Shown piece by piece: positions 1 through 64,000 of a DNA stretch of 64,000 nt (positions are counted from its first letter, which is position 1; every line of letters begins with the position of its first letter). Source of the stretch: Botryllus schlosseri (taxonomy: Eukaryota). The notes under the pieces are model-generated. The model was given only the letters and a program-made list of their open reading frames with translations. It was not told the origin of the DNA and did not search any database. Made by a program: the position numbers and the translations under genes. The DNA lies in contig CM119371.1 in NCBI GenBank assembly GCA_051294905.1, positions 38,752,001 to 38,816,000 of the forward strand, read 5' to 3'.

Positions 1-668
1 GTACTACACTAGGTCTGCATATATAGGTCTTCATTGCTCATTATTTTTACTTACTTATAAATGACTTGCCCTTCTGGTACTTGAGCAGATATTTACGTCT
101 ATACTTCTAAATCCATTCGGGTACTTTACCGCAGTGCGATTATTTTTTTAGTGATGTTATTGATGTGTAATTTGACTCCAGAAGGTTGCTCGTTTACTTC
201 GCTGCGTATTATTTCTTATTCCGTCGGACCTGACTAACTCACGCATATGAAAATGACATAACACGCGGCAGCCTGCCTTGTAGACACACAGAGATCACGA
301 CACGACGAGGATTTGTTCTAACAGCCCCACAAATATAGGCTTTATTGAATCAGATATATTTTCGACTGTAATTATTATATCATAACATGAACAAATGTAT
401 CCATATCAATTCGAGAGTATTACAGCGTGGCATTTCTTACAATGTTTTCGTGTGAAGCACGAAGTCTGATCCACTGTTTCTTGGGAGTGTTGATAACTTC
501 ATATAAAGCATGATGATTTGTCTGCAATCTTTTCTTCCGACTTTCAAGGTGGGCTACGAATATATTCCGTTATAGGTACAAACGATAACTAATTTGATAG
601 CCCTGCTCTTCGGATATAAAGATCAATATTTTAATAATATCTGTAATATATAATAATGTTTAATTCAG

Positions 669-857
669 GGAGATATCGGCGGCCCGATGTACGCAGGGAC
701 CGGGCAATCTAACGAACTGATTGGCATCGCAGTGAGAGAGAGCACGTGCACCGCCGACGGGGTTCCGGGAGTATTCATCGATTTACGAAACGATGACATT
801 TACAACTTTATATATTGGAATTGTTTGCGCTGCGGTCTCACGGCGCCGATTGCTTGA
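669..857 (+). CDS. Last coding exon of trypsin-like serine protease homolog, copy 1 (catalytic Ser replaced by Ile)
   Basis: Acceptor ttcAG at 667-668. Translates GDIGGPMYAGTGQSNELIGIAVRESTCTADGVPGVFIDLRNDDIYNFIYWNCLRCGLTAPIA*, an S1 C-terminal pattern (GDSGGP-like, GI, C, PGVF). AATAAA at 938-943. Upstream exons lie outside the window. Confidence 0.85.
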   Translation, partial: GDIGGPMYAGTGQSNELIGIAVRESTCTADGVPGVFIDLRNDDIYNFIYWNCLRCGLTAPIA

Positions 858-1287
858 AAATATTTTCATGTTTGATTTGATGCAATACTGCAATCTCGAT
901 GGAAAATATCCTAGGATTGACTGTATGTTGTGAACTGAATAAAATAAGATATTGGTATTTCTATACTATATTAATGCGATGGGATGAGCAGTGACTATAT
1001 GTACTTCTGCGTTTTCGGGGTACTCGAGCAGATTTTCATTACTTGCATTCTTGCATTCTCGATTAAAGAAATTGTTACTTGTACTTTATAAAGTTAAATA
1101 TAACTCTACCTGATTACCAACACTGAATACCATGACCTTCTCTTCACATCAAACACTATTCCATGACTTTGATACATAATAACATGCCCAAGTCGGGTTC
1201 GAATGAAGATAGCTGACAAATAGTGTAGCAACAGCAAGATGCAACTTGCATGAAGATAGCAGGCGCGTATGGCACTAACATCAACAT

Positions 1288-1639
1288 TAGGCTTACCATA
1301 TTTTGGAAATCAAAAAAGAGGACACTTTTTCAGAAATTTTCAACTGGCAAATCCGGAGTCAAATTCTCAAAAACAGGTTAATTTTTCCCACTTCGTGATC
1401 GGTTGACTGAAAAAAAAAAAAAAAAAGGTCATCTTTTCGCTCAGAGCATCACCATTTTTCACTCCGAAATACCCGCCGGAGCTTCACTTCTGTGCTACTA
1501 TGCAGCATATCACTCGCAATTTGCTCTAAATCTGCCTAAATTTTCAAAAAAGAGGACAAAATCTCAAAAAAGAGGACAAAAGGGCGTCCTCCGAGGACAC
1601 TTTCCAAAAAGTCAAAAAAGAGGACGTAGGGTAAGCCTA
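1288..1639. mobile_element. hAT-type MITE, family A (TAGGGTTACCATA-type ends)
   Basis: TIRs taggcttacc.../...ggtaagccta. 8-bp TSD atcaacat/agcaacat. Internal agaggac motifs. Homologous to 5329-5763 and 57764-58113. Confidence 0.8.
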
Positions 1640-2453
1640 AGCAACATACAATTGAGGAAGATAGCTGACACTTAGTACACCAACAGCGACACACGACAGT
1701 ATGAACGTAATAATGTGGAACGTAACGTAGGTATGCCAGGAACAAACGTAAGAAGACGAGTATGAAAGTTTTACAATTATTTTTTGTCAACGTAAATAAC
1801 CAACAAATGGAGGTTCGCAGATGCTTTATAAACTGAAATATTTTTCACGCTCGGTCCGATTTGACTCCAATTCATGGTGATTGCTCTGTCTATTGCCCAT
1901 ATTTCATATTTGAATATTCTCAAGTCTGCAGCCATAACCTTTAATGCCATCAAACTATCCGTTGGGTTTGTTGGCATTCTGATTTCTCCCTTGGGTATTT
2001 AGTGATATCACGATAAAGCGGGCGAGAAAATTTTCACCATCATAAACGGGAGTGGCTAATAAAGTTTAGGAACGACTGCTATATAATTAACCACCAATAT
2101 TGCCAGGCCGTGTTATTTTTGGCATATGCCAAAGCTGCAAAAAATAGCTTATTTTTGACATCTTTGAATTTTTATTTTTGGCAGTTTTGGCATCGACCTC
2201 TAAATAGATATTTACAGTCTCAAATTAACCATAAAAACGCTTTATTTGGGTCAGTTGATCAATAGAGACCAAAATATGTGCAGCATCCACTTATAATCAG
2301 TACCAACAAACAATAAGAAGAAGAAAAAAACTAGCGATTACATAGGTTAATACTATCAAACGAAGCCACAAAATGTGCAGTATCCATTCGGAATCGGTGC
2401 CAATAAGCAAAAAGAATGAGAAGCCTAACAAACACGATCAACACCTGATTGTT

Positions 2454-2900
2454 ACAGCTTTTGAATAGACTAAAATTGTTTGCACTGTAACAGTGCTTCC
2501 AAACTCAGGCCAGCTATGTTTCTCCTGAATTAATTTTTCGTCCAACGAATCTGGGAAATATCGTATTCAACAGTAGCCGTTGAGGGAAAGAATGTTGCCA
2601 GTCCTCCATAAAAGGTTTTCAGAGTTTCAAAATTTCGGAGGGCAGAACCGCTTTCCAAGCATCATGAAAAGAGATCACTGCGCTAGTGCCATCGATCTCA
2701 TCGCGGAAAGAATTTGAATCCCGATACTTTTCCAGGAGCTCCCTATGTTGTCTCTCAACACATTCTATTTTGTAGCGCGACCATCCCATCTCCATCAGTC
2801 TACCGATATATTTTAGGAGGACTTTTGTCACGTCAGATGGCTTTAATATTACCAACTCACATGGAAGAGTCCTGGGAAGGTTAGCTTGTTTAAGAACATT
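2454..2900 (-). pseudogene. Degenerate hAT-like transposase C-terminus
   Basis: LPRTLPCELVILKPSDV...VERQHRELL...SFHDAWKAV, then a frameshift near 2630, then FETLKTFYGGLATFFPSTATVEYDISQIRWTKN*FRRNIAGLSLEALLQCKQF*. Resembles the hAT C-terminal dimerisation region (P-x-T-x-x-V-E-x-x-F-S pattern). In-frame stops present. Confidence 0.7.
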
Positions 2901-3169
2901 AACGCAACAAGACTGTCTGGTAAAACGAGACTGCAGCTCAGAAATAGCCGGACTGTTTGTTGTGTCACAATGTTCAACTCGATCACAATGCAAAAATCGT
3001 GATTGAATTTGGGGGTTCCAGATCCATGAGCAGAATACAATTTATATTTTAGTAATCAGTACAGCGCCAACTTTCCATTGATACCCGTTTTATCAAATTT
3101 AGCGCTCGGCAAGCCGGTCAAAAATGGCCGTAAAATTGCCTTTGGACAAATGGAAAGTATGACGTTAAC

Positions 3170-4503
3170 CAGTGGTTCCCAACCTTTTTCGACTCATCGC
3201 CCCCTTTTCAAACTCCACAGCGATCATCGCCCCCCAAATATGGGGAACCGAAAAATGAGCATACATACTGAAATCACCGGCGAGTTGGCTAGGAAAAAAG
3301 GTCAACTTTTCGGCTCGACCTGGAAATTACACTTTTACAGTTGAGTTGACTCACAAAAAAGGTGATTTCTCCGACTTGATTCCAAGAGGACCGTATCAGC
3401 ACTTCGTTTGCCCCCCCCCAATACGTTGGTCTTGTACCCCCCCCCCCGCCCATAGGGCGAAAAAGCAAACCTCTGCACCCCTCAGACCAAACCCCCCCCC
3501 CGATACCTCTTTACCGCTACTTCTCAGCAAAAATCGTTGGCTTCTTTAGGTAATTCGCGCCAAGCGCGGAAAATTTCTATCATTCATGATTGAATTGGTC
3601 AATATGATCGGGAATTGCATGTATATTGCTGTCAATTTTTTATCCTCTCTCTGCTCATGTAATCAGATTTACCGGTAAAGCTGAGTGAGGTGTCTTGGAA
3701 AATTTAGGGCCCATAAATAATAATTGATTATATTCGGACGGACCCGTGGGTATAATGACTTCGTTACGTAATGGCATTTCGTGGCCTGTCTGCTATGTCA
3801 AAATAAGATATTCAAATCGCCCATACGTACTAAACTAAAAGACGCACACGATTTCAAATTGGTACTTCTGCACTGGCAATTAATTTTTCTCAGCGAGATG
3901 GCATTTATTATGTGAGGTTCTGATTTCCAGGAAAGGAACATTTGGCGCCAGCCATTTAGGCGCCTATGGACAATTAAATATATATGTATATCGTATATAT
4001 ATCGAAGTCGGTCAGCATAAAGGTAGTCCTTTTCCGCCAAGGTTTTCTTGTTTTGGCACACTTCTCGGAGTCGCATGTTACATGGCCTGAAACTTCATAT
4101 GTCTTGGTGCGTCATAGTGTGATAATGGCTGACGCCAAGATGCCCATTTCTATAACTCATGCGTATTATTTCTTGGGGGAAGGGTATCCAATAAGTAAGA
4201 AATATGACACCGCGAAATGGCGTGCAGCGCAAAATTTTTTTGAAAAAGTTGTCTAAATTTCCAAAATAATACTCTATAATTAATGTTAATTCACGAAAAA
4301 AATTGTGGCCCCCCATCCCAAGTAAGGGTTGGAGTGCGGCAATTACTGTCATGGACGCCAATATAGCCATTTTAACGCACCATCGCCCCCTATCGCCCCC
4401 TTCGTCCGTTTTCGCCCCCCTATCGCCCCCTTCGCTATTTTCGCCTCCCTGGATCGACAAATCGCCTCCTGGGGGGCGATATCGCCCACGTTGGTAACCA
4501 CTG
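3170..4503. mobile_element. Nested hAT-type non-autonomous element (CAGTGGTTCCCAAC ends)
   Basis: TIRs cagtggttcccaac / gttggtaaccactg. TSD acgttaac/acgtaaac. Subterminal atcgccccc repeats. Confidence 0.8.
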
Positions 4504-5328
4504 ACGTAAACCAAATGCAGTCAGCCGTTCCATCTCACTGTGCCACACCATTTAGGACACCATGCTTTCTCCCCTAATGGGTGGGCTGGACCCATAGTAA
4601 GAAACCTGCCCTTCACACACGCTCTTCTCGCTTGTAATGCGGTCCTGTTAACTTAACAACATCAAAGAAATACACTATAGGCAGGCCGTGTTATTTTTGG
4701 CATATGCCAAAAATTAGGTATTTCTGGCATTTTCAAATTTTTATTTTTGGCAGTTTTGGCATCTGGATCCTGAAATGCCAAAAATAACACGTCCTGAATA
4801 TTGCCTTTTGGCTAATAATCTCAATTTAATATAGTGCGACCCGTGAATGGATTTAGATGTTGAACGCGGTACGGGAGCCGAAAAGTTTGCCCACCCCTGT
4901 CTTAGATAAACAGGCGATTCCCAAACATTTGCGTTATGTTTGATCTAGAATAGGCTTGCAGACTTATACGTGGCGAATGTCTACTTTGCAGTAGAAATTG
5001 ATGTATATATAACACTGGTCAACACATATTTTTAGGCAGACAAAGTAAGAGTGGTTTTGGGGTTCTGAAGGGCACTGATCTCGAATATGACCTTAGTTCT
5101 CTCGAAATCGGCTCTGTTTTTGTCGATAATCCATGGGGCTATTTTGACTAAAATATCATATTTTCGCTGTATGGGCTGGATAAAAAATCCGCTCAGTCTT
5201 ACTCAGTCTTCAGAAATTCAATCTACTTGTTATTTTGACACGCTGAAGACTGTTCCAACTAAAAATACATCAACATAATTATATTTCGGCGTGTATAATT
5301 GGAAGGGAATATCAGTTTAGGCCTTAGC

Positions 5329-5763
5329 TAGGGTTACCATACGTCCTCTTTTAAGAGGATTTTTCCTCATTTTTGACTTTTTTGAAAGTGTCCTCGCAGG
5401 ACGCCCTTCTGTCCTATTTTTTGAGATTTTGTCCTCTTTTTTGAAAATTTAGGTGACATTTAGAGCATAATGCGAGTTATATGCCGTAAATTAGCACAGA
5501 AGTGAAGCTCCGGCGGGTATTTCGGATGAAAAAACGGTGAATTGAGCTCTAAGCGAATAGTTGACCTTTTTTTAGTCAACCCCCTAGCAATGTGTAGAGA
5601 AAAACGGTATGTTGAACTTTGAGCGGAAAGTTGACCTTTTTTTTAGTCAAGCGATCACAAAGTGGGAAAAAATCACCGATTTTTGAAAATTCTTCTTCTT
5701 TTCGCAAGTCTCAAATTTCTGAAAAAGTGTCCTCTTTTTAGATTTCCAAAATATGGTAAGCTT
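5329..5763. mobile_element. hAT-type MITE, family A (opposite orientation to 1288-1639)
   Basis: tagggttaccata...tatggtaagctt. Flanks gccttagc/accttagc. Confidence 0.8.
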
Positions 5764-6049
5764 ACCTTAGCAGTTCAGTTTATACTGGACCATTTATTCC
5801 TAATGCGATATTATCTCAAAATCAAGTTACACAGTAGCCTAGACTCCGATAGGACAGATTTGGTTTTCATAATACAATAAACATATCAAATCCAGTTAGA
5901 TCGAGTGACTTGACTGGACTCGAGTCCCCATCAAAATCGAGTGTCCAATGAATCGATAAAACCCGCGACTCGAATGTACTGACTTGATCCCGGTTTTTAA
6001 CCAGTAACGACTTCTGTAGAGTCAAATGTGTCTGTTGTTGCTTCTGTGA

Positions 6050-6225
6050 TCAGACAAGTTGACCTTCACGGTCGTATCGATCATTCCCATCTGATACCGA
6101 ATACTGTGCATTCATTTTTTCTGTACCACAAACATTGACGTCTGTTTTTTATGTATTTTGGTTGGATGAGAATATAGACTCTCTCTCTCTCTCCCTCTCT
6201 CTCTCTCCCTCTCTCTCTCTCCCTC

Positions 6226-6290
<65 letters not shown>
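6050..6290 (+). repeat. Probable LINE 3' end with long (CT)n tail
   Basis: About 110 bp of (CT)n at 6179-6290 preceded by gaatatagact, similar to the gaataaagatt(ct)n terminus of the LINE at 39899. Confidence 0.6.
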
Positions 6291-6293
<3 letters not shown>

Positions 6294-6316
6294 CTTCGGC
6301 ATGTGTTTCATTTCAG

Positions 6317-6574
6317 CTTGAAATCGAACACCCTGGCAGCACAAGCGTGATCCCGGCATACATAATGCAAGGAATGACAGTTATCATGAACGACATGGTT
6401 ACAATAGTCGGATGGGGTCACACTCAGGCGGGTTCAGGATTAAGCGAACAGCTGCGTTACATGAAAACCACATTTCTCCCGCGAGAAGATTGCAACGCCA
6501 TGTACTACGACGGCCTGCTCAGTTCCGACATGACGTGTACCGTGAATGAATATGCGGTGGCGGATATATGCCCG
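6317..6574 (+). CDS. Penultimate exon of trypsin-like serine protease homolog, copy 2
   Basis: tttcAG acceptor at 6315-6316 and GTACGT donor at 6575. Phase 0-0, open: [17 protein letters not shown]...VTIVGWGHT...[18 protein letters not shown]...DMTCTV...ADICP (GWG and the Cys pair typical of S1 proteases). Confidence 0.85.
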
Positions 6575-7288
6575 GTACGTATTTGATGTTACATTAGTTA
6601 TTTTAATTCCAAATTTCTAAATTTCTTCGCAAGTAGGCCCACAACTGAAAGTAACGATTTCGAAAGCATGCCGAAAACAATCCGAGTAGAAGTAGTAAAT
6701 GAATGATTTCGAGCGTGTCTTATAAAAGTCGAGAAGCGGGCTGTGCTACGATTCCGCAGCTAGGGAATACAAATGAAGAAAATTGTCACTGTGTAAATGT
6801 AAATGACCGTAGTAGTCGACAAACACCATGTAGATAGCCTACACAAACAATAACAACCTTTATGTGGTGTTCAACGGGCATTATGTTCTCTGCGATAGCA
6901 TAAAAGCGACATATACCAACTTTCCACTTCTTTCCTGCTGTTATGACATCTCATTGGGTTAAAATCGAACACTAGACTCGAATCCTGATACTGAATTCAG
7001 AATCGAATCACTCAGTTACTGGATATTGCCCCGCCCTAGTCGTGCACCCCATTTTGGGGTGAATACACAGTTACACACTCTTTTCGATGAGAGTGCGCTT
7101 ACTTTTTTACCTTCTCAAAAATAGCTACTTATACTTGTTCTTAATTAAAAATATTCATAAGCTCCATTTCTACTGGAGTACTATCGATGATTATTTTGAC
7201 CATTTTCGCTCTTCGGATGATACGTTTATTATTTTGTGAATATTTATAATCTGCGACATGATGTAAACTATGATGACGTGTTATTTAG

Positions 7289-7477
7289 GGGGACATGGGC
7301 GGCCCGCTGTACGCCGGTGACGGGGAATCAAACGAATTGATTGGTATGGCAATACGAGAGAGCCAGTGCACCGCCGAGGGAGCACCGGGAGTATTCATCG
7401 ACTTACGAAACGAGAACGTCTACAAATTTATATATTGGAACTGTCTGGACTGCGGTCTCGCGGCAGCGATTGCTTGA
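7289..7477 (+). CDS. Last coding exon of trypsin-like serine protease homolog, copy 2 (catalytic Ser replaced by Met)
   Basis: tttAG acceptor at 7287-7288. Splices in frame to give ADICP|GDMGGPLYAG...PGVFIDLRNENVYKFIYWNCLDCGLAAAIA*. Same 189-nt length as exon 669-857 and clearly paralogous. Confidence 0.85.
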   Translation, partial: GDMGGPLYAGDGESNELIGMAIRESQCTAEGAPGVFIDLRNENVYKFIYWNCLDCGLAAAIA

Positions 7478-7564
7478 AAAAATAAATATTTCATTTATGA
7501 TTTGATGCAAACTGAATTCCCAGTGGGAATGTTGTAGAATTGACTTCTCAAGTATGTTTTACAC

Positions 7565-7956
7565 CAGTGGTCTTAAACAATGTCGATATCACACCAAGTG
7601 GGCGATTATCAGAAACAAATGGGATACTATAGGAGGCCGCAGGAGGCGAAAATGTTAGAACGTCGAATGAGACATATTAAATTCACACGGCCGAAAATGA
7701 AAGTGAAGATGGCTTCTTTGCATTTGACGTGTAAAAAAGGGGTACTCAACGGAAAGTAGACGTGCATACCAGTTTTTCGAGTACCTACTCGGAAAAATAA
7801 CGGTGTGTTTAGTCAATTCACCAGCGTTCATAGTTATGTGGATAAATTCCCCGTTTATATGTCCTGTTATTCGGATCCGTAAATAAGGGGGAGGGCAGAA
7901 ACTTGTGTCGAGCTTGATAAGGTGGCTATGAGTTGAAAAAAGGTTGGGAGCCACTG
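7565..7956. mobile_element. hAT-type MITE just 3' of protease copy 2
   Basis: cagtggtctt...gggagccactg ends. Degenerate TSD ttttacac/ttttagaa. Absent from the homologous 3' flank of copy 1. Confidence 0.6.
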
Positions 7957-8409
7957 TTTTAGAATGAAGTAAATGATATATGGCCATTAACATACCATAT
8001 CAGGGCGGCTGATGAGCAGCAACTATATATGAACTTCTGTGTTTTCGGAGTAGCCTACTCGAGTGGATTTTGATTACTTGCATTATACTAAAGAGGTTTT
8101 GATTTTAGAAAACCTTTGCTCCTGCTGACAAAAGTTTTCAGAAATAATTAGGCCTCAATTACTTACTTTTTACAGACTCGGAAATCGTTGCTTCTACTTG
8201 TAAGCTACTTGAGTAGAAATTTACCTAGTTATTTCTAGCTTCACTTGATTACCAACGCTGAATACGTTGACCATCTATGCACTGTACAGCGTTAAATATC
8301 TGATGTGATGTTTTATAACTTCCACCCTCTCAGCGAAAAGATGGTGTATTCACGCATAAAGGGTGACACGTCGCATCCATTTTCGACAAATCATTCTATA
8401 ATTAAGCAA

Positions 8410-8700
8410 TGCAACGTCGAGGATAGCGCAATTCGCTGTTGGCGTAACTAATTAGCTAGAAGCTACACTCTTCCATTGCGCAGCATTTTGGGAGTACGCA
8501 GGTTCCTACAAAGCTGACAACAGTTTGATTACGTACAGATCACTGCAACGTAAGTACGATTCGGAAAGAGCGCTTGTAATCAGCAATTAGTGTCGCGCGT
8601 GCAAGCGCAATAGCTTGCGACGTCGCATTGCAGTTGCTTGCTTATGGGAGCTGGGCTTTGGGTCACATTTAGTAATGATTACGCGCAAGAATGAATACCA
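8410..8700 (+). promoter_or_regulatory. Conserved upstream block of ADD gene 1 (possible promoter or non-coding first exon)
   Basis: Alignable with 14035-14312 upstream of copy 2. Both keep actgcaa(c/t)|GTAAGT (possible donor at 8550 and 14152), gtaatcagcaattagt and gacgtcg. Confidence 0.4.
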
Positions 8701-10339
8701 ATTCCTTGGTATCCACAACATATACTACGTTCAAAATTGGTGCCCGATTAAAAAAACTATCACAAAAATAGCACTCAAATTATGTTGAATTGACGCATAT
8801 ATAGTTCGATTTTGAGAAGGTGTATATTCTCGTATTATTGAGATCGGATATAGTGTTTTCCTCGTACCTATATGCGACTACAAATAACATAATATCATTC
8901 GATATTACAATAAAGATAATTTGGCGTGTTTCCAACCATACCTATTTCACTTCACTTTATTACTGGGCTTGTGGGTTGATCGCGACTTCACCTAAATGCT
9001 ATTTCGACCAGACCATGCGTAGCTTTTTACTACATGTTTCGAATGCTGCGATACAACATATCGTAATCGAGTCGAATCGCATGAGTTCATACTAGTTGAG
9101 CTAGGCTAGATTAAGGATATGTAAGAAATTTAGTGTACCAGATTGCCGTTAATTTGCCTACATAAACCACAGTTTATTTCCAGGTGATAGGCACATCTAC
9201 GTTTCACCTACGCATCGATCTCCAGCGAGGGATATACTCAGACGGACGTGAAGCGCAATAAGCTGTCTCTTCCATTAATTCCTACTAATATTGTTATAAG
9301 TTACTAAAAGTTTTGGTAGTTTGATCCCGTTCATGTCAACCAGAAACCTTCGCACAGCGCTATGCACAGCCATGTGTCATAATAGCGATCGGCAGGCATT
9401 GATTTGCAAGATTCCCTCATTCCACCCTTTATCTCATATGCCAGCGCGTGTTTTCTTTTCTTACGAGACAAAGGAATTCGCAAATCTCAGTTCAGTTCAC
9501 TGTATGTATTGTATATGTCCGCGCGGCATCACGTCTGTTTCGAGGATTAGATTACTCTGATATGCGGCAATGGATTTGGCGTAGGAAAGGCATTTATTCA
9601 TATAAAGGTGGTAAGACTGTTGATATCCTTGAATGCTTTTTGAAGCAGTTTAGTTATGCGAAGTATTAGTATATGTTATCGTATATGTATTACAGTGAAT
9701 GCTACTTTCGCTTTTCGAGTGCATGGGCCTCTTAGATAGATAGGCGATTCTATGTGTGATATAGCAGAGGCTTTAAAATTTCAATGTGGCGAAAGCCTAC
9801 TTTTGAGCCGAAATCGGTTATGTGTCATACTTAAACGCTACTTTCGTGACATGAATAAGCATTAAGCAAGCTCGTCTTATCTGATCTCCTAAATTACAGC
9901 ATAGTACAATCCTGATGCTGCGTTGTTCATAGTCTATCATGGCCTGAAATTAGCACATTTGGCATCGCAGTTGGATGAAGTAGCCTCTGGGCTGTTCCAT
10001 TGATGTCTGGGACATACACTTGCAGGCCTCCGTAGGTCTAACTGTTTTACGTGTCTTGGTATGCAAGCCTCGTATCTTTTCGTGGAGCAGCTGTAGCGTG
10101 CCAGATCTGCTTTCTTGCACGTGGTTTGGTTGGTAGCTTTTGTTTGCCGGAAGCAGGTAGCAACATATTAAAATATCTGGCTAGCTTAGTAGCAAAGTTT
10201 TCGTGACTGCTCGGGCAGCAACATAAATATCTTTGACATCCTCTAGGCTGTTGTTCGCACCGTGATTGTTAACCGTTAGGCTTGATTGTTTGTTTGATGT
10301 TCATTGGTCATCATTTTACAACAGGCCGACACTATTTTA

Positions 10340-10549
10340 TATTCCGTATATTCCGTATATACCGATTTGTAGCACTGCCCATTTCTATGTGTTTTATAGG
10401 ACACCGCTTACGCTGGTCACGTGGCGAGGTGGAGCCTAGATAAACTCCGACACGTAGATCGGAATTCTGGAGTTGACCTCGGTCGGACTCGAACGCACAA
10501 CCCATTAGCGTTGCGGCTTTGAATTATACCACTGTGCTACCTCGCCACT
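10340..10549 (-). mobile_element. tRNA-derived SINE
   Basis: Minus-strand head gtggcgaggTAGCACAGTGGtat...gcGTTCGAGTCcg (Pol III A and B boxes). Body shared with copies at about 24040-24131, 56260-56445 and 56895-59622. Confidence 0.75.
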
Positions 10550-11169
10550 ATTGTTAATGTGGTATTTTGAGACCTATTATGTTATTCTGGAGCAAACAAT
10601 GCGAGTATCAATTCCAATGATTCTGGTGAGAGGTGACTGTTTCGACTACTGAAATTATACAATCCTTATCAATGAAACTCGAATTATTGATTGGCACTCC
10701 CAAAGCATTTTCAGAAAGTGCAATGAAATAGGTATGGTTAAAATACCAAATATTCTCAAGTGTGATGCCGTTAGGGGTCGCATAAAAGGTCCATATCCGA
10801 ACTTTGCGCATCATTCAAATAATGACATAAAGAGTGATACTCGAATCCGAATCGAATCACTGAAGCACTCGATTTTCTTCGTGTTTATGAGCAAGCAATG
10901 CAACTTTTCAAATCTTGTAAAATGGCAATGTGTTCGATGAAAGAATTGCATAGGAATAGCATATTTAGATTTCTATTGAAATGTTGAAGGTTTATTTCAA
11001 TCTCAATATTTTCGTTGCGAGGCAGATTGCTCTCCGGATTGTATGTGTATTTATCAGTTTTACTGTGACAGCAGAATATAATAATGAAATTTTCTCGAAT
11101 CACCGACAGCAATCCTTAACGATTATCGATTATTATCGACCACCCTACACCTATATTTGGTAAAGAGAA

Positions 11170-12195
11170 ATGATGTCGACTTTGCGGTCAAAAGTGACAA
11201 CCGCTCCTCCTCAGCCTCCCTCCCATGGCTTAACGCGTGCACAATTATCACTCGTCCCGAGGGCCAGGCAATGCGCCTGCACCGTATGCGGTACTCGTAA
11301 AGATTGCAAGTTGGATAAAGTGTACGCCCACCCGGTTCTGAAGGTCTTGATTTGCGAGATGTGCTATGAGTTTTATATCGCCGGGGAATTCACCAAGGAC
11401 AACGATGGCTACGACGGACAATGCCGGTGGTGCAGGAAAGACGGTAAACTAATTTGGTGCGATTCACCTGGGTGTACTCATGCCTTTTGTAAAGGTTGTC
11501 TGAGGCGCAATTTCCCGTACCATCAACGAAAGAACATTCTCGCCGCTAACCACTGGCTTTGTTTTTCGTGCGATGAATCGCAGCTTCCAAAGCGTATCAA
11601 GGAAAAATACGACAAATTGGCTCCGTTCCTAGCAGTGAAATGGAACTCCATGTTGAACGGCGATGTCTGTTTGGAGAGCAAAAAAGTACCAATTGTACGA
11701 AGTCCTAGTATACCGAGAAACTGTGAGACCGCTCAGAAATTGTTCGCCGATTACGCGGGTTTTGTTCGAAGCCTTATAAAATCTCCACCGTCTTCGGTTC
11801 GTGATGTCAAATCGATTGTAAGTCATCTGAAATGTGCCTCGCAAGAATTAGCTTCAATCCAAACCGAGTTTGGCGCCTGTCGCAAGGATGAAGGCCCTGA
11901 CGATGAGTCGTTTAAATCCGACTTATTGTCGAAGGATATCATATTGAGCATGCAGCCAAGAGTGTCTCTGATAAGACTGGAAGACTTGAAACAGATTGCG
12001 ACTTATTGCGCGTCTCAAGGTCACGGAAACGGCGCCGATTCTAAACAGTTTTCAGATTCGGAAGTAGATGTTTTTGCACGACGACGCCAGCCTGAGTTGA
12101 AGGCCAAGTTCACAAGCGCAGTGCGATTGAAATTCTGTTTTATATGCTTTGTTGTATGTTTTTGGATTCTGCTCTTCATTCCGCCATGTTACTAG
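11170..12195 (+). CDS. Stand-alone ATRX-type ADD-domain protein (ADD, helical segment, PxVxL, hydrophobic tail; no SNF2 helicase), copy 1
   Basis: Uninterrupted 341-aa ORF. CTVC...HPVLKVLICEMC...DGYDGQCRWC...GKLIWCD...CTHAFCKGCLRRN...WLCFSC matches the ATRX ADD (GATA-like plus PHD-like) signature at about 11272-11586. PRVSL at 11956-11970. Confidence 0.85.
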   Translation: MMSTLRSKVTTAPPQPPSHGLTRAQLSLVPRARQCACTVCGTRKDCKLDKVYAHPVLKVLICEMCYEFYIAGEFTKDNDGYDGQCRWCRKDGKLIWCDSPGCTHAFCKGCLRRNFPYHQRKNILAANHWLCFSCDESQLPKRIKEKYDKLAPFLAVKWNSMLNGDVCLESKKVPIVRSPSIPRNCETAQKLFADYAGFVRSLIKSPPSSVRDVKSIVSHLKCASQELASIQTEFGACRKDEGPDDESFKSDLLSKDIILSMQPRVSLIRLEDLKQIATYCASQGHGNGADSKQFSDSEVDVFARRRQPELKAKFTSAVRLKFCFICFVVCFWILLFIPPCY

Positions 12196-13013
12196 TGCCG
12201 AATCTAATGTTATGTGGTTTTCGATTATAAAGCCTAGCTCCTTTCCCGTTGCTTGGGTGCAAACTCTGAATTTATTCATAAATGAAGCAAGGGGAATTCG
12301 CGGCATGCTCATTGACATTGAATGGTGTTCTTTCTTCCACCGCTTTGACGCTTCTTGTTCGTACTGTTGTACATGGGATTGTTACACACTGTTAATCGAT
12401 TAGTGTAAAATGCCTGTAACAATTTCCATCATAACGTGTGGTGCAAATCGCGCAATTGTAAATTTGAGGTACTAAATTTTGCCAATATGCCTTTCCACCT
12501 TTCCGATTGTTGAAATTGAGTCTAATACAGCAATCCATATGGCGATATATCGTAGGATGTAATGGGTTGTATTCAAGTGTAACACCTGTTTTGAATTACA
12601 TGAGTTTGTATGGGGAAAATGAACTCGACACCTCACCCTGGGATATCGCTAAGAATTGGTGTATTGACTCGTGGTCACCCATTTAAAGGGTAAGCAAGAA
12701 GCTTCGGTACCCAATAGTGCTATTTACGAGACCTACACCCTACGATAGGGTGTTAAATCGTGTTTACAGTGCAGCAGTCTTGGTCAACTAGATAATTCTT
12801 ATCGTCCGATTAGACTGAATAAGAGCGATATATCGGTTATCTAATTTGTCGAATCTTTCGTTCCTCTCATTCTAGTTAGGATTCAATTTATGGAATGTTT
12901 CTGTGCTCTATTAATTATTATAATCGAATTTGTGGTTTTCCTTTAAATACCGCAAAACAGTACAGTGCGAAGCGAGCCAAGCTTGCTGTGTAGCAGGGCT
13001 CTTCAAAAATGAC

Positions 13014-13408
13014 TTTTTTCTTAAATCGTACTGGCTACTTGATAAAATTGTTAGGTAACCTAATTGAAGCATACACACCAAATTTGGTTCAATTCCAACC
13101 AGTAGCCGCATTGCTACAGAAGAACAGAGGTTCTATTCATTATATAAAAATAAATACCAAACAAATTTCTGTTCACCCCGTGGAAGTGTTAGGTTGTCTA
13201 CAGAAACGATATAGACAACTTAACACTTTCATGGGGTGAACGGAAAATTCTCAAATTGTTTGTTTTTCATTTTTATATAATAAATAGAAACTTTGTTCTC
13301 CTATAGAAATGCGGCTACTGGTTGGAATTGAGCCACATTTGGCGTGTAGGCTTAAATTAGGTAACCTAACAATTTGATCAAGTAGCCAGTACGATTTGAG
13401 AAAAAAAT
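13014..13408. repeat. Long palindrome / hairpin MITE
   Basis: Arms of about 190 bp are near-complementary (e.g. aaatcgtactggctacttgat / atcaagtagccagtacgattt) around a short loop at about 13201-13211. Confidence 0.85.
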
Positions 13409-14592
13409 GCTAATGTAATTTGGAAAGGCTGCGGTGTATTTCGTGTTGCGAACGCATGCAATTGTTACGTTGATATTTTTGTTCGTCTTGAAATCCACGT
13501 GCATAACGAGCGCACTGCTGTTCGTGTAATTTCTCGGCTGTGAATACCTGTTTCCTTCAATTTCCTCAGTTGAATGTGCCCTTCTGTAATTAAATTCACG
13601 TTTGATTTGCATGATCTATTTTTACAACTATAGAAAGCGACAGTGGCCGTCATGTTGAGAGCAATTTTCTTCGAATTGCATATCATCGCTCCGATTTAAG
13701 ACTAGGATTACTTGCCTTCCACTCACGCAAGCCTGTGAATATACACCAAAGTCAAGAGTGCACTGCACCCGAGTCATATAGTGGAATTTAGTCGTCAAAT
13801 ACCATACGGTAGCCGGGGTCCTATATCATCACATGTCGTGAACATATTGATATGAATTATCTTTCTAGCAAATGAACATATTGGTGCACTCATTATCAGT
13901 CTGTCCAACAGGAATCAAGTTTATTGCAGTATAGCAGGTTCAGTTCAAGAGAATCAATTAGATTCGCAATGCATGTAGCTCGGAATCTGGTGTCGCATCG
14001 TTATTCGACAAATATCGTTATATGTACATAATCCAACGTGGCGCATAGCGCAATTCTCTGTGTGAGCATTAAGGCAACCAGGCGACGGTGATACTTCGCG
14101 ATATTTCGGGAGTAGCCTACGCAACAACAACATGAATTAGATTACTGCAATGTAAGTAGGCCTACAATTCGAGAAAGCGCGCAAGTAATCAGCAATTAGT
14201 CTGGCGGGCACACACGTAATAGCTTCTGACGTCGCCTTGAGTTGGGCTCATTGCTACAGTTGCAACAACGCAGTTTGGGGCTACATTGAGTAACGATTCG
14301 GCGCAAGAGTGATCATCACGAAAATTGCATGTTTGCCTTTGCTAAATGTCCTCTTTTAGGAGGATTTGTTCACTTTTTAAACATTTCTAGTGAGATGCTC
14401 ACAGTTGCAACAAAACCTTTGGGCCAGACGCTGAATTTATTTCCTAGACACCATAGCCATGGGACATACTGAATTACTGCTTTTAAAAGGATGCCCTACA
14501 AGCCATGGCTTCTTGAATGTTACTGTAAAAATTGGCTTTTCGGCACGCGAGAATCTGTCCAAATTTTCTGGCACAAGTTCGAGCGTCTAGAC

Positions 14593-15407
14593 CAGGGGTG
14601 TCAAACATACGGCCCGCCAGGCGATTTCATCCGACCAGTGAAGCAATTCTGAGTGGATTGAAAAATGTTTGGATGGCCCAGTATATATGTAAAAAATGAT
14701 GAGATTTCTTAGTAGAAAATATACTTCAATTAAATAATCCTTCAGAACCGCAAATATCGAGCATGTTCATAGGCCACATTTTAATACCCGACTGGGATGT
14801 TGCAGTTTCCCTCTAGTTACCATTAGGGACAAGTCAGTGACATTGAAACCCAATTTCGAGAAAGAAAAATGCGCACAATCAGTTCAGAGCTTTATTGAAT
14901 ATGGACCAAAATTAGTTATTAGCAGAAGCGAAAACGCCAAGGCGGATCCATGTTACGCATGTTACATCGAGGTAGGTACACAAAAGTAGAATTGTATTAT
15001 CTGTGGTCACATTGCAGTATAACCCTGGAATCAAAAGGTACCTGGCCTCCAGAAAAACCCTAATCACGATTTAATAATAATAATTAAACTAATTCCAACG
15101 TTCGCGTTTACAGTTAAGTCTCCTGTATTTCCCGCAACACATACGCTGGGCCAACGCTAGATTCCGACATCGTTGTTAGCGCCTCCGTTTTCGAGTTCAC
15201 AACTGTATACTCGACCGGCCAATCATCGCATTTTTCGGATTTAATTGTTATTAAGGTGTTGCTCTATGATCCATGATATGATGTAATAGATATTATGCAT
15301 ATTGGCTTGATGATGACGCATTCAAATAAAAAACAATGACATGAGGTAGCATTTTGTAATCCGTCGACTACTCTGGCCCGCGACGCAATTTGAGTTTGAC
15401 GCCGCTG
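14593..15407 (+). mobile_element. hAT-type MITE (CAGGGGTGTCAAAC ends)
   Basis: TIRs caggggtgtcaaac / gtttgacgccgctg. TSD gtctagac/atctagac. Confidence 0.8.
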
Positions 15408-16733
15408 ATCTAGACGGCCGTATACAATTTCCATGATATTGCGTGTAAACAACTTCACGATCTCTTTAAAATGATCGTCCTTATAGACAAAAGTTATGGG
15501 AACCGCAAAGTATGGGCTGAATCCGGATTATGATTTGATTTTGGGTCGGCTTTTGCGACTTTTGCCTGCTACTATCAAGGAAATATAATCCATCATCACA
15601 CTCGAACGTAACAATTCTATTTCCATTAACTTGCGTTGATTTGTACACCATGTTTCGTTTCCTATGATCCAATCAATTGTGGCTGCAACTGCAAGTCTTC
15701 CAAGTTTGGAAGATAGCATTGAAGCCACAATCATCGTTGATAAATTAACCCTCAGCTCAACGAGGCGTAATCATTTCAGTGTGAATCGAATTTACGATTA
15801 ATCTTAGGTAAGCATGTCATATGACAAGAGAATAATAGTGCTACAAGTGCAAGTCATTTATTGATACAAAGGCGGTAAAGATACTAACATCCTTGAATGG
15901 TTTGTGAAGAAGTCTCGTTATGCGAAGTATTAGTATATTATATCATACATCATGTATGATACATGTAAAGTAAATTCAACTCTCGCGTTCCGAGTACATG
16001 TAGGCCTACTTGTGCATTGCACAATTGTGCACCATGGCTTAAATATATAGGTGGTTACGTTATGTGTGATCTAGAAGAGGATTTCAACTTCTACATGGTG
16101 TATATGCCTACTGCCTACTTTCAGCAGAAATCGATGTATCTGTAATACTCAAACCATAGTGATCTATATTTAAAGGCTACATTCATCACTTGAATAGGGT
16201 TATGTTCGCCTTATCGGATCGACAAAACGACAGCATATTACAATACTGCGTTGTTGATCATGGCCGGATATTTCCAAATCTAAGTAGCCTTTGAGCTCTT
16301 CAATGGATGTCTCAACCACAAATTTGTAGGCCTGCGTAGGCCTAACTGTTGTTAATGTCTTGGTATGCAAGCCTCGTATCCAAATCCGTGCGTCCAGCTC
16401 GATCTACCTTATTCCGCGGGGTTTGGTTGGTAGCTTTGTTTGTCAAAAGCAGGTAGCGAAGTTGCAATATCTGGCTAGCTTAATAGCAATGTTTTCCTGA
16501 CTGCTTGGGGAGGCAGACGTTCTCATGGCTGATTGTTCGCCGTCGTTGCTAGGGCTATCTCTTGAGACTAAATAAGTAGTGCTGGGCATAGTGATGTGAA
16601 TCTGAATCGACTATTAACTCTGATGATTCGAGTGAGACATGATTTTTTTCGCATCCTGAGATTATACGCGTCATGTCAGAAAGAGTTGATTTGATAACTA
16701 GAATTATTGTTTCGATACTGTTTTCCACTGTAG

Positions 16734-17578
16734 AGGAGGGCCAGGCAATGTGTCTGCGCCGTATACGGTGCAGGCACAGATTGCAAGTTGGACAAAGTTT
16801 TCGCCAACCCGGTTCTCAAGGTAATGATTTGCGAAACGTGCCATGAGTTTTATCACGCCGGGGAATTCACGAAGGATCACGATGGTTACGATGAGCAATG
16901 CCGTTTGTGCAGGAAAGGCGGCAAAATCATCATGTGCGACTCAACTAGGTGTACGTATTCCTTTTGCAAAGTTTGTATGATGCGTAATTTCACGTACCAT
17001 CAACGCAAAACCATTCTCGATGCTAATCCGTGGCATTGTTTTTCGTGCGATGAATCGCAGCTTCCGAAGCATATCAAGGAAAAATATGACAAATTGGCTC
17101 CATTCCTAGTAGTGGAATCGAAATCCGTGTTAAACAACGATGGCTCCGCTGAAATCACGGAAGTACCAAGTGTACCAAGTCCTAGTATAGCTTCCAAATG
17201 TGAAAGCGCTCAGAAATTGTTTGCGGAGTACGCGGATATTGTTCAAGGTTTTGTAACATCTACACCGTCTTTGGCTCGTGATAACGAATCGATTGTAAAT
17301 CATCTGAAATGGGCCTCGCAAGAATTAGCTTCAATCCAAACCCAGATATGCGTCTGTCTCGGCGCAAGGGTCATATCGATCTGACTAATTTTCGAACGAT
17401 ATAATATTAAGCTTGTATCCATGAGCGTCTGTGATAAGATTGGACGATTTGGCCTCAGCTTTCTCGGATTCCGACTCAGATGTGTTTGCGCGACTGGCGT
17501 GGTGCCATTGAAATTCCGTTTTATGTGGTTTTGTCGTATGTTTTCGGATTCTCGTCTTCATTCAACCATCTCACTAGT
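16734..17578 (+). pseudogene. ADD-domain gene copy 2, degenerate or truncated
   Basis: Open frame 16734-17384 (RRARQCVCAVYG...HPVLKVMICETC...DGYDEQCRLC...WHCFSC...). Zn ligand changed from CTVC to CAVY. No ATG, and an in-frame TAG at 16731. Frameshift near 17350, then SD*FSNDIILSLYP*ASVIRLDDL, so the PxVxL motif is destroyed. Confidence 0.75.
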
Positions 17579-17700
17579 GTCTGATCACCGCTGTTGATTT
17601 TAGTTCAATGTAATGACCAGTGCAACACCGATCGTTGCTCGCCAGATGTGGAATTTTCTGTAATTTTAATAATTCATTTTTGGTAGTTCACTGAACCGAA

Positions 17701-19148
17701 CAAAGTTGGATCAATTACATTATTTCAGTTCAATTACAATTACAATTACTTTCATGCATGTTTCAATTACATTACAATTACAATTACTCCATGCTAAAAA
17801 TATCAAATTACAATTACAATTACAATTACTCCTTGCATGCTTCAATTACATTACAATTACAATTACAATTGCTGCTGATGAACATGTAATTGAATAATCA
17901 TAAATTCAACCGTGTTCCTTGACAACCGTAGCGTCGTAATAAACAACAATTCAAGTATTCATGTTTCATTCATGATACGCAAATACCCGTTTATTAATAA
18001 AAAGAAAAACATTTTCGAACTATTCCAGTATGCAGTATGTCGTTGAAAAAAGTATTATAATATATGCACGTGTTGGATTTGCGTATATAGTATATAATTA
18101 AAGAAATGATATTATTTTTATCGAGGGACGTAGGAATTAGGATGAGGAGTAAAAACAAAGCCGTGCTTTGTCAGATAAGACGTTATATAATATCCAGTGG
18201 TATGGTTAGTTAGCCAGACGAAGTAACGATGCAGCATCGTGATCTGAAATCGTGTTGTAGATTGCCAACCCACGGATAGATTCGCAAGATGTGAGTCACG
18301 GATGAATGCACCGACAAACGTACTGCAGAGCCGGCTAAAAGCAGCAAACTTTGTAGTCTTAGAGCTGGCGATCCACGCGTCCAAATTTGATGCATCTGGT
18401 CTTTATCGTAAGCTATTGATGCACTGATTCCGAAAATACAAATTAAAATCTCGTCAGGGCAATGTAACTGCTCCAAAATAGCCGTTTAAGGCTGACTGTT
18501 CTGAAAAGTGAGAGCGTCGCAGCAGCATGACCAGAACAATGACCAATTACGCCCAGCGATTGTTCAGAACAATGCCGATTCCCAGACTTTCACGACTATT
18601 TTGGGATGGTACCATTGCCTGGAAATATACTTTTATTGCGGAATCAGTGCGACACCAGCTTTCGATTAGGAACATACATATCAAATTTCGACGCTTGGAT
18701 CGCCAGCTATGGGACTATCAATTCTGCTGCTTTTAGCCGGCTCAGCAGTTTGCTTCTCGGCGTATTCAATCGTGAGTCACGTGTTGCGAATCCATCCGTT
18801 GCTTAGTAATCTAATAATTGTATACAATGGCAGTCGAGGCCAACATAGCGGTAAAAATAAAAAACTTCGCCCGCAAGGGCGCAGTCAAGGGCTTCCGCGA
18901 ATGGATCCACCAAATTCCTTGTCGACATTTAAAGAGAATGCATTATAAGTCAATTATTTTATGTTGTGCTTGTCAGGTCTCAATAGCAATTTAATGTAAT
19001 TGAAATTGTAATTGAGCAAAATTGTTGTCAAATTACAATTACAATTACACAAAATAAAAATGCTTCAATTACAATTAAATTACAATTACATTGAAAAATG
19101 TAATAATTACATTCAGCTCAATTTCAAATTACAATTGATCCAACTCTG
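17701..19148. mobile_element. hAT-type non-autonomous element with CAATTA subterminal arrays
   Basis: TIRs caaagttggatcaatt / aattgatccaactctg. TSD gaaccgaa/gaaccgga. (caatta)n blocks at both ends. Internal inverted repeat at about 18270-18432 / 18638-18800. Confidence 0.8.
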
Positions 19149-19699
19149 GAACCGGAAATGCTGCTTTCCACCTTGGTGTAGAGTGTAAATGATGCAAACA
19201 GTACGTTCCGTCGTTCAGGCACTAGGTGATTTGACATCCTCCAATAGTGTGAATCCGATAAATACACCCATTTCTCACCATTATATTAACAATGCCCCAC
19301 TTTTGCGCTTATGCAGTCGTACTGTAGATACGTTTCATTGTTGTAGATTCTGTTTTCGTTTCCTTTTCCGTGACACGAAGGCTTGCGATTGCCTGCATAG
19401 TTTTTGTTACACTGATATTGTTTTCAGGCATTTGTCACGTTTCGTCCTGATGAATACCTCATTTCGTTATACTTGGACACTGCGATGTACTTAGTTGTCA
19501 AAAAATTAATTTTTACTTACTCGGCGTGATCTATTTTTATCAAATTGGGAAGTGTGGTGGTCATGTTAGGAAGAACGTTGTTGTAACTGCGACCTGTCGG
19601 TTGAAATGGATAACCCGTGACCTAATATCCAAATTTAAATCTAGTTGTGGTATTGACGAAATCATGGGATATTGAGCAGGACAATTTTTGACACCAAGT

Positions 19700-20015
19700 T
19701 CTCTCTATGTTCCCCTGGATTAGGAATAGGTTAGAGAACAGGTCGTTGGATACTTTTGTCCTTGATGTTTTTGCGGCATATACGCAGACTCACGATATAC
19801 GTACACACGAACTGTGCATACTGCATATACATACCACATACCGCCGGACAGGGAAGGTGCAGAAATAGCCCAAGTAGCCTTCTAAGTCTTTCCCCACCCG
19901 CCCGTCCATGCTAACCCGGTTATGCTGAGCGCCAAGCCAGGAAGTCAGTGATAACAGTGCTACTGATCAGGTCTTTGGTCTGACCCAGCCGGGCTCCACC
20001 ATTACGCTATCTCGT
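19700..20015 (-). mobile_element. SINE, second family (head partly deleted)
   Basis: Minus-strand A-box-like gagatagcgtaatgg at the 5' end. Body ctgagcgccaagccagga...gtctttggtctgaccc. A related segment lies in the opposite orientation at about 50130-50290. Confidence 0.5.
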
Positions 20016-20914
20016 GTTGTATGAAAAGTGTTTGGTATCTCGTTGTTTAACTCCCAGAGTTAAATCAAACGCGCGTATTTGTATAGTTGTGGAGAAAGCC
20101 GTTTAAAGGATAAATTGCGCTTTAAATATGGTGTGGTCTCAAATTAATGACACAAAGCAAGTGCTAAAAAAGATAGGCAGCAGCTATTTTCTTCAGAAAG
20201 CCGCCGTATTCGAACTGTAGCTAAAAGATGTTACCGAAATATACGATCCCACTCTAGCTGCAGTTATGTTTCTATGTGAAATCAAGACCACTCGTCATCA
20301 CGCCTAGTCCCGTGACCCTTTACGAATGGGTCAATAAGTACTACTAACATTTATGGATAGCTTGATCGCTGTCATGTTAAATTGGCATACAAAAGCAGCC
20401 TACTTGATGCGATATTATCTTTCTTAAAGTACATTCTGAGGTTTGATTTTTCCACCCACAACCACCTTAACCTAAAATAATCCTAATTGCGTGATTACAA
20501 TAGTACACACAGAGTATGAATTACACTTTGTTGAAGGGAAAATTCGGCTGTGATGCAGTAAATAAGCACCGAAGTAACGCTCCGGCGGATATTTCGGGAG
20601 CTTAGCCGACAAGTTGACGTTTTTTAATTTTTTTTTTATTAGTCAACCAACTGATTATGTGAAAAAAATGTATTTTGGGAACTATGAGCGAGAAAGTTGA
20701 CCTTTTCTTTAGTCAACCGACAACGGAGTAGGAAAAATTTACCATATTTTCAAGATTTTCCACCGGTATTCTAAGTTTGGAAAAGTGTCCTCCTTTCCCG
20801 ATTCCAAAATATGGTTATTGGTTACCCTAGGCTTACACTATACAGCGCCAATTTGCGTCATACAAGGTAAGGACAGGCAAGCAATGGTTTGCAAGATTAT
20901 TTTACGCCCTACGG

Positions 20915-22308
20915 CAGTGGTTCCCAACCTTTTTCCACCCACGTACCATTTATAGGTTTCATACAGTGCTCGCGTACCACCTACATAAGTTACGCGCACC
21001 GAAGGCGAATTTCCACCATCTATGACGTAATAATGACGTATTTGACTTTTGCGAGGTGTAACAACAAATTCTATCACACCAGGGGTGGCTAACCTTTTAG
21101 CCATTCACAGCTGCATTTCGACCACTCATGTTGCCCACGGCCGCATTCCAGGGCATAATAGTCGTAATGGACGAGCTGGACGCCAAAAAGCCAGATCAAG
21201 GTGTATATGGCCATTTCCGGTGAACTGCGGACTAATCTATTTAATGATATAGGCTTAGTCTACTATACGCACCGAAATTGCGAGTGGTCACTGGTAATGG
21301 CGAGGGACTGCTCAGAGCCGCGCGAAGCTCGAAACTTTTTCCAGATCCACGAATGAATTTTGTCATTGACATTAGTAGTTTTACATATTACTATCAAACA
21401 TTGATCCTTTCTCAGCCAACGTGATCAGATTCACCGGTATTAAGTTGATGCAGGGGGCGTTTTCGAAAATTTAGGGCCAGTTATAAATTATGATGCATCT
21501 TCGGGCGTAGTCATTATTTTATTGCATGCTGTTATTTCTTGACCTCCCGTCGGGATTGTCGGTATAGTGAGGAGCGTTCACGATTTCGAGTTGGTATATC
21601 TTTACGATAGGCACATCATTTTCCTCTGCTGCTGTTTGTATCTGTATTGTTGGGCTCTGATTGCAAAGGACGCTATACTGTATTAAAATCGAAAATTGAA
21701 GTCACATTACCAAGATTAATTAAAAGCTTTCAAGAAATCGGGAGTTGATTCGTAAATTCAAATTGCATTTAGACGGCCGCACAAATTTCCCTCTACGGCC
21801 GCAGGTTGGCCACCCCTGCGGTAGGCATTATCAGCCAGGGTTGATGGGATGCATGGAAATTTTTTTTCACCACCAGTCCCAAGACGAACAACATAATGAA
21901 ATAACAACAAAAGTCAATTTGTTTTATGCGATGGCTGCATTTGTTTATTTTCCTCTAGCTGGTCGATTCGTGGCATACGTTTGCTCACAGCGCATCGAAA
22001 GGCATGCAGCTTGGGCGCAACAAGTGGGTTTTGTTTCTTCGAATTTAAAGTCATCCGGGATGGAAATCCTTGCTAGCACTCCGACGTAGAAGGGAAAATT
22101 AGGAGATGGGGAATATCGCGAGAAGCTAGCGTCGAGTACGATGATGCCATGCTAAGCCAGAAATTTATTGGAGAACAATCTTCTCAAAATCAACCCCACC
22201 TGAAAATAACTACCTTCGGTCGAAAAAAAAATAGAATCTACTCGCGTACCACCTGGAAGACCTTCGCGTACCACTAGTGGTACGCGTACCACAGGTTGGG
22301 AACCACTG
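20915..22308. mobile_element. hAT-type element with a nested MITE (21080-21818)
   Basis: TIRs cagtggttcccaacct / aggttgggaaccactg. TSD ccctacgg/ccttacgg. Inner ends caggggtggctaacct / aggttggccacccctg have no clear TSD. Confidence 0.8.
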
Positions 22309-22439
22309 CCTTACGGGATATCTTCACAATGAAACAGCAGTCAGCTCAGCATCCATATAAGACAACTGTTGTTTATTTTCTCTCATTGTGGTTTCCAAGT
22401 AGAGGTTTTACGAAGTTTTACAAAATGTTCAGTAGAGAT

Positions 22440-22595
22440 GTCAGCGTCCCATCGTGCTTTGTTTCGGGGATTAGGTCTGATAATGATAATTCTGAAAATG
22501 CCACAGGAGAACTGTATAGTTCGAAACGAGCCAAGCTTACCGAACAGACATTTGCAATTCTCATTCTGATGAGATTGAACTCTGATTTGATATGA
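22440..22595 (+). pseudogene. Possible hAT transposase extreme C-terminal remnant
   Basis: SSKRAKLTEQTFAILILMRLNSDLI* resembles the R-x-x-L...F...L..N end of the hAT dimerisation domain. Confidence 0.4.
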
Positions 22596-24734
22596 ACTGA
22601 ACTTCGTTCGATGTTCACGTTTTCGCAAGTTCAGTAAAAACACTGTGTAGCTATAATTCCTATTGTAATCGATTTTGTAGAAGCTGAAGATTTTCTAGTG
22701 GTCCATGTCCATGGCGGGATTAGATAATCCTTCAAATCAGTGGCAATGGATTTCAGGTCAGGCAAGTTATATTGATTCACGGAAAAGGTAGAGATCTTTT
22801 AAGGTTCGATGAAAAACTGTATTAATGCGAAATATACGATATATGATACGGTACAGACCTTTGCTGGCTAGCTTAGTGATTTGAAATAATATTTGAATAT
22901 ACTCTTGAAGATACCAAACTTCAATACACAATTCTATTTGGAAATGATCCCGAATGTTGTCGGCCGACAGCCGTCGGAGTCAATCGTCAGCAACTAGTGT
23001 AGAGAATTGGCAAGAACATTATACCGGTTTATCAAATATCCAATTTCGTACAACTTACTGATGCTTACATGACCAGAGTATTGATGTATTGCAGTAGCGT
23101 TGTACGATGTTTATTGCGCCGTGCGTCAGTATAAACAATAACAATCACTAGCCGAAGGGACAAACGATGATAAATGGGATTTGACGCCTTCCATTTCGAC
23201 ACCCGCTGAGAAACACTCCCGGGGTGACGAACAAGTGCGCGCTGCGCATTCTCCTTCATTGTAACCGCCGCAACCCGTATTAATGAGGCGTGTTCAGTAC
23301 ATTGTGTACAATAACTCCCAAGCAATTGTAGTGATAGGCTGAGTAATCGAAACACGAAGTTGGACAGCTTGGTATTGTGTGTGCAATGTGCATGAGTAAA
23401 TTGGATTTCATCCCAGCACGTAGTAGTTGCTGCAATAACATTAGACGTGAACGAGAAAGTCTGGCAATGGAGCCCAGTACGCCGTTGTAATTAACAAAGA
23501 ATAGCCGCGGCTGAAGGCATATTATTGATTAGGCAGTAGCTCGCCAAAATAGTACTTACGGCAGTGGTTCTGTAGTCACAGGGGCTCGCTGAGGGCCACG
23601 ACAAACTTCTGACTCATACAACAGTAGTCACACTGATTTGCACTTTGCAGTGAATATTCATTATTTTCTTTTGCGTAACAATCACGCTTCAATGACTTCA
23701 TTCTTGTAACATTGTTGTTGACGCACAGTTTAATTTGTTTGCCAGTATGATATGGTGATGCATCGGATGTGTAGTGTAAACGTAGTATATTTATGTTTTA
23801 GTCACTAGGTATAAATATGGGATTCGGCCAAGGGTTGCAGATGGGTGTAAGTTATAGGTAAGGGTTCGCCAGAGCTTAGCGAAGGCTAAGAACTACTGAT
23901 GTATGATCGCTTGTTTGTTATGCAATCTTTAGCTACATGCGTACTCGCGAATTGTCACCATGCTAGCAATGAATTGTTCTTTGTGGTATTCATGGTGATT
24001 TTCGACTGCGATGGTCTTTTACACCAGGCCGTTTTCCTTTATAATGATTCCGTAGCAGCCGACTTGTAGCACTGTCCACACCTAGGCTTTTTAAGGCGAG
24101 GATCAGATGGCAAGGAGGAGGCTAGATAAACACCGGGACGAAGTTAGCCATCAAACTCTAGCCATCAAAAATAAATACCAGAACTACTGTGTAGAATACC
24201 GCAGGTACCGGATGTATCACCAGGATCAAGTTTCCGACGATGCCGCGGGGCAGCCATCGGCCACATACGATGTTTCGACGTAGGTTACGGTGAAATACTC
24301 ATTGAATTGTCTTCAAATCAATAAAGCGTACAAATACCCGACTGATTTTATCGCATCACGTCGTTTGTGAAACAACTAATAAAGAATATAAGCTCGCTAG
24401 CACCTCAACACTGTTAACTCAACACAGCTATCTCGCGAATGACTATCTCCATCATGAAATTTTCACAGCTGCAAGGTATCGCTCTGCTGGAAACGAAATT
24501 TCGCAAAATGTAGTTTTAGCACACAAAATCTGGATTTGACAAAACAAATATTGGTCCGACACGCTAAACGCCGTACCTCAAATGTCTCTAAACTATATGA
24601 TACGCTCAACTAAACAGTCACTAAACTTGGAATCGAATCCAACTTCTCCAAACTAGAGACTGTGGCGATGAATGGCGTTCACAGATGTATAGTTTGCAGG
24701 CTAGTCTGACACCACACAAATTGTCAACTATCTC

Positions 24735-25236
24735 CAAGTGGCGCATTCAAATTTATCACGAAAAATATTCGAAATTTGCCAAACTATAACCTGTGTCAAA
24801 GAATGGCTTTCAAATACCTATAGCTTACAGTTACGCCTAGCAGCACACCAATTTTCATAAATATCCAGTTGGCGCAAGGTGTCCAACGGGCCCGATACGC
24901 TCGGCTGCACAGCCATTGAAATTCAAATTTATTCACGAAAAATATTCGAAAATTTTAAACTATAACCTGTGTCAAGGAATGGTTTTCAAATACGTATAGC
25001 CTATAGTTAGGCCTAGCATCACACCAATTTTTAGCGATATCCAAGTGGCGCAAGGTGTCCAACGGGCCCGATACGCTCGGCTGCACAGTAATAAAAACTC
25101 AAATTTATTCACGAAAAATATTCGAAAATTTTAAACTATAACCTGTGTCAAGGAATGGCTTTCAAATACGTATAGCCTATAGTTAAGCCTAGCATCACAC
25201 CGATTTTTAGCGATATCCAATTGACGCAAGGTGTCA
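24735..25236 (+). repeat. 176-bp tandem repeat, left arm (about 3 units)
   Basis: Recurring ggcgcaaggtgtccaacgggcccgatacgctcggctgcacag...ttcacgaaaaatattcgaaa...tataacctgtgtcaaggaatgg. Confidence 0.9.
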
Positions 25237-25824
25237 CGGGGGTCATAGAATGCCAATGGTTGCCACACTGACCTGATTAGATAGTTATATACCCTAAGCA
25301 GCGCAAGGTACAACCTTTTGATATAATATTATTATCCATGACAGTTTCATAGATTGTTACGTCCGTAGGATTAACAAGTCACAGTTCCGATTCGCAAGTC
25401 CTTGTTTGATTTTAACGTTTGACTCGACTCAACTCGAGTCATTTTTATTAAATCACCCAGTCAATCAGAAATCGAGTAATTTTACGAGAAGGTCGCACCA
25501 AACCAAATTACAATTATCAGTCACGAAACAGCAACGGATCATGTTCTATCGTCATTAACTAAAAATGTGATATAATGGCTGATGTCATCCCGCATGTGGT
25601 AGCTTTTAAAAGCGATGTGATAGTGAAGTTTGTGATTTGTCAATTCCAGTGATTTTTATAGTAGTTTTAAATTGAACTTTTAGCTCTTTTATTTAAAAAA
25701 AGATATGTGACACTTGAATAAATTGTTAAATACTTGAAATTACAAAATGCCGTTGCGGGCCGCACAAAATTCTCTCGCGAGCTGCATCCAGTCCGCTGGT
25801 CGCGTGTTTGAGACGTCTGCTGTA

Positions 25825-26800
25825 GTCTATATGTATTTGAAAGCGATTCCTTGACACAGGTATTAGCTTGAAAATTTTCGAATATTTTTCGTGAATAAAT
25901 TTGAATTTTTATCACTGAGCAGTCGAGCGTATCGGGCCCGTTGGACACCTTGCGCCACTTGGATATCGCTAAAAATTGGTGTGATGCTAGGCTTAACTAT
26001 AGGCTATACGTATTTGAAAGCCATTCCTTGACACAGGTTATAGTTTAAAATTTTCGAATATTTTTCGTGAATAAATTTGAGTTTTTATTACTGTGCAGCC
26101 GAGCGTATCGGGCCCGTTGGACACCTTGCGCCACTTGGATATCTCTGAAAATTTGTGTGCTGTTAGGCTTAACTATAGGCTATACGTATTTGAAAGCCAT
26201 TCCTTGACACAGGTTATAGTTTAAAATTTTCGAATATTTTTCGTGAATAAATTTGAGTTTTTATTACTGTGCAGCCGAGCGTATCGGGCCCGTTGGACAC
26301 CTTGCGCCACTTGGATATCGCTAAAAATTGGTGTGATGCTAGGCTTAACTATAGGCTATACGTATTTGAAAACCATTCCTTGACACAGGTTATAGTTTAA
26401 AATTTTCGAATATTTTTCGTGAATAAATTTGAATTTCAATGACTGTGCAGCCGAGCGTATCGGGCCCGTTGGACACCTTGCGCCACTTGGATATCTCTGA
26501 AAATTTGTGTGCTGTTAGGCTTAACTATAGGCTATACGTATTTGAAAGCCATTCCTTGACACAGGTTATAGTTTGAAAAATTTCGAATATTTTTCATGAA
26601 TAAATTTGAATTTTTATTACTGTGCAGTCCAGCGTATCGGGTCCGTTGGACACCTTGCGCCACTTGGATATCGCTGAAAATTGGTGTGCTCTTACGTTTA
26701 ACTATAGGCTATACGTATTCGAAAGCCATTCCTTGACACAGGTTATAGTTTGGCAAATTTCGAATATTTTTCGTGATAAATTTGAATGCGCCACTTGGAG
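25825..26800 (-). repeat. 176-bp tandem repeat, right arm (about 5.5 units, inverted relative to left)
   Basis: cgtatcggg(c/t)ccgttggacacc recurs at 25928, 26104, 26280, 26456 and 26633. Confidence 0.9.
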
Positions 26801-27334
26801 ATAGTTGACAATTTGTGTGGTGTCAGACTAGCCTGCAAACTATACATCTGTGAACGCCATTCATCGCCACAGTCTCTAGTTTGGAGAAGTTGGATAGTAT
26901 TGTACGTATTATTGATTGGTATTGGTATTGGTATTTGTACGCTTTATTGATTTGAAGACAATTCAATGAGTATTTCACCGTAACCTACGTCGAAACATCG
27001 TATGTGGCCGATGGCTGCCCCGCGGCATGGTCGGAAACTTGATCCTGGTGATACATCCGGTACCTGCGGTATTCTACACAGTAGTTCTGATATTTATTTT
27101 TGATGGCTAGAATTTGATGGCTAACTTCCTCCCGGTCAGGCAGCAAACAAGATTTGAACTTAAATATGGAAACACTGACTTGTAATTTGAATTGTTACGG
27201 TCTGACTTGCTATATTGGCTTTCTTTTGAACTTGGATTACTCAGGCGACGTAGGTAGGTTACGTAATCACGGCACATAAATAATCAAAACTTTTGGCGGG
27301 CTGCATTTGACTCGTGGGCCAATGCCCAGGTCTG

Positions 27335-27433
27335 GTCTATACCTTGCTTATCTGTATATAACATTTGACCTAATTGCATTTTTGTAATGTATATCATTGA
27401 TTTGCACGGCTGACGAATAAAGATTCTCTCTCT
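27335..27433 (+). mobile_element. Short LINE 3'-end fragment
   Basis: taccttgc...catttttgta...acgaataaagattctctctct matches the 3' end of the LINE at 39835-39925. Confidence 0.7.
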
Positions 27434-27467
27434 TCAGAATCGCCTTTGAATCGTAATATAGACCTAC

Positions 27468-28112
27468 TTGAATCAGCAGCACCGGTTGATGAGGACGCTT
27501 CTAAAAATCACGGTCATGGACCATCACAACGAAATCAGTGCGAATTTTTTAACGCTTCTGGACGATATCAAATTGACCATGCAGCCGCGAGTGTCCTTGA
27601 TTAGATTGACTGCGGGAGACTTGCCAACGATCCCAACTTATTGCGCGTTTCGATATGATGGAGCCATCTCGAATTCAAATTCGTCTTCAGATTGCGATGA
27701 AGATATTGTCGGACATCGTAAGCCTGGCGCCAAAAGACCATTGCTCTTCGATTTAGACAGTGACAGTGACACAGCATTTTCACCGGAAGGCGAGGAATAT
27801 AGAGTTCTGATTGATGGCGTGGTTGATCCTTCAAAAAGGATAGCAATATCAGAAATAATGGAGATGACAGAACGTGCCCAATCTGCCCATGCTGATACTC
27901 TCGCTGAGAGCGAGCAGCTGCTGGCAAATGACGTCATCTCTTGCGGCGACACAAGCGAGAAATTACTCACACCAGCTTGCGAACAGCGTACCAATGATTG
28001 CGTTAGATACGAGCTGTTCATCTTGTACTTTGTGGTGCAATTGAAATTACGTTTTATTTGTGTCGTTTGCGTTGCCGTCTTCATTTCGTATCTCTACTGT
28101 GGTGGTACTTAA
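27468..28112 (+). CDS. Third paralog of the ADD-gene family, C-terminal part only (no ADD visible); exon or pseudogene
   Basis: DDIKLTMQPRVSLIRL...IPTYCA...SDCDEDIVGHRKPG...VQLKLRFICVVC aligns with copy 1 KDIILSMQPRVSLIRL...IATYCA...SDSEVDVFARRRQP...VRLKFCFICFVVC. The true start is unclear. Confidence 0.55.
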   Translation: MNQQHRLMRTLLKITVMDHHNEISANFLTLLDDIKLTMQPRVSLIRLTAGDLPTIPTYCAFRYDGAISNSNSSSDCDEDIVGHRKPGAKRPLLFDLDSDSDTAFSPEGEEYRVLIDGVVDPSKRIAISEIMEMTERAQSAHADTLAESEQLLANDVISCGDTSEKLLTPACEQRTNDCVRYELFILYFVVQLKLRFICVVCVAVFISYLYCGGT

Positions 28113-29539
28113 CCGGAGTTAGCTTTAGCTCCTGACTCGCACTGATTTTCAGCATATGGCATTATAGCCTTTTCGTTTTTTGTAAAATCCATGAGAGAGA
28201 GAGAGAGAAGTCAGATTTATTTTCGCCTGCACCATCGAGATGCTTTGACGATGGAGATGCGATACGACCTTTAAGCAAGGTCATCTGATTTCTTAACACT
28301 GTTGTTGATGTGCGGTTCATTTTTGCACTGGTATTCTATGGAAGTGCATTCGATTTATGATGTACTTTTGTGACTAGGCGAGCATTTGGGGCTCGTCAGA
28401 GACTTACAGATTATCGCAAGTTTTTATCAGGTACGGAAAGTTTAAGCAGTACTGCTTTATTGTAAGTATTGTCGACTGCCTACTCTCTGGTCACTCTACG
28501 CTTTCTCTGTCACTAGGTTGCAATTCGAGCTGGGCACAATGTCTTGAGTGCTGAAATCCGAATCCGGCAATAATTATAATGGGTAGAGGCGGATAGTGAG
28601 GGACGATTTTTTCGTGTGCTGAAATTATATTGTCTATACTTCCTTTCCGACGACGTGGAATCCTTGACACCTCGATTGGACGCAACAATACCGAATTATC
28701 TTTATTCCTATCCGGATTCGTTGTATGATGATATTTTCATTCAGCTTGAAAAAGTACTCATACATTCATTTGTTTCGTTCAGTCGTTGTATTTGGACGGT
28801 TGAATATACAATTTTGTAAGATATTCATTTCGCCATGCGTGATATTTTGTTGCCAACTTGGTAGGAATTATGTTCGAACTGCCAACTTGGTAGGAATTAT
28901 GTTCGAACTGCCATCTGTCGGTTTCAATGGAAACCGCGTGACAGAAGATACCAACTCGAAGGCATTCTTAATAAGTATGAAGCTAGCTTCTATATCATCG
29001 ATTCTCAAACAGTGGGCCATGGCTATGCCCGTAACGAAAATAATTTCGAATACATATTAACTGGAAGTTAATGGCGAGGTCCCACAAATTTTAACGACTA
29101 CTTCACCTCGAAATCAAAAGCGCACAATTACAGCGCATACTACCATATGATCAGATCGTAATGCAAGAAAACTCACCGTTCTATCAGGTATGCCGGACCA
29201 TTAGCGTGGAACTGCATCTCGCCGGCTAGCCGACAGTCGTCGAGCATGTTCAGTTGTCCACATTCAAATCAAAATACAAGCAATTTCTACTGAATCAATA
29301 CTATAGTCTGTCCTCAAGATTACCGAGCCACAATCTGACATATCGACCTGGCCTATAGGCCGGTATACCGACACCGGCAGCATTCCTCTTTGTCACTCAC
29401 TTTTATGTTACCCTTTCTTTATCCAGTGCGCATGCCTCTTATTTACATGGTGTAGGCCAAGCTGGATGTCTGATTAAAATACTAATCCAAATCGTTTCGG
29501 CACCATCCTAACATTCCATCATATCGCAATCGTGTGGAG

Positions 29540-31448
29540 CAGTGGTTCTCAACCTTTTTCACCTCGCGGACCGGTAAAATTTCAAAAAATGTCTGGCGGA
29601 CCGGTGAACTTTCAAATTTAAAATGAAGCCAAAATGTAAAGTATGCAACCGTTTTTTGCAATTATATGGCGCTACAGAGTGACATTTAGAGCGTTTTGAT
29701 CGTAATTAAGCATATTCATGATGGCATCCATGTGATTTTATGGTAGTGAGTCTGCCGAGTCGAGGTAAAATTGCCATGTCCAGATAAACGTGCTACCGCC
29801 GAGAGTCCTTTACAGTCTTTCGCGACGAAGGTCGTGGGTTTAACGGATCACGCCAACTCTAATAATATTCTTCTCTTTGACAATATCGAGAGAAGAAGCG
29901 TATCGGAGTCGAAACAAGCACCTTATGCTATATTGCTCATTGCCCACTGCCACCAGACACAGGCTACTCTGGCAATTACCTACGAATACAATGCCTGCCG
30001 CAAGAAAACACATTACAGCAGCTATACCGGCCATCCGCAAATCCGGGCCGAAAAAGCACTTCCTCAGCCCACCCCAAAACGGTGGCCTTAGGGCCCCCAC
30101 AGGGCGATAAGTCAAACTTCCGGGGGCGTCACCCCCAGACCAGACAGTTCGGTGGATGTTTTCACCTGTACTTGTGCGCACATCTATTCTACTCAGCGTA
30201 AGAAGAGAGTTTACGTAGTTTAATCGCAGGGTTGTAACCAAGTCACAAGGCTCCGAGTCACAAGTCAATCTCACTTTTATAGTTTTGACTCGAGTCAAGT
30301 CGAGTCATTTCAATTCACCACCGAGTCAAGTCCGAGTCCAAGTCAGCGAGCAGAGGGTCGAGTCCGAGTCATGGAATTATGACTCGAGTCCGAGTCCAAG
30401 TCATTGTGTTGACTGCTCAGTTTCCAGTTAAAGTCTTGGTAAACCCAATTGTTATAACTCTGTTTGGTGATATCGAATGGTTCGCATTTGTAATATAACA
30501 ATTTTCCTCACTTTTAGCAGTTTCTGGTCGCATTTTCAAGTACCAGTACCAACAGACGAAATCCCAATAGTGGCTTCGGAATTACAATGAAATGTCGGTC
30601 TTGGCCGTCTGAGTCTCGAGTCAATGACTTGGTTCGAGTCATGCGCAATGACTCGAATCCATGTCGAGTCAATACACAGACTGACTCGAGTCGAGTCGTG
30701 TCATCAGAAAATCGTGACTCGAGTCGGACTCGAGTCATTACAACCCTGCTTAATCGCGCCAATAGCGAAAATTTTCGATCATTCACGACTGAAGCGGTTT
30801 TCTCGCGGCCGAATTTTTGGCCCACCTTTCGGAGTCCCATGTTAACCCAAGCTTCATTATGTGTTGGTACGTCGTGACGTGGTAATGGCTGACGCAGAAA
30901 TACCTATAAATCATTCAGTATTTCTCTGAGAAAGGCACCTAATAAGCAAGACATTTCGGGATACTAAATCGTGCAAAGCGCAAAATGAAATTGAAAAATG
31001 TTAGAAAAAGTTTCGAATAAATACGCTGTGATTTATGTTCATTTGCGAAATAATTTTGAGCCCTATTCAAGCTCGGCCCCTCTCCAATTGTGCGGTTTGG
31101 GGTGCCCCCAGATACGGTCCTGCACAAAATGAATGAATCGAAAACAAATGATTTAACTTCGCTGTTTCGCGATGAGTCGGCTCGTATCTGTTCTGTACTT
31201 TTCGCTCGCTTGTCGTCAAATGACGCGTTTTGAACTTTAAGTCAAATCGAACATGTTTCCAGCCCTAATGTTAGCTCACGAAGTTATGAATCAGTTTAAA
31301 ATTTGATGTTTTATTTATTTTATCAATGAACAAGCCCTCAACATTGCATCTTGAAATTAAAGTATAAAATTCTAATATACCTGGCGGACCGGCAGGAATA
31401 TCGTCGCGGACCGGCACCGGTCCGCGGACCGGCGGTTGAGAACCACTG
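29540..31448. mobile_element. hAT-type non-autonomous element
   Basis: TIRs cagtggttctcaacc / ggttgagaaccactg. Perfect TSD gtgtggag. gcggaccgg subterminal motifs. An empty-site paralog exists near 41510. Confidence 0.9.
30227..30748. mobile_element. Nested hAT-type MITE with GACTCGAGTC subterminal repeats
   Basis: TIRs cagggttgtaa / ttacaaccctg. TSD tttaatcg/cttaatcg. Confidence 0.85.
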
Positions 31449-31933
31449 GTGTGGAGTATTGGTTTGATAAAAATATTATTAAATGATGATGATGATGATG
31501 ATGATGAAGTAACCAAGTATTCAGCAGGGTCATATGTCGTATTGCGTTCAAAAAGGTGTGCAATAAACTTTGACTGAAGTGCATTTGATATAGATTTACG
31601 GTACGTCGACAGGTCGCATTATTGTATCAATAAAATAGTCAATTTATTATTATCAATTTATGAATTTATTGTGGAAGTATCTGGCACCGCACCGCAACGA
31701 ATCGTAATGGATTGAGGATTAGCGCAGCCCATTAATAAAATGTCCGGTCTTGAAATCGTTGGACCTAATGTATACGAGTTGCATGAATTGACTGTATCAT
31801 GATATTGAATGTTTGACATCGCCACTACAGTGAGCTGTTCGCATAATCAGATACGTTGTTATTGCGGAACTGACAGTTCTCAAGCGAGGCTATCAAGTCG
31901 TCGCATATACATTACATAATCCACACTCTATCG

Positions 31934-33061
31934 CAGTGTTCGGGAACCTTTTGCGACCGAAGAGTCATATTGACCCAATATTTGCAATTGTAACTCCCAA
32001 AGAGCCATACATGTCAATTAACTGTTACGTCACAATTGAAAATTCGTGACGTATTGATAGCACTAATATATGGGATTCGTAATGTGCGCCATATTTTTCT
32101 GCCCACATGCGACATGCGTAGGTGGATCCAAACTACAGCAGTACAGCAACATACCCACTGCATGGTGTGATACGTCTGTGACGTGGGGTTATGGGAGGAA
32201 AGTGAGGCAGTGCCTCACATGTCGTCAGGGATGAGCGAGAGAGAATTGCGAGACCTTCAATGATTATTAGTATTTTTTATCGATGTTTATGAATGATTAG
32301 ATTTTAAACATTTCTATTCCCAAAATCGCCGAATTTTCATATTTATTGTTCGAAAATAAAGCGAGAAAGGAGAGATAACGCACAGATGAGGCAAAGACGG
32401 GCCAAGCCGCACCTGTGATAGCGCGACTCATCGTAAATACCTTAGAATTTATCATCACTGATATTATTCAAATAAAATTTTCGCACTGATTCCGAAAATC
32501 TAAATATTGATCGACTTCTACAATATTCGGCGTAACATAACGCTACACGCCTACATTTTACGGCGGTCCTAGAAAGCTAGTTACGTTACCAATCAAGAAC
32601 TTGGATCGCTATGGCGTTGTTATTAATTTGAATTTGTTATTCTTAATGTCACTTCCAAGGAAGTTTATTTATCGCCATAGCCCAGGAAGACAATGTGTAT
32701 TTGAAAACTACATTGTCCTACAAGCGTCGCCATGTTAAGGTATCAATCAAGGTATCGTGCAATCCAATCTAGAGGCGCGCGATGACGGGTGGATCGAATT
32801 TGCCAGTGATATTAGTCGCCGGCGTGACAGCAACTTCAATTTAGGGATTTGAAATGGGGGTACGAACCCCTAACCCAGGTTACCCCACTGTCTTGACCTC
32901 TCAAAAACATGTTTATGCTGCAACGGGTCATCATTAAAATTTACTAACAAGTTTCTGCAATATTGATCAATTAAGTAAAAAGTTACAAATTTGTAAAAGA
33001 GCCATGTCTTAAACCCAAAAGAGCCATATATGGCTCGCGAGCCATAGGTTCCCGACCACTG
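31934..33061. mobile_element. hAT-type non-autonomous element
   Basis: TIRs cagtgttcgggaacct / aggttcccgaccactg. Perfect TSD ctctatcg. aagagcca subterminal motifs. Confidence 0.9.
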
Positions 33062-33415
33062 CTCTATCGCAATACCAATTACTGTATATTGGATATTGAT
33101 GAGGATCAACTAATATAATCTATATAAAATATCTGACCAGCTTCTTACAGGTACATAACTAATATACAGTTGATTGATATATTCTTATTGAACAAACTCA
33201 TTTTTCAGTCGAGAATTGCAAAGAACAATTTATATTCAACAATAACGACGGCCTCTGACAAGTAGGCCTATCAGCCGAAGCTATTCTGGTTTATGTCATT
33301 ACGAGTATATTATTGAATTACATAACATTTCGGTAAAAGTGCGCCAGCAATACATTGCAGATGAAAGAGATTCTATTATTACCATGCCCAACGGCCACGA
33401 CTAACCCGATGTCTC

Positions 33416-33735
33416 GGGTGGAGATAGCGTAGTGGTGAGCATCGGTGACATCCAGGTAGGCGGCCGGGTTCGATTCCCGCCGTCGGGTGTTATACTGGGC
33501 TCCTCGTCTCCCGTGTCGCTGTTATTACGGCGAAAAAACAGCCCCAATAAAAAGATCCACGAAAGTGCAAGATATAGCTTCTAAAAAGGACTGACAAAGA
33601 AAGAACAAAATCGGGCCAGTTCAAGCGACCCCAACTGGTTGGTGGCTCGGCACCCCCTATCTGTTCATTACATCGCATTCTGTGCCTTGTATATAGCATT
33701 GTACATTGTGTGTGCCTTGGGCAGATGAAAATATA
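33416..33735 (+). mobile_element. tRNA-derived SINE head (tRNA-Gly-like) with probable body
   Basis: tagcgTAGTGGTGAGCATcgg...tcca...ccgGGTTCGATTCCcg gives A and B boxes. Acceptor and anticodon stems do not pair well. The 3' boundary is approximate. Confidence 0.55.
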
Positions 33736-36700
33736 ATCAGGCGATTGAACAAAAAATCACAGCCGCCCGATGTAATGACATTCGATATTTTCTCTTCTCC
33801 AGTTGACCGTGGTGAGTGATGGGTGACTGAATCATTGGTGCCGTAAAATCACCCTGACATAGCATTGCAGATCACGTGACGGATTGCGAATGCATAATGC
33901 AGCTATCATGATGCCACGAAATCGACGGAAGGGTAAATCAGCATGTCGTGATCAACTCTCAGCTTGCCACAAAGTGCAAGGATATAGGCCTGGTAAAAAT
34001 ACCAAAACATCCTTTTTATGACGTAGACCTGTCACTATGCTATTTATGGTAACGCAAAAGTACATGTTTCGACTTTCTGCATCTTGCAGACTGATACGAC
34101 GACATTATGGATGATACTCGAATACTTGACTCGAATCGAAGCGCAATACTCGATATTCAGGAGCGAATCACCCAGTCACTTCGTTTTGCGCAGCTCCACT
34201 CATAAGTTGTTATTGCCACATTTTACATTATGCCGTTACGAATAAAATTAGAACCAACGGATGCCGAAAAACTCATACTTGGCGCTTGTTAGAAGCAATA
34301 TCATCGCGGGGAACTGGAACGCTATGTCAAGTAATTCTTAGTCTCAGTATCGCGCGTCGAAGGAACAGTACGATGGCATTTCCAAGGCAAAGTCTCGCAT
34401 TTGTGAACTGCTTTCTGAACTGGAACAGCCGACTTCACAGTGATTGACGATAAACAGCCTATTCATTGAAATCTTTTCATTTTGTGTGAAAATCATATTT
34501 CAATGTATTTGTTCTTTTACTAAATTACTGACCACACTGCTAAGCACCCTCGACAAAAGTGTTAACCGAAAGGATTTACATCAAAATGAATATATTTGGT
34601 GAAACACTGTATACTATCACCCAAAAGAATCAAAATATTGTGAAATTTCTTCGATGCTCCTGTGGATTATATATGCATCGCCATGTCCAGCCAGAGGTAT
34701 TGGAGCTATATCTAAATCAACATAAAACAAGATTGAACAATTTATGCAAGAGCATCATTGCGTAGAATTTGCCGATCTATTGTTCCACACGAAAGATATC
34801 GTGAATATTAATTCCTTACTTACCGTAAGTCGATACTATGGATTGGTCACTATTCCCAACCACCCCATGAACCCCAGGACGCGAGATCATCTGAAAGATA
34901 ATGAGATTCGATTACCAACATCCTCGATATCGAAAATATTCTCAGCGGGCGGTAGGTGTTTCGCTTTCGCGGAATGATCAGGTCAGTGAGGCGATTTATT
35001 TCTAAATTTACGCAGTGCACGCTAGTGCATTGGTGCATACCTGCACCAATCGTTATTACCCCGGTAGTTAAGGTTGTGCCTACATCCACGTCCACTGAAC
35101 AGTTTGTATGCGAAACTATAATGCTTTTACTCTTGAAATTGTAATGTGAAATGTTGTTTTCTGATAGGTTTGCAAAACTTTCACGACTAAATTTGTCACG
35201 GCAACCGATCCAATTAGAAAGTAGATTCGGGGTGGATGTCGGTATGTGTTTCCGTACACTTGAGGAATGAAACTGCCATAAGTTTCAAAAATAGCACCTA
35301 TATATTTTAGTGTCACTAGGATACATCTTGCTATTTCAGAAGTAGCCACCTCCTGGTCACTGTTTAAAGCAGGGGTGGTCAACGTGCAGGCGTATAGCGA
35401 TAATTGTGCTGCCATCTATATATTGCCACTTCGGCCTCCTTAATTCGCTTCGCGAGATTCTGGGTGGCTTATTTATTCGATTTTAATATAGTCGCGCCCT
35501 TGCATTCTGAGACCCCTTACATATGTGGAACGCGGATAAAAATGATGCGCCCTATAAGAAAATACCAATTTCGAATCGTGCTCGTCGCATGACTGAAAGT
35601 TTTCTGGCAAGTTATAGTGATTCCAATATATATGCGATGGCGATACTGGCTATCCTGGTGGCAGGAAACGAGATAACGACATGCAACGGGTGATTAATAA
35701 CAACCCCAAGACGCATCATCATAGACACCCAATATTTTTGTTTCCATAAGCTCTACCGACAAATCCGGTCATGTAGGCTGAGAAAGGAAATATTTGGTGG
35801 TAATAAGTGCATCGTGCAATTATTACTGACGGAATTCATGCATGAAGTTGAAAACGTTTTCGCGCCAGGCGCCACTAGACTACTTTTATTGAATATTTTG
35901 TCAAAACAATACACATCAATTAGGAGCGGATTGCGGAACGATCGGGGGCTATAAATTTTGCAGTTGGCAGGCATTTGTTGGATGATCCTGCTTGTGTGAA
36001 GGGTTATCGAGGCGACGGATTACGTGTCGTTGGGAGGGTCAGTACGTTCTTTCATTTTTGTGCCTTGGAGTCGACTTTTATCGAAATGCAGCGGCCGGGG
36101 CCTTGTCAACAAGGGGAGCTCGTGTGCCATTTTGAAGTAGTGCATTGAACGCTCTTTCGTTCGAAATTTCATGCGGTTGACGTGACATTTTGTGGTACGA
36201 TTATTGATATGCGATGTTCGATTGAATTATCTTATCTGCTGGTTGCTGGCGATTGCCCCTGACTAGTGTCAGTCGAGAATGTCAGCCAAGAATGGCCGGG
36301 TTCATTTATGTGTGAATGTACAACGTTATTGAATTTTGAATTAGTATTCCAATTTTATATAGTGCGGCCCGCGGATGGATTCAAATGTTGAATGCGGCCC
36401 TCGAGGTCAAAAGTTTGCCCCCCCCCTGCTCTAGGCTATGGTGGATGTCTGATTCAAATACTAAAACGAGATAATTCTCAAAACGAGAGCGTCAAGCAAA
36501 AATGCAATTACCGCACTATAGAAATTGGCTATAATATACAGCCAGACGGGTCCTACGAATATCGTGGCCCCGAGCCAGAGACGCAACACTAATGAAATAC
36601 ACGGATGAAATAGAGCCGGTTCTTTTGTCGACAAAGAATCGGTTGCTCGAGTTTTATTATAATCGATTCGATAACTTTTAATCGGAACAGACTACGTCCG

Positions 36701-37315
36701 CGAGCTAGAATTGAAAATCGGTTATCGTTATACGATTTTGCACACTCTGGATGCGTAAGAAGGTACTGAGCAATTTCCGACTTGCATGCCGTGGTATGGT
36801 TATAGTCTCGCTAGAAAGGGTTGCTTGTCAGCGATTGGCTGTCTGAAATAGCATTGACGCCAGGTTCTCTAATATGCTTGGACGCATGTTGGTTAATTCT
36901 TTGTCGCAAACGAAGGGGTGTACGATCCAATTATTAAAAAATTAATATCATGATTAGGAAGGAGAATTTAGATTAAATGACGCTACACAGGATTTTAGTA
37001 GATTGACAGATGCACAACGTGGTGCTTTGCTTTGGGGCTTCTTAGAAAATTCGTCTTGAAAAAAAATCGTCCGACAAAAAAATGCATGATCGAAATTCCT
37101 TACCTCCAGTCATCTTTCCGATTTGAAGATAATCGGTCGGGAGCATTCGGCGGCAGAGTTTCTCATTCGAATTGATGTAAGGAATCGCGTTCTCAACATT
37201 GGATTTCTGTTGTCACGGAGGTCGTGGTGGTGAAATGGGCGCCGGTTTCGCGCGCTAGTGATATGAAAGAGTTGCCAGCACCAAAGTTGTACAAACCACC
37301 AATCTAGTTTCAACT

Positions 37316-39670
37316 ATGACGAACGGTTTTATGAGTATTTCTACTTCAAGTTCTTGTCCGTTATCAAGATTACATTACCTGACACTCTTGGATCATACCT
37401 ATACAAATATTGCTGATCAATCAATATCCCCTTTTGTTGTGGAATGTAACTTGAGTGATCACTATCCAATATTATGTCAATTTGGATCTCGTCTTAAACG
37501 CTTGAGACCAAAGTACATGCGCAGAAATCTGCACAAAATTGACCTGACCTCCTTCTACAATGACCTTGACTGCTTGGCAGATAAAACTGATGCTGTGATC
37601 CTCCATGATAACAACTTTAATGAAACATTTGATTACTTCATGAAACAAATCTCTTGTATTGTAAACAAACATGCACCTTTAAAAACTCTATCAAAGCGTC
37701 AACAAAGATTATCAAATAAACCTTGGTTATCTCTTGGCATACTGGTATCCATTAAGCACAGAAACAGACTCTACAGATCACTGAAAAATAAATGGTCAGA
37801 ATCTAGACAATTGCAATTCAAAAAATATGCCAACTTACTCTCTCAAATCAAAACGAAAGCAAAGGAACTATATTTTAAGAAACACTTTTCTAAACATCAA
37901 AATAATCCACGTGAAACATGGAGATCCGTAAATCGTATTATCAACAGAAAATCCAAATCCCAGGCACCTAACAAAATAAAAGATTTTGATTCTGATCAAA
38001 TGGTCTCTGATCAGTCCCGGATGACTGAGATCTTTAATAGTTTCTTTTCTACCATCGGCACAAAACTCTCGGAATGTTGCTCGAATGATGATGGCGATCA
38101 CCATCATATTATTGGAAAACGCCCAAGTTCATCATTCTATCTTCAACCAACGTCACCAAATGAAATCATAAGTGTTCTATCTACACTGAAAAACAATAAA
38201 GCTCAAGGTCACGACCAACTACCTGTCATTATTGTCAAACACATAGGAATTCACCTAGCAGATACCATCGCTAAATTATTCAATTTCTCATTTTCTTCAG
38301 GGATATTTCCTGATTACTTGAAGATTGCACGTGTGATACCTGTATTTAAATGTGGAGACAAAACCAACGCAAGCAACTATCGACCCATTTCGATATTGTC
38401 ACCGTTTGCCACTCTGCTTGAGAAAATATTATTTGAGAGACTTAACAGTTATCTCAATAAAATGAATCTCTTAAACTCAAATCAACATGGTTTTAGAAAT
38501 AACCACACAACCTCTCAAGCTATATTACAGGTTACCTCGAGGATATATGAGCTCATTGACTCTAAAAATGTTGCCACTGGCGTGTTTTTAGATCTGAAAA
38601 AGGCATTCGACTGTGTCAATCATTCCAAACTAGTTGACAAACTTGAATTCTATGGTATACGTGGACTTGCAAAAATGTATTTCGAATCTTACTTAAAAAA
38701 TAGGAAACAATTTGTTCATATTGGAACAACGCGTTCACAATTACTACCCATACAGACTGGTGTACCTCAGGGATCCGTTCTCGGGCCCCTGCTGTTCATA
38801 ATTTACATCAATGATATTGGTCATTTATTTGACAATGACATCACACTGTTTGCTGACGACACCAGCCTAGTTATACCCGGTAAAAATTTATCTGATGCAT
38901 TTGACAACATTAACACTAAGCTATCGACAGTGTCAAAATGGATGGCATCTAACCAACTTCAGCTCAATGCTTCCAAAACCAAAACTCTCGTATTTCATAC
39001 ACAAGTGAATCGCAGTAGAATTATAGTAAATAACGCACAACTTGATACACATAAAACTGTTAAATATCTTGGCATTATCATTGATGATAAACTCGGATGG
39101 TCTGATCATATCAACAATATAAAAACTAGAATCTCGCGTGGTGTCGGGGCTCTCTATCGCCTTAAAAATTTAATTCCTCATCAAACTCTCAGATCAGTCT
39201 ACTATGCCTTAATTCACTGCTATCTCATTTATGGGATCCTAGTTTGGGGACCTGCTGCGAAAAAACATCTGCAGAAATTGCAAGTCTTGCAAAATCGAGC
39301 CATACGAATTCTCTGTCGGAAATCTAGATATGAGAATTGTAATAGCATGTATCGTAGCGTTAGAATATTGAAAGTGGAAGACATTTTCAAATTTGAGGTA
39401 ATGAAATTCATGCATAGCTATCATCAGGGTGAACTGCCACTATATTTTGATAATCTGTTCAAGATACCTTCAGATACCCACCAACATCATACCAGATTTT
39501 CTTCTAACTTGTCTCTGTCTGTGCAACACCACTCTACCAGTCTAGTGCAAAATTCAATCAGTTTTATTGGTGTCAATGTTTGGAATAAGCTGCCACCTAA
39601 TCTCCGCAATTTAGACTCTTGTGCTTTTAAAAAACAATGTTTTCAATCTCTTATCTCTAACTGCCGCTAA
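37316..39670 (+). CDS. LINE ORF2 reverse transcriptase (endonuclease mostly missing)
   Basis: 784-aa open frame with NYRPISILS, QHGFR, FLDLKKAFDCV, GVPQGSVLGPLLF, LFADD and KYLG motifs. The first ~22 codons come from flanking DNA. Confidence 0.9.
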   Translation: MTNGFMSISTSSSCPLSRLHYLTLLDHTYTNIADQSISPFVVECNLSDHYPILCQFGSRLKRLRPKYMRRNLHKIDLTSFYNDLDCLADKTDAVILHDNNFNETFDYFMKQISCIVNKHAPLKTLSKRQQRLSNKPWLSLGILVSIKHRNRLYRSLKNKWSESRQLQFKKYANLLSQIKTKAKELYFKKHFSKHQNNPRETWRSVNRIINRKSKSQAPNKIKDFDSDQMVSDQSRMTEIFNSFFSTIGTKLSECCSNDDGDHHHIIGKRPSSSFYLQPTSPNEIISVLSTLKNNKAQGHDQLPVIIVKHIGIHLADTIAKLFNFSFSSGIFPDYLKIARVIPVFKCGDKTNASNYRPISILSPFATLLEKILFERLNSYLNKMNLLNSNQHGFRNNHTTSQAILQVTSRIYELIDSKNVATGVFLDLKKAFDCVNHSKLVDKLEFYGIRGLAKMYFESYLKNRKQFVHIGTTRSQLLPIQTGVPQGSVLGPLLFIIYINDIGHLFDNDITLFADDTSLVIPGKNLSDAFDNINTKLSTVSKWMASNQLQLNASKTKTLVFHTQVNRSRIIVNNAQLDTHKTVKYLGIIIDDKLGWSDHINNIKTRISRGVGALYRLKNLIPHQTLRSVYYALIHCYLIYGILVWGPAAKKHLQKLQVLQNRAIRILCRKSRYENCNSMYRSVRILKVEDIFKFEVMKFMHSYHQGELPLYFDNLFKIPSDTHQHHTRFSSNLSLSVQHHSTSLVQNSISFIGVNVWNKLPPNLRNLDSCAFKKQCFQSLISNCR

Positions 39671-39925
39671 ATTGTATTTGCGCTGTATTTCAAATTGGTC
39701 CATGATACTGTGTCTTATTTTCCCTTTCGTTCGTTAGTTTATTTTAATTTTTTTTTCATTAGTTATCGACTGTGAAAATTGCTCCTGTCCCGGGTGGCTC
39801 GGCTCTGAAGACTTTGTCATATCGAGCCTCCCGTCTACCTTGCATGTCGCATTTCACTGTGACATTTTTGTAGTGTTATGTTGATATGTAATGTATACGA
39901 ATAAAGATTCTCTCTCTCTCTCTCT
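37384..39925 (+). mobile_element. 5'-truncated non-LTR retrotransposon (CR1/L2-group LINE)
   Basis: Begins in the last endonuclease motifs (LLDHTYTN, SDHYPI). 3'UTR has a ggctcg...cgagcc stem-loop, AATAAA and a (CT)n tail. Flanked by ctgac at 37379-37383 and 39926-39930. Confidence 0.92.
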
Positions 39926-40131
39926 CTGACCTATCGATATCGCCTTCCGTGAGATGTCACCTAATTTTTGTCGCATCCTTTTCTATATTATCATCTTTTA
40001 CTTTTCATTCAGTGTGTATGTCTCCTCTTTACATCGCCTAGGCCAGATGTTGCTATGTGTATAGTCCCAATTTCATATTTAAGAATACTTTCATTAACAG
40101 TCATAACATTCCAATCCATATAACTATATCC

Positions 40132-41303
40132 CAGGGGCGGGCAAGTTCTCCAGTCGGCGGGCCGGATACAGGAAAATTATGTACTTGGCGGGCCAGATTG
40201 CTGAATCGATACATTATTCGCCCATTTATCTACATATACACGGAATAAAGCGTATTTAATGATTATATTTTAACGACAGCAATGTCACTTCAAAGCCATT
40301 TCTCGCCGATAACGACGAAGACAATGCAGATTTGAGAACAGCATTGTCAAACTGGCGCCACCATGTCTGCTTCTCTCTGATCAATTAACACATGAGGTGC
40401 AAAAAATGTCCTATAGTGACCGGTTTGCCGAGCTCGAAATTTGATAAAACGGGTATCAATCGAAAGCTACCGCGCTACTGATTGCGAAAATATATATTTT
40501 ATTGTGTCCGTGACCTTGGAACCCCCAAAATCAGCCTCGAATGTTGCATTACAACTGAGTGTGGTACTGTGACGCAAGCATGCCATCTGGGAGCAAGTAA
40601 GAGCAGCCCAAACCGAAATTGCTGTGCAACCGATTGAGCATTCACACTTTCACTTTCGTGCGCACTTGCTCCTGAGCTGCGCAGACGACGTGGCTGCGTC
40701 ACAATATCAAATCCCGTTACAATGAAACATTCGAGGCTAATTTTGGGGGGTTCCAGGACCACGAGCAGATAAAAAATTTATATTTTCGCAATCAGTACCG
40801 CGGTAACTTTCGATTGATACCAGTTTTACCAAATTGAATGCTCGGCAAGCCGGTCAAAAATTACCGTCAAATTGCCTTTAGCCAAATGGAAAGTGTGACG
40901 TAGACCTATTTCAGTTAGCCGTGAGATTTGCTTGTGTCCACACCATATAGGACACTATGGTGCAACCCTTAATTAAGATTTCAAGGCGTTCGATAAGCCC
41001 GGTACCCCAAATTTACCAAGATATCAATTCATTTGGGTTGAGTACATGGTAAATGCCGATAATGCATGTCTTCTCGCTTCGACGATCTTATGCGTAAGCT
41101 CTACTCTCGCACGCTGCGCACACACTTAGGCTATATAATAAGATACAGTCACTAGAATTTGACGTTTAGGCAAGAAGTGGGGAATATCGGCAGACTGAAG
41201 CCGCGGGCCACCTTATCATGTAAGACGGGAAACTGTCCGCGGGCCGGACAAAATCCCGTCGAGGACCGGATCCGGCCCGCGGGCCCTATGTTGCCCGCCC
41301 CTG
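40132..41303. mobile_element. hAT-type element containing an inner inverted-repeat element (40417-40856)
   Basis: TIRs caggggcgggcaa / ttgcccgcccctg. Perfect TSD ctatatcc. Inner arms tgaccggtttgccgagc / gctcggcaagccggtca; the inner right end recurs at about 3010-3165. Confidence 0.88.
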
Positions 41304-43079
41304 CTATATCCGATGGTATTGCTAGCATTCTGATGGTTGCGGTCTCCGATATGACGATAAGGGGCGCGCGAAACTTTTCACTATAATAAAGGGGGGGGGG
41401 GCGTGTCTAAAGAAGTTTGAGAACCACTGGCCTAGGCCAAGATGGGTGTCTGATTTCAAATACTACTCCAATTCGTTTCGGCACCTTCCTATCTTTTTAT
41501 TGTATCGCAATTTTTGTGGTGTATTGAACTGATAAAAATTGCTAATAAACCGATAAAACAAAAAAGAGTTTTAGATGCGCATTTCTAAAAGTGATCAATT
41601 CTATTTCTATAGATAGTTTCGCATTTAAAAATAATTAGCTGCCGAAAAACTGGAACAGGGGTGTCAAACACGATTTCATGTGACCCACCCATCCGACCCA
41701 CGAAGTCAATACGAGTAAATTGAAAAATGCCTGTATTATTCAGCACATTTCTAACAAATATTGAAATTTGTAGTAGGAAGTACTTCCAACAAACAATCCC
41801 TCAAGACAGAAAATGTCGAGCATGTTCATTGACCACATTGTAACCATCCAGCATACAGTGGTCTACCCACCATACAGTCGGCGACACTGATACCCAATTG
41901 CCAACCCGAGAACGCGAAAGTTTCATACTGAATAAGGTTGACAACCACTGCTGCATCAAATGATATATACTAAGATTGTACCTATTTGTAATGTCATCAT
42001 CAGGGCGACTTATTTTGACATGTCAAAGTAAATAATTTTGTCAAAATTGGAGCGTTAGGTCAACAATTTGTCAAAACTGTTCACGAAGTCAAAAAATAAT
42101 TTTACCCCTGCATTTCGTTTGTATCGTAGATTTTGCACTGTCGGTGAACTTATCATTTGATATTTTACAGCTTATAGCCTACTTTATAGGCCTACCGTTG
42201 TAGACGGCCCATTGTGTGCTAATTGTGAATCATAAACGGTCGAATGAAAAAAATAGGTTGACATGGTGTTATGGTCAACGTACCGCAATATCCTAACTCT
42301 GTGGTTCTCAACCGGTGTGCCGCGGCACACTAGTGTGCCAATTGGACTACCCCAGTGTGCCGCGAGCAAATGTGGTGAACTATGTCGAAGTATAACAAAA
42401 ATCCAAATTTTGAGTGTGTCATTGTTGGTTTTTTATTGAATTTACCCGGTCAAGACACGCGATGCACAATCCGATACAGTGAACAGATATAAGGATGTCG
42501 AGGCGACCGTAGTTACGGTATCTCAATATAGTACAGAGGTTCCCAAACGGTGGGGAATTCTCCACTGGTGGGGAATTCAATGGTTTCTGGTGGGGAATAG
42601 TAGCATTTGTTCAAAATTATATACAGGACAGTCTTGAAATTTACGGAGACACATGCGCAATAATTATCGTTACCAGTTAACTGCTCTAGAGTGTATGTAT
42701 CGAAAATTAAATTGCGTGTTGTTCACAAAACCTCATTTCAACTCTGGATGGCCAATCATAGCGTCACAAACGCATCCAGCACGACTAGTTTGATGTAAAA
42801 TAACGCTTTCGCGAAATATTGAGCCTTACTGCGGGGTTGGTATCGGTTCGCAATACGTTTCATGTTGCAGTTATAGGCAATTGTCTTGCGTGCTGGTGTG
42901 GCTGTCGTCCTGTGTAGTCAAACCGGCAAATAGCTGCTCTGTGATGACAAAAGTGTTGGGTAGTGGGGAACAGGACCGTAACTGCCGCACCTCAAACCCC
43001 CAATGAGGGGAAGAGGGGGGGTCGAGCTCGAAGGCGGCCAAAATTATTTCGTGAATCAACATATATTGTACAGAATTTA

Positions 43080-43520
43080 TGCCACTTTTTCCAGATGTTT
43101 TTGCGCTAGTGGCGCTATTTAATATTGCCGAATATCTGAATTATTGGGTAACCCTTCCCCCACGAAAATATGTAGAATTTATCGAAATGGAGACTTCGGC
43201 GTCGGCCATTACTGCGCCAAGACGCACCAAGACATATGAAGTTATGGGCCATGTAACATGCGACTCCGAGAAGTGCGCCAGAACGATCAGCAGCGAGAAG
43301 ACCTTGGCCTGGAAGGAATGCCCTTGTCGTGACCGAAAACTTCGATATATATACAATATACATACATGTTTAATTGTCTATAGCCGGCTGAATGGCAGGC
43401 GCCGAATGTTCCTGTCCTGGCGATCTGAACCCAACAGGACAAATGCCACCCCGCAGGGAAAAATTAGAAGAATTGAAAACGATTCGAAGAGCTTCTTGGA
43501 GGTACAGAACTTCAATATAT
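43080..43520. repeat. Dispersed repeat shared with about 3840-4260 and 30830-31000 (inverted)
   Basis: Near-identical conceptual translations in the ORF track (LAHFSESHVTWP.TSYVLVR; RLNG.R.MFLSW.SEP). Internal segment of non-autonomous elements. Confidence 0.7.
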
Positions 43521-46500
43521 AATTAAATAGTATATTCACATTGAAATGAGCCCGAATATTTTCGGCTGACCCTCGTCAGGGGTAATCGTCAGCAACTAGT
43601 AGAGAATTGGAAAGAACATTGTATATCAACAATCGTATCACAAAATATGACGTCACCAGCATGAAATTTCGTGAATGAGAGAGCGTTCAATGTACTATTT
43701 TTAGGTGGTACACGAACTCCTTTTGTTGAGAGAGTTTTGGTTGGTGTATTTTGATAAAAGTTGATTCCAAGGCACACAAATGGAATTGTGAATTGTGAAA
43801 TTATAGTTCTATGCGCATTTTGAGCATGCAGTATTTTGTACCAATCTGGGTGCATTTTCAACGACTCATTTGGCGTATAATTGTGCCATTACAGGACGAT
43901 GTCGGTATAGTTTGATATGGTAGCTTTATTATTCAGAGTCACGCGTTCACAAACGAACCTTAGTAGGTCCTACCATCCTTATCTAATCTTAATATCTATG
44001 ATCATATACTCGACATTTCCCAGTGCTAATAAATAGTCTGAATTTGAATCACCGAATACGTGTCACGGGTAACGGGCGATTAATTTGTTTTTGGAATTGA
44101 TCTGAATGTCAAAATTCCAATCCGTTGATAGACTAGCGATGGTCAACGCGTCTACATTTCGTTATTTACTTTTACATTTACGGCATTCTCCACATCGCTG
44201 AGTACACTACTGATTGTAGCTTTTCTGATATGAAATGGAACGTATTAGTGTTGACTTTATAAATGCTAACCTGTCTAAATCTATAGCGAGATTACAACAT
44301 TGCAATACAGAAGTTTGTAAACATCATCCAGTATATTTCTGATATTCGAAAATAGAAATATTGGTAGTGTTGATTTATTTAAAACAGAGCAGCAGGTAGC
44401 CTACACGATTGATTGTTCAAAACGAAAAGTTAGTATGACTAGTGCGAGCTGGAATGGGAGAGGCGCCCTTTCTCCCAAAGAGGTCACATTCGCTTTTAAA
44501 CTATCAGATTATGTCGATACTCCAGATACTCCAGCACTTAAATATATGTCTTCGCTATCTATTTATAGAGAAAATCCCAACGGTTGTTCTGTCCCAGTCG
44601 AAAGTCATATGCCCGATGCGCGACCGTGACAAAATTACGGAAACATTGTTTCATTTTAAAGTAGGGAAACATTTTAACTCGCTATCAATTCACATAGTGT
44701 CAAAATAGGTGGGAGAAATTATATTCGAACCAAATGTAGATTTGGCAATTTTCACTGATCAAGTTCCTATTACGGGTTTCGACTATATTAAGCACGACAG
44801 TTCGGATAAACAGCCCATAATCTCTCGGATCTGCATCGCAGTGAATATACTGTTGCTGTTTCCTTCATTTTATTGCACTAGCAATAAAATTTGTTTTGTG
44901 CCAATTCGTAAAATGTCTTGCTGCCCCGTAATGGCCATACACTGAGAACTTTCACCTTGCCGTTCATAATTTTGAAGAAATAATTGATAGACCGGAATGA
45001 AAGACAATATATATACGGAATATTTCAAGTTCGAATTGTATTATTTGACACGGTATTATCACTTGCTATGCACCATCTTATTATGAGGCGTGTATAGTGT
45101 GACCACAACAGGCGTTCGAACAAGGGAACCATTGTCCCCATTGAGCCGAATAATCTGCAAATATGTTTTCGCCTTACGATTGCATATTTTTATTCCATCC
45201 GTGGAAGCACACATTATTGCGGTTCTGGAGATTTATATAAACAAAAATTATTTAGACGACGTATAGGAGTATAATATATATGGTAAGTATTGCGAGAGAT
45301 AGGGACAAAGATTAGCGGATTAGATTACCGGAACAGCAATTCGCCAGCCCTCTTCCAAAATAACGTGGGTGTGGGGCCCCCCATTTGACGATCAACACGC
45401 ATGACACTGCCACGCGAAAGTCACACTACATTCAAATGGAGATGCACAGCGATGCGCGGAAAAATTTGCTACTACATTTTTCAATGTTCCTTCTAATTTT
45501 TGCTAGTTTCCGCAAACACGATACAATACTGCGCGGTCCCTTTGACAACAGTACGTGACACCAGAAGTTCTGCGTGCATCCAGGACAGAAACAGTACTTC
45601 ATCACCCCTCACTCCCCCCCAAAAAAACGTCGGACTCGCCCCCCTCCATAGGATAATAAACCAATCCTTTTTACCATTACCAGAGTAACACATTTCACTG
45701 TTATATGGTATATTTGGGTTTCCGTGTGGATAGTCGCGCACCGCGGCGGAATTTTCGATTTTCAAGTATTCGACAATATATTCTACTGTCACTTTTATTT
45801 TTTTAGATTTGAGAACTTAAACTTCACTCTAAAACTACTCTAAACACCTGAAAGCTCTTAAAACTTCACTCTCACATCATTTTGAAAAAATACCATGCGG
45901 TGGAAGATCAGCGTTATATCATATTGCTAGTTCATGATGATAAAACACGACCCGTTGATGATTCGTGACTGAAATTGTGATTTGGACTTGGGCACGACCG
46001 TTCGTAGAATTACTCGCATGCGGAATGACTGGGTGAGAAAATAAAAATGACTCGAGTCAAACGTTAAATCAGGAAATAACTTGTGACTCGGAACGTCGCG
46101 ACCTGGTACAACCATGGACGCTACAAACTATCAAGCTGTTATTTTGCAAACCATAAAAAAGTGGAATGTTTTCTGGGCTAATTTATTCAGATGAAAAAGA
46201 TTCTTCGTGCAACGCGCGTGTGTTGTGAATAGGTTTTTTGATTTTAAGATAGGTACCACCAAAATCGTGTTGAAAATGAACAGGGATAACGAAAGATCTT
46301 ATTGAAAGCACAAGGGTATACGATCGAAAAAAACGCTGCTATTACTATGACACAATATTCATTAAATTTTATCATTATCATCATTGGTTTAGTAGCAATT
46401 TTTATCGGTTCAATACACCCCAAATGCAATAAAATGAAAAGATAGGAAGGAGTCGAAGCGACTTGCAGTAGTCTATGGAATCATACACCCACCTTGGCCT

Positions 46501-48946
46501 AGGCGATGTAAAGTGGAGGCATGCGCACTGAATGAAAGGTAAAGAAGATATAGTATACAAAAAAGCAATAAGCAACAAGAAATGGGGTGCCATGTCATGG
46601 AAGGCGAGATCGATAGGTCAGTCGTGGTCCAGTAATCTTGAGGACGGACTAGTATTTATTTAGTTGTAATTGCCTGTAATTAGACTTGAATGTGGACATG
46701 CTCGTCTACTGTCGGATGTCCGGCGAAATATTGCTCCACACATCAGGTCCGTCATATTTGATGAAGCGATGATCTTTTCGGTCGATCATAGGATATTTGA
46801 ACGAAGTTGTTATCGATCTGTTCCAATAGAAGGCAAATCTAACGCTGATTTAATTTGACTTTGGCAAAGACATGATCAATAGCCCACTTATCAGGACTAT
46901 ACGAAAAACCCGGATTAGGCAGCTATGTGCAAATTCCCATGTAGGCCTACCATGTACCAGCGATCAAAGACAGTAAATATCAATTTTCAATAGGGTAAAT
47001 CGGTATAACCATTATAGGGTTGTCCAAAATTTGGAAAATCTTACAAATCCGACGTTGTAATGTCTTATTCTTTAGTTAATTGATAAAAACGGCACTGGGC
47101 CTAAAAGAAGCTCACTGGAAGGCCGTCAAGATTTCGTGCAAAGCGTTTGAAAGTAGCTGCCGAAGAATGGGCGTGTCGCCGACCATAGAACGACGAGAAG
47201 ACTGGTAACCACGAAACCACGGCTCTTGATTGGCTAATCGGCTATGCTTTAATGACCACGACAGCAGCAGCTTGTTGATTAGCTAATCAAAGAGTCTGCT
47301 AAAGGCGGCGATTCTGAAAGCGCCTTGTACGTAGGTTGATAGATAATGATTTAGGATTGATTGTGGGTATGTTGAGGTACGAAATACATGATGAACAAAC
47401 AACAGCTGCATCACAAAAACGTCTTAAGCTTGACCGCTTTATTGTTAAGGAAACCGCCGTAGCCTATATGCCTTGTTTTCAACAAGGGAAAGCATAGACG
47501 CTTATGCAAGTGACGACGGATTCCTAGTTTCAGAAAGGATATATCATTATTGAATACAAATATAAAGCTTAACAATGCCACTATAATTTGTGTGATCTTA
47601 TCGGGCTCAGGTTGTAGTACATAGCTGAAGTTTTGAATGCTCTAGGGATCGGCTGAATCAGACGGTTATGTTTTCAAAGTCCCTAATATGAGGTTTCATC
47701 TCGATCAGTCGGACCCGAACTCTTTCTATTCCTCTCAATCTCTATTCTGCCTATTGTCTTCGCAAGTTTATGCTTTTCAAGGACTAATAACACCATAACA
47801 TCTATCCTATTAGTTTTATGCTGGGGTGCGGGTGGAAACATTCTTAGTGATCACAAACTATTGTCAAACACATTTTCTTAACGTTTCACTTATTGGGTGT
47901 AGTGTAGTGTGTGTAGTATCCAACATCATGTATATACAAACGCACTAAGAGTATCTATGACGGTGGTTCACGACCTTTTTAACCTCGCGGACAGGTAGAC
48001 CATGAATGAATGCAACCCAAATGTACATTGTAAACTTCATTTATGCTCCTTTCTGTAGTAGCTATTGCGTGATTCCATTGAAGTTTACGAAGTCCTCTTA
48101 ATGACCACTAATTTGATCGTGATTGGTCGGTATCCTTCGAAAGGAATGCGATGGTGTTTGCTGTTTAGACTCTATTATGGTGCAAGTGTCGCTTAATTAC
48201 ACCGTCGTAATTTAACAACGTTTGTTTGAAAATAACCGCAGCTTTCACATAAAACTTGTCCGAAACGAGTTCCTGGCTACATTTAAACAGTTCCGGACAA
48301 CAACACTTGCACCATTGTGGAGATACCATCAAAGTAGACAATGACATCTCTCTTACGACAAAATGCTGAAGAATACATTTCGATCTTTTCAATCAATAAA
48401 TTTATCATTTGATGTTTTATTTGTCTAATGAATGAACATGCGTATTAATTAGAATTTTGGATTTGAGATATAAAATTCTAATATATTTCGCGGACTGCCA
48501 AGAAACTTGCTACGTTCCGGTACCGGTCCGCGGACCAGCCGTCTAGAACAGTGATTCCCAACCGCGGCTATCATGTGGCTGCAAGGTAGCCTTCTTGCGG
48601 CTCTGATTCACCTCAAAATGCCACAAAAATATAATAGACGACAGTTGTTGTTTGTTCCTATGAATTGTTATAGTCAATTTCTGTATATAAATACTAAAAT
48701 GATGGATATTGGTTATGTCTAAAGCCGTCCAAGGCTGCTTCTGAAAACCAAGAAAGATAATTCTTGCAGACTAGCGTCAAACGCATGGATGAATACCCGT
48801 CAGACAAGGATAAATCTTGAGCTCCGCTGGTTATTGACCTTTATATATTGTCTCTGTGAAGAGTAAATTTCGACACAATTTTCCTAACATCAAAATAATG
48901 GCTTACATTCACGTAAAAATTGCAATAAGTCCAATACTACTCAGCG

Positions 48947-51852
48947 CAGTGCTTTTCAACCTCTTTGAGCTCCATTCGCATTTTTTTTGTAAAATAAATT
49001 TCATTCGCACGAACTAATCGAAAATTGTCATACAAAAAGAAGATGAAGATACTTAACAACACTTTGTTCAGATGTGCAACAAATTTGCAACTATACTATA
49101 TACATATATGTAGCTTAAGCTATCATGTGTCTCATTGAAAAGGCAACTTTTTTCGCTCGTTTTGATTTCCACTATTTCACCCTTCTCAGCCAAACCAGTT
49201 GTTCGGTTTTGTACAAGAACGTCTACTAGTGCTGTGATAGTCAGGTCTTAAAATCTGTTCTGCACTCCTATCCAAAATGCAGCGTATTTTTCGCGAGTGA
49301 AAAATGCTTGCAGGCAGAAATAGTTTTGGAGAGCTAACACAAAGGTCCCGGAGGCTCCTGTTTGTCGACAGGTGAAAACCCCACATGTTTTTGTTGAGGC
49401 TCTTGCCTTATGACTTCGAACATAAGGTGCAAACTAGGGATGGTGTGAACGTGAGGTTCACGTTCGCGTTCTGTGTGTGAACCTCGGAAATTTAGAGGTT
49501 CGCGTTCACAACAGAACCTTGGTAGGTTCTGCACTGTGAACCTTTTTCATACACTACAATTTTCACTTCATTACAACATCGTTGGTTCAAATTTATTGCA
49601 TTTCAACTGCAGGCCGCTCTATATGCATGGCGCTATAGGCATAAAAAATCAACACTAAACGAGCATGTACCTTGACAATCTCAAAAGTTTTACTTGCTTT
49701 GTTGCAAAAGTTTGCTCGAAATATCCAACTTTATTGACTCTCTGCTGCGAGCTTGACCTTCAATCACAAAATATCACGATCGAAATAAGCTACGTGGGCC
49801 TAGTCAGCGAATGATGCTTATTCCACCATGGCCATGATTCCACTAATCAATCTAGCAGGCGTATGGGGTCAATCTTTACTTCCTATGTTTACTGGATCAT
49901 TAAAACCAAATCGGTGCGATTGAGGCGTTGGCTACTGCTGGATAACTTGTTAACGGGGTAATATCGAGAGCAAGTTTAGAAACCCGTTTTACACTCTGCT
50001 CAATATCAATGTAGCAATACTCAGACGCCGAATACATTTTCCGATCTGTCATACGAAAAAGGTGACTTGAGTCTGACTTGAGTCAAGTCATGACTCGAGT
50101 AGTCCCAACACTGCTACAAGGCTAAAATATTCATCTTCCTTGCCCGACGGCATATGCACATCATGGTATGCATATACGCAGATCGTGTGTATGTATATCA
50201 TGAGTCGGTGTATATGCCACAAGAACATCAAAGACAAAAATAAACTACGTCCCTTCCTTCCCTTATATTCCCTGCTAAGTCCTCGTCAAAATTGTTGGCA
50301 AAGCGACGGAAGAAATTGATTTTATGAGATTATTATATCATTTGATTGCCCCAGTTGATACATTTGGCGACGTTTAAAACGTCAATATGTATTTCAGCGT
50401 TGTGACGTAGTGCTGCCTGAATCGTCGTATAGGTATCGTGTACATTAATACAGGCTATCATTTCATTGAAGGATAGGTTGGAATTAGCAATATGACGTCC
50501 CGTGACGTCATGAGGTTCACGTTCGTGTTCACACAGAACCTTTCAAAAAGGTTCGCGTTCACACGAACCTGAACCTTTTAGAGGTTCACACCATCCCTAG
50601 TGCAAACCGATCAAGAGTAGGCACATTAGAGTTCGCTACCTTATGATACTTGTTTTAACTTCTGTCTCGCTAGTATATGAGAAGAGCTGTGCGATCTGAG
50701 AGTTTTTGTGGCATTTCGGTACCCGAGCCTCACGCATGAAAAGGAATTGATGTTTAATATTACAGGTATATGCTACGATTTTACGGACATGTATGACATA
50801 CAGAACGCGCACAACACAATTCTACTCAACACAGCTCTACAAAACATAATGAACGCGATTGCATATTAGGGCAAATTAAATTCCTCTGCGTGTCGCAGTT
50901 GTACTACTGTCTACTCGGATTGCAAGAACGAGACTATTCCGTGCTGACAACGGAGCATATCGAAAGGTTTGGCCATCCAACATCGATCATTTTTATACCA
51001 AGATTTTGTCGCCGCTTATGTTTTTGATACCGCATTTTATCAGTGGTTTGTTGGCCAAGACTTTACGTCTGCATGTGACCGACGAAGAAGGGGTTGGCCT
51101 CGGAATGAATGAGTCTCATAGGCCTGAACTCGCTCGTTGCACACCGTTACAATAGTTCATCCCAACGGTCTTCGACCATGTTTTCCAGAAAAACCAGTCG
51201 GACAAATCGTATCATGAATTCTCATGATAAAGCCATATTTTCTGCGTATCTCGCTTATTGGCTACAGTACCCAACACAGTGACCTTGGATATGTAAAAAC
51301 TATCGCAGGATTTTTTGCAATAAATTCATGAAATATTATATACATAGTAACAGATAGCTCTGGCACCGTGTCGACCCAAAATTAAACCCTTTGCGGTCCA
51401 TACCTTAATAACCCTTGAAGGAGTGAAAATTTGAGTTACAGTTACTTGCAAGTGTGCGTAATGATGGCATTTACTGCTATCCTCAGACCTCATGCCTCGC
51501 GCTAATCGAGCAGTTATTATGAAAATATGATGATTGTTAGTGAAAGAAAGCAGACAGTCAATTTGACGAAAATATTAATTCAGAACGGCTTTTGAGAGCA
51601 ACGAATAGTGGTGCGTCGTAAGTTGAACAAGTTTTTACAATTTCGTCGCCACTACAAAAGTTACACTGACTTTAAATTTCCTATTAGGTTTATTTGAATT
51701 ATTCAACGTCAGAAAAATTAACAATTAGTCACAATTTTCATTCGCACTTGATCCGGATTTTCATTCGCACTATTCGCACCACGTTCGTCATTCGCACTGC
51801 AATTTTTTTCATTCGCACGCGTGCGAACCGTCACACAGGTTGAAAAGCACTG
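48947..51852 (+). mobile_element. hAT-type element, family B (CATTCGCAC subterminal motifs)
   Basis: TIRs cagtgcttttcaacct / aggttgaaaagcactg. Perfect TSD actcagcg. Confidence 0.92.
49435..50599. mobile_element. Nested hAT-type element (AGGTTC/GAACCT motifs)
   Basis: Perfect TIR tagggatggtgtgaac / gttcacaccatcccta. Perfect TSD gtgcaaac. Confidence 0.92.
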
Positions 51853-53069
51853 ACTCAGCGTATATTCACCCGCAAAGAGCTATGAAATAACGACATAATA
51901 GTAAGCTATGTTGTAGCAATGAGATGTATTTTTATTTTATTTTAACGGATAGCACTCGCCGATCTGCATCTATCAATGCTAAAATAACCGATAGAGAATC
52001 ATGGCTCGCGCCCACTTTGGGTTCTACTGCTCTATATGATACTATTTAGCTGTGGCGCAACATCTGCTGATGACGACCGCAAATCCGCCCACCAGTGGTC
52101 TTCAATACTCAGCTCTTTTCGTACGACTGTATGCGCTGTTAACGTTCATCCGTGTTTTAGGTAGGCCAACGAGATTCTGCGTGAATGCGTTGACGCCATT
52201 TTGCGGTAAATTGGTCGGCATCATTTGTCAATCACTGATGAAGGTATTATCTTTGCTATCTCCAACAAAACCGGCAACATATGCTATGGTATATTTCAGG
52301 AAGTGATTAATCTGCAAGATAGGATCTTATTCCTTGAATTCACGTCGATTGTAGTAAACGTTTTGTACCATAATATGCAATCCACAGTGATAAACACTAC
52401 GAAAAAGTCGTTTCGCGCAGAATTATCCCACTAGCTGCCGGATAGTTAATAATGTTAGGTCTGTAAACGTCAGAGGTGGTCTACCTGTGGTTGTGTACAA
52501 ATATTTATGCGGCCGTATACACATAACTAAATCATCCTGTGTTGACGGCCGGAAATATTTGAATTTACGAAATGACTCCCAAATTTGGAAGAGATTTCTT
52601 CAATTTCTTAGTGATTCGATAGGGGTGAGTTCATCTTTCGATTTTTATATATTATAGTGTCCTTGCAGTCACAGACCCGTCGTGTAAATGCAAACCGCAG
52701 CGAAAAGTGATGATCTTCATATAGAAATACCAAGTTGGAATCGCGTGCGTCTCACGAATGGAGGCTTTTCAGGGACGTTTTGGCGATTCCAATAATATTT
52801 TGAATATACCGACAACCCTGGTGCAAAGAAATAACGGCATGCAACAAAGAGATTAATAACAACGCGAAGATGCGTCATCATTAATGATGTGACTAAAATT
52901 TCCAAATATAACCCCTTCATCAGCTCTATACTGGTAAATCTGACCACATGAGCTGATGCATCATAACAATTTGATGGTCATATGAGGAAAACGAAACTAC
53001 CTATGTTGTCGACGAAATTCATTCATGAAGATGTCTGTGCTGTCAGACACATAATACTGTGAAAATATA

Positions 53070-53125
53070 GACTCTATTCTCTTTCTTTCTCACTCTCTCT
53101 CTCTCTCTCCCTCTCCCTCTCCCTC

Positions 53126-53165
<40 letters not shown>
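53070..53165 (+). repeat. (CT)n microsatellite, probable retroelement tail
   Basis: Preceded by aatatagactct, as at 6171. Confidence 0.7.
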
Positions 53166-53168
<3 letters not shown>

Positions 53169-53367
53169 GGTAGTTGACACACTGTTGATAGAAGTGCTGA
53201 CAGAAATAGATTTTATTTCAGGTGAATATGTTTTGTACAACAATCACTGTATACTATCGTCCAATATATGGCTCTAACGAATATTATTCATCCAATAAAT
53301 ACTGGGAAAGAATCATTTCAACTTTCTGAAATTGATTCAACGCCGGCCTATGTAATTCACGCATCAC

Positions 53368-53440
53368 CTATCCCAGGGTGAGGCTCTTGTACAAAGACAG
53401 GGGGTGGTGCCAGTATGCCAGTTTCCACGTGCGAAGACAT
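53368..53440 (-). CDS. Probable exon of the TSP1-repeat gene
   Basis: tttcctttAG acceptor. Open in phase 0 (MSSHVETGILAPPPVFVQEPHPGI), matching the phase-0 end of the previous exon. The AG|GTGATG donor is uncertain. Confidence 0.4.
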
Positions 53441-54194
53441 CTAAAGGAAAATATGACAGCATCGTTAAATGATTACTGGGTGTGATTCTGAAATTAACAT
53501 CGATTCAGAGATGATACGATTTGTAAAGTTTTATGTGTGATGGTCAGCTATAGTAAATAGAATTTGATTTCCATTGCGGAGCCTGTCATTCCCGCAGGGC
53601 TTTGTATCTAGTATTCTAATGTTTGGCCAACAACTGAATGAATTAGAATAAACGTCCAATACACACAGTTGCATCCAGAGGTGGTAAAAGTAGTCGAAGT
53701 TGCTTCTCAAGTAGAAATAAAAGTGCCGACAGTAATTACATGTAGGCGTAGTGATTTCCAAGACGTTAGAAACCTACTAATGGTAAAAGTACAGCACGAA
53801 AGGTCTGCAAATTAATTCTGGTCGCGGGTTCAAATACTTCTGGCAGTCGGTGTTGGCTACTTTTTAGCTCGAAAGAGGGGCAAAACGACTTTTGACGCCA
53901 CAAATATGGGTACAATCATCGGAAATATATGCATCAGTTGTTGTAATGACTATTCACTCGGTTCCTCATGAGGATTTCCCGCATTAAATTAAATCTTTAC
54001 AAAATAGAAAATGTTAGAAGCAAATAGTCTCGTCGAAAGCAAGTTCAAGCAGAATTGGAAATAGTCTATAAACAAAACTTCAGTACTTCTAAAAAGTAGA
54101 GCTAGGCCGTTATAGATCACCGCTGGATCTATGGTAGTATACTCTCAATGAATATTATTTCCTGCACTTGTGAGATTGAAATACATCAACTCAC

Positions 54195-54379
54195 TGATGT
54201 TCGTTGAACGTTACACATCTGGACTTCTCTGGCGCCTATATTCCACGGATCGGGACAAAATTGCGGATATGGAGTCATGACCTTGGTGCCGACGTTCACA
54301 CATTTTCTGGTGCGGACGATCTCGCCAGTTCCGAGAGTAACAGAGCATTTCGAAAAGGAAGACCACTGCGTCCAGATAA
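54195..54379 (-). CDS. TSP1 (thrombospondin type-1) domain exon, 4-Cys variant
   Basis: tacAG acceptor and GTGAGT donor. Reads IWTQWSSFSKCSVTLGTGEIVRTRKCVNV...FCPDPWNIGAREVQMCNVQRTS. This frame is missed by the ORF track. Confidence 0.8.
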
Positions 54380-54894
54380 CTGTATGTAAAGTTAGCGAGT
54401 AAAGTCAATCTGTGTCTCAAACATTCTATGCAACCGAGGATAGAGGTGTGCATTGACAAAATTCTATTACACTGTGAACGAAATAGCGTATTTCTTCGAT
54501 TGTCACTCGAATGTAGGACCAAAACCTTGTTAACGTCACTTTCAGACACCCTTGTGCTTTCATCCCGTTGCAAAATGTAAAAATGAGTCAGGTACACCAA
54601 TTCTTATCGAGATGTATCGTAGAGGTGTAGAGGATCCTGTTCAGTGTGCCACCCAAATAAATCACAAGAGTGCGCTAAAATATATTCCTGGGTTGTATCT
54701 TCTAAGTATTGGTATGAATGATTCATTTCCACACATTGGATTGGAGGTGGAAGCACAATTTGGTACATGAAATTTCTTTTTACGTGATTTACACTTAGTC
54801 TATTGTAGTAGTCCGATGTATAGCCTACATATAATAAATCCACGCACGGAATTCATAGTATTGGTTTTGGCTACTTGCATTACTTACTGTAGTG

Positions 54895-55679
54895 TAGGGG
54901 GCGCCAACTCAAATCTCGGACAGGCCGCTGACCGCATGAATTCAATTTGGAGATAAAATAGGCAACATAGATTAACAACCACGTTTTCAAAACTTTACGC
55001 CAGTGCAACGCTGGGCTCTCTAACATGGGCGACGGGCATAGTTACCACAATAGAAATAATCTCTTAATGAAGAAATGCAAATCCTCAAAAAATATTATTT
55101 TCACCACTTCACTTCAATATTTAACCGTGAGCGGCGCGCGATACTTGACACTGATACGTACAACATGGCTGCAGGTTGCAGCTCTCATATTCGAATGTCG
55201 ATTTTCCCCTACAAAACGATGACAGGTATAGTGGCGGCACTGTTCTGTCCACACATGTCCGGAACCTGGTCCGTATACCGTTACCGCAACTCCGACCACA
55301 GTCGCTCCACGCCTCCCACTCAGTCATTTCGTCTGAAATATCGAACACGAATATCATCTGAAATATCGAACACGATTTGGCGTTCTCTGAAGGCCGGGAC
55401 ATTTTAAGTCAGATGTCATACAGCAGTGCGACCAAATATACTTCTGTGCAACTGTTACATTCGTTAAATTTCCTGTATATGACGGTCTCGCATTGACGCT
55501 CTAACTTTTGGGAACAAATAGAATTTGGTTCATATGTCCATAACACTCTGAACTCAGCGCGCGCAATTTCTTGCCTTCCCAGAGTTTCGTGTCAATGTAA
55601 CCGACTTGTTGTTAATAGCGACTAGAGTGATAGGCGGCCGGATGAAATCGTGTGGCGGGCCGTATGGTTAACACTCCTG
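54895..55679 (-). mobile_element. hAT-type MITE (family of 14593-15407) enclosing a TSP1 exon
   Basis: Ends taggggcgccaactcaaat and, on the minus strand, caggagtgttaaccatacggcccgccacacgatttcatccg match the two ends of the 14593 element. 55400-55630 aligns with 14810-15020. Flanks ctgtagtg/gtgtagtg. Confidence 0.65.
55162..55332 (-). CDS. TSP1 domain exon (symmetric phase 1-1)
   Basis: tttcAG acceptor, GTACGT donor, 171 nt. Reads DEMTEWEAWSDCGRSCGNGIRTRFRTCVD...FCRGKSTFEYESCNLQPC (WxxW, CxxxCG, RxRxC). Confidence 0.85.
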
Positions 55680-55964
55680 GTGTAGTGGGAAACGAGCCAA
55701 GCATGCTGTGCAGACACTTTTCTATCCTCATGCTTAAGAGGATGAGCCCTGCATGATTTGTTATGAACTGAATTTTATTAAATATAGATATTTTCTCGAA
55801 TTCCCTAATTCTAATTTTAATGTAATAGCCTAATTTTGAAATGAACAGCGCGATAATTCCAAGTTTAATCGAATTTGAAAAAGCTGAACTTTCTCTATTT
55901 CTCAAAGTATGACTGCAGCTTAAGCTTGAAAATATAATACCCATAAATTTGCCAATTCATGTAC

Positions 55965-56031
55965 CACCCCTATTGACTCTACAGGTTTGCTTCAAAGTTA
56001 ATCCAACTTCACTGTAGATTGAATTCGGCCC
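55965..56031 (-). CDS. Possible upstream exon of the TSP1-repeat gene
   Basis: ttgcAG...G|GTACAT. Reads GPNSIYSEVGLTLKQTCRVNRG and ends in phase 1, compatible with either downstream TSP1 exon. Confidence 0.35.
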
Positions 56032-56259
56032 CTGCAATTCAACTTTCAGCCTAGATGCGATTGGCGAGTTTTATTTCGTTACTGACGGTTATTTGTTTGT
56101 TTATTTATTAGTAGTTTGTGGTATTCATAGTTGCTGACAACTATACCCCTGACGAGTGTCAGCCGATAATATCCGGGTTCATTTCGATATGAATATACTA
56201 TTTAATTATTCATGGTGTGTGTGTCGACTACTCTGGTCATTTACAGATGCCCAATTTTT

Positions 56260-56445
56260 TTCATTTTTATTCCGTAGCTGCCGACTTGTAGCACGGCCAA
56301 CCAAGACACCGCCTACACGGATTATATGGCGAGGAGGAGCCTAGGTAAACCTCCAACACTTAGGTAGGAATTCTGGTGTCGACCTCGGTCGGAATCGAAC
56401 CGCAACCCATTGATGTTGCAGCCGTGGATCATACCACTACGATAT
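56260..56445 (-). mobile_element. tRNA-derived SINE (same family as 10340-10549)
   Basis: Minus-strand gtagtggtatgatcc...ggttcgattccgaccgaggtcgac and a shared body. Confidence 0.75.
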
Positions 56446-56920
56446 CTTAACACGTCTTTACTGACGGTGTCCTGCTTTTTAGGTGAGTGTGACGCTTATG
56501 AATCTATCAATTACGTTTCAAACTTGAAAACCGGTTCATTTCACCCCCCCCCCATCGAATAGACCAATACAACGACGTGGTGTGGTGCGTATGTTTGGGC
56601 ACGCGTGTGAAAAACAACTACCCGTCCTTTCAATTTACCATGGCACTACTGTTATTCCGGTACATGGCAGTTCCGATATGCTACCGAACACCGGATCGTT
56701 CTCAATAGAGTAATACCAATTGTATCGTACAAACGTACCCATGGGGCGACAGCAGTCCTGGCGAGTCTGCACTCGATAACTCGTAGAAGGCTCGTAAAAG
56801 ATGGATCTGAGTGTTATTCGCGTTTGCTTGTTTTGATATTATTAGGGTTTCAACAACATTGGTCATTTTACACTAAGCCGACATTCTTCATTTTTTATTC
56901 CGTATTTACCGACTTGTAGC

Positions 56921-57089
56921 CAATGTTCTCTCTAAGCTGCGCACGTGCGCAAATGCGCAGTGCTGACACGGTCTCTGCGCACAGAAAATCTAAGTTGCGC
57001 ACAAAAAAACCTAAGTGATGACCTTTTTTTTCAGTCACTACGCACTGACGTCCAAGGCACAAACTCGTCAAATATTAGACGAAACATTG
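56921..57089. mobile_element. Small hAT-type MITE inserted in a SINE
   Basis: caatgttctctctaa / ttagacgaaacattg ends. Perfect TSD cttgtagc. Confidence 0.8.
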
Positions 57090-57250
57090 CTTGTAGCACG
57101 GCCCACTTCTGGGCTTTTTATATGACACCGTCTATACTCTATACGGATCACATGGAGAGGAGGAGCCTAGGCAGGAATTCTGGGGTCGACCTCGGTTGGA
57201 CTCTAACCCGTAACCCATTGGTGTTGCAGCTGTGGATTATACCGCTACAC

Positions 57251-59604
57251 CAGTGCTTTTCAACCTTTTTGAGCTCCATTCGCACTTCTTTTTGAAAAAT
57301 AATTTCATTCGCACCAGTCAGCCGAAATTTAGTACACGAAAAGAAAATGAAGAAACTTATCACTTTTGTATTCGAAGAGCTTCTTGGAGGTACAGAGCTT
57401 CATTATTTTGCATTCAGCGTATCGTATTATTGACTAATCAAGCACTAAAATCTCTGCAGTAGAAATATCAGAGATATCGCACTCCCGTTATTCTAAAGAA
57501 GTTCGTTGCATTTTCCGGGGGTATCGTGCAGTGATTTGCTTGGAAGCTTAAAGGGCGAACCCAAGAACAATATTCACTCGCAACAATATCACTTTGCCAC
57601 TAAATCCACATGTTACGTCATAGCGATGTGAATGTGTTTGCATTTAGAACGCACAAAATAGTGAAACTGCACTTGAATCGTAGCATCAATGTTGCGACTA
57701 GCACCTTTGGTTCATTTTCTGACAACAATCGAAAAGATGCTTCGCGTACTAAGGTATATTAGATAGGGTTACCATACCTCCTCCTTTAGGAGGATTTGTC
57801 CTCCTTTTTCGTGTTTTTGAAAATGTCCTCCGAGGACGCCTAAATGTCCTCCTTCATGAGATTTTGTCCTCTTTTTTAGGTATTTTGGTCAAATTTATTG
57901 CAAAATTCGACTGAGATGCCGTAAATCAGCATCGAAGTGACGCTCCGGAGGGTATTTCGGGAGCTGAGCTAAAGTTGACCTTTTTTCATTTTAGTCAACC
58001 GACTACGAAGTGGTAAATATTTACCACCTTTTCAGGATTTTCCACCCGCATTCTGTGTTTGAAAATTTTGAAATAGTGTCCTCTTTTCCCGATTCCAAAG
58101 TATGGTAACCCTTATGTTAGACGATTGGATGGTACGGTGGGCGTTAAAATCAGGAATGCATTGCTATACAAACCCACACAATCCGAGTAATTGATGACTG
58201 TTGTTTATGGATAAGCTTAGGCTTCATTCACTTCTTATCTATGCAGTACACAAATCAACATATCTTTCAATACCAACGTTCGGCATCCTTGTGTTGTCAT
58301 TTGTCAAAGCCCACACTTTCACCTTCTTGAATAATTATTACTCACATAAGATTCATGATTAACACACAGTTATATCGGCCCGGGTAGAAAACTGCGGGAT
58401 GGCTCTTAGGTCAATCGTACAATATTGGAAAACTGACTGAAATAATGCCAAATTATCTTTACTATCCCACATATCCTTATACAGAAAGAGTAATAAGGTT
58501 CAACAGTCTAATTAAGCCGGCTAAAAAAGGAATATTGTAAGACATACGGCTTGGTGGATTTGATTTTGCTCTGCAGAGGGTGCTCACTGCTCATCTGCTC
58601 AAGCTAAACCGGTAGAGTTCGGAGTATTACAAAGTTTGTAGTACAAAGGCGGTACGAACACGAACTAGGCAAACTTTTCCTATGGATCAGCAAGCTTAGT
58701 GGAATCACCAATATGTTATATATAGGCATATGCCTTTACGACCTAGACTTGGCCTGAGATCATCAGTCCAAGAACAGGAAAGCGTGTCTAAGCCTATAAA
58801 TTGTGGAGTTCGCATTACAAACAGGCCATTGCACTGGTCAGTAGTTAAACTGCCCAGTGACTTAATAATTCGATGTGATGCAAGATAAATATTCATTGGA
58901 CGTAAGACACTAATGTGCTTACACCAATGTTATTTATAACAGCCTCTAATCCTTGGTTAGGTACACGAGTAAACAACATTTGTTATAGATCTAATGTGCT
59001 AATTGTTATAGTTGAAGAAACGTCAAATTCTGCTGTTAACCAACATGAATGTGTGCCAAAATTCCAATATTTTGCATTCAAATATGCAAAATGTCAACAC
59101 TGGCATCAGCTACTATTACCTACATTCCTGCAATAAGGTCGGTATACAATATCCAATGTCCATACACGGTGGATGCTTCCGAGCAAGAGAGCAACTGATA
59201 CCGATTGAACTCCTTCTTTTTTCCATGCAGTGACGTAATCCTCTCGCGCGGAAATATTATCTCAAGCTTTGCATTATACACGCATCGGGAGCGTTCCTCA
59301 CTTGTGAACTAGAAAAGCCTAGTTACCAACAAGTTTTTACAATTGCTTCCAAACGACAAAAATTACGGGCTCACTGTGCTTAATATCGTGTTTATTTGAA
59401 TTATTCCACGTCGGAAAAAGTGAGGAACATGGACAATTTTCATTCGCACTCATCCGGATTTTTCATTCGCACCATTCGCACCTCGCTTGCCGTTCGCACT
59501 CATACGGATTTTTCATTCGCACCATTCGCACCACGCTCGCCATTCGCACTGAAATTTTTTTCATTCGCACTAGTGCGAACCGTCACACAGGTTGAAAAGC
59601 ACTG
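57251..59604 (+). mobile_element. hAT-type element, family B, inserted in a SINE A-box
   Basis: Same TIRs as 48947-51852. Perfect TSD cgctacac. Confidence 0.92.
57764..58113. mobile_element. hAT-type MITE, family A, nested in the family B element
   Basis: tagggttaccata...tatggtaaccct. TSD atattaga/atgttaga. Confidence 0.85.
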
Positions 59605-60778
59605 CGCTACACTATATCGTCACGTTTATACGCGTTGAGGAACTCATGAATTAACGAAGGGCATAAATATGATATGCTCATCAAATCATTTCCGCCATCT
59701 AACGACAAGCTATATTTGCGCAGAATTGATTTGGCCAACGACGACGACAAAGGATCTGACGACGACAACGGGGACGCAAATTCCGGTTTGTAGAATGAAC
59801 ATTCGAACCCGCGATTCTGGTCGATCGGAATAAGTTTTTCACCTCTTACTTTGCGATCACGTCCCACATTAATACAATACAGTCGACTACGCTCTACTCG
59901 CATTCAAGTTAACTCTGAAAAGCACTTTATTCAGCGAAAATGCGCGAAAAAAATCCCGAAACGATTTCTGCGCTTCGCGCCATTTGCTGTATCGGGCGTC
60001 GATAATTATCAAGTCTTGTCACGATTTCAAACGATCCCATACCAAGTTTGCATACCTAATCTTGCCCTCACGCCAGACAATAATTTGTACCAAACTGATC
60101 TCGGTAACAACTTGTGATCAAGCAAAAATAGTAGCTTTCAGCACTTTTGAGTTGCGGTCGATATAACGAGGTAGTACGTAGGGTGGGCTCAGTATAATTT
60201 TCGAAATGGTACAAGCATACAAAAAGTTTGGGAAGCATTGGAATAAAGTTACTCTTTAGGGGTGATTGACCATTGAACAAGCATTTGGAGTGAATTTGAC
60301 CACTACAGTTACGTACTCACGAACAAATATACTAAGCGGGACGACGACCTTAAACCGTCTACATACCGTCACAAAACCACCGTGGTTCGTGAGACGCAGT
60401 TAATTAATAATAACTGCTGACGATCAAAAACTACATCAAATATTTCTTCATTTCATTGCGTTGAGTCCAATGTATCGCATTGCACATTGGGTGTCATGAG
60501 CGAATTAATTGATAGAGCCGATGGTTGTTAAATTATAGAAATATCATGTTTCCGGGCAGATTTCTCGTCGCCTATGCTTTTTGTACGTTGTAGCATGCTA
60601 CTCGTGATTATATTTATTTCTTGAGTATACTATATATACACAGCTCATCAGTCTGAATGCGAGAAAGGAAATATTGATCGAAAACATGGAATGGTTGCCA
60701 TTGTGACGTAACAGCCACAAAAATCGTCCCAGAAATTTACTTCATCCATTTTATTATCCCGTCTTATATTTCGCCATC

Positions 60779-61498
60779 ATGGAAGGATTTCAGATGCAGC
60801 CGGGTTTCGGCCAAGTCCAAGGGCCGCCGCCCACCACCGCTCTTGATTACCTCAGCACTTTAGACGAAATAAGGATTAACCAGAAGATCGATGTAGCCGA
60901 GGTAGTCACCGGTATCGACATGCGTAACCGATACTCTGTGGAAAACGCGGCCGGACAGCAAGTCCTGTTTTGCTCCGAGGAATCAGGAATTTGTCAGAGA
61001 ATGTGTTGCAAAGAACACAGAGGTTTTATAGTTCACGTCGCTGACGTGACAGGGTTAGAAGTTTTGACTTTGACCCGCGAGTTCAAGTGTTGTATATTTC
61101 CGTGCTGCGCCGATCCTACCGGACGATACGCGTTACAAGTCACCGCACAAGGCATCAAGATCGGAACTATTCGCCAAGCCCAACAATGCTGTCCGTTCCC
61201 TCCTAAACTCACCGTGGAATCTTCGACAGGGCAGGAGCTGTTTCACATGGAAGGACCCACTTGCGTCTGTCATGGGCCGTGCTGTTACGCGGACGTGCCA
61301 TTTAACGTTTATAGTTCGGGCGGTTTGAATCCGGTGGCCACGATATCTAGAACTCACGCCGGGTTCGTTCAAGAATGTCTGACCAAAGCGAATAACTTCA
61401 GAGTCGTTTTCTTGCAGGGAGTAGACAAGAGCTCGAAAGTACTTCTGTTTGCGGCTACGTTTCTTATCGATATGATGTTCTTCGAACACGATAAATGA
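60779..61498 (+). CDS. Phospholipid scramblase family protein (PLSCR-like), intronless
   Basis: LDYLSTLDEIRINQKID.AEVVTG.D.RNRY, EES..CQR.CC...RGF, Cys-rich FKCCIFPCC, IGTIRQ, GP.C.C, ANNF.V.F and K.LL.AATFLIDMMFFE match the scramblase domain. Kozak-like atcATGG. Confidence 0.9.
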   Translation: MEGFQMQPGFGQVQGPPPTTALDYLSTLDEIRINQKIDVAEVVTGIDMRNRYSVENAAGQQVLFCSEESGICQRMCCKEHRGFIVHVADVTGLEVLTLTREFKCCIFPCCADPTGRYALQVTAQGIKIGTIRQAQQCCPFPPKLTVESSTGQELFHMEGPTCVCHGPCCYADVPFNVYSSGGLNPVATISRTHAGFVQECLTKANNFRVVFLQGVDKSSKVLLFAATFLIDMMFFEHDK

Positions 61499-61705
61499 AA
61501 CCAAAGTGCGTGGATGTAGTGGAACAACAATTTGCGCATCACGGTAGCTGTAGGCACACAGTTGAACAACTCGCAAATGTTCAGCTTTTTTCAAAAATTA
61601 GCTAAGGATTTGGATTGGTGCTCCTCATTTATTGTCAGCATTGGATTCAAATTAGAATTCATGAATTTGCAATTAATTTAGAATTTAATCTCATCCAGGA
61701 TCAGA

Positions 61706-61741
61706 ACAATAACTACAACAACAACAACAACTATAATAATT
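61706..61741 (+). repeat. (AAC/AAT)n microsatellite
   Basis: aacaataactacaacaacaacaacaactataataat. Confidence 0.7.
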
Positions 61742-64000
61742 CAGTCCCAAGTTCTGTCAAACCTGATTTCATTCTCATAAGAACGAGAATGGCAGATTAC
61801 TGTGCACCAAGCTTGGCTGTTTTAGCACTATAAAGCTCTCCTGCATCATTTTAACGAGCACAATAACTTGAATTAGTTTCCAATTCAGTGCATAGAGATA
61901 TTTCATAATTTAAATTATTATTATACTACCAGCATTTCGCTATGAATAATCTTATTAGATAATTAGAAATCTAGTTGTCCAAGTATTGCTGAAGCGAAGA
62001 TTAAGCGAAATATTTCACGTTTCACCGAGTTCGCCGTGCGTCAGAGTCTTTTGATTTGAATAGGCTCTTCCCATCTATCGCTACATGCGTCTGATCGTTT
62101 GCGTGGAAAGGAGAAAGCTATCATTGGCCGTGTATAAACAGAGCTGGTCAATGACGAAATACTCCCACTAATTCTGATTACTCGACTCGATTTTTTCTGA
62201 TTGTTGTATAGAAGTTAGTATGATTGTAACATACTCGCACTTTGACCTGAATAATTTTTAGAAACAACTATAGTTTTCTTTTTAATTTATAGTTTGCAAT
62301 GCATAAGTATTTATGGGGAAAAATAGCATCATTTTTACGAATGAATTGGCCATGAGAACGGCATGGAACGGCCATCACGGTAGCTGCAAAATATATATAT
62401 GCAGATTATTGTGGGTTTTGTTTGTATGTTGTCATTGGCCATTTAGCGTTAGTCGCAAATATGAATCTTGCTATTTCGAACCTCTCATTAACTGCGAAGA
62501 GTACGGGAACCCCCGACCGTGCCTACTTTTGAAATTACCTATTTGAGTACCTCCCTAACTCTCATTTTGTAATTACACTGAAAGTAGTTTAAACATATCT
62601 TGGTAATTTCAGTTTCAGACTGTAATTTAGTAGGGATTTCAGGGATTACTTCTACATCTGATTGGCACGACCGATTACCTTGACTTTCTATTGCATTAAT
62701 CAGAGTAATATTGTTTTGGTTTAGATTGTATTTCGCTGGTATGTGTATTTAATATATCGTATCGTGACTTTATTAAGAGTTTTGCACGAGGAATTTGTTA
62801 TTGTTTTATGGCTGGGAATTAATATCATCAAAAACGTACTTCATTCAAGACTACGCATCCTTGATTTATAACTAACCATATACAACTAACAGCGTGTGGT
62901 TGTTTAACCAGAATAGGCTTCAGGATTCTGCGGTTGAAGGCTTTTAATTCTACCTGTGGACTACACCAGAAGACAATGTTAACTATTAACTTGCTTTTAT
63001 TCGAAGAAAACTATTGGCACAGAATAAGAATGTATACACATCGTACTACCGAAATTACAGCAATTGTATCATAATGTATGCAATTAAAACATGTCACTAG
63101 ATGGCGCGTAGCGAGATCAACTACAGAATTCCATTCCGACCCTAAGAGGTTTATTTAGGCTACAATCCACTCATGCGGTATCTTACAAAAGTCTAAAACG
63201 TAAATGGACCATGCTACAATTATGCAGAATAGGAGCAGCCAGTAGTAATACGGGCATGGTGTAATGTAACCGTAAAAGGACCATAGATAACAAATTACCA
63301 TCGCTACTAAGATAACATGAACACTGAACAGCCAGCCTATTTATGTTGTATATATCTGATTCTACCCAATCCAATATGTGTTAGCATATAATAATGTCCA
63401 GTCAACAGTATCCGCCAACCGACCTTCGTTCATAGGGGGGCCTGAGAAATACGTAGAACTGATGTTTCAAATAAGTGCATTACGTCGTAAGCGAATTTGC
63501 TATGCCCATGTGCCTTTTCTCAAATTGCAAATGAGTGAATCGCCAGAGATGCAATATCATCATTTACATTATCGTGGTTGAGCTGATTACCTACAATTCA
63601 AATCAGGGACAATCATGCCATCCAATCCGCTCACAGATATTACCCACACAGATCGAAGCCAAACTATTTCATAATTGGTTCCGGTGAGTAAAATTATTCG
63701 TAGTAAGTTATAAAAGTTTGACACGTCCAGCAAAATCCGCGAAAGCCGTGATATAGGCTGCTAATCCAACTAGTGCAAAAGGTAAGCATTTAGAAATATA
63801 ATAATCATAATGACCAAAATCGCGTACTAATAAACCGTCGATACCATAGTGTTCGTATTTTGTTCGCTCTCTTCTTCCACGGAGTTCATGCCGACTGACT
63901 TGAGTTTAGCCCGAACAATAGCGTGAAAGGATGGGGGGTAAACGTTGTAGGAACTGTAGCTCGGACGGCAGAAGGTGAACGACTGAGTCCGCACGGCGGG

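What the first reader, a model, noticed from the sequence alone, without database searches (positions are those of the whole stretch)
11170..12195. Helicase-less mini-ATRX: ADD histone reader, PxVxL HP1-type motif and hydrophobic C-terminal tail in one 341-aa ORF
Seen: a complete ATRX-type ADD domain, then a helical segment (AQKLFADYAGFVRSL...LKCASQELASIQTEF), then QPRVSL, a basic patch and the tail FCFICFVVCFWILLFIPPCY*. No SNF2/helicase exons are recognisable anywhere downstream in the window. Known: the ATRX ADD reads H3K9me3/H3K4me0, P/LxVxL motifs bind the HP1 chromoshadow domain, and Drosophila has a stand-alone ADD protein (dADD1) from a split ATRX. Inference: a lineage-specific, duplicated ATRX derivative that keeps the heterochromatin-targeting modules and drops the motor. 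It could act as an adaptor, a competitor of ATRX or, if the tail is real, a tail-anchored tether between heterochromatin and the nuclear membrane.
Basis: partly seen in the sequence, partly recalled or inferred. Interest (0 to 1): 0.8.

Follow-up and report, generated by a model that had tools for sequence, protein, structure and literature searches.

The report
Motor-less ATRX duplicate, apparently silent
This is a real, intact, shortened duplicate of the animal's ATRX chromatin gene that keeps the histone-reading and HP1-docking parts but not the motor, much like the fly protein dADD1; no RNA from it was seen and its neighbouring copies are decayed, so it may be a recently retired gene.

Summary
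Window 11170-12195 (+) is an intact 341-codon frame with a complete ATRX-type ADD domain, a predicted two-helix hairpin, a P-R-V-S-L motif, a basic patch and a 20-residue hydrophobic end. The window has no SNF2 sequence, and none lies anywhere on this contig.

It is a truncated paralog of the genome's full-length ATRX, which lies on another contig as one 2002-codon frame. Three blocks are collinear (ADD, helix, PxVxL block); the linkers and the motor are lost. The motif is invariant between the paralogs, and a controlled complex prediction docks it on an HP1 chromoshadow dimer in the textbook mode.

The locus holds three copies: this intact one, a decayed twin at 16734-17760 (zinc-ligand Cys to Tyr, frameshift, stops), and a C-terminal fragment at 27462-28112 that shares the hydrophobic end in frame.

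An intact frame is very unlikely under neutral decay (P about 0.002-0.008), so selection kept it for most of its history. But four RNA-seq runs gave zero reads over the whole ORF, and its ADD changed as fast as the dead twin's.

Verdict: a dADD1/ATRXt-like motor-less ATRX derivative. I put about 55-60% on recently silenced and about 40% on a live gene with restricted expression. The membrane-tether idea stays a long shot.

The parts
11170..12195 (+). Copy 1: intact 341-codon ORF (mini-ATRX), stop at 12193-12195
   Evidence: 100% self match in the genome search
11269..11655 (+). ADD domain (residues ~34-162: GATA-like finger, PHD-like finger, C-terminal helix 141-162)
   Evidence: Pfam PF17981 E 4.1e-13; human ATRX ADD 3ql9 E 5.4e-23; pLDDT above 90 over residues ~50-150
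11716..11877 (+). Two-helix hairpin (residues 183-236; KLFADYAGFVRSLI ... SIVSHLKCASQELASIQTEF), homologous to canonical ATRX residues ~383-464
   Evidence: BLASTP second HSP E 4e-05; AF2 helices 183-204 and 210-236; also aligns to sea-urchin ATRX P0100
11923..11979 (+). PxVxL block (residues 252-270, LLSKDIILSMQPRVSLIRL); core P263-R-V-S-L267 at 11956-11970
   Evidence: L..DI.L..M.P.V.L.RL is invariant in copy 1, copy 3 and canonical ATRX; the docking interface centres on V265
12076..12192 (+). Basic patch (residues ~303-321) and hydrophobic C-terminal tail (residues 322-341)
   Evidence: Kyte-Doolittle 19-aa mean 2.6; tail DNA homologous in all three copies and in frame in copies 1 and 3; low-confidence helix 301-336
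16734..17760 (+). Copy 2: decayed tandem twin. The ADD plus helix part is open for 216 codons with no ATG and a TAG directly upstream. First CxxC is CAVYG (Cys to Tyr). Frameshift after ELASIQT, stops in the PxVxL part, 1-bp insertion in the tail.
   Evidence: 79% nt identity over 730 bp; alignment; tblastn with stops
27462..28112 (+). Copy 3: C-terminal fragment, 216-codon open frame (FLTLLDDIKLTMQPRVSLIRL, a long acidic/serine stretch, hydrophobic end LRFICVVCVAVFISYLYCGGT); no ADD found upstream
10283..10550 (.). Dispersed ~250-bp repeat about 620 bp upstream of the ATG; it accounts for part of the extra DNA that copy 1 has upstream compared with copy 2
   Evidence: 40 scored matches elsewhere in the genome out of 2440 first-look candidates

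Best explanation
The ORF is a truncated paralog of the genome's own full-length ATRX. A partial copy of the ATRX 5' part landed on another chromosome-scale contig, lost the linkers between three conserved blocks, and picked up a short hydrophobic end from sequence with no counterpart in ATRX. It was then copied locally, giving three copies in the window. The protein it encodes would work like Drosophila dADD1 or the human ATRXt isoform. The ADD zinc-finger module docks on the histone H3 tail. The P-R-V-S-L motif inserts between the two C-terminal strands of an HP1 chromoshadow dimer. With no SNF2 motor it can only bridge, recruit or compete, not remodel. Shown: homology, architecture, intact frame, past purifying selection. 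Inferred: H3 binding, HP1 binding, adaptor role. Present status: the family is decaying (copy 2 dead, copy 3 a fragment), and copy 1, though intact, gave no RNA in any of the four runs read. I judge it somewhat more likely (about 55-60%) a recently silenced gene than a live one.
For: Origin: the genome search gave 4 matches: self, copy 2, copy 3, and C13 inside a 2002-codon frame that holds ADD plus SNF2. Three blocks are collinear: ADD 40% identity over 230 aa, E 2e-45; helix block E 4e-05; PxVxL block. In a tree of 58 ADD rows the two mini copies are sisters (100/96) and join the canonical C13 and P0002 rows, apart from the other 53 rows (branch 0.81, support 81/99). Mechanism: ADD fold confident; Y203-equivalent aromatic (F68), H189-equivalent (H54) and 4 of 6 acidic-loop residues kept (alignment, with residue roles from PMC12900699 passages). 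HP1 docking: score 0.66 against a best control of 0.01; that mark was reached by 51 of 78 solved complexes and 2 of 108 mismatched pairs; runs agree in at least 73% of contacts; partner pLDDT at least 53. The interface runs over partner residues 15 and 17-33 and is centred on the motif's Val, against chromoshadow residues 168 and 171-177 of both copies. Solved HP1 chromoshadow-PxVxL complexes exist (recalled), so the pass may reflect likeness. Past selection: P(frame intact) is 0.008 at 0.10 and 0.002 at 0.15 neutral substitutions per site. There are 0 indels in 611 bp of ADD plus helix, against 4 in 229 bp and 5 in 103 bp further 3'. ADD dN/dS is 0.24. Silence and decay: depth 0 in all three bins from 10802 to 12754 in 4 of 4 RNA runs. 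Copy 1-private and copy 2-private ADD replacements are 11 and 11. Post-ADD dN/dS is 0.83. Copy 2's lesions are.
Against: Against 'silenced': an intact 341-codon frame with start codon and all zinc ligands is what a live gene looks like. Only 6-13% of each of four bulk runs from two studies was read. Germline- or stage-restricted genes would be missed, and 17 further RNA runs were not examined. Against the mechanism: the residue equivalent to human E218 is Gly and that of E252 is Gln (the canonical ATRX of this genome also lacks E252). The HP1 used was a database stand-in, not this genome's own protein, whose chromoshadow domain is split by an intron. The tool's calibration did not cover peptides or disordered chains.
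Confidence: 0.55

Rival explanations
1. It is a live gene with restricted expression (for example germline, embryo or a rare cell type), making a nuclear ADD plus HP1-binding adaptor or a competitor of full-length ATRX. The hydrophobic end is incidental.
For: Intact frame, very unlikely under neutral decay. All zinc ligands and the PxVxL core are kept. No indels in the ADD plus helix part. ADD dN/dS 0.24. The HP1 docking test passed with controls. Only four subsampled bulk runs were read.
Against: Zero reads in 4 of 4 runs over 1.95 kb. ADD replacement count equal to the dead twin, 11 against 11, including the E218-equivalent. The exact protein is not in the 15-billion-sequence collection. No hit above 51% identity among 714 hits.
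Confidence: 0.3
2. It is a live gene whose hydrophobic end is a true tail anchor. The protein sits in the inner nuclear membrane or ER and tethers H3-tail/HP1-marked chromatin to the envelope, working like CEC-4, LBR or PRR14.
For: The last 20 residues are strongly hydrophobic (Kyte-Doolittle 2.6) and preceded by a basic patch. The tail DNA is shared by all three copies and stays in frame in copies 1 and 3 despite a 6-bp, a 9-bp and a net 279-bp length difference. Tail dN/dS between copies 1 and 3 is 0.27 over 23 codons. The tail is not a dispersed repeat.
Against: No expression seen. AF2 confidence for the tail helix is low, 52-58. A Phe/Cys/Ile/Val-rich peptide is what T-rich non-coding DNA gives when read through. 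Canonical ATRX has no counterpart to the tail. Twenty-three codons is a very small sample. Copy 3 lacks an ADD, so the shared frame may simply be inherited.
Confidence: 0.1
3. It is the first exon(s) of an ordinary ATRX gene whose SNF2 exons lie beyond the window, or a gene-model artefact.
For: None found. Only the a-priori expectation that ADD and SNF2 belong together.
Against: The full-length ATRX with its own ADD lies on contig C13. None of the 9 SNF2 matches in the genome is on contig C1. The frame ends in a stop with homologous stops or tails in the sister copies. No spliced (GT..AG) joint was seen anywhere in 9500-29000.
Confidence: 0.02

Closest known systems
Drosophila dADD1 (CG8290)
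   Same: A stand-alone protein with an ATRX-type ADD and a PxVxL motif and no helicase. dADD1's ADD binds H3K9me2/3 and the protein is a strong HP1a interactor (passages of PMC4083088; review PMC12607251).
   Different: In flies ATRX is split: XNP has no ADD. Here a full-length ATRX with its own ADD persists, so this is a duplicate, not a split. Some dADD1 isoforms carry MADF domains; Pfam finds none here. dADD1 has no hydrophobic end and is expressed and genetically validated; this ORF gave no RNA.
Human ATRXt (truncated ATRX isoform)
   Same: [quoted passage not shown]
   Different: It is an isoform of the single ATRX gene, not a separate locus. It keeps the long linker between the ADD and the motif (human PxVxL at 581-594), whereas here the motif sits at residues 263-267.
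Canonical ATRX of the same genome (contig C13, one 2002-codon frame)
   Same: ADD (55% identity over 115 residues), helix block and PxVxL block in the same order, including the lineage-typical CDSPGC insertion in the PHD finger.
   Different: About 1990 aa with acidic/serine linkers and the SNF2 ATPase. No hydrophobic end. The E218-equivalent is kept.
Short 'ATRX' proteins annotated in sea urchin (913-1104 aa), Halyomorpha (481-488 aa) and Helobdella (376 aa)
   Same: ADD followed by a helical region. The sea-urchin protein P0100 aligns to mini residues 30-239 (29% identity, E 5e-20).
   Different: Distant: they fall beyond the 0.81 branch in the ADD tree where included, so they are probably independent derivatives. 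I did not scan them for helicase domains; 'helicase-less' is judged from their length only.
Perinuclear heterochromatin anchors (C. elegans CEC-4; vertebrate LBR, PRR14)
   Same: Relevant only to the novel reading: a methyl-histone or HP1 binder fixed at the nuclear envelope. CEC-4 as an H3K9me anchor comes from the search listing and abstracts; LBR and PRR14 are recalled.
   Different: Unrelated folds (chromodomain, Tudor). Their membrane or lamina association is established, whereas here it is untested.

Membership tests
ADD domain (ATRX-DNMT3-DNMT3L), ATRX subtype | Significant match to the ADD_ATRX profile and to solved ATRX ADD structures, better than to DNMT3 ADDs | tested here: met
   PF17981 E 4.1e-13, above cut-off. 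ATRX 3ql9 E 5.4e-23, against DNMT3L 1.1e-07 and DNMT3B 2.5e-05.
ADD domain (ATRX-DNMT3-DNMT3L), ATRX subtype | Twelve zinc-ligand cysteines of the GATA-like and PHD-like fingers | tested here: met
   C37, C40, C62, C65, C85, C88, C97, C102, C107, C110, C131, C134. Eleven are invariant and C40 nearly invariant in 32 sequences. Copy 2 has lost the C40 equivalent.
H3K4me0/K9me3-reading ATRX ADD | K9me3 pocket aromatic (human Y203), H189, acidic loop D207/D208/D212/D214/D217/E218, E252 | tested here: inconclusive
   F68, H54, G72, E73, D77, D79, D82, G83, Q119. The aromatic and His are kept, 4 of 6 acidic residues are kept, and the E218 and E252 equivalents are lost. Mapping is by my count on the alignment; residue roles are from PMC12900699 passages.
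ATRX proper (SNF2-family remodeler) | SNF2 ATPase/helicase domain in the same protein | tested here: not met
   No SNF2 hit in the window or on the contig (0 of 9 matches). The ORF ends at a stop.
PxVxL-type HP1 chromoshadow ligand | P-x-V-x-L core in a disordered stretch | tested here: met
   P263-R-V-S-L267. pLDDT below 50 over 247-268. The core is invariant in copy 1, copy 3 and canonical ATRX.
PxVxL-type HP1 chromoshadow ligand | Binds across the chromoshadow dimer | tested here: inconclusive
   The model supports binding but does not show it: score 0.66, best control 0.01; the mark was reached by 51 of 78 solved and 2 of 108 mismatched pairs; at least 73% contact agreement; partner pLDDT at least 53. 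This is a textbook pair, so the pass may come from likeness. The HP1 was a stand-in (P0160).
dADD1-type split ATRX | The genome's SNF2 ATRX lacks an ADD, so ADD and motor are divided between two genes | tested here: not met
   The C13 ATRX carries both ADD and SNF2 in one frame.
Tail-anchored membrane protein | Single hydrophobic segment of about 20 residues at the extreme C-terminus, with no other transmembrane segment or signal peptide | tested here: inconclusive
   Residues 322-341, Kyte-Doolittle 2.6, the only such window. Only a hydropathy scale was used, not a dedicated predictor. Insertion cannot be tested with these tools.
Expressed gene | Transcripts covering the ORF | tested here: not met
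   Depth 0 over 10802-12754 in 4 of 4 runs, with 6-13% of each run read and no positive control.

The most novel reading that the evidence does not exclude
The hydrophobic end is a genuine tail anchor, and the gene is expressed in a stage or cell type not sampled. ATRX parts would then have been rebuilt into a membrane-bound reader: an ADD histone-tail module plus an HP1-docking motif fixed to the inner nuclear membrane, tethering heterochromatin to the envelope. It would be a convergent counterpart of CEC-4 or LBR built from a remodeler's targeting domain.
Probability: 0.1. Interest if true: 0.8.

Novelty: new member of a known kind. Interest (0 to 1): 0.3.

Why it matters
Motor-less ATRX derivatives that keep the ADD and the HP1 motif are known from flies (dADD1, by gene split) and humans (ATRXt, by isoform). 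This locus shows a third route to the same architecture: partial duplication beside an intact full-length ATRX, in an invertebrate outside the insects. Selection pruned the linkers and kept exactly three blocks. That marks those blocks, including a little-studied two-helix hairpin between the ADD and the HP1 motif, as the functional core of the ATRX N-terminus. If the copy is alive, it would be a natural separation-of-function allele for ATRX targeting. If it is dead, it is an ordinary example of the birth and death of a truncated duplicate.

Tried and rejected
1. Near-length homolog search: none of 777 candidates scored at E<=0.001. The tool needs shared 5-residue words, so this only excludes close relatives of similar length.
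2. Exact look-up: P0001, the copy-3 ORF and part of the canonical ATRX are not in the 15-billion collection, 3 of 3 absent. This is uninformative about expression.
3. Sequencing-run search: no RNA holder listed.
4. ESM Atlas search with residues 150-341: no usable hit.
5. Earlier-findings look-ups by place, sequence and words: nothing relevant.
6. Third ADD upstream of copy 3: none, even at tblastn E<=50.
7. Copy 2's ADD exon spliced to copy 3's exon as one gene: acceptor-like AGs sit at both frame starts, but there are no reads and no GT..AG joint in 9500-29000. Copy 2 also has its own decayed C-terminal part. Rejected.
8. Tail as part of a transposon: only the self match was found in the genome. 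Rejected as far as that DNA search can see.
9. Retrocopy origin: cannot be judged, because the parent coding sequence is a single frame without introns. No poly(A) tract was seen after the copies. A 3'-truncated copy favours a DNA-level partial duplication.
10. Using this genome's own HP1: its chromoshadow domain is split over two exons, so I used a database HP1 (P0160) whose C-terminus closely matches that exon.
11. Pfam scan of 11 other long frames of the window: 0 families.

Full report
OBSERVATION. Window 11170-12195 (+) is an uninterrupted 341-codon frame. It starts at an ATG two codons after an in-frame stop and ends in TAG.
- ADD domain: it matches Pfam ADD_ATRX (E 4.1e-13, 49.3 bits, cut-off 25.7). 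Its best solved relative is the human ATRX ADD (3ql9_A, E 5.4e-23, residues 36-138), well ahead of DNMT3L (1.1e-07) and DNMT3B (2.5e-05).
- Zinc ligands: in a 32-sequence alignment eleven ligand cysteines are invariant and the twelfth (C40) is nearly so.
- Predicted fold (AlphaFold2 on that alignment): a confident ADD (block pLDDT 94-98 over residues ~50-150); two helices at 183-204 and 210-236 (71-80); a disordered stretch around the QPRVSL motif (below 50 over 247-268); and a low-confidence terminal helix at 301-336 (52-58).
- Tail: the last 20 residues have a 19-residue Kyte-Doolittle mean of 2.6.
- No SNF2: tblastn of the genome's full ATRX against the window gave two hits at E<=1e-3, both ADD.

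WHAT IT IS DERIVED FROM. The window lies on contig C1 of a 495-Mb assembly of about 40% G+C. A six-frame search of that assembly with the ORF gave four matches: itself, two more in the window, and one on contig C13 inside a 2002-codon open frame. That frame encodes a full ATRX, with the ADD at the N-terminus, long acidic/serine linkers and the SNF2 ATPase.

The mini-protein is collinear with it in three blocks:
- the ADD (40% identity over 230 residues, E 2e-45);
- a helix block (mini 163-231 against canonical 383-464, E 4e-05);
- the motif block L..DI.L..M.P.V.L.RL (canonical ~559-580), which is invariant in copy 1, copy 3 and the canonical protein.

About 240 and 95 linker residues of the canonical protein are missing between the blocks. 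None of the nine genome matches to the ATRX helicase region is on contig C1, so this is not the 5' end of an ordinary ATRX.

An exhaustive HMMER search of 1.84 billion representative proteins gave 714 hits at E<=0.001. The 150 listed all match through the ADD, and none exceeds 51% identity. Named top hits include a Nematostella predicted protein and short 'ATRX' proteins of sea urchin, a bug and a leech.

For the ADD tree I took 62 rows. Four (P0032, P0034, P0047, P0059) were dropped because their match did not span the domain, leaving 58. The two window copies are sisters (100/96). They join the canonical C13 row and P0002 in an unresolved group, separated from the other 53 rows by a branch of 0.81. 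The duplication is therefore lineage-restricted but not young.

THE LOCUS HOLDS THREE COPIES.
- Copy 2 (16734-17760) is 79% identical over 730 bp, and a further 220 bp upstream also matches. It has no ATG and a TAG directly upstream. It also has a Cys-to-Tyr change in the first CxxC, a Trp-to-Leu change in CRWC, a 14-bp deletion after ELASIQT, stops through the motif region and a 1-bp insertion in the tail. It is a pseudogene.
- Copy 3 (27462-28112) is a 216-codon open frame. It holds only the motif block, a much longer acidic stretch and a homologous hydrophobic end. No ADD lies upstream of it, even at tblastn E<=50.

SELECTION.
- Copy 1 against copy 2 (Nei-Gojobori, 202 codons): dN/dS is 0.42 overall, 0.24 in the ADD and 0.83 after it.
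- Indels: the 611-bp ADD plus helix part has none, against 4 in the next 229 aligned bp and 5 in 103 bp of 3' flank.
- Neutral simulation: starting from the ORF, the frame stays intact with P = 0.008 at 0.10 and P = 0.002 at 0.15 substitutions per site. Those values are half of the observed coding (0.21) or flank (0.30) distance. Selection therefore held the frame open for most of the time since the copies split.
- Evidence the other way: polarising ADD replacements with the canonical protein and P0002 gives 11 private to copy 1, 11 private to the dead copy 2 and 9 ambiguous. Copy 1's private changes include Gly at the position of human E218.

EXPRESSION. I laid four bulk RNA-seq runs of the same species label on 9500-29000. 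They come from two studies, with 1.1-1.9 billion letters read from each, or 6-13% of a run. Depth was 0 in all three bins covering 10802-12754 and in both bins covering 16010-17311, in all four runs and both orientations.

The runs do contain this organism: 75-390 reads per run matched at 99% or better. However, 93-99% of the laid reads run on into unlike sequence, which means they are repeat-derived. No GT..AG joint was reported anywhere in the stretch.

Caveats: there was no positive control, because only one call is allowed. The runs were subsampled and their tissues are unknown. The tool also drops human-like reads, which cannot explain zero depth over 1.95 kb that includes non-conserved flanks.

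MECHANISM.
(a) ADD. My count on the alignment, anchored on residues named in PMC12900699 (passages), gives these equivalents:
- Y203 to F68, H189 to H54;
- acidic loop D207/D208/D212/D214/D217/E218 to G72/E73/D77/D79/D82/G83, so 4 of 6 stay acidic (the canonical C13 protein keeps 5 of 6);
- E252 to Q119.
H3-tail binding is plausible but possibly weakened. This step is inferred.

(b) HP1. The review PMC12607251 (passages) places the human ATRX HP1-binding PxVxL at residues 581-594. It states that ATRXt and dAdd1 both consist of the ADD plus this motif.

This genome's own HP1 chromoshadow domain is split by an intron. I therefore used a database HP1, P0160, whose C-terminus closely matches that exon.

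A controlled complex prediction of two chromoshadow copies with mini residues 241-290 supports binding but does not show it:
- score 0.66 against a best control of 0.01;
- the mark was reached by 51 of 78 solved complexes and 2 of 108 mismatched pairs;
- runs agree in at least 73% of contacts, and partner pLDDT is at least 53.

The tightest contacts put V265 against residues 168 and 171-174 of both copies. Complexes of this kind have been solved (recalled), and the calibration did not cover peptides, so the pass shows likeness to a true ligand rather than binding by this copy.

(c) With no motor, the protein could only bridge, recruit or compete. This is inference by analogy with dADD1, which binds H3K9me2/3 and HP1a (PMC4083088 passages).

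THE TAIL. The tail DNA is homologous in all three copies. It is read in the same frame in copies 1 and 3 despite 6-bp, 9-bp and net 279-bp length differences. Tail dN/dS between copies 1 and 3 is 0.27, but over only 23 codons. The tail is not a dispersed repeat, and canonical ATRX has nothing like it.

This is a hint that the hydrophobic end was once a selected part of the protein. A Phe/Cys/Ile/Val-rich peptide is also what read-through into T-rich DNA produces, and all copies inherit it from one ancestor.

VERDICT. The identity is firm: a truncated ATRX paralog with the dADD1/ATRXt architecture. I weighed the intact frame (strongly for a live gene) against zero RNA in four runs, a replacement rate equal to the dead twin and a decaying family. 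On that balance I put about 55-60% on a recently silenced gene, about 30% on a live nuclear adaptor with restricted expression, about 10% on a live tail-anchored tether and about 2% on anything else. It is a new member of a known kind and of modest interest unless expression is found.

Noticed in passing
G000 contig C13:12227444-12233452 (L005 5444..10000 plus L006 1..1452): The canonical ATRX of this genome (ADD, linkers, SNF2, C-terminal region) is readable as one uninterrupted 2002-codon frame, so its coding sequence appears to be intron-free. A tandem internal repeat (…SPRRAEIEDTPKKSRSPIDGNGNVEPFLT… occurs twice) lies just before its PxVxL block.
   Followed up: partly
window 37262-39670 (+): An 802-codon open frame with a reverse-transcriptase domain (RVT_1, E 4e-35). 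It looks like a LINE-type retrotransposon ORF2 and appears intact.
   Followed up: no
window 60707-61498 (+): A 263-codon open frame matching phospholipid scramblase almost end to end (PF03803, E 1.2e-51, profile 13-220 of 221). It looks like a single-exon scramblase gene or a large exon.
   Followed up: no
window 19754-19783: A 30-bp stretch is hit by many RNA reads in all four runs (34-281 loose-end reads per run). The reads continue upstream into unlike sequence and downstream into adapter-like letters, so this is probably a fragment of an abundant RNA encoded elsewhere rather than local transcription.
   Followed up: no
window 13014-13406: A self-inverted repeat (83% over 401 bp, reverse complement of itself) with low RNA depth of repeat type. 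It looks like a MITE or a hairpin element between copy 1 and copy 2.
   Followed up: no
G000 contig C15:18526516-18528285 (-): A second ATRX-like SNF2 region (42% identity to the ATRX helicase part over 552 residues) inside a 1197-codon open frame. It is possibly the ARIP4/RAD54L2-type relative (that name is recalled, not tested).
   Followed up: no
G000 contig C2:1164640-1166119 (-): The only chromoshadow-domain matches in the genome are two exons about 1.3 kb apart. Their C-terminal exon (…[30 protein letters not shown]…) is close to vertebrate HP1, which suggests a single HP1-type gene, as far as this first-look search can tell.
   Followed up: partly
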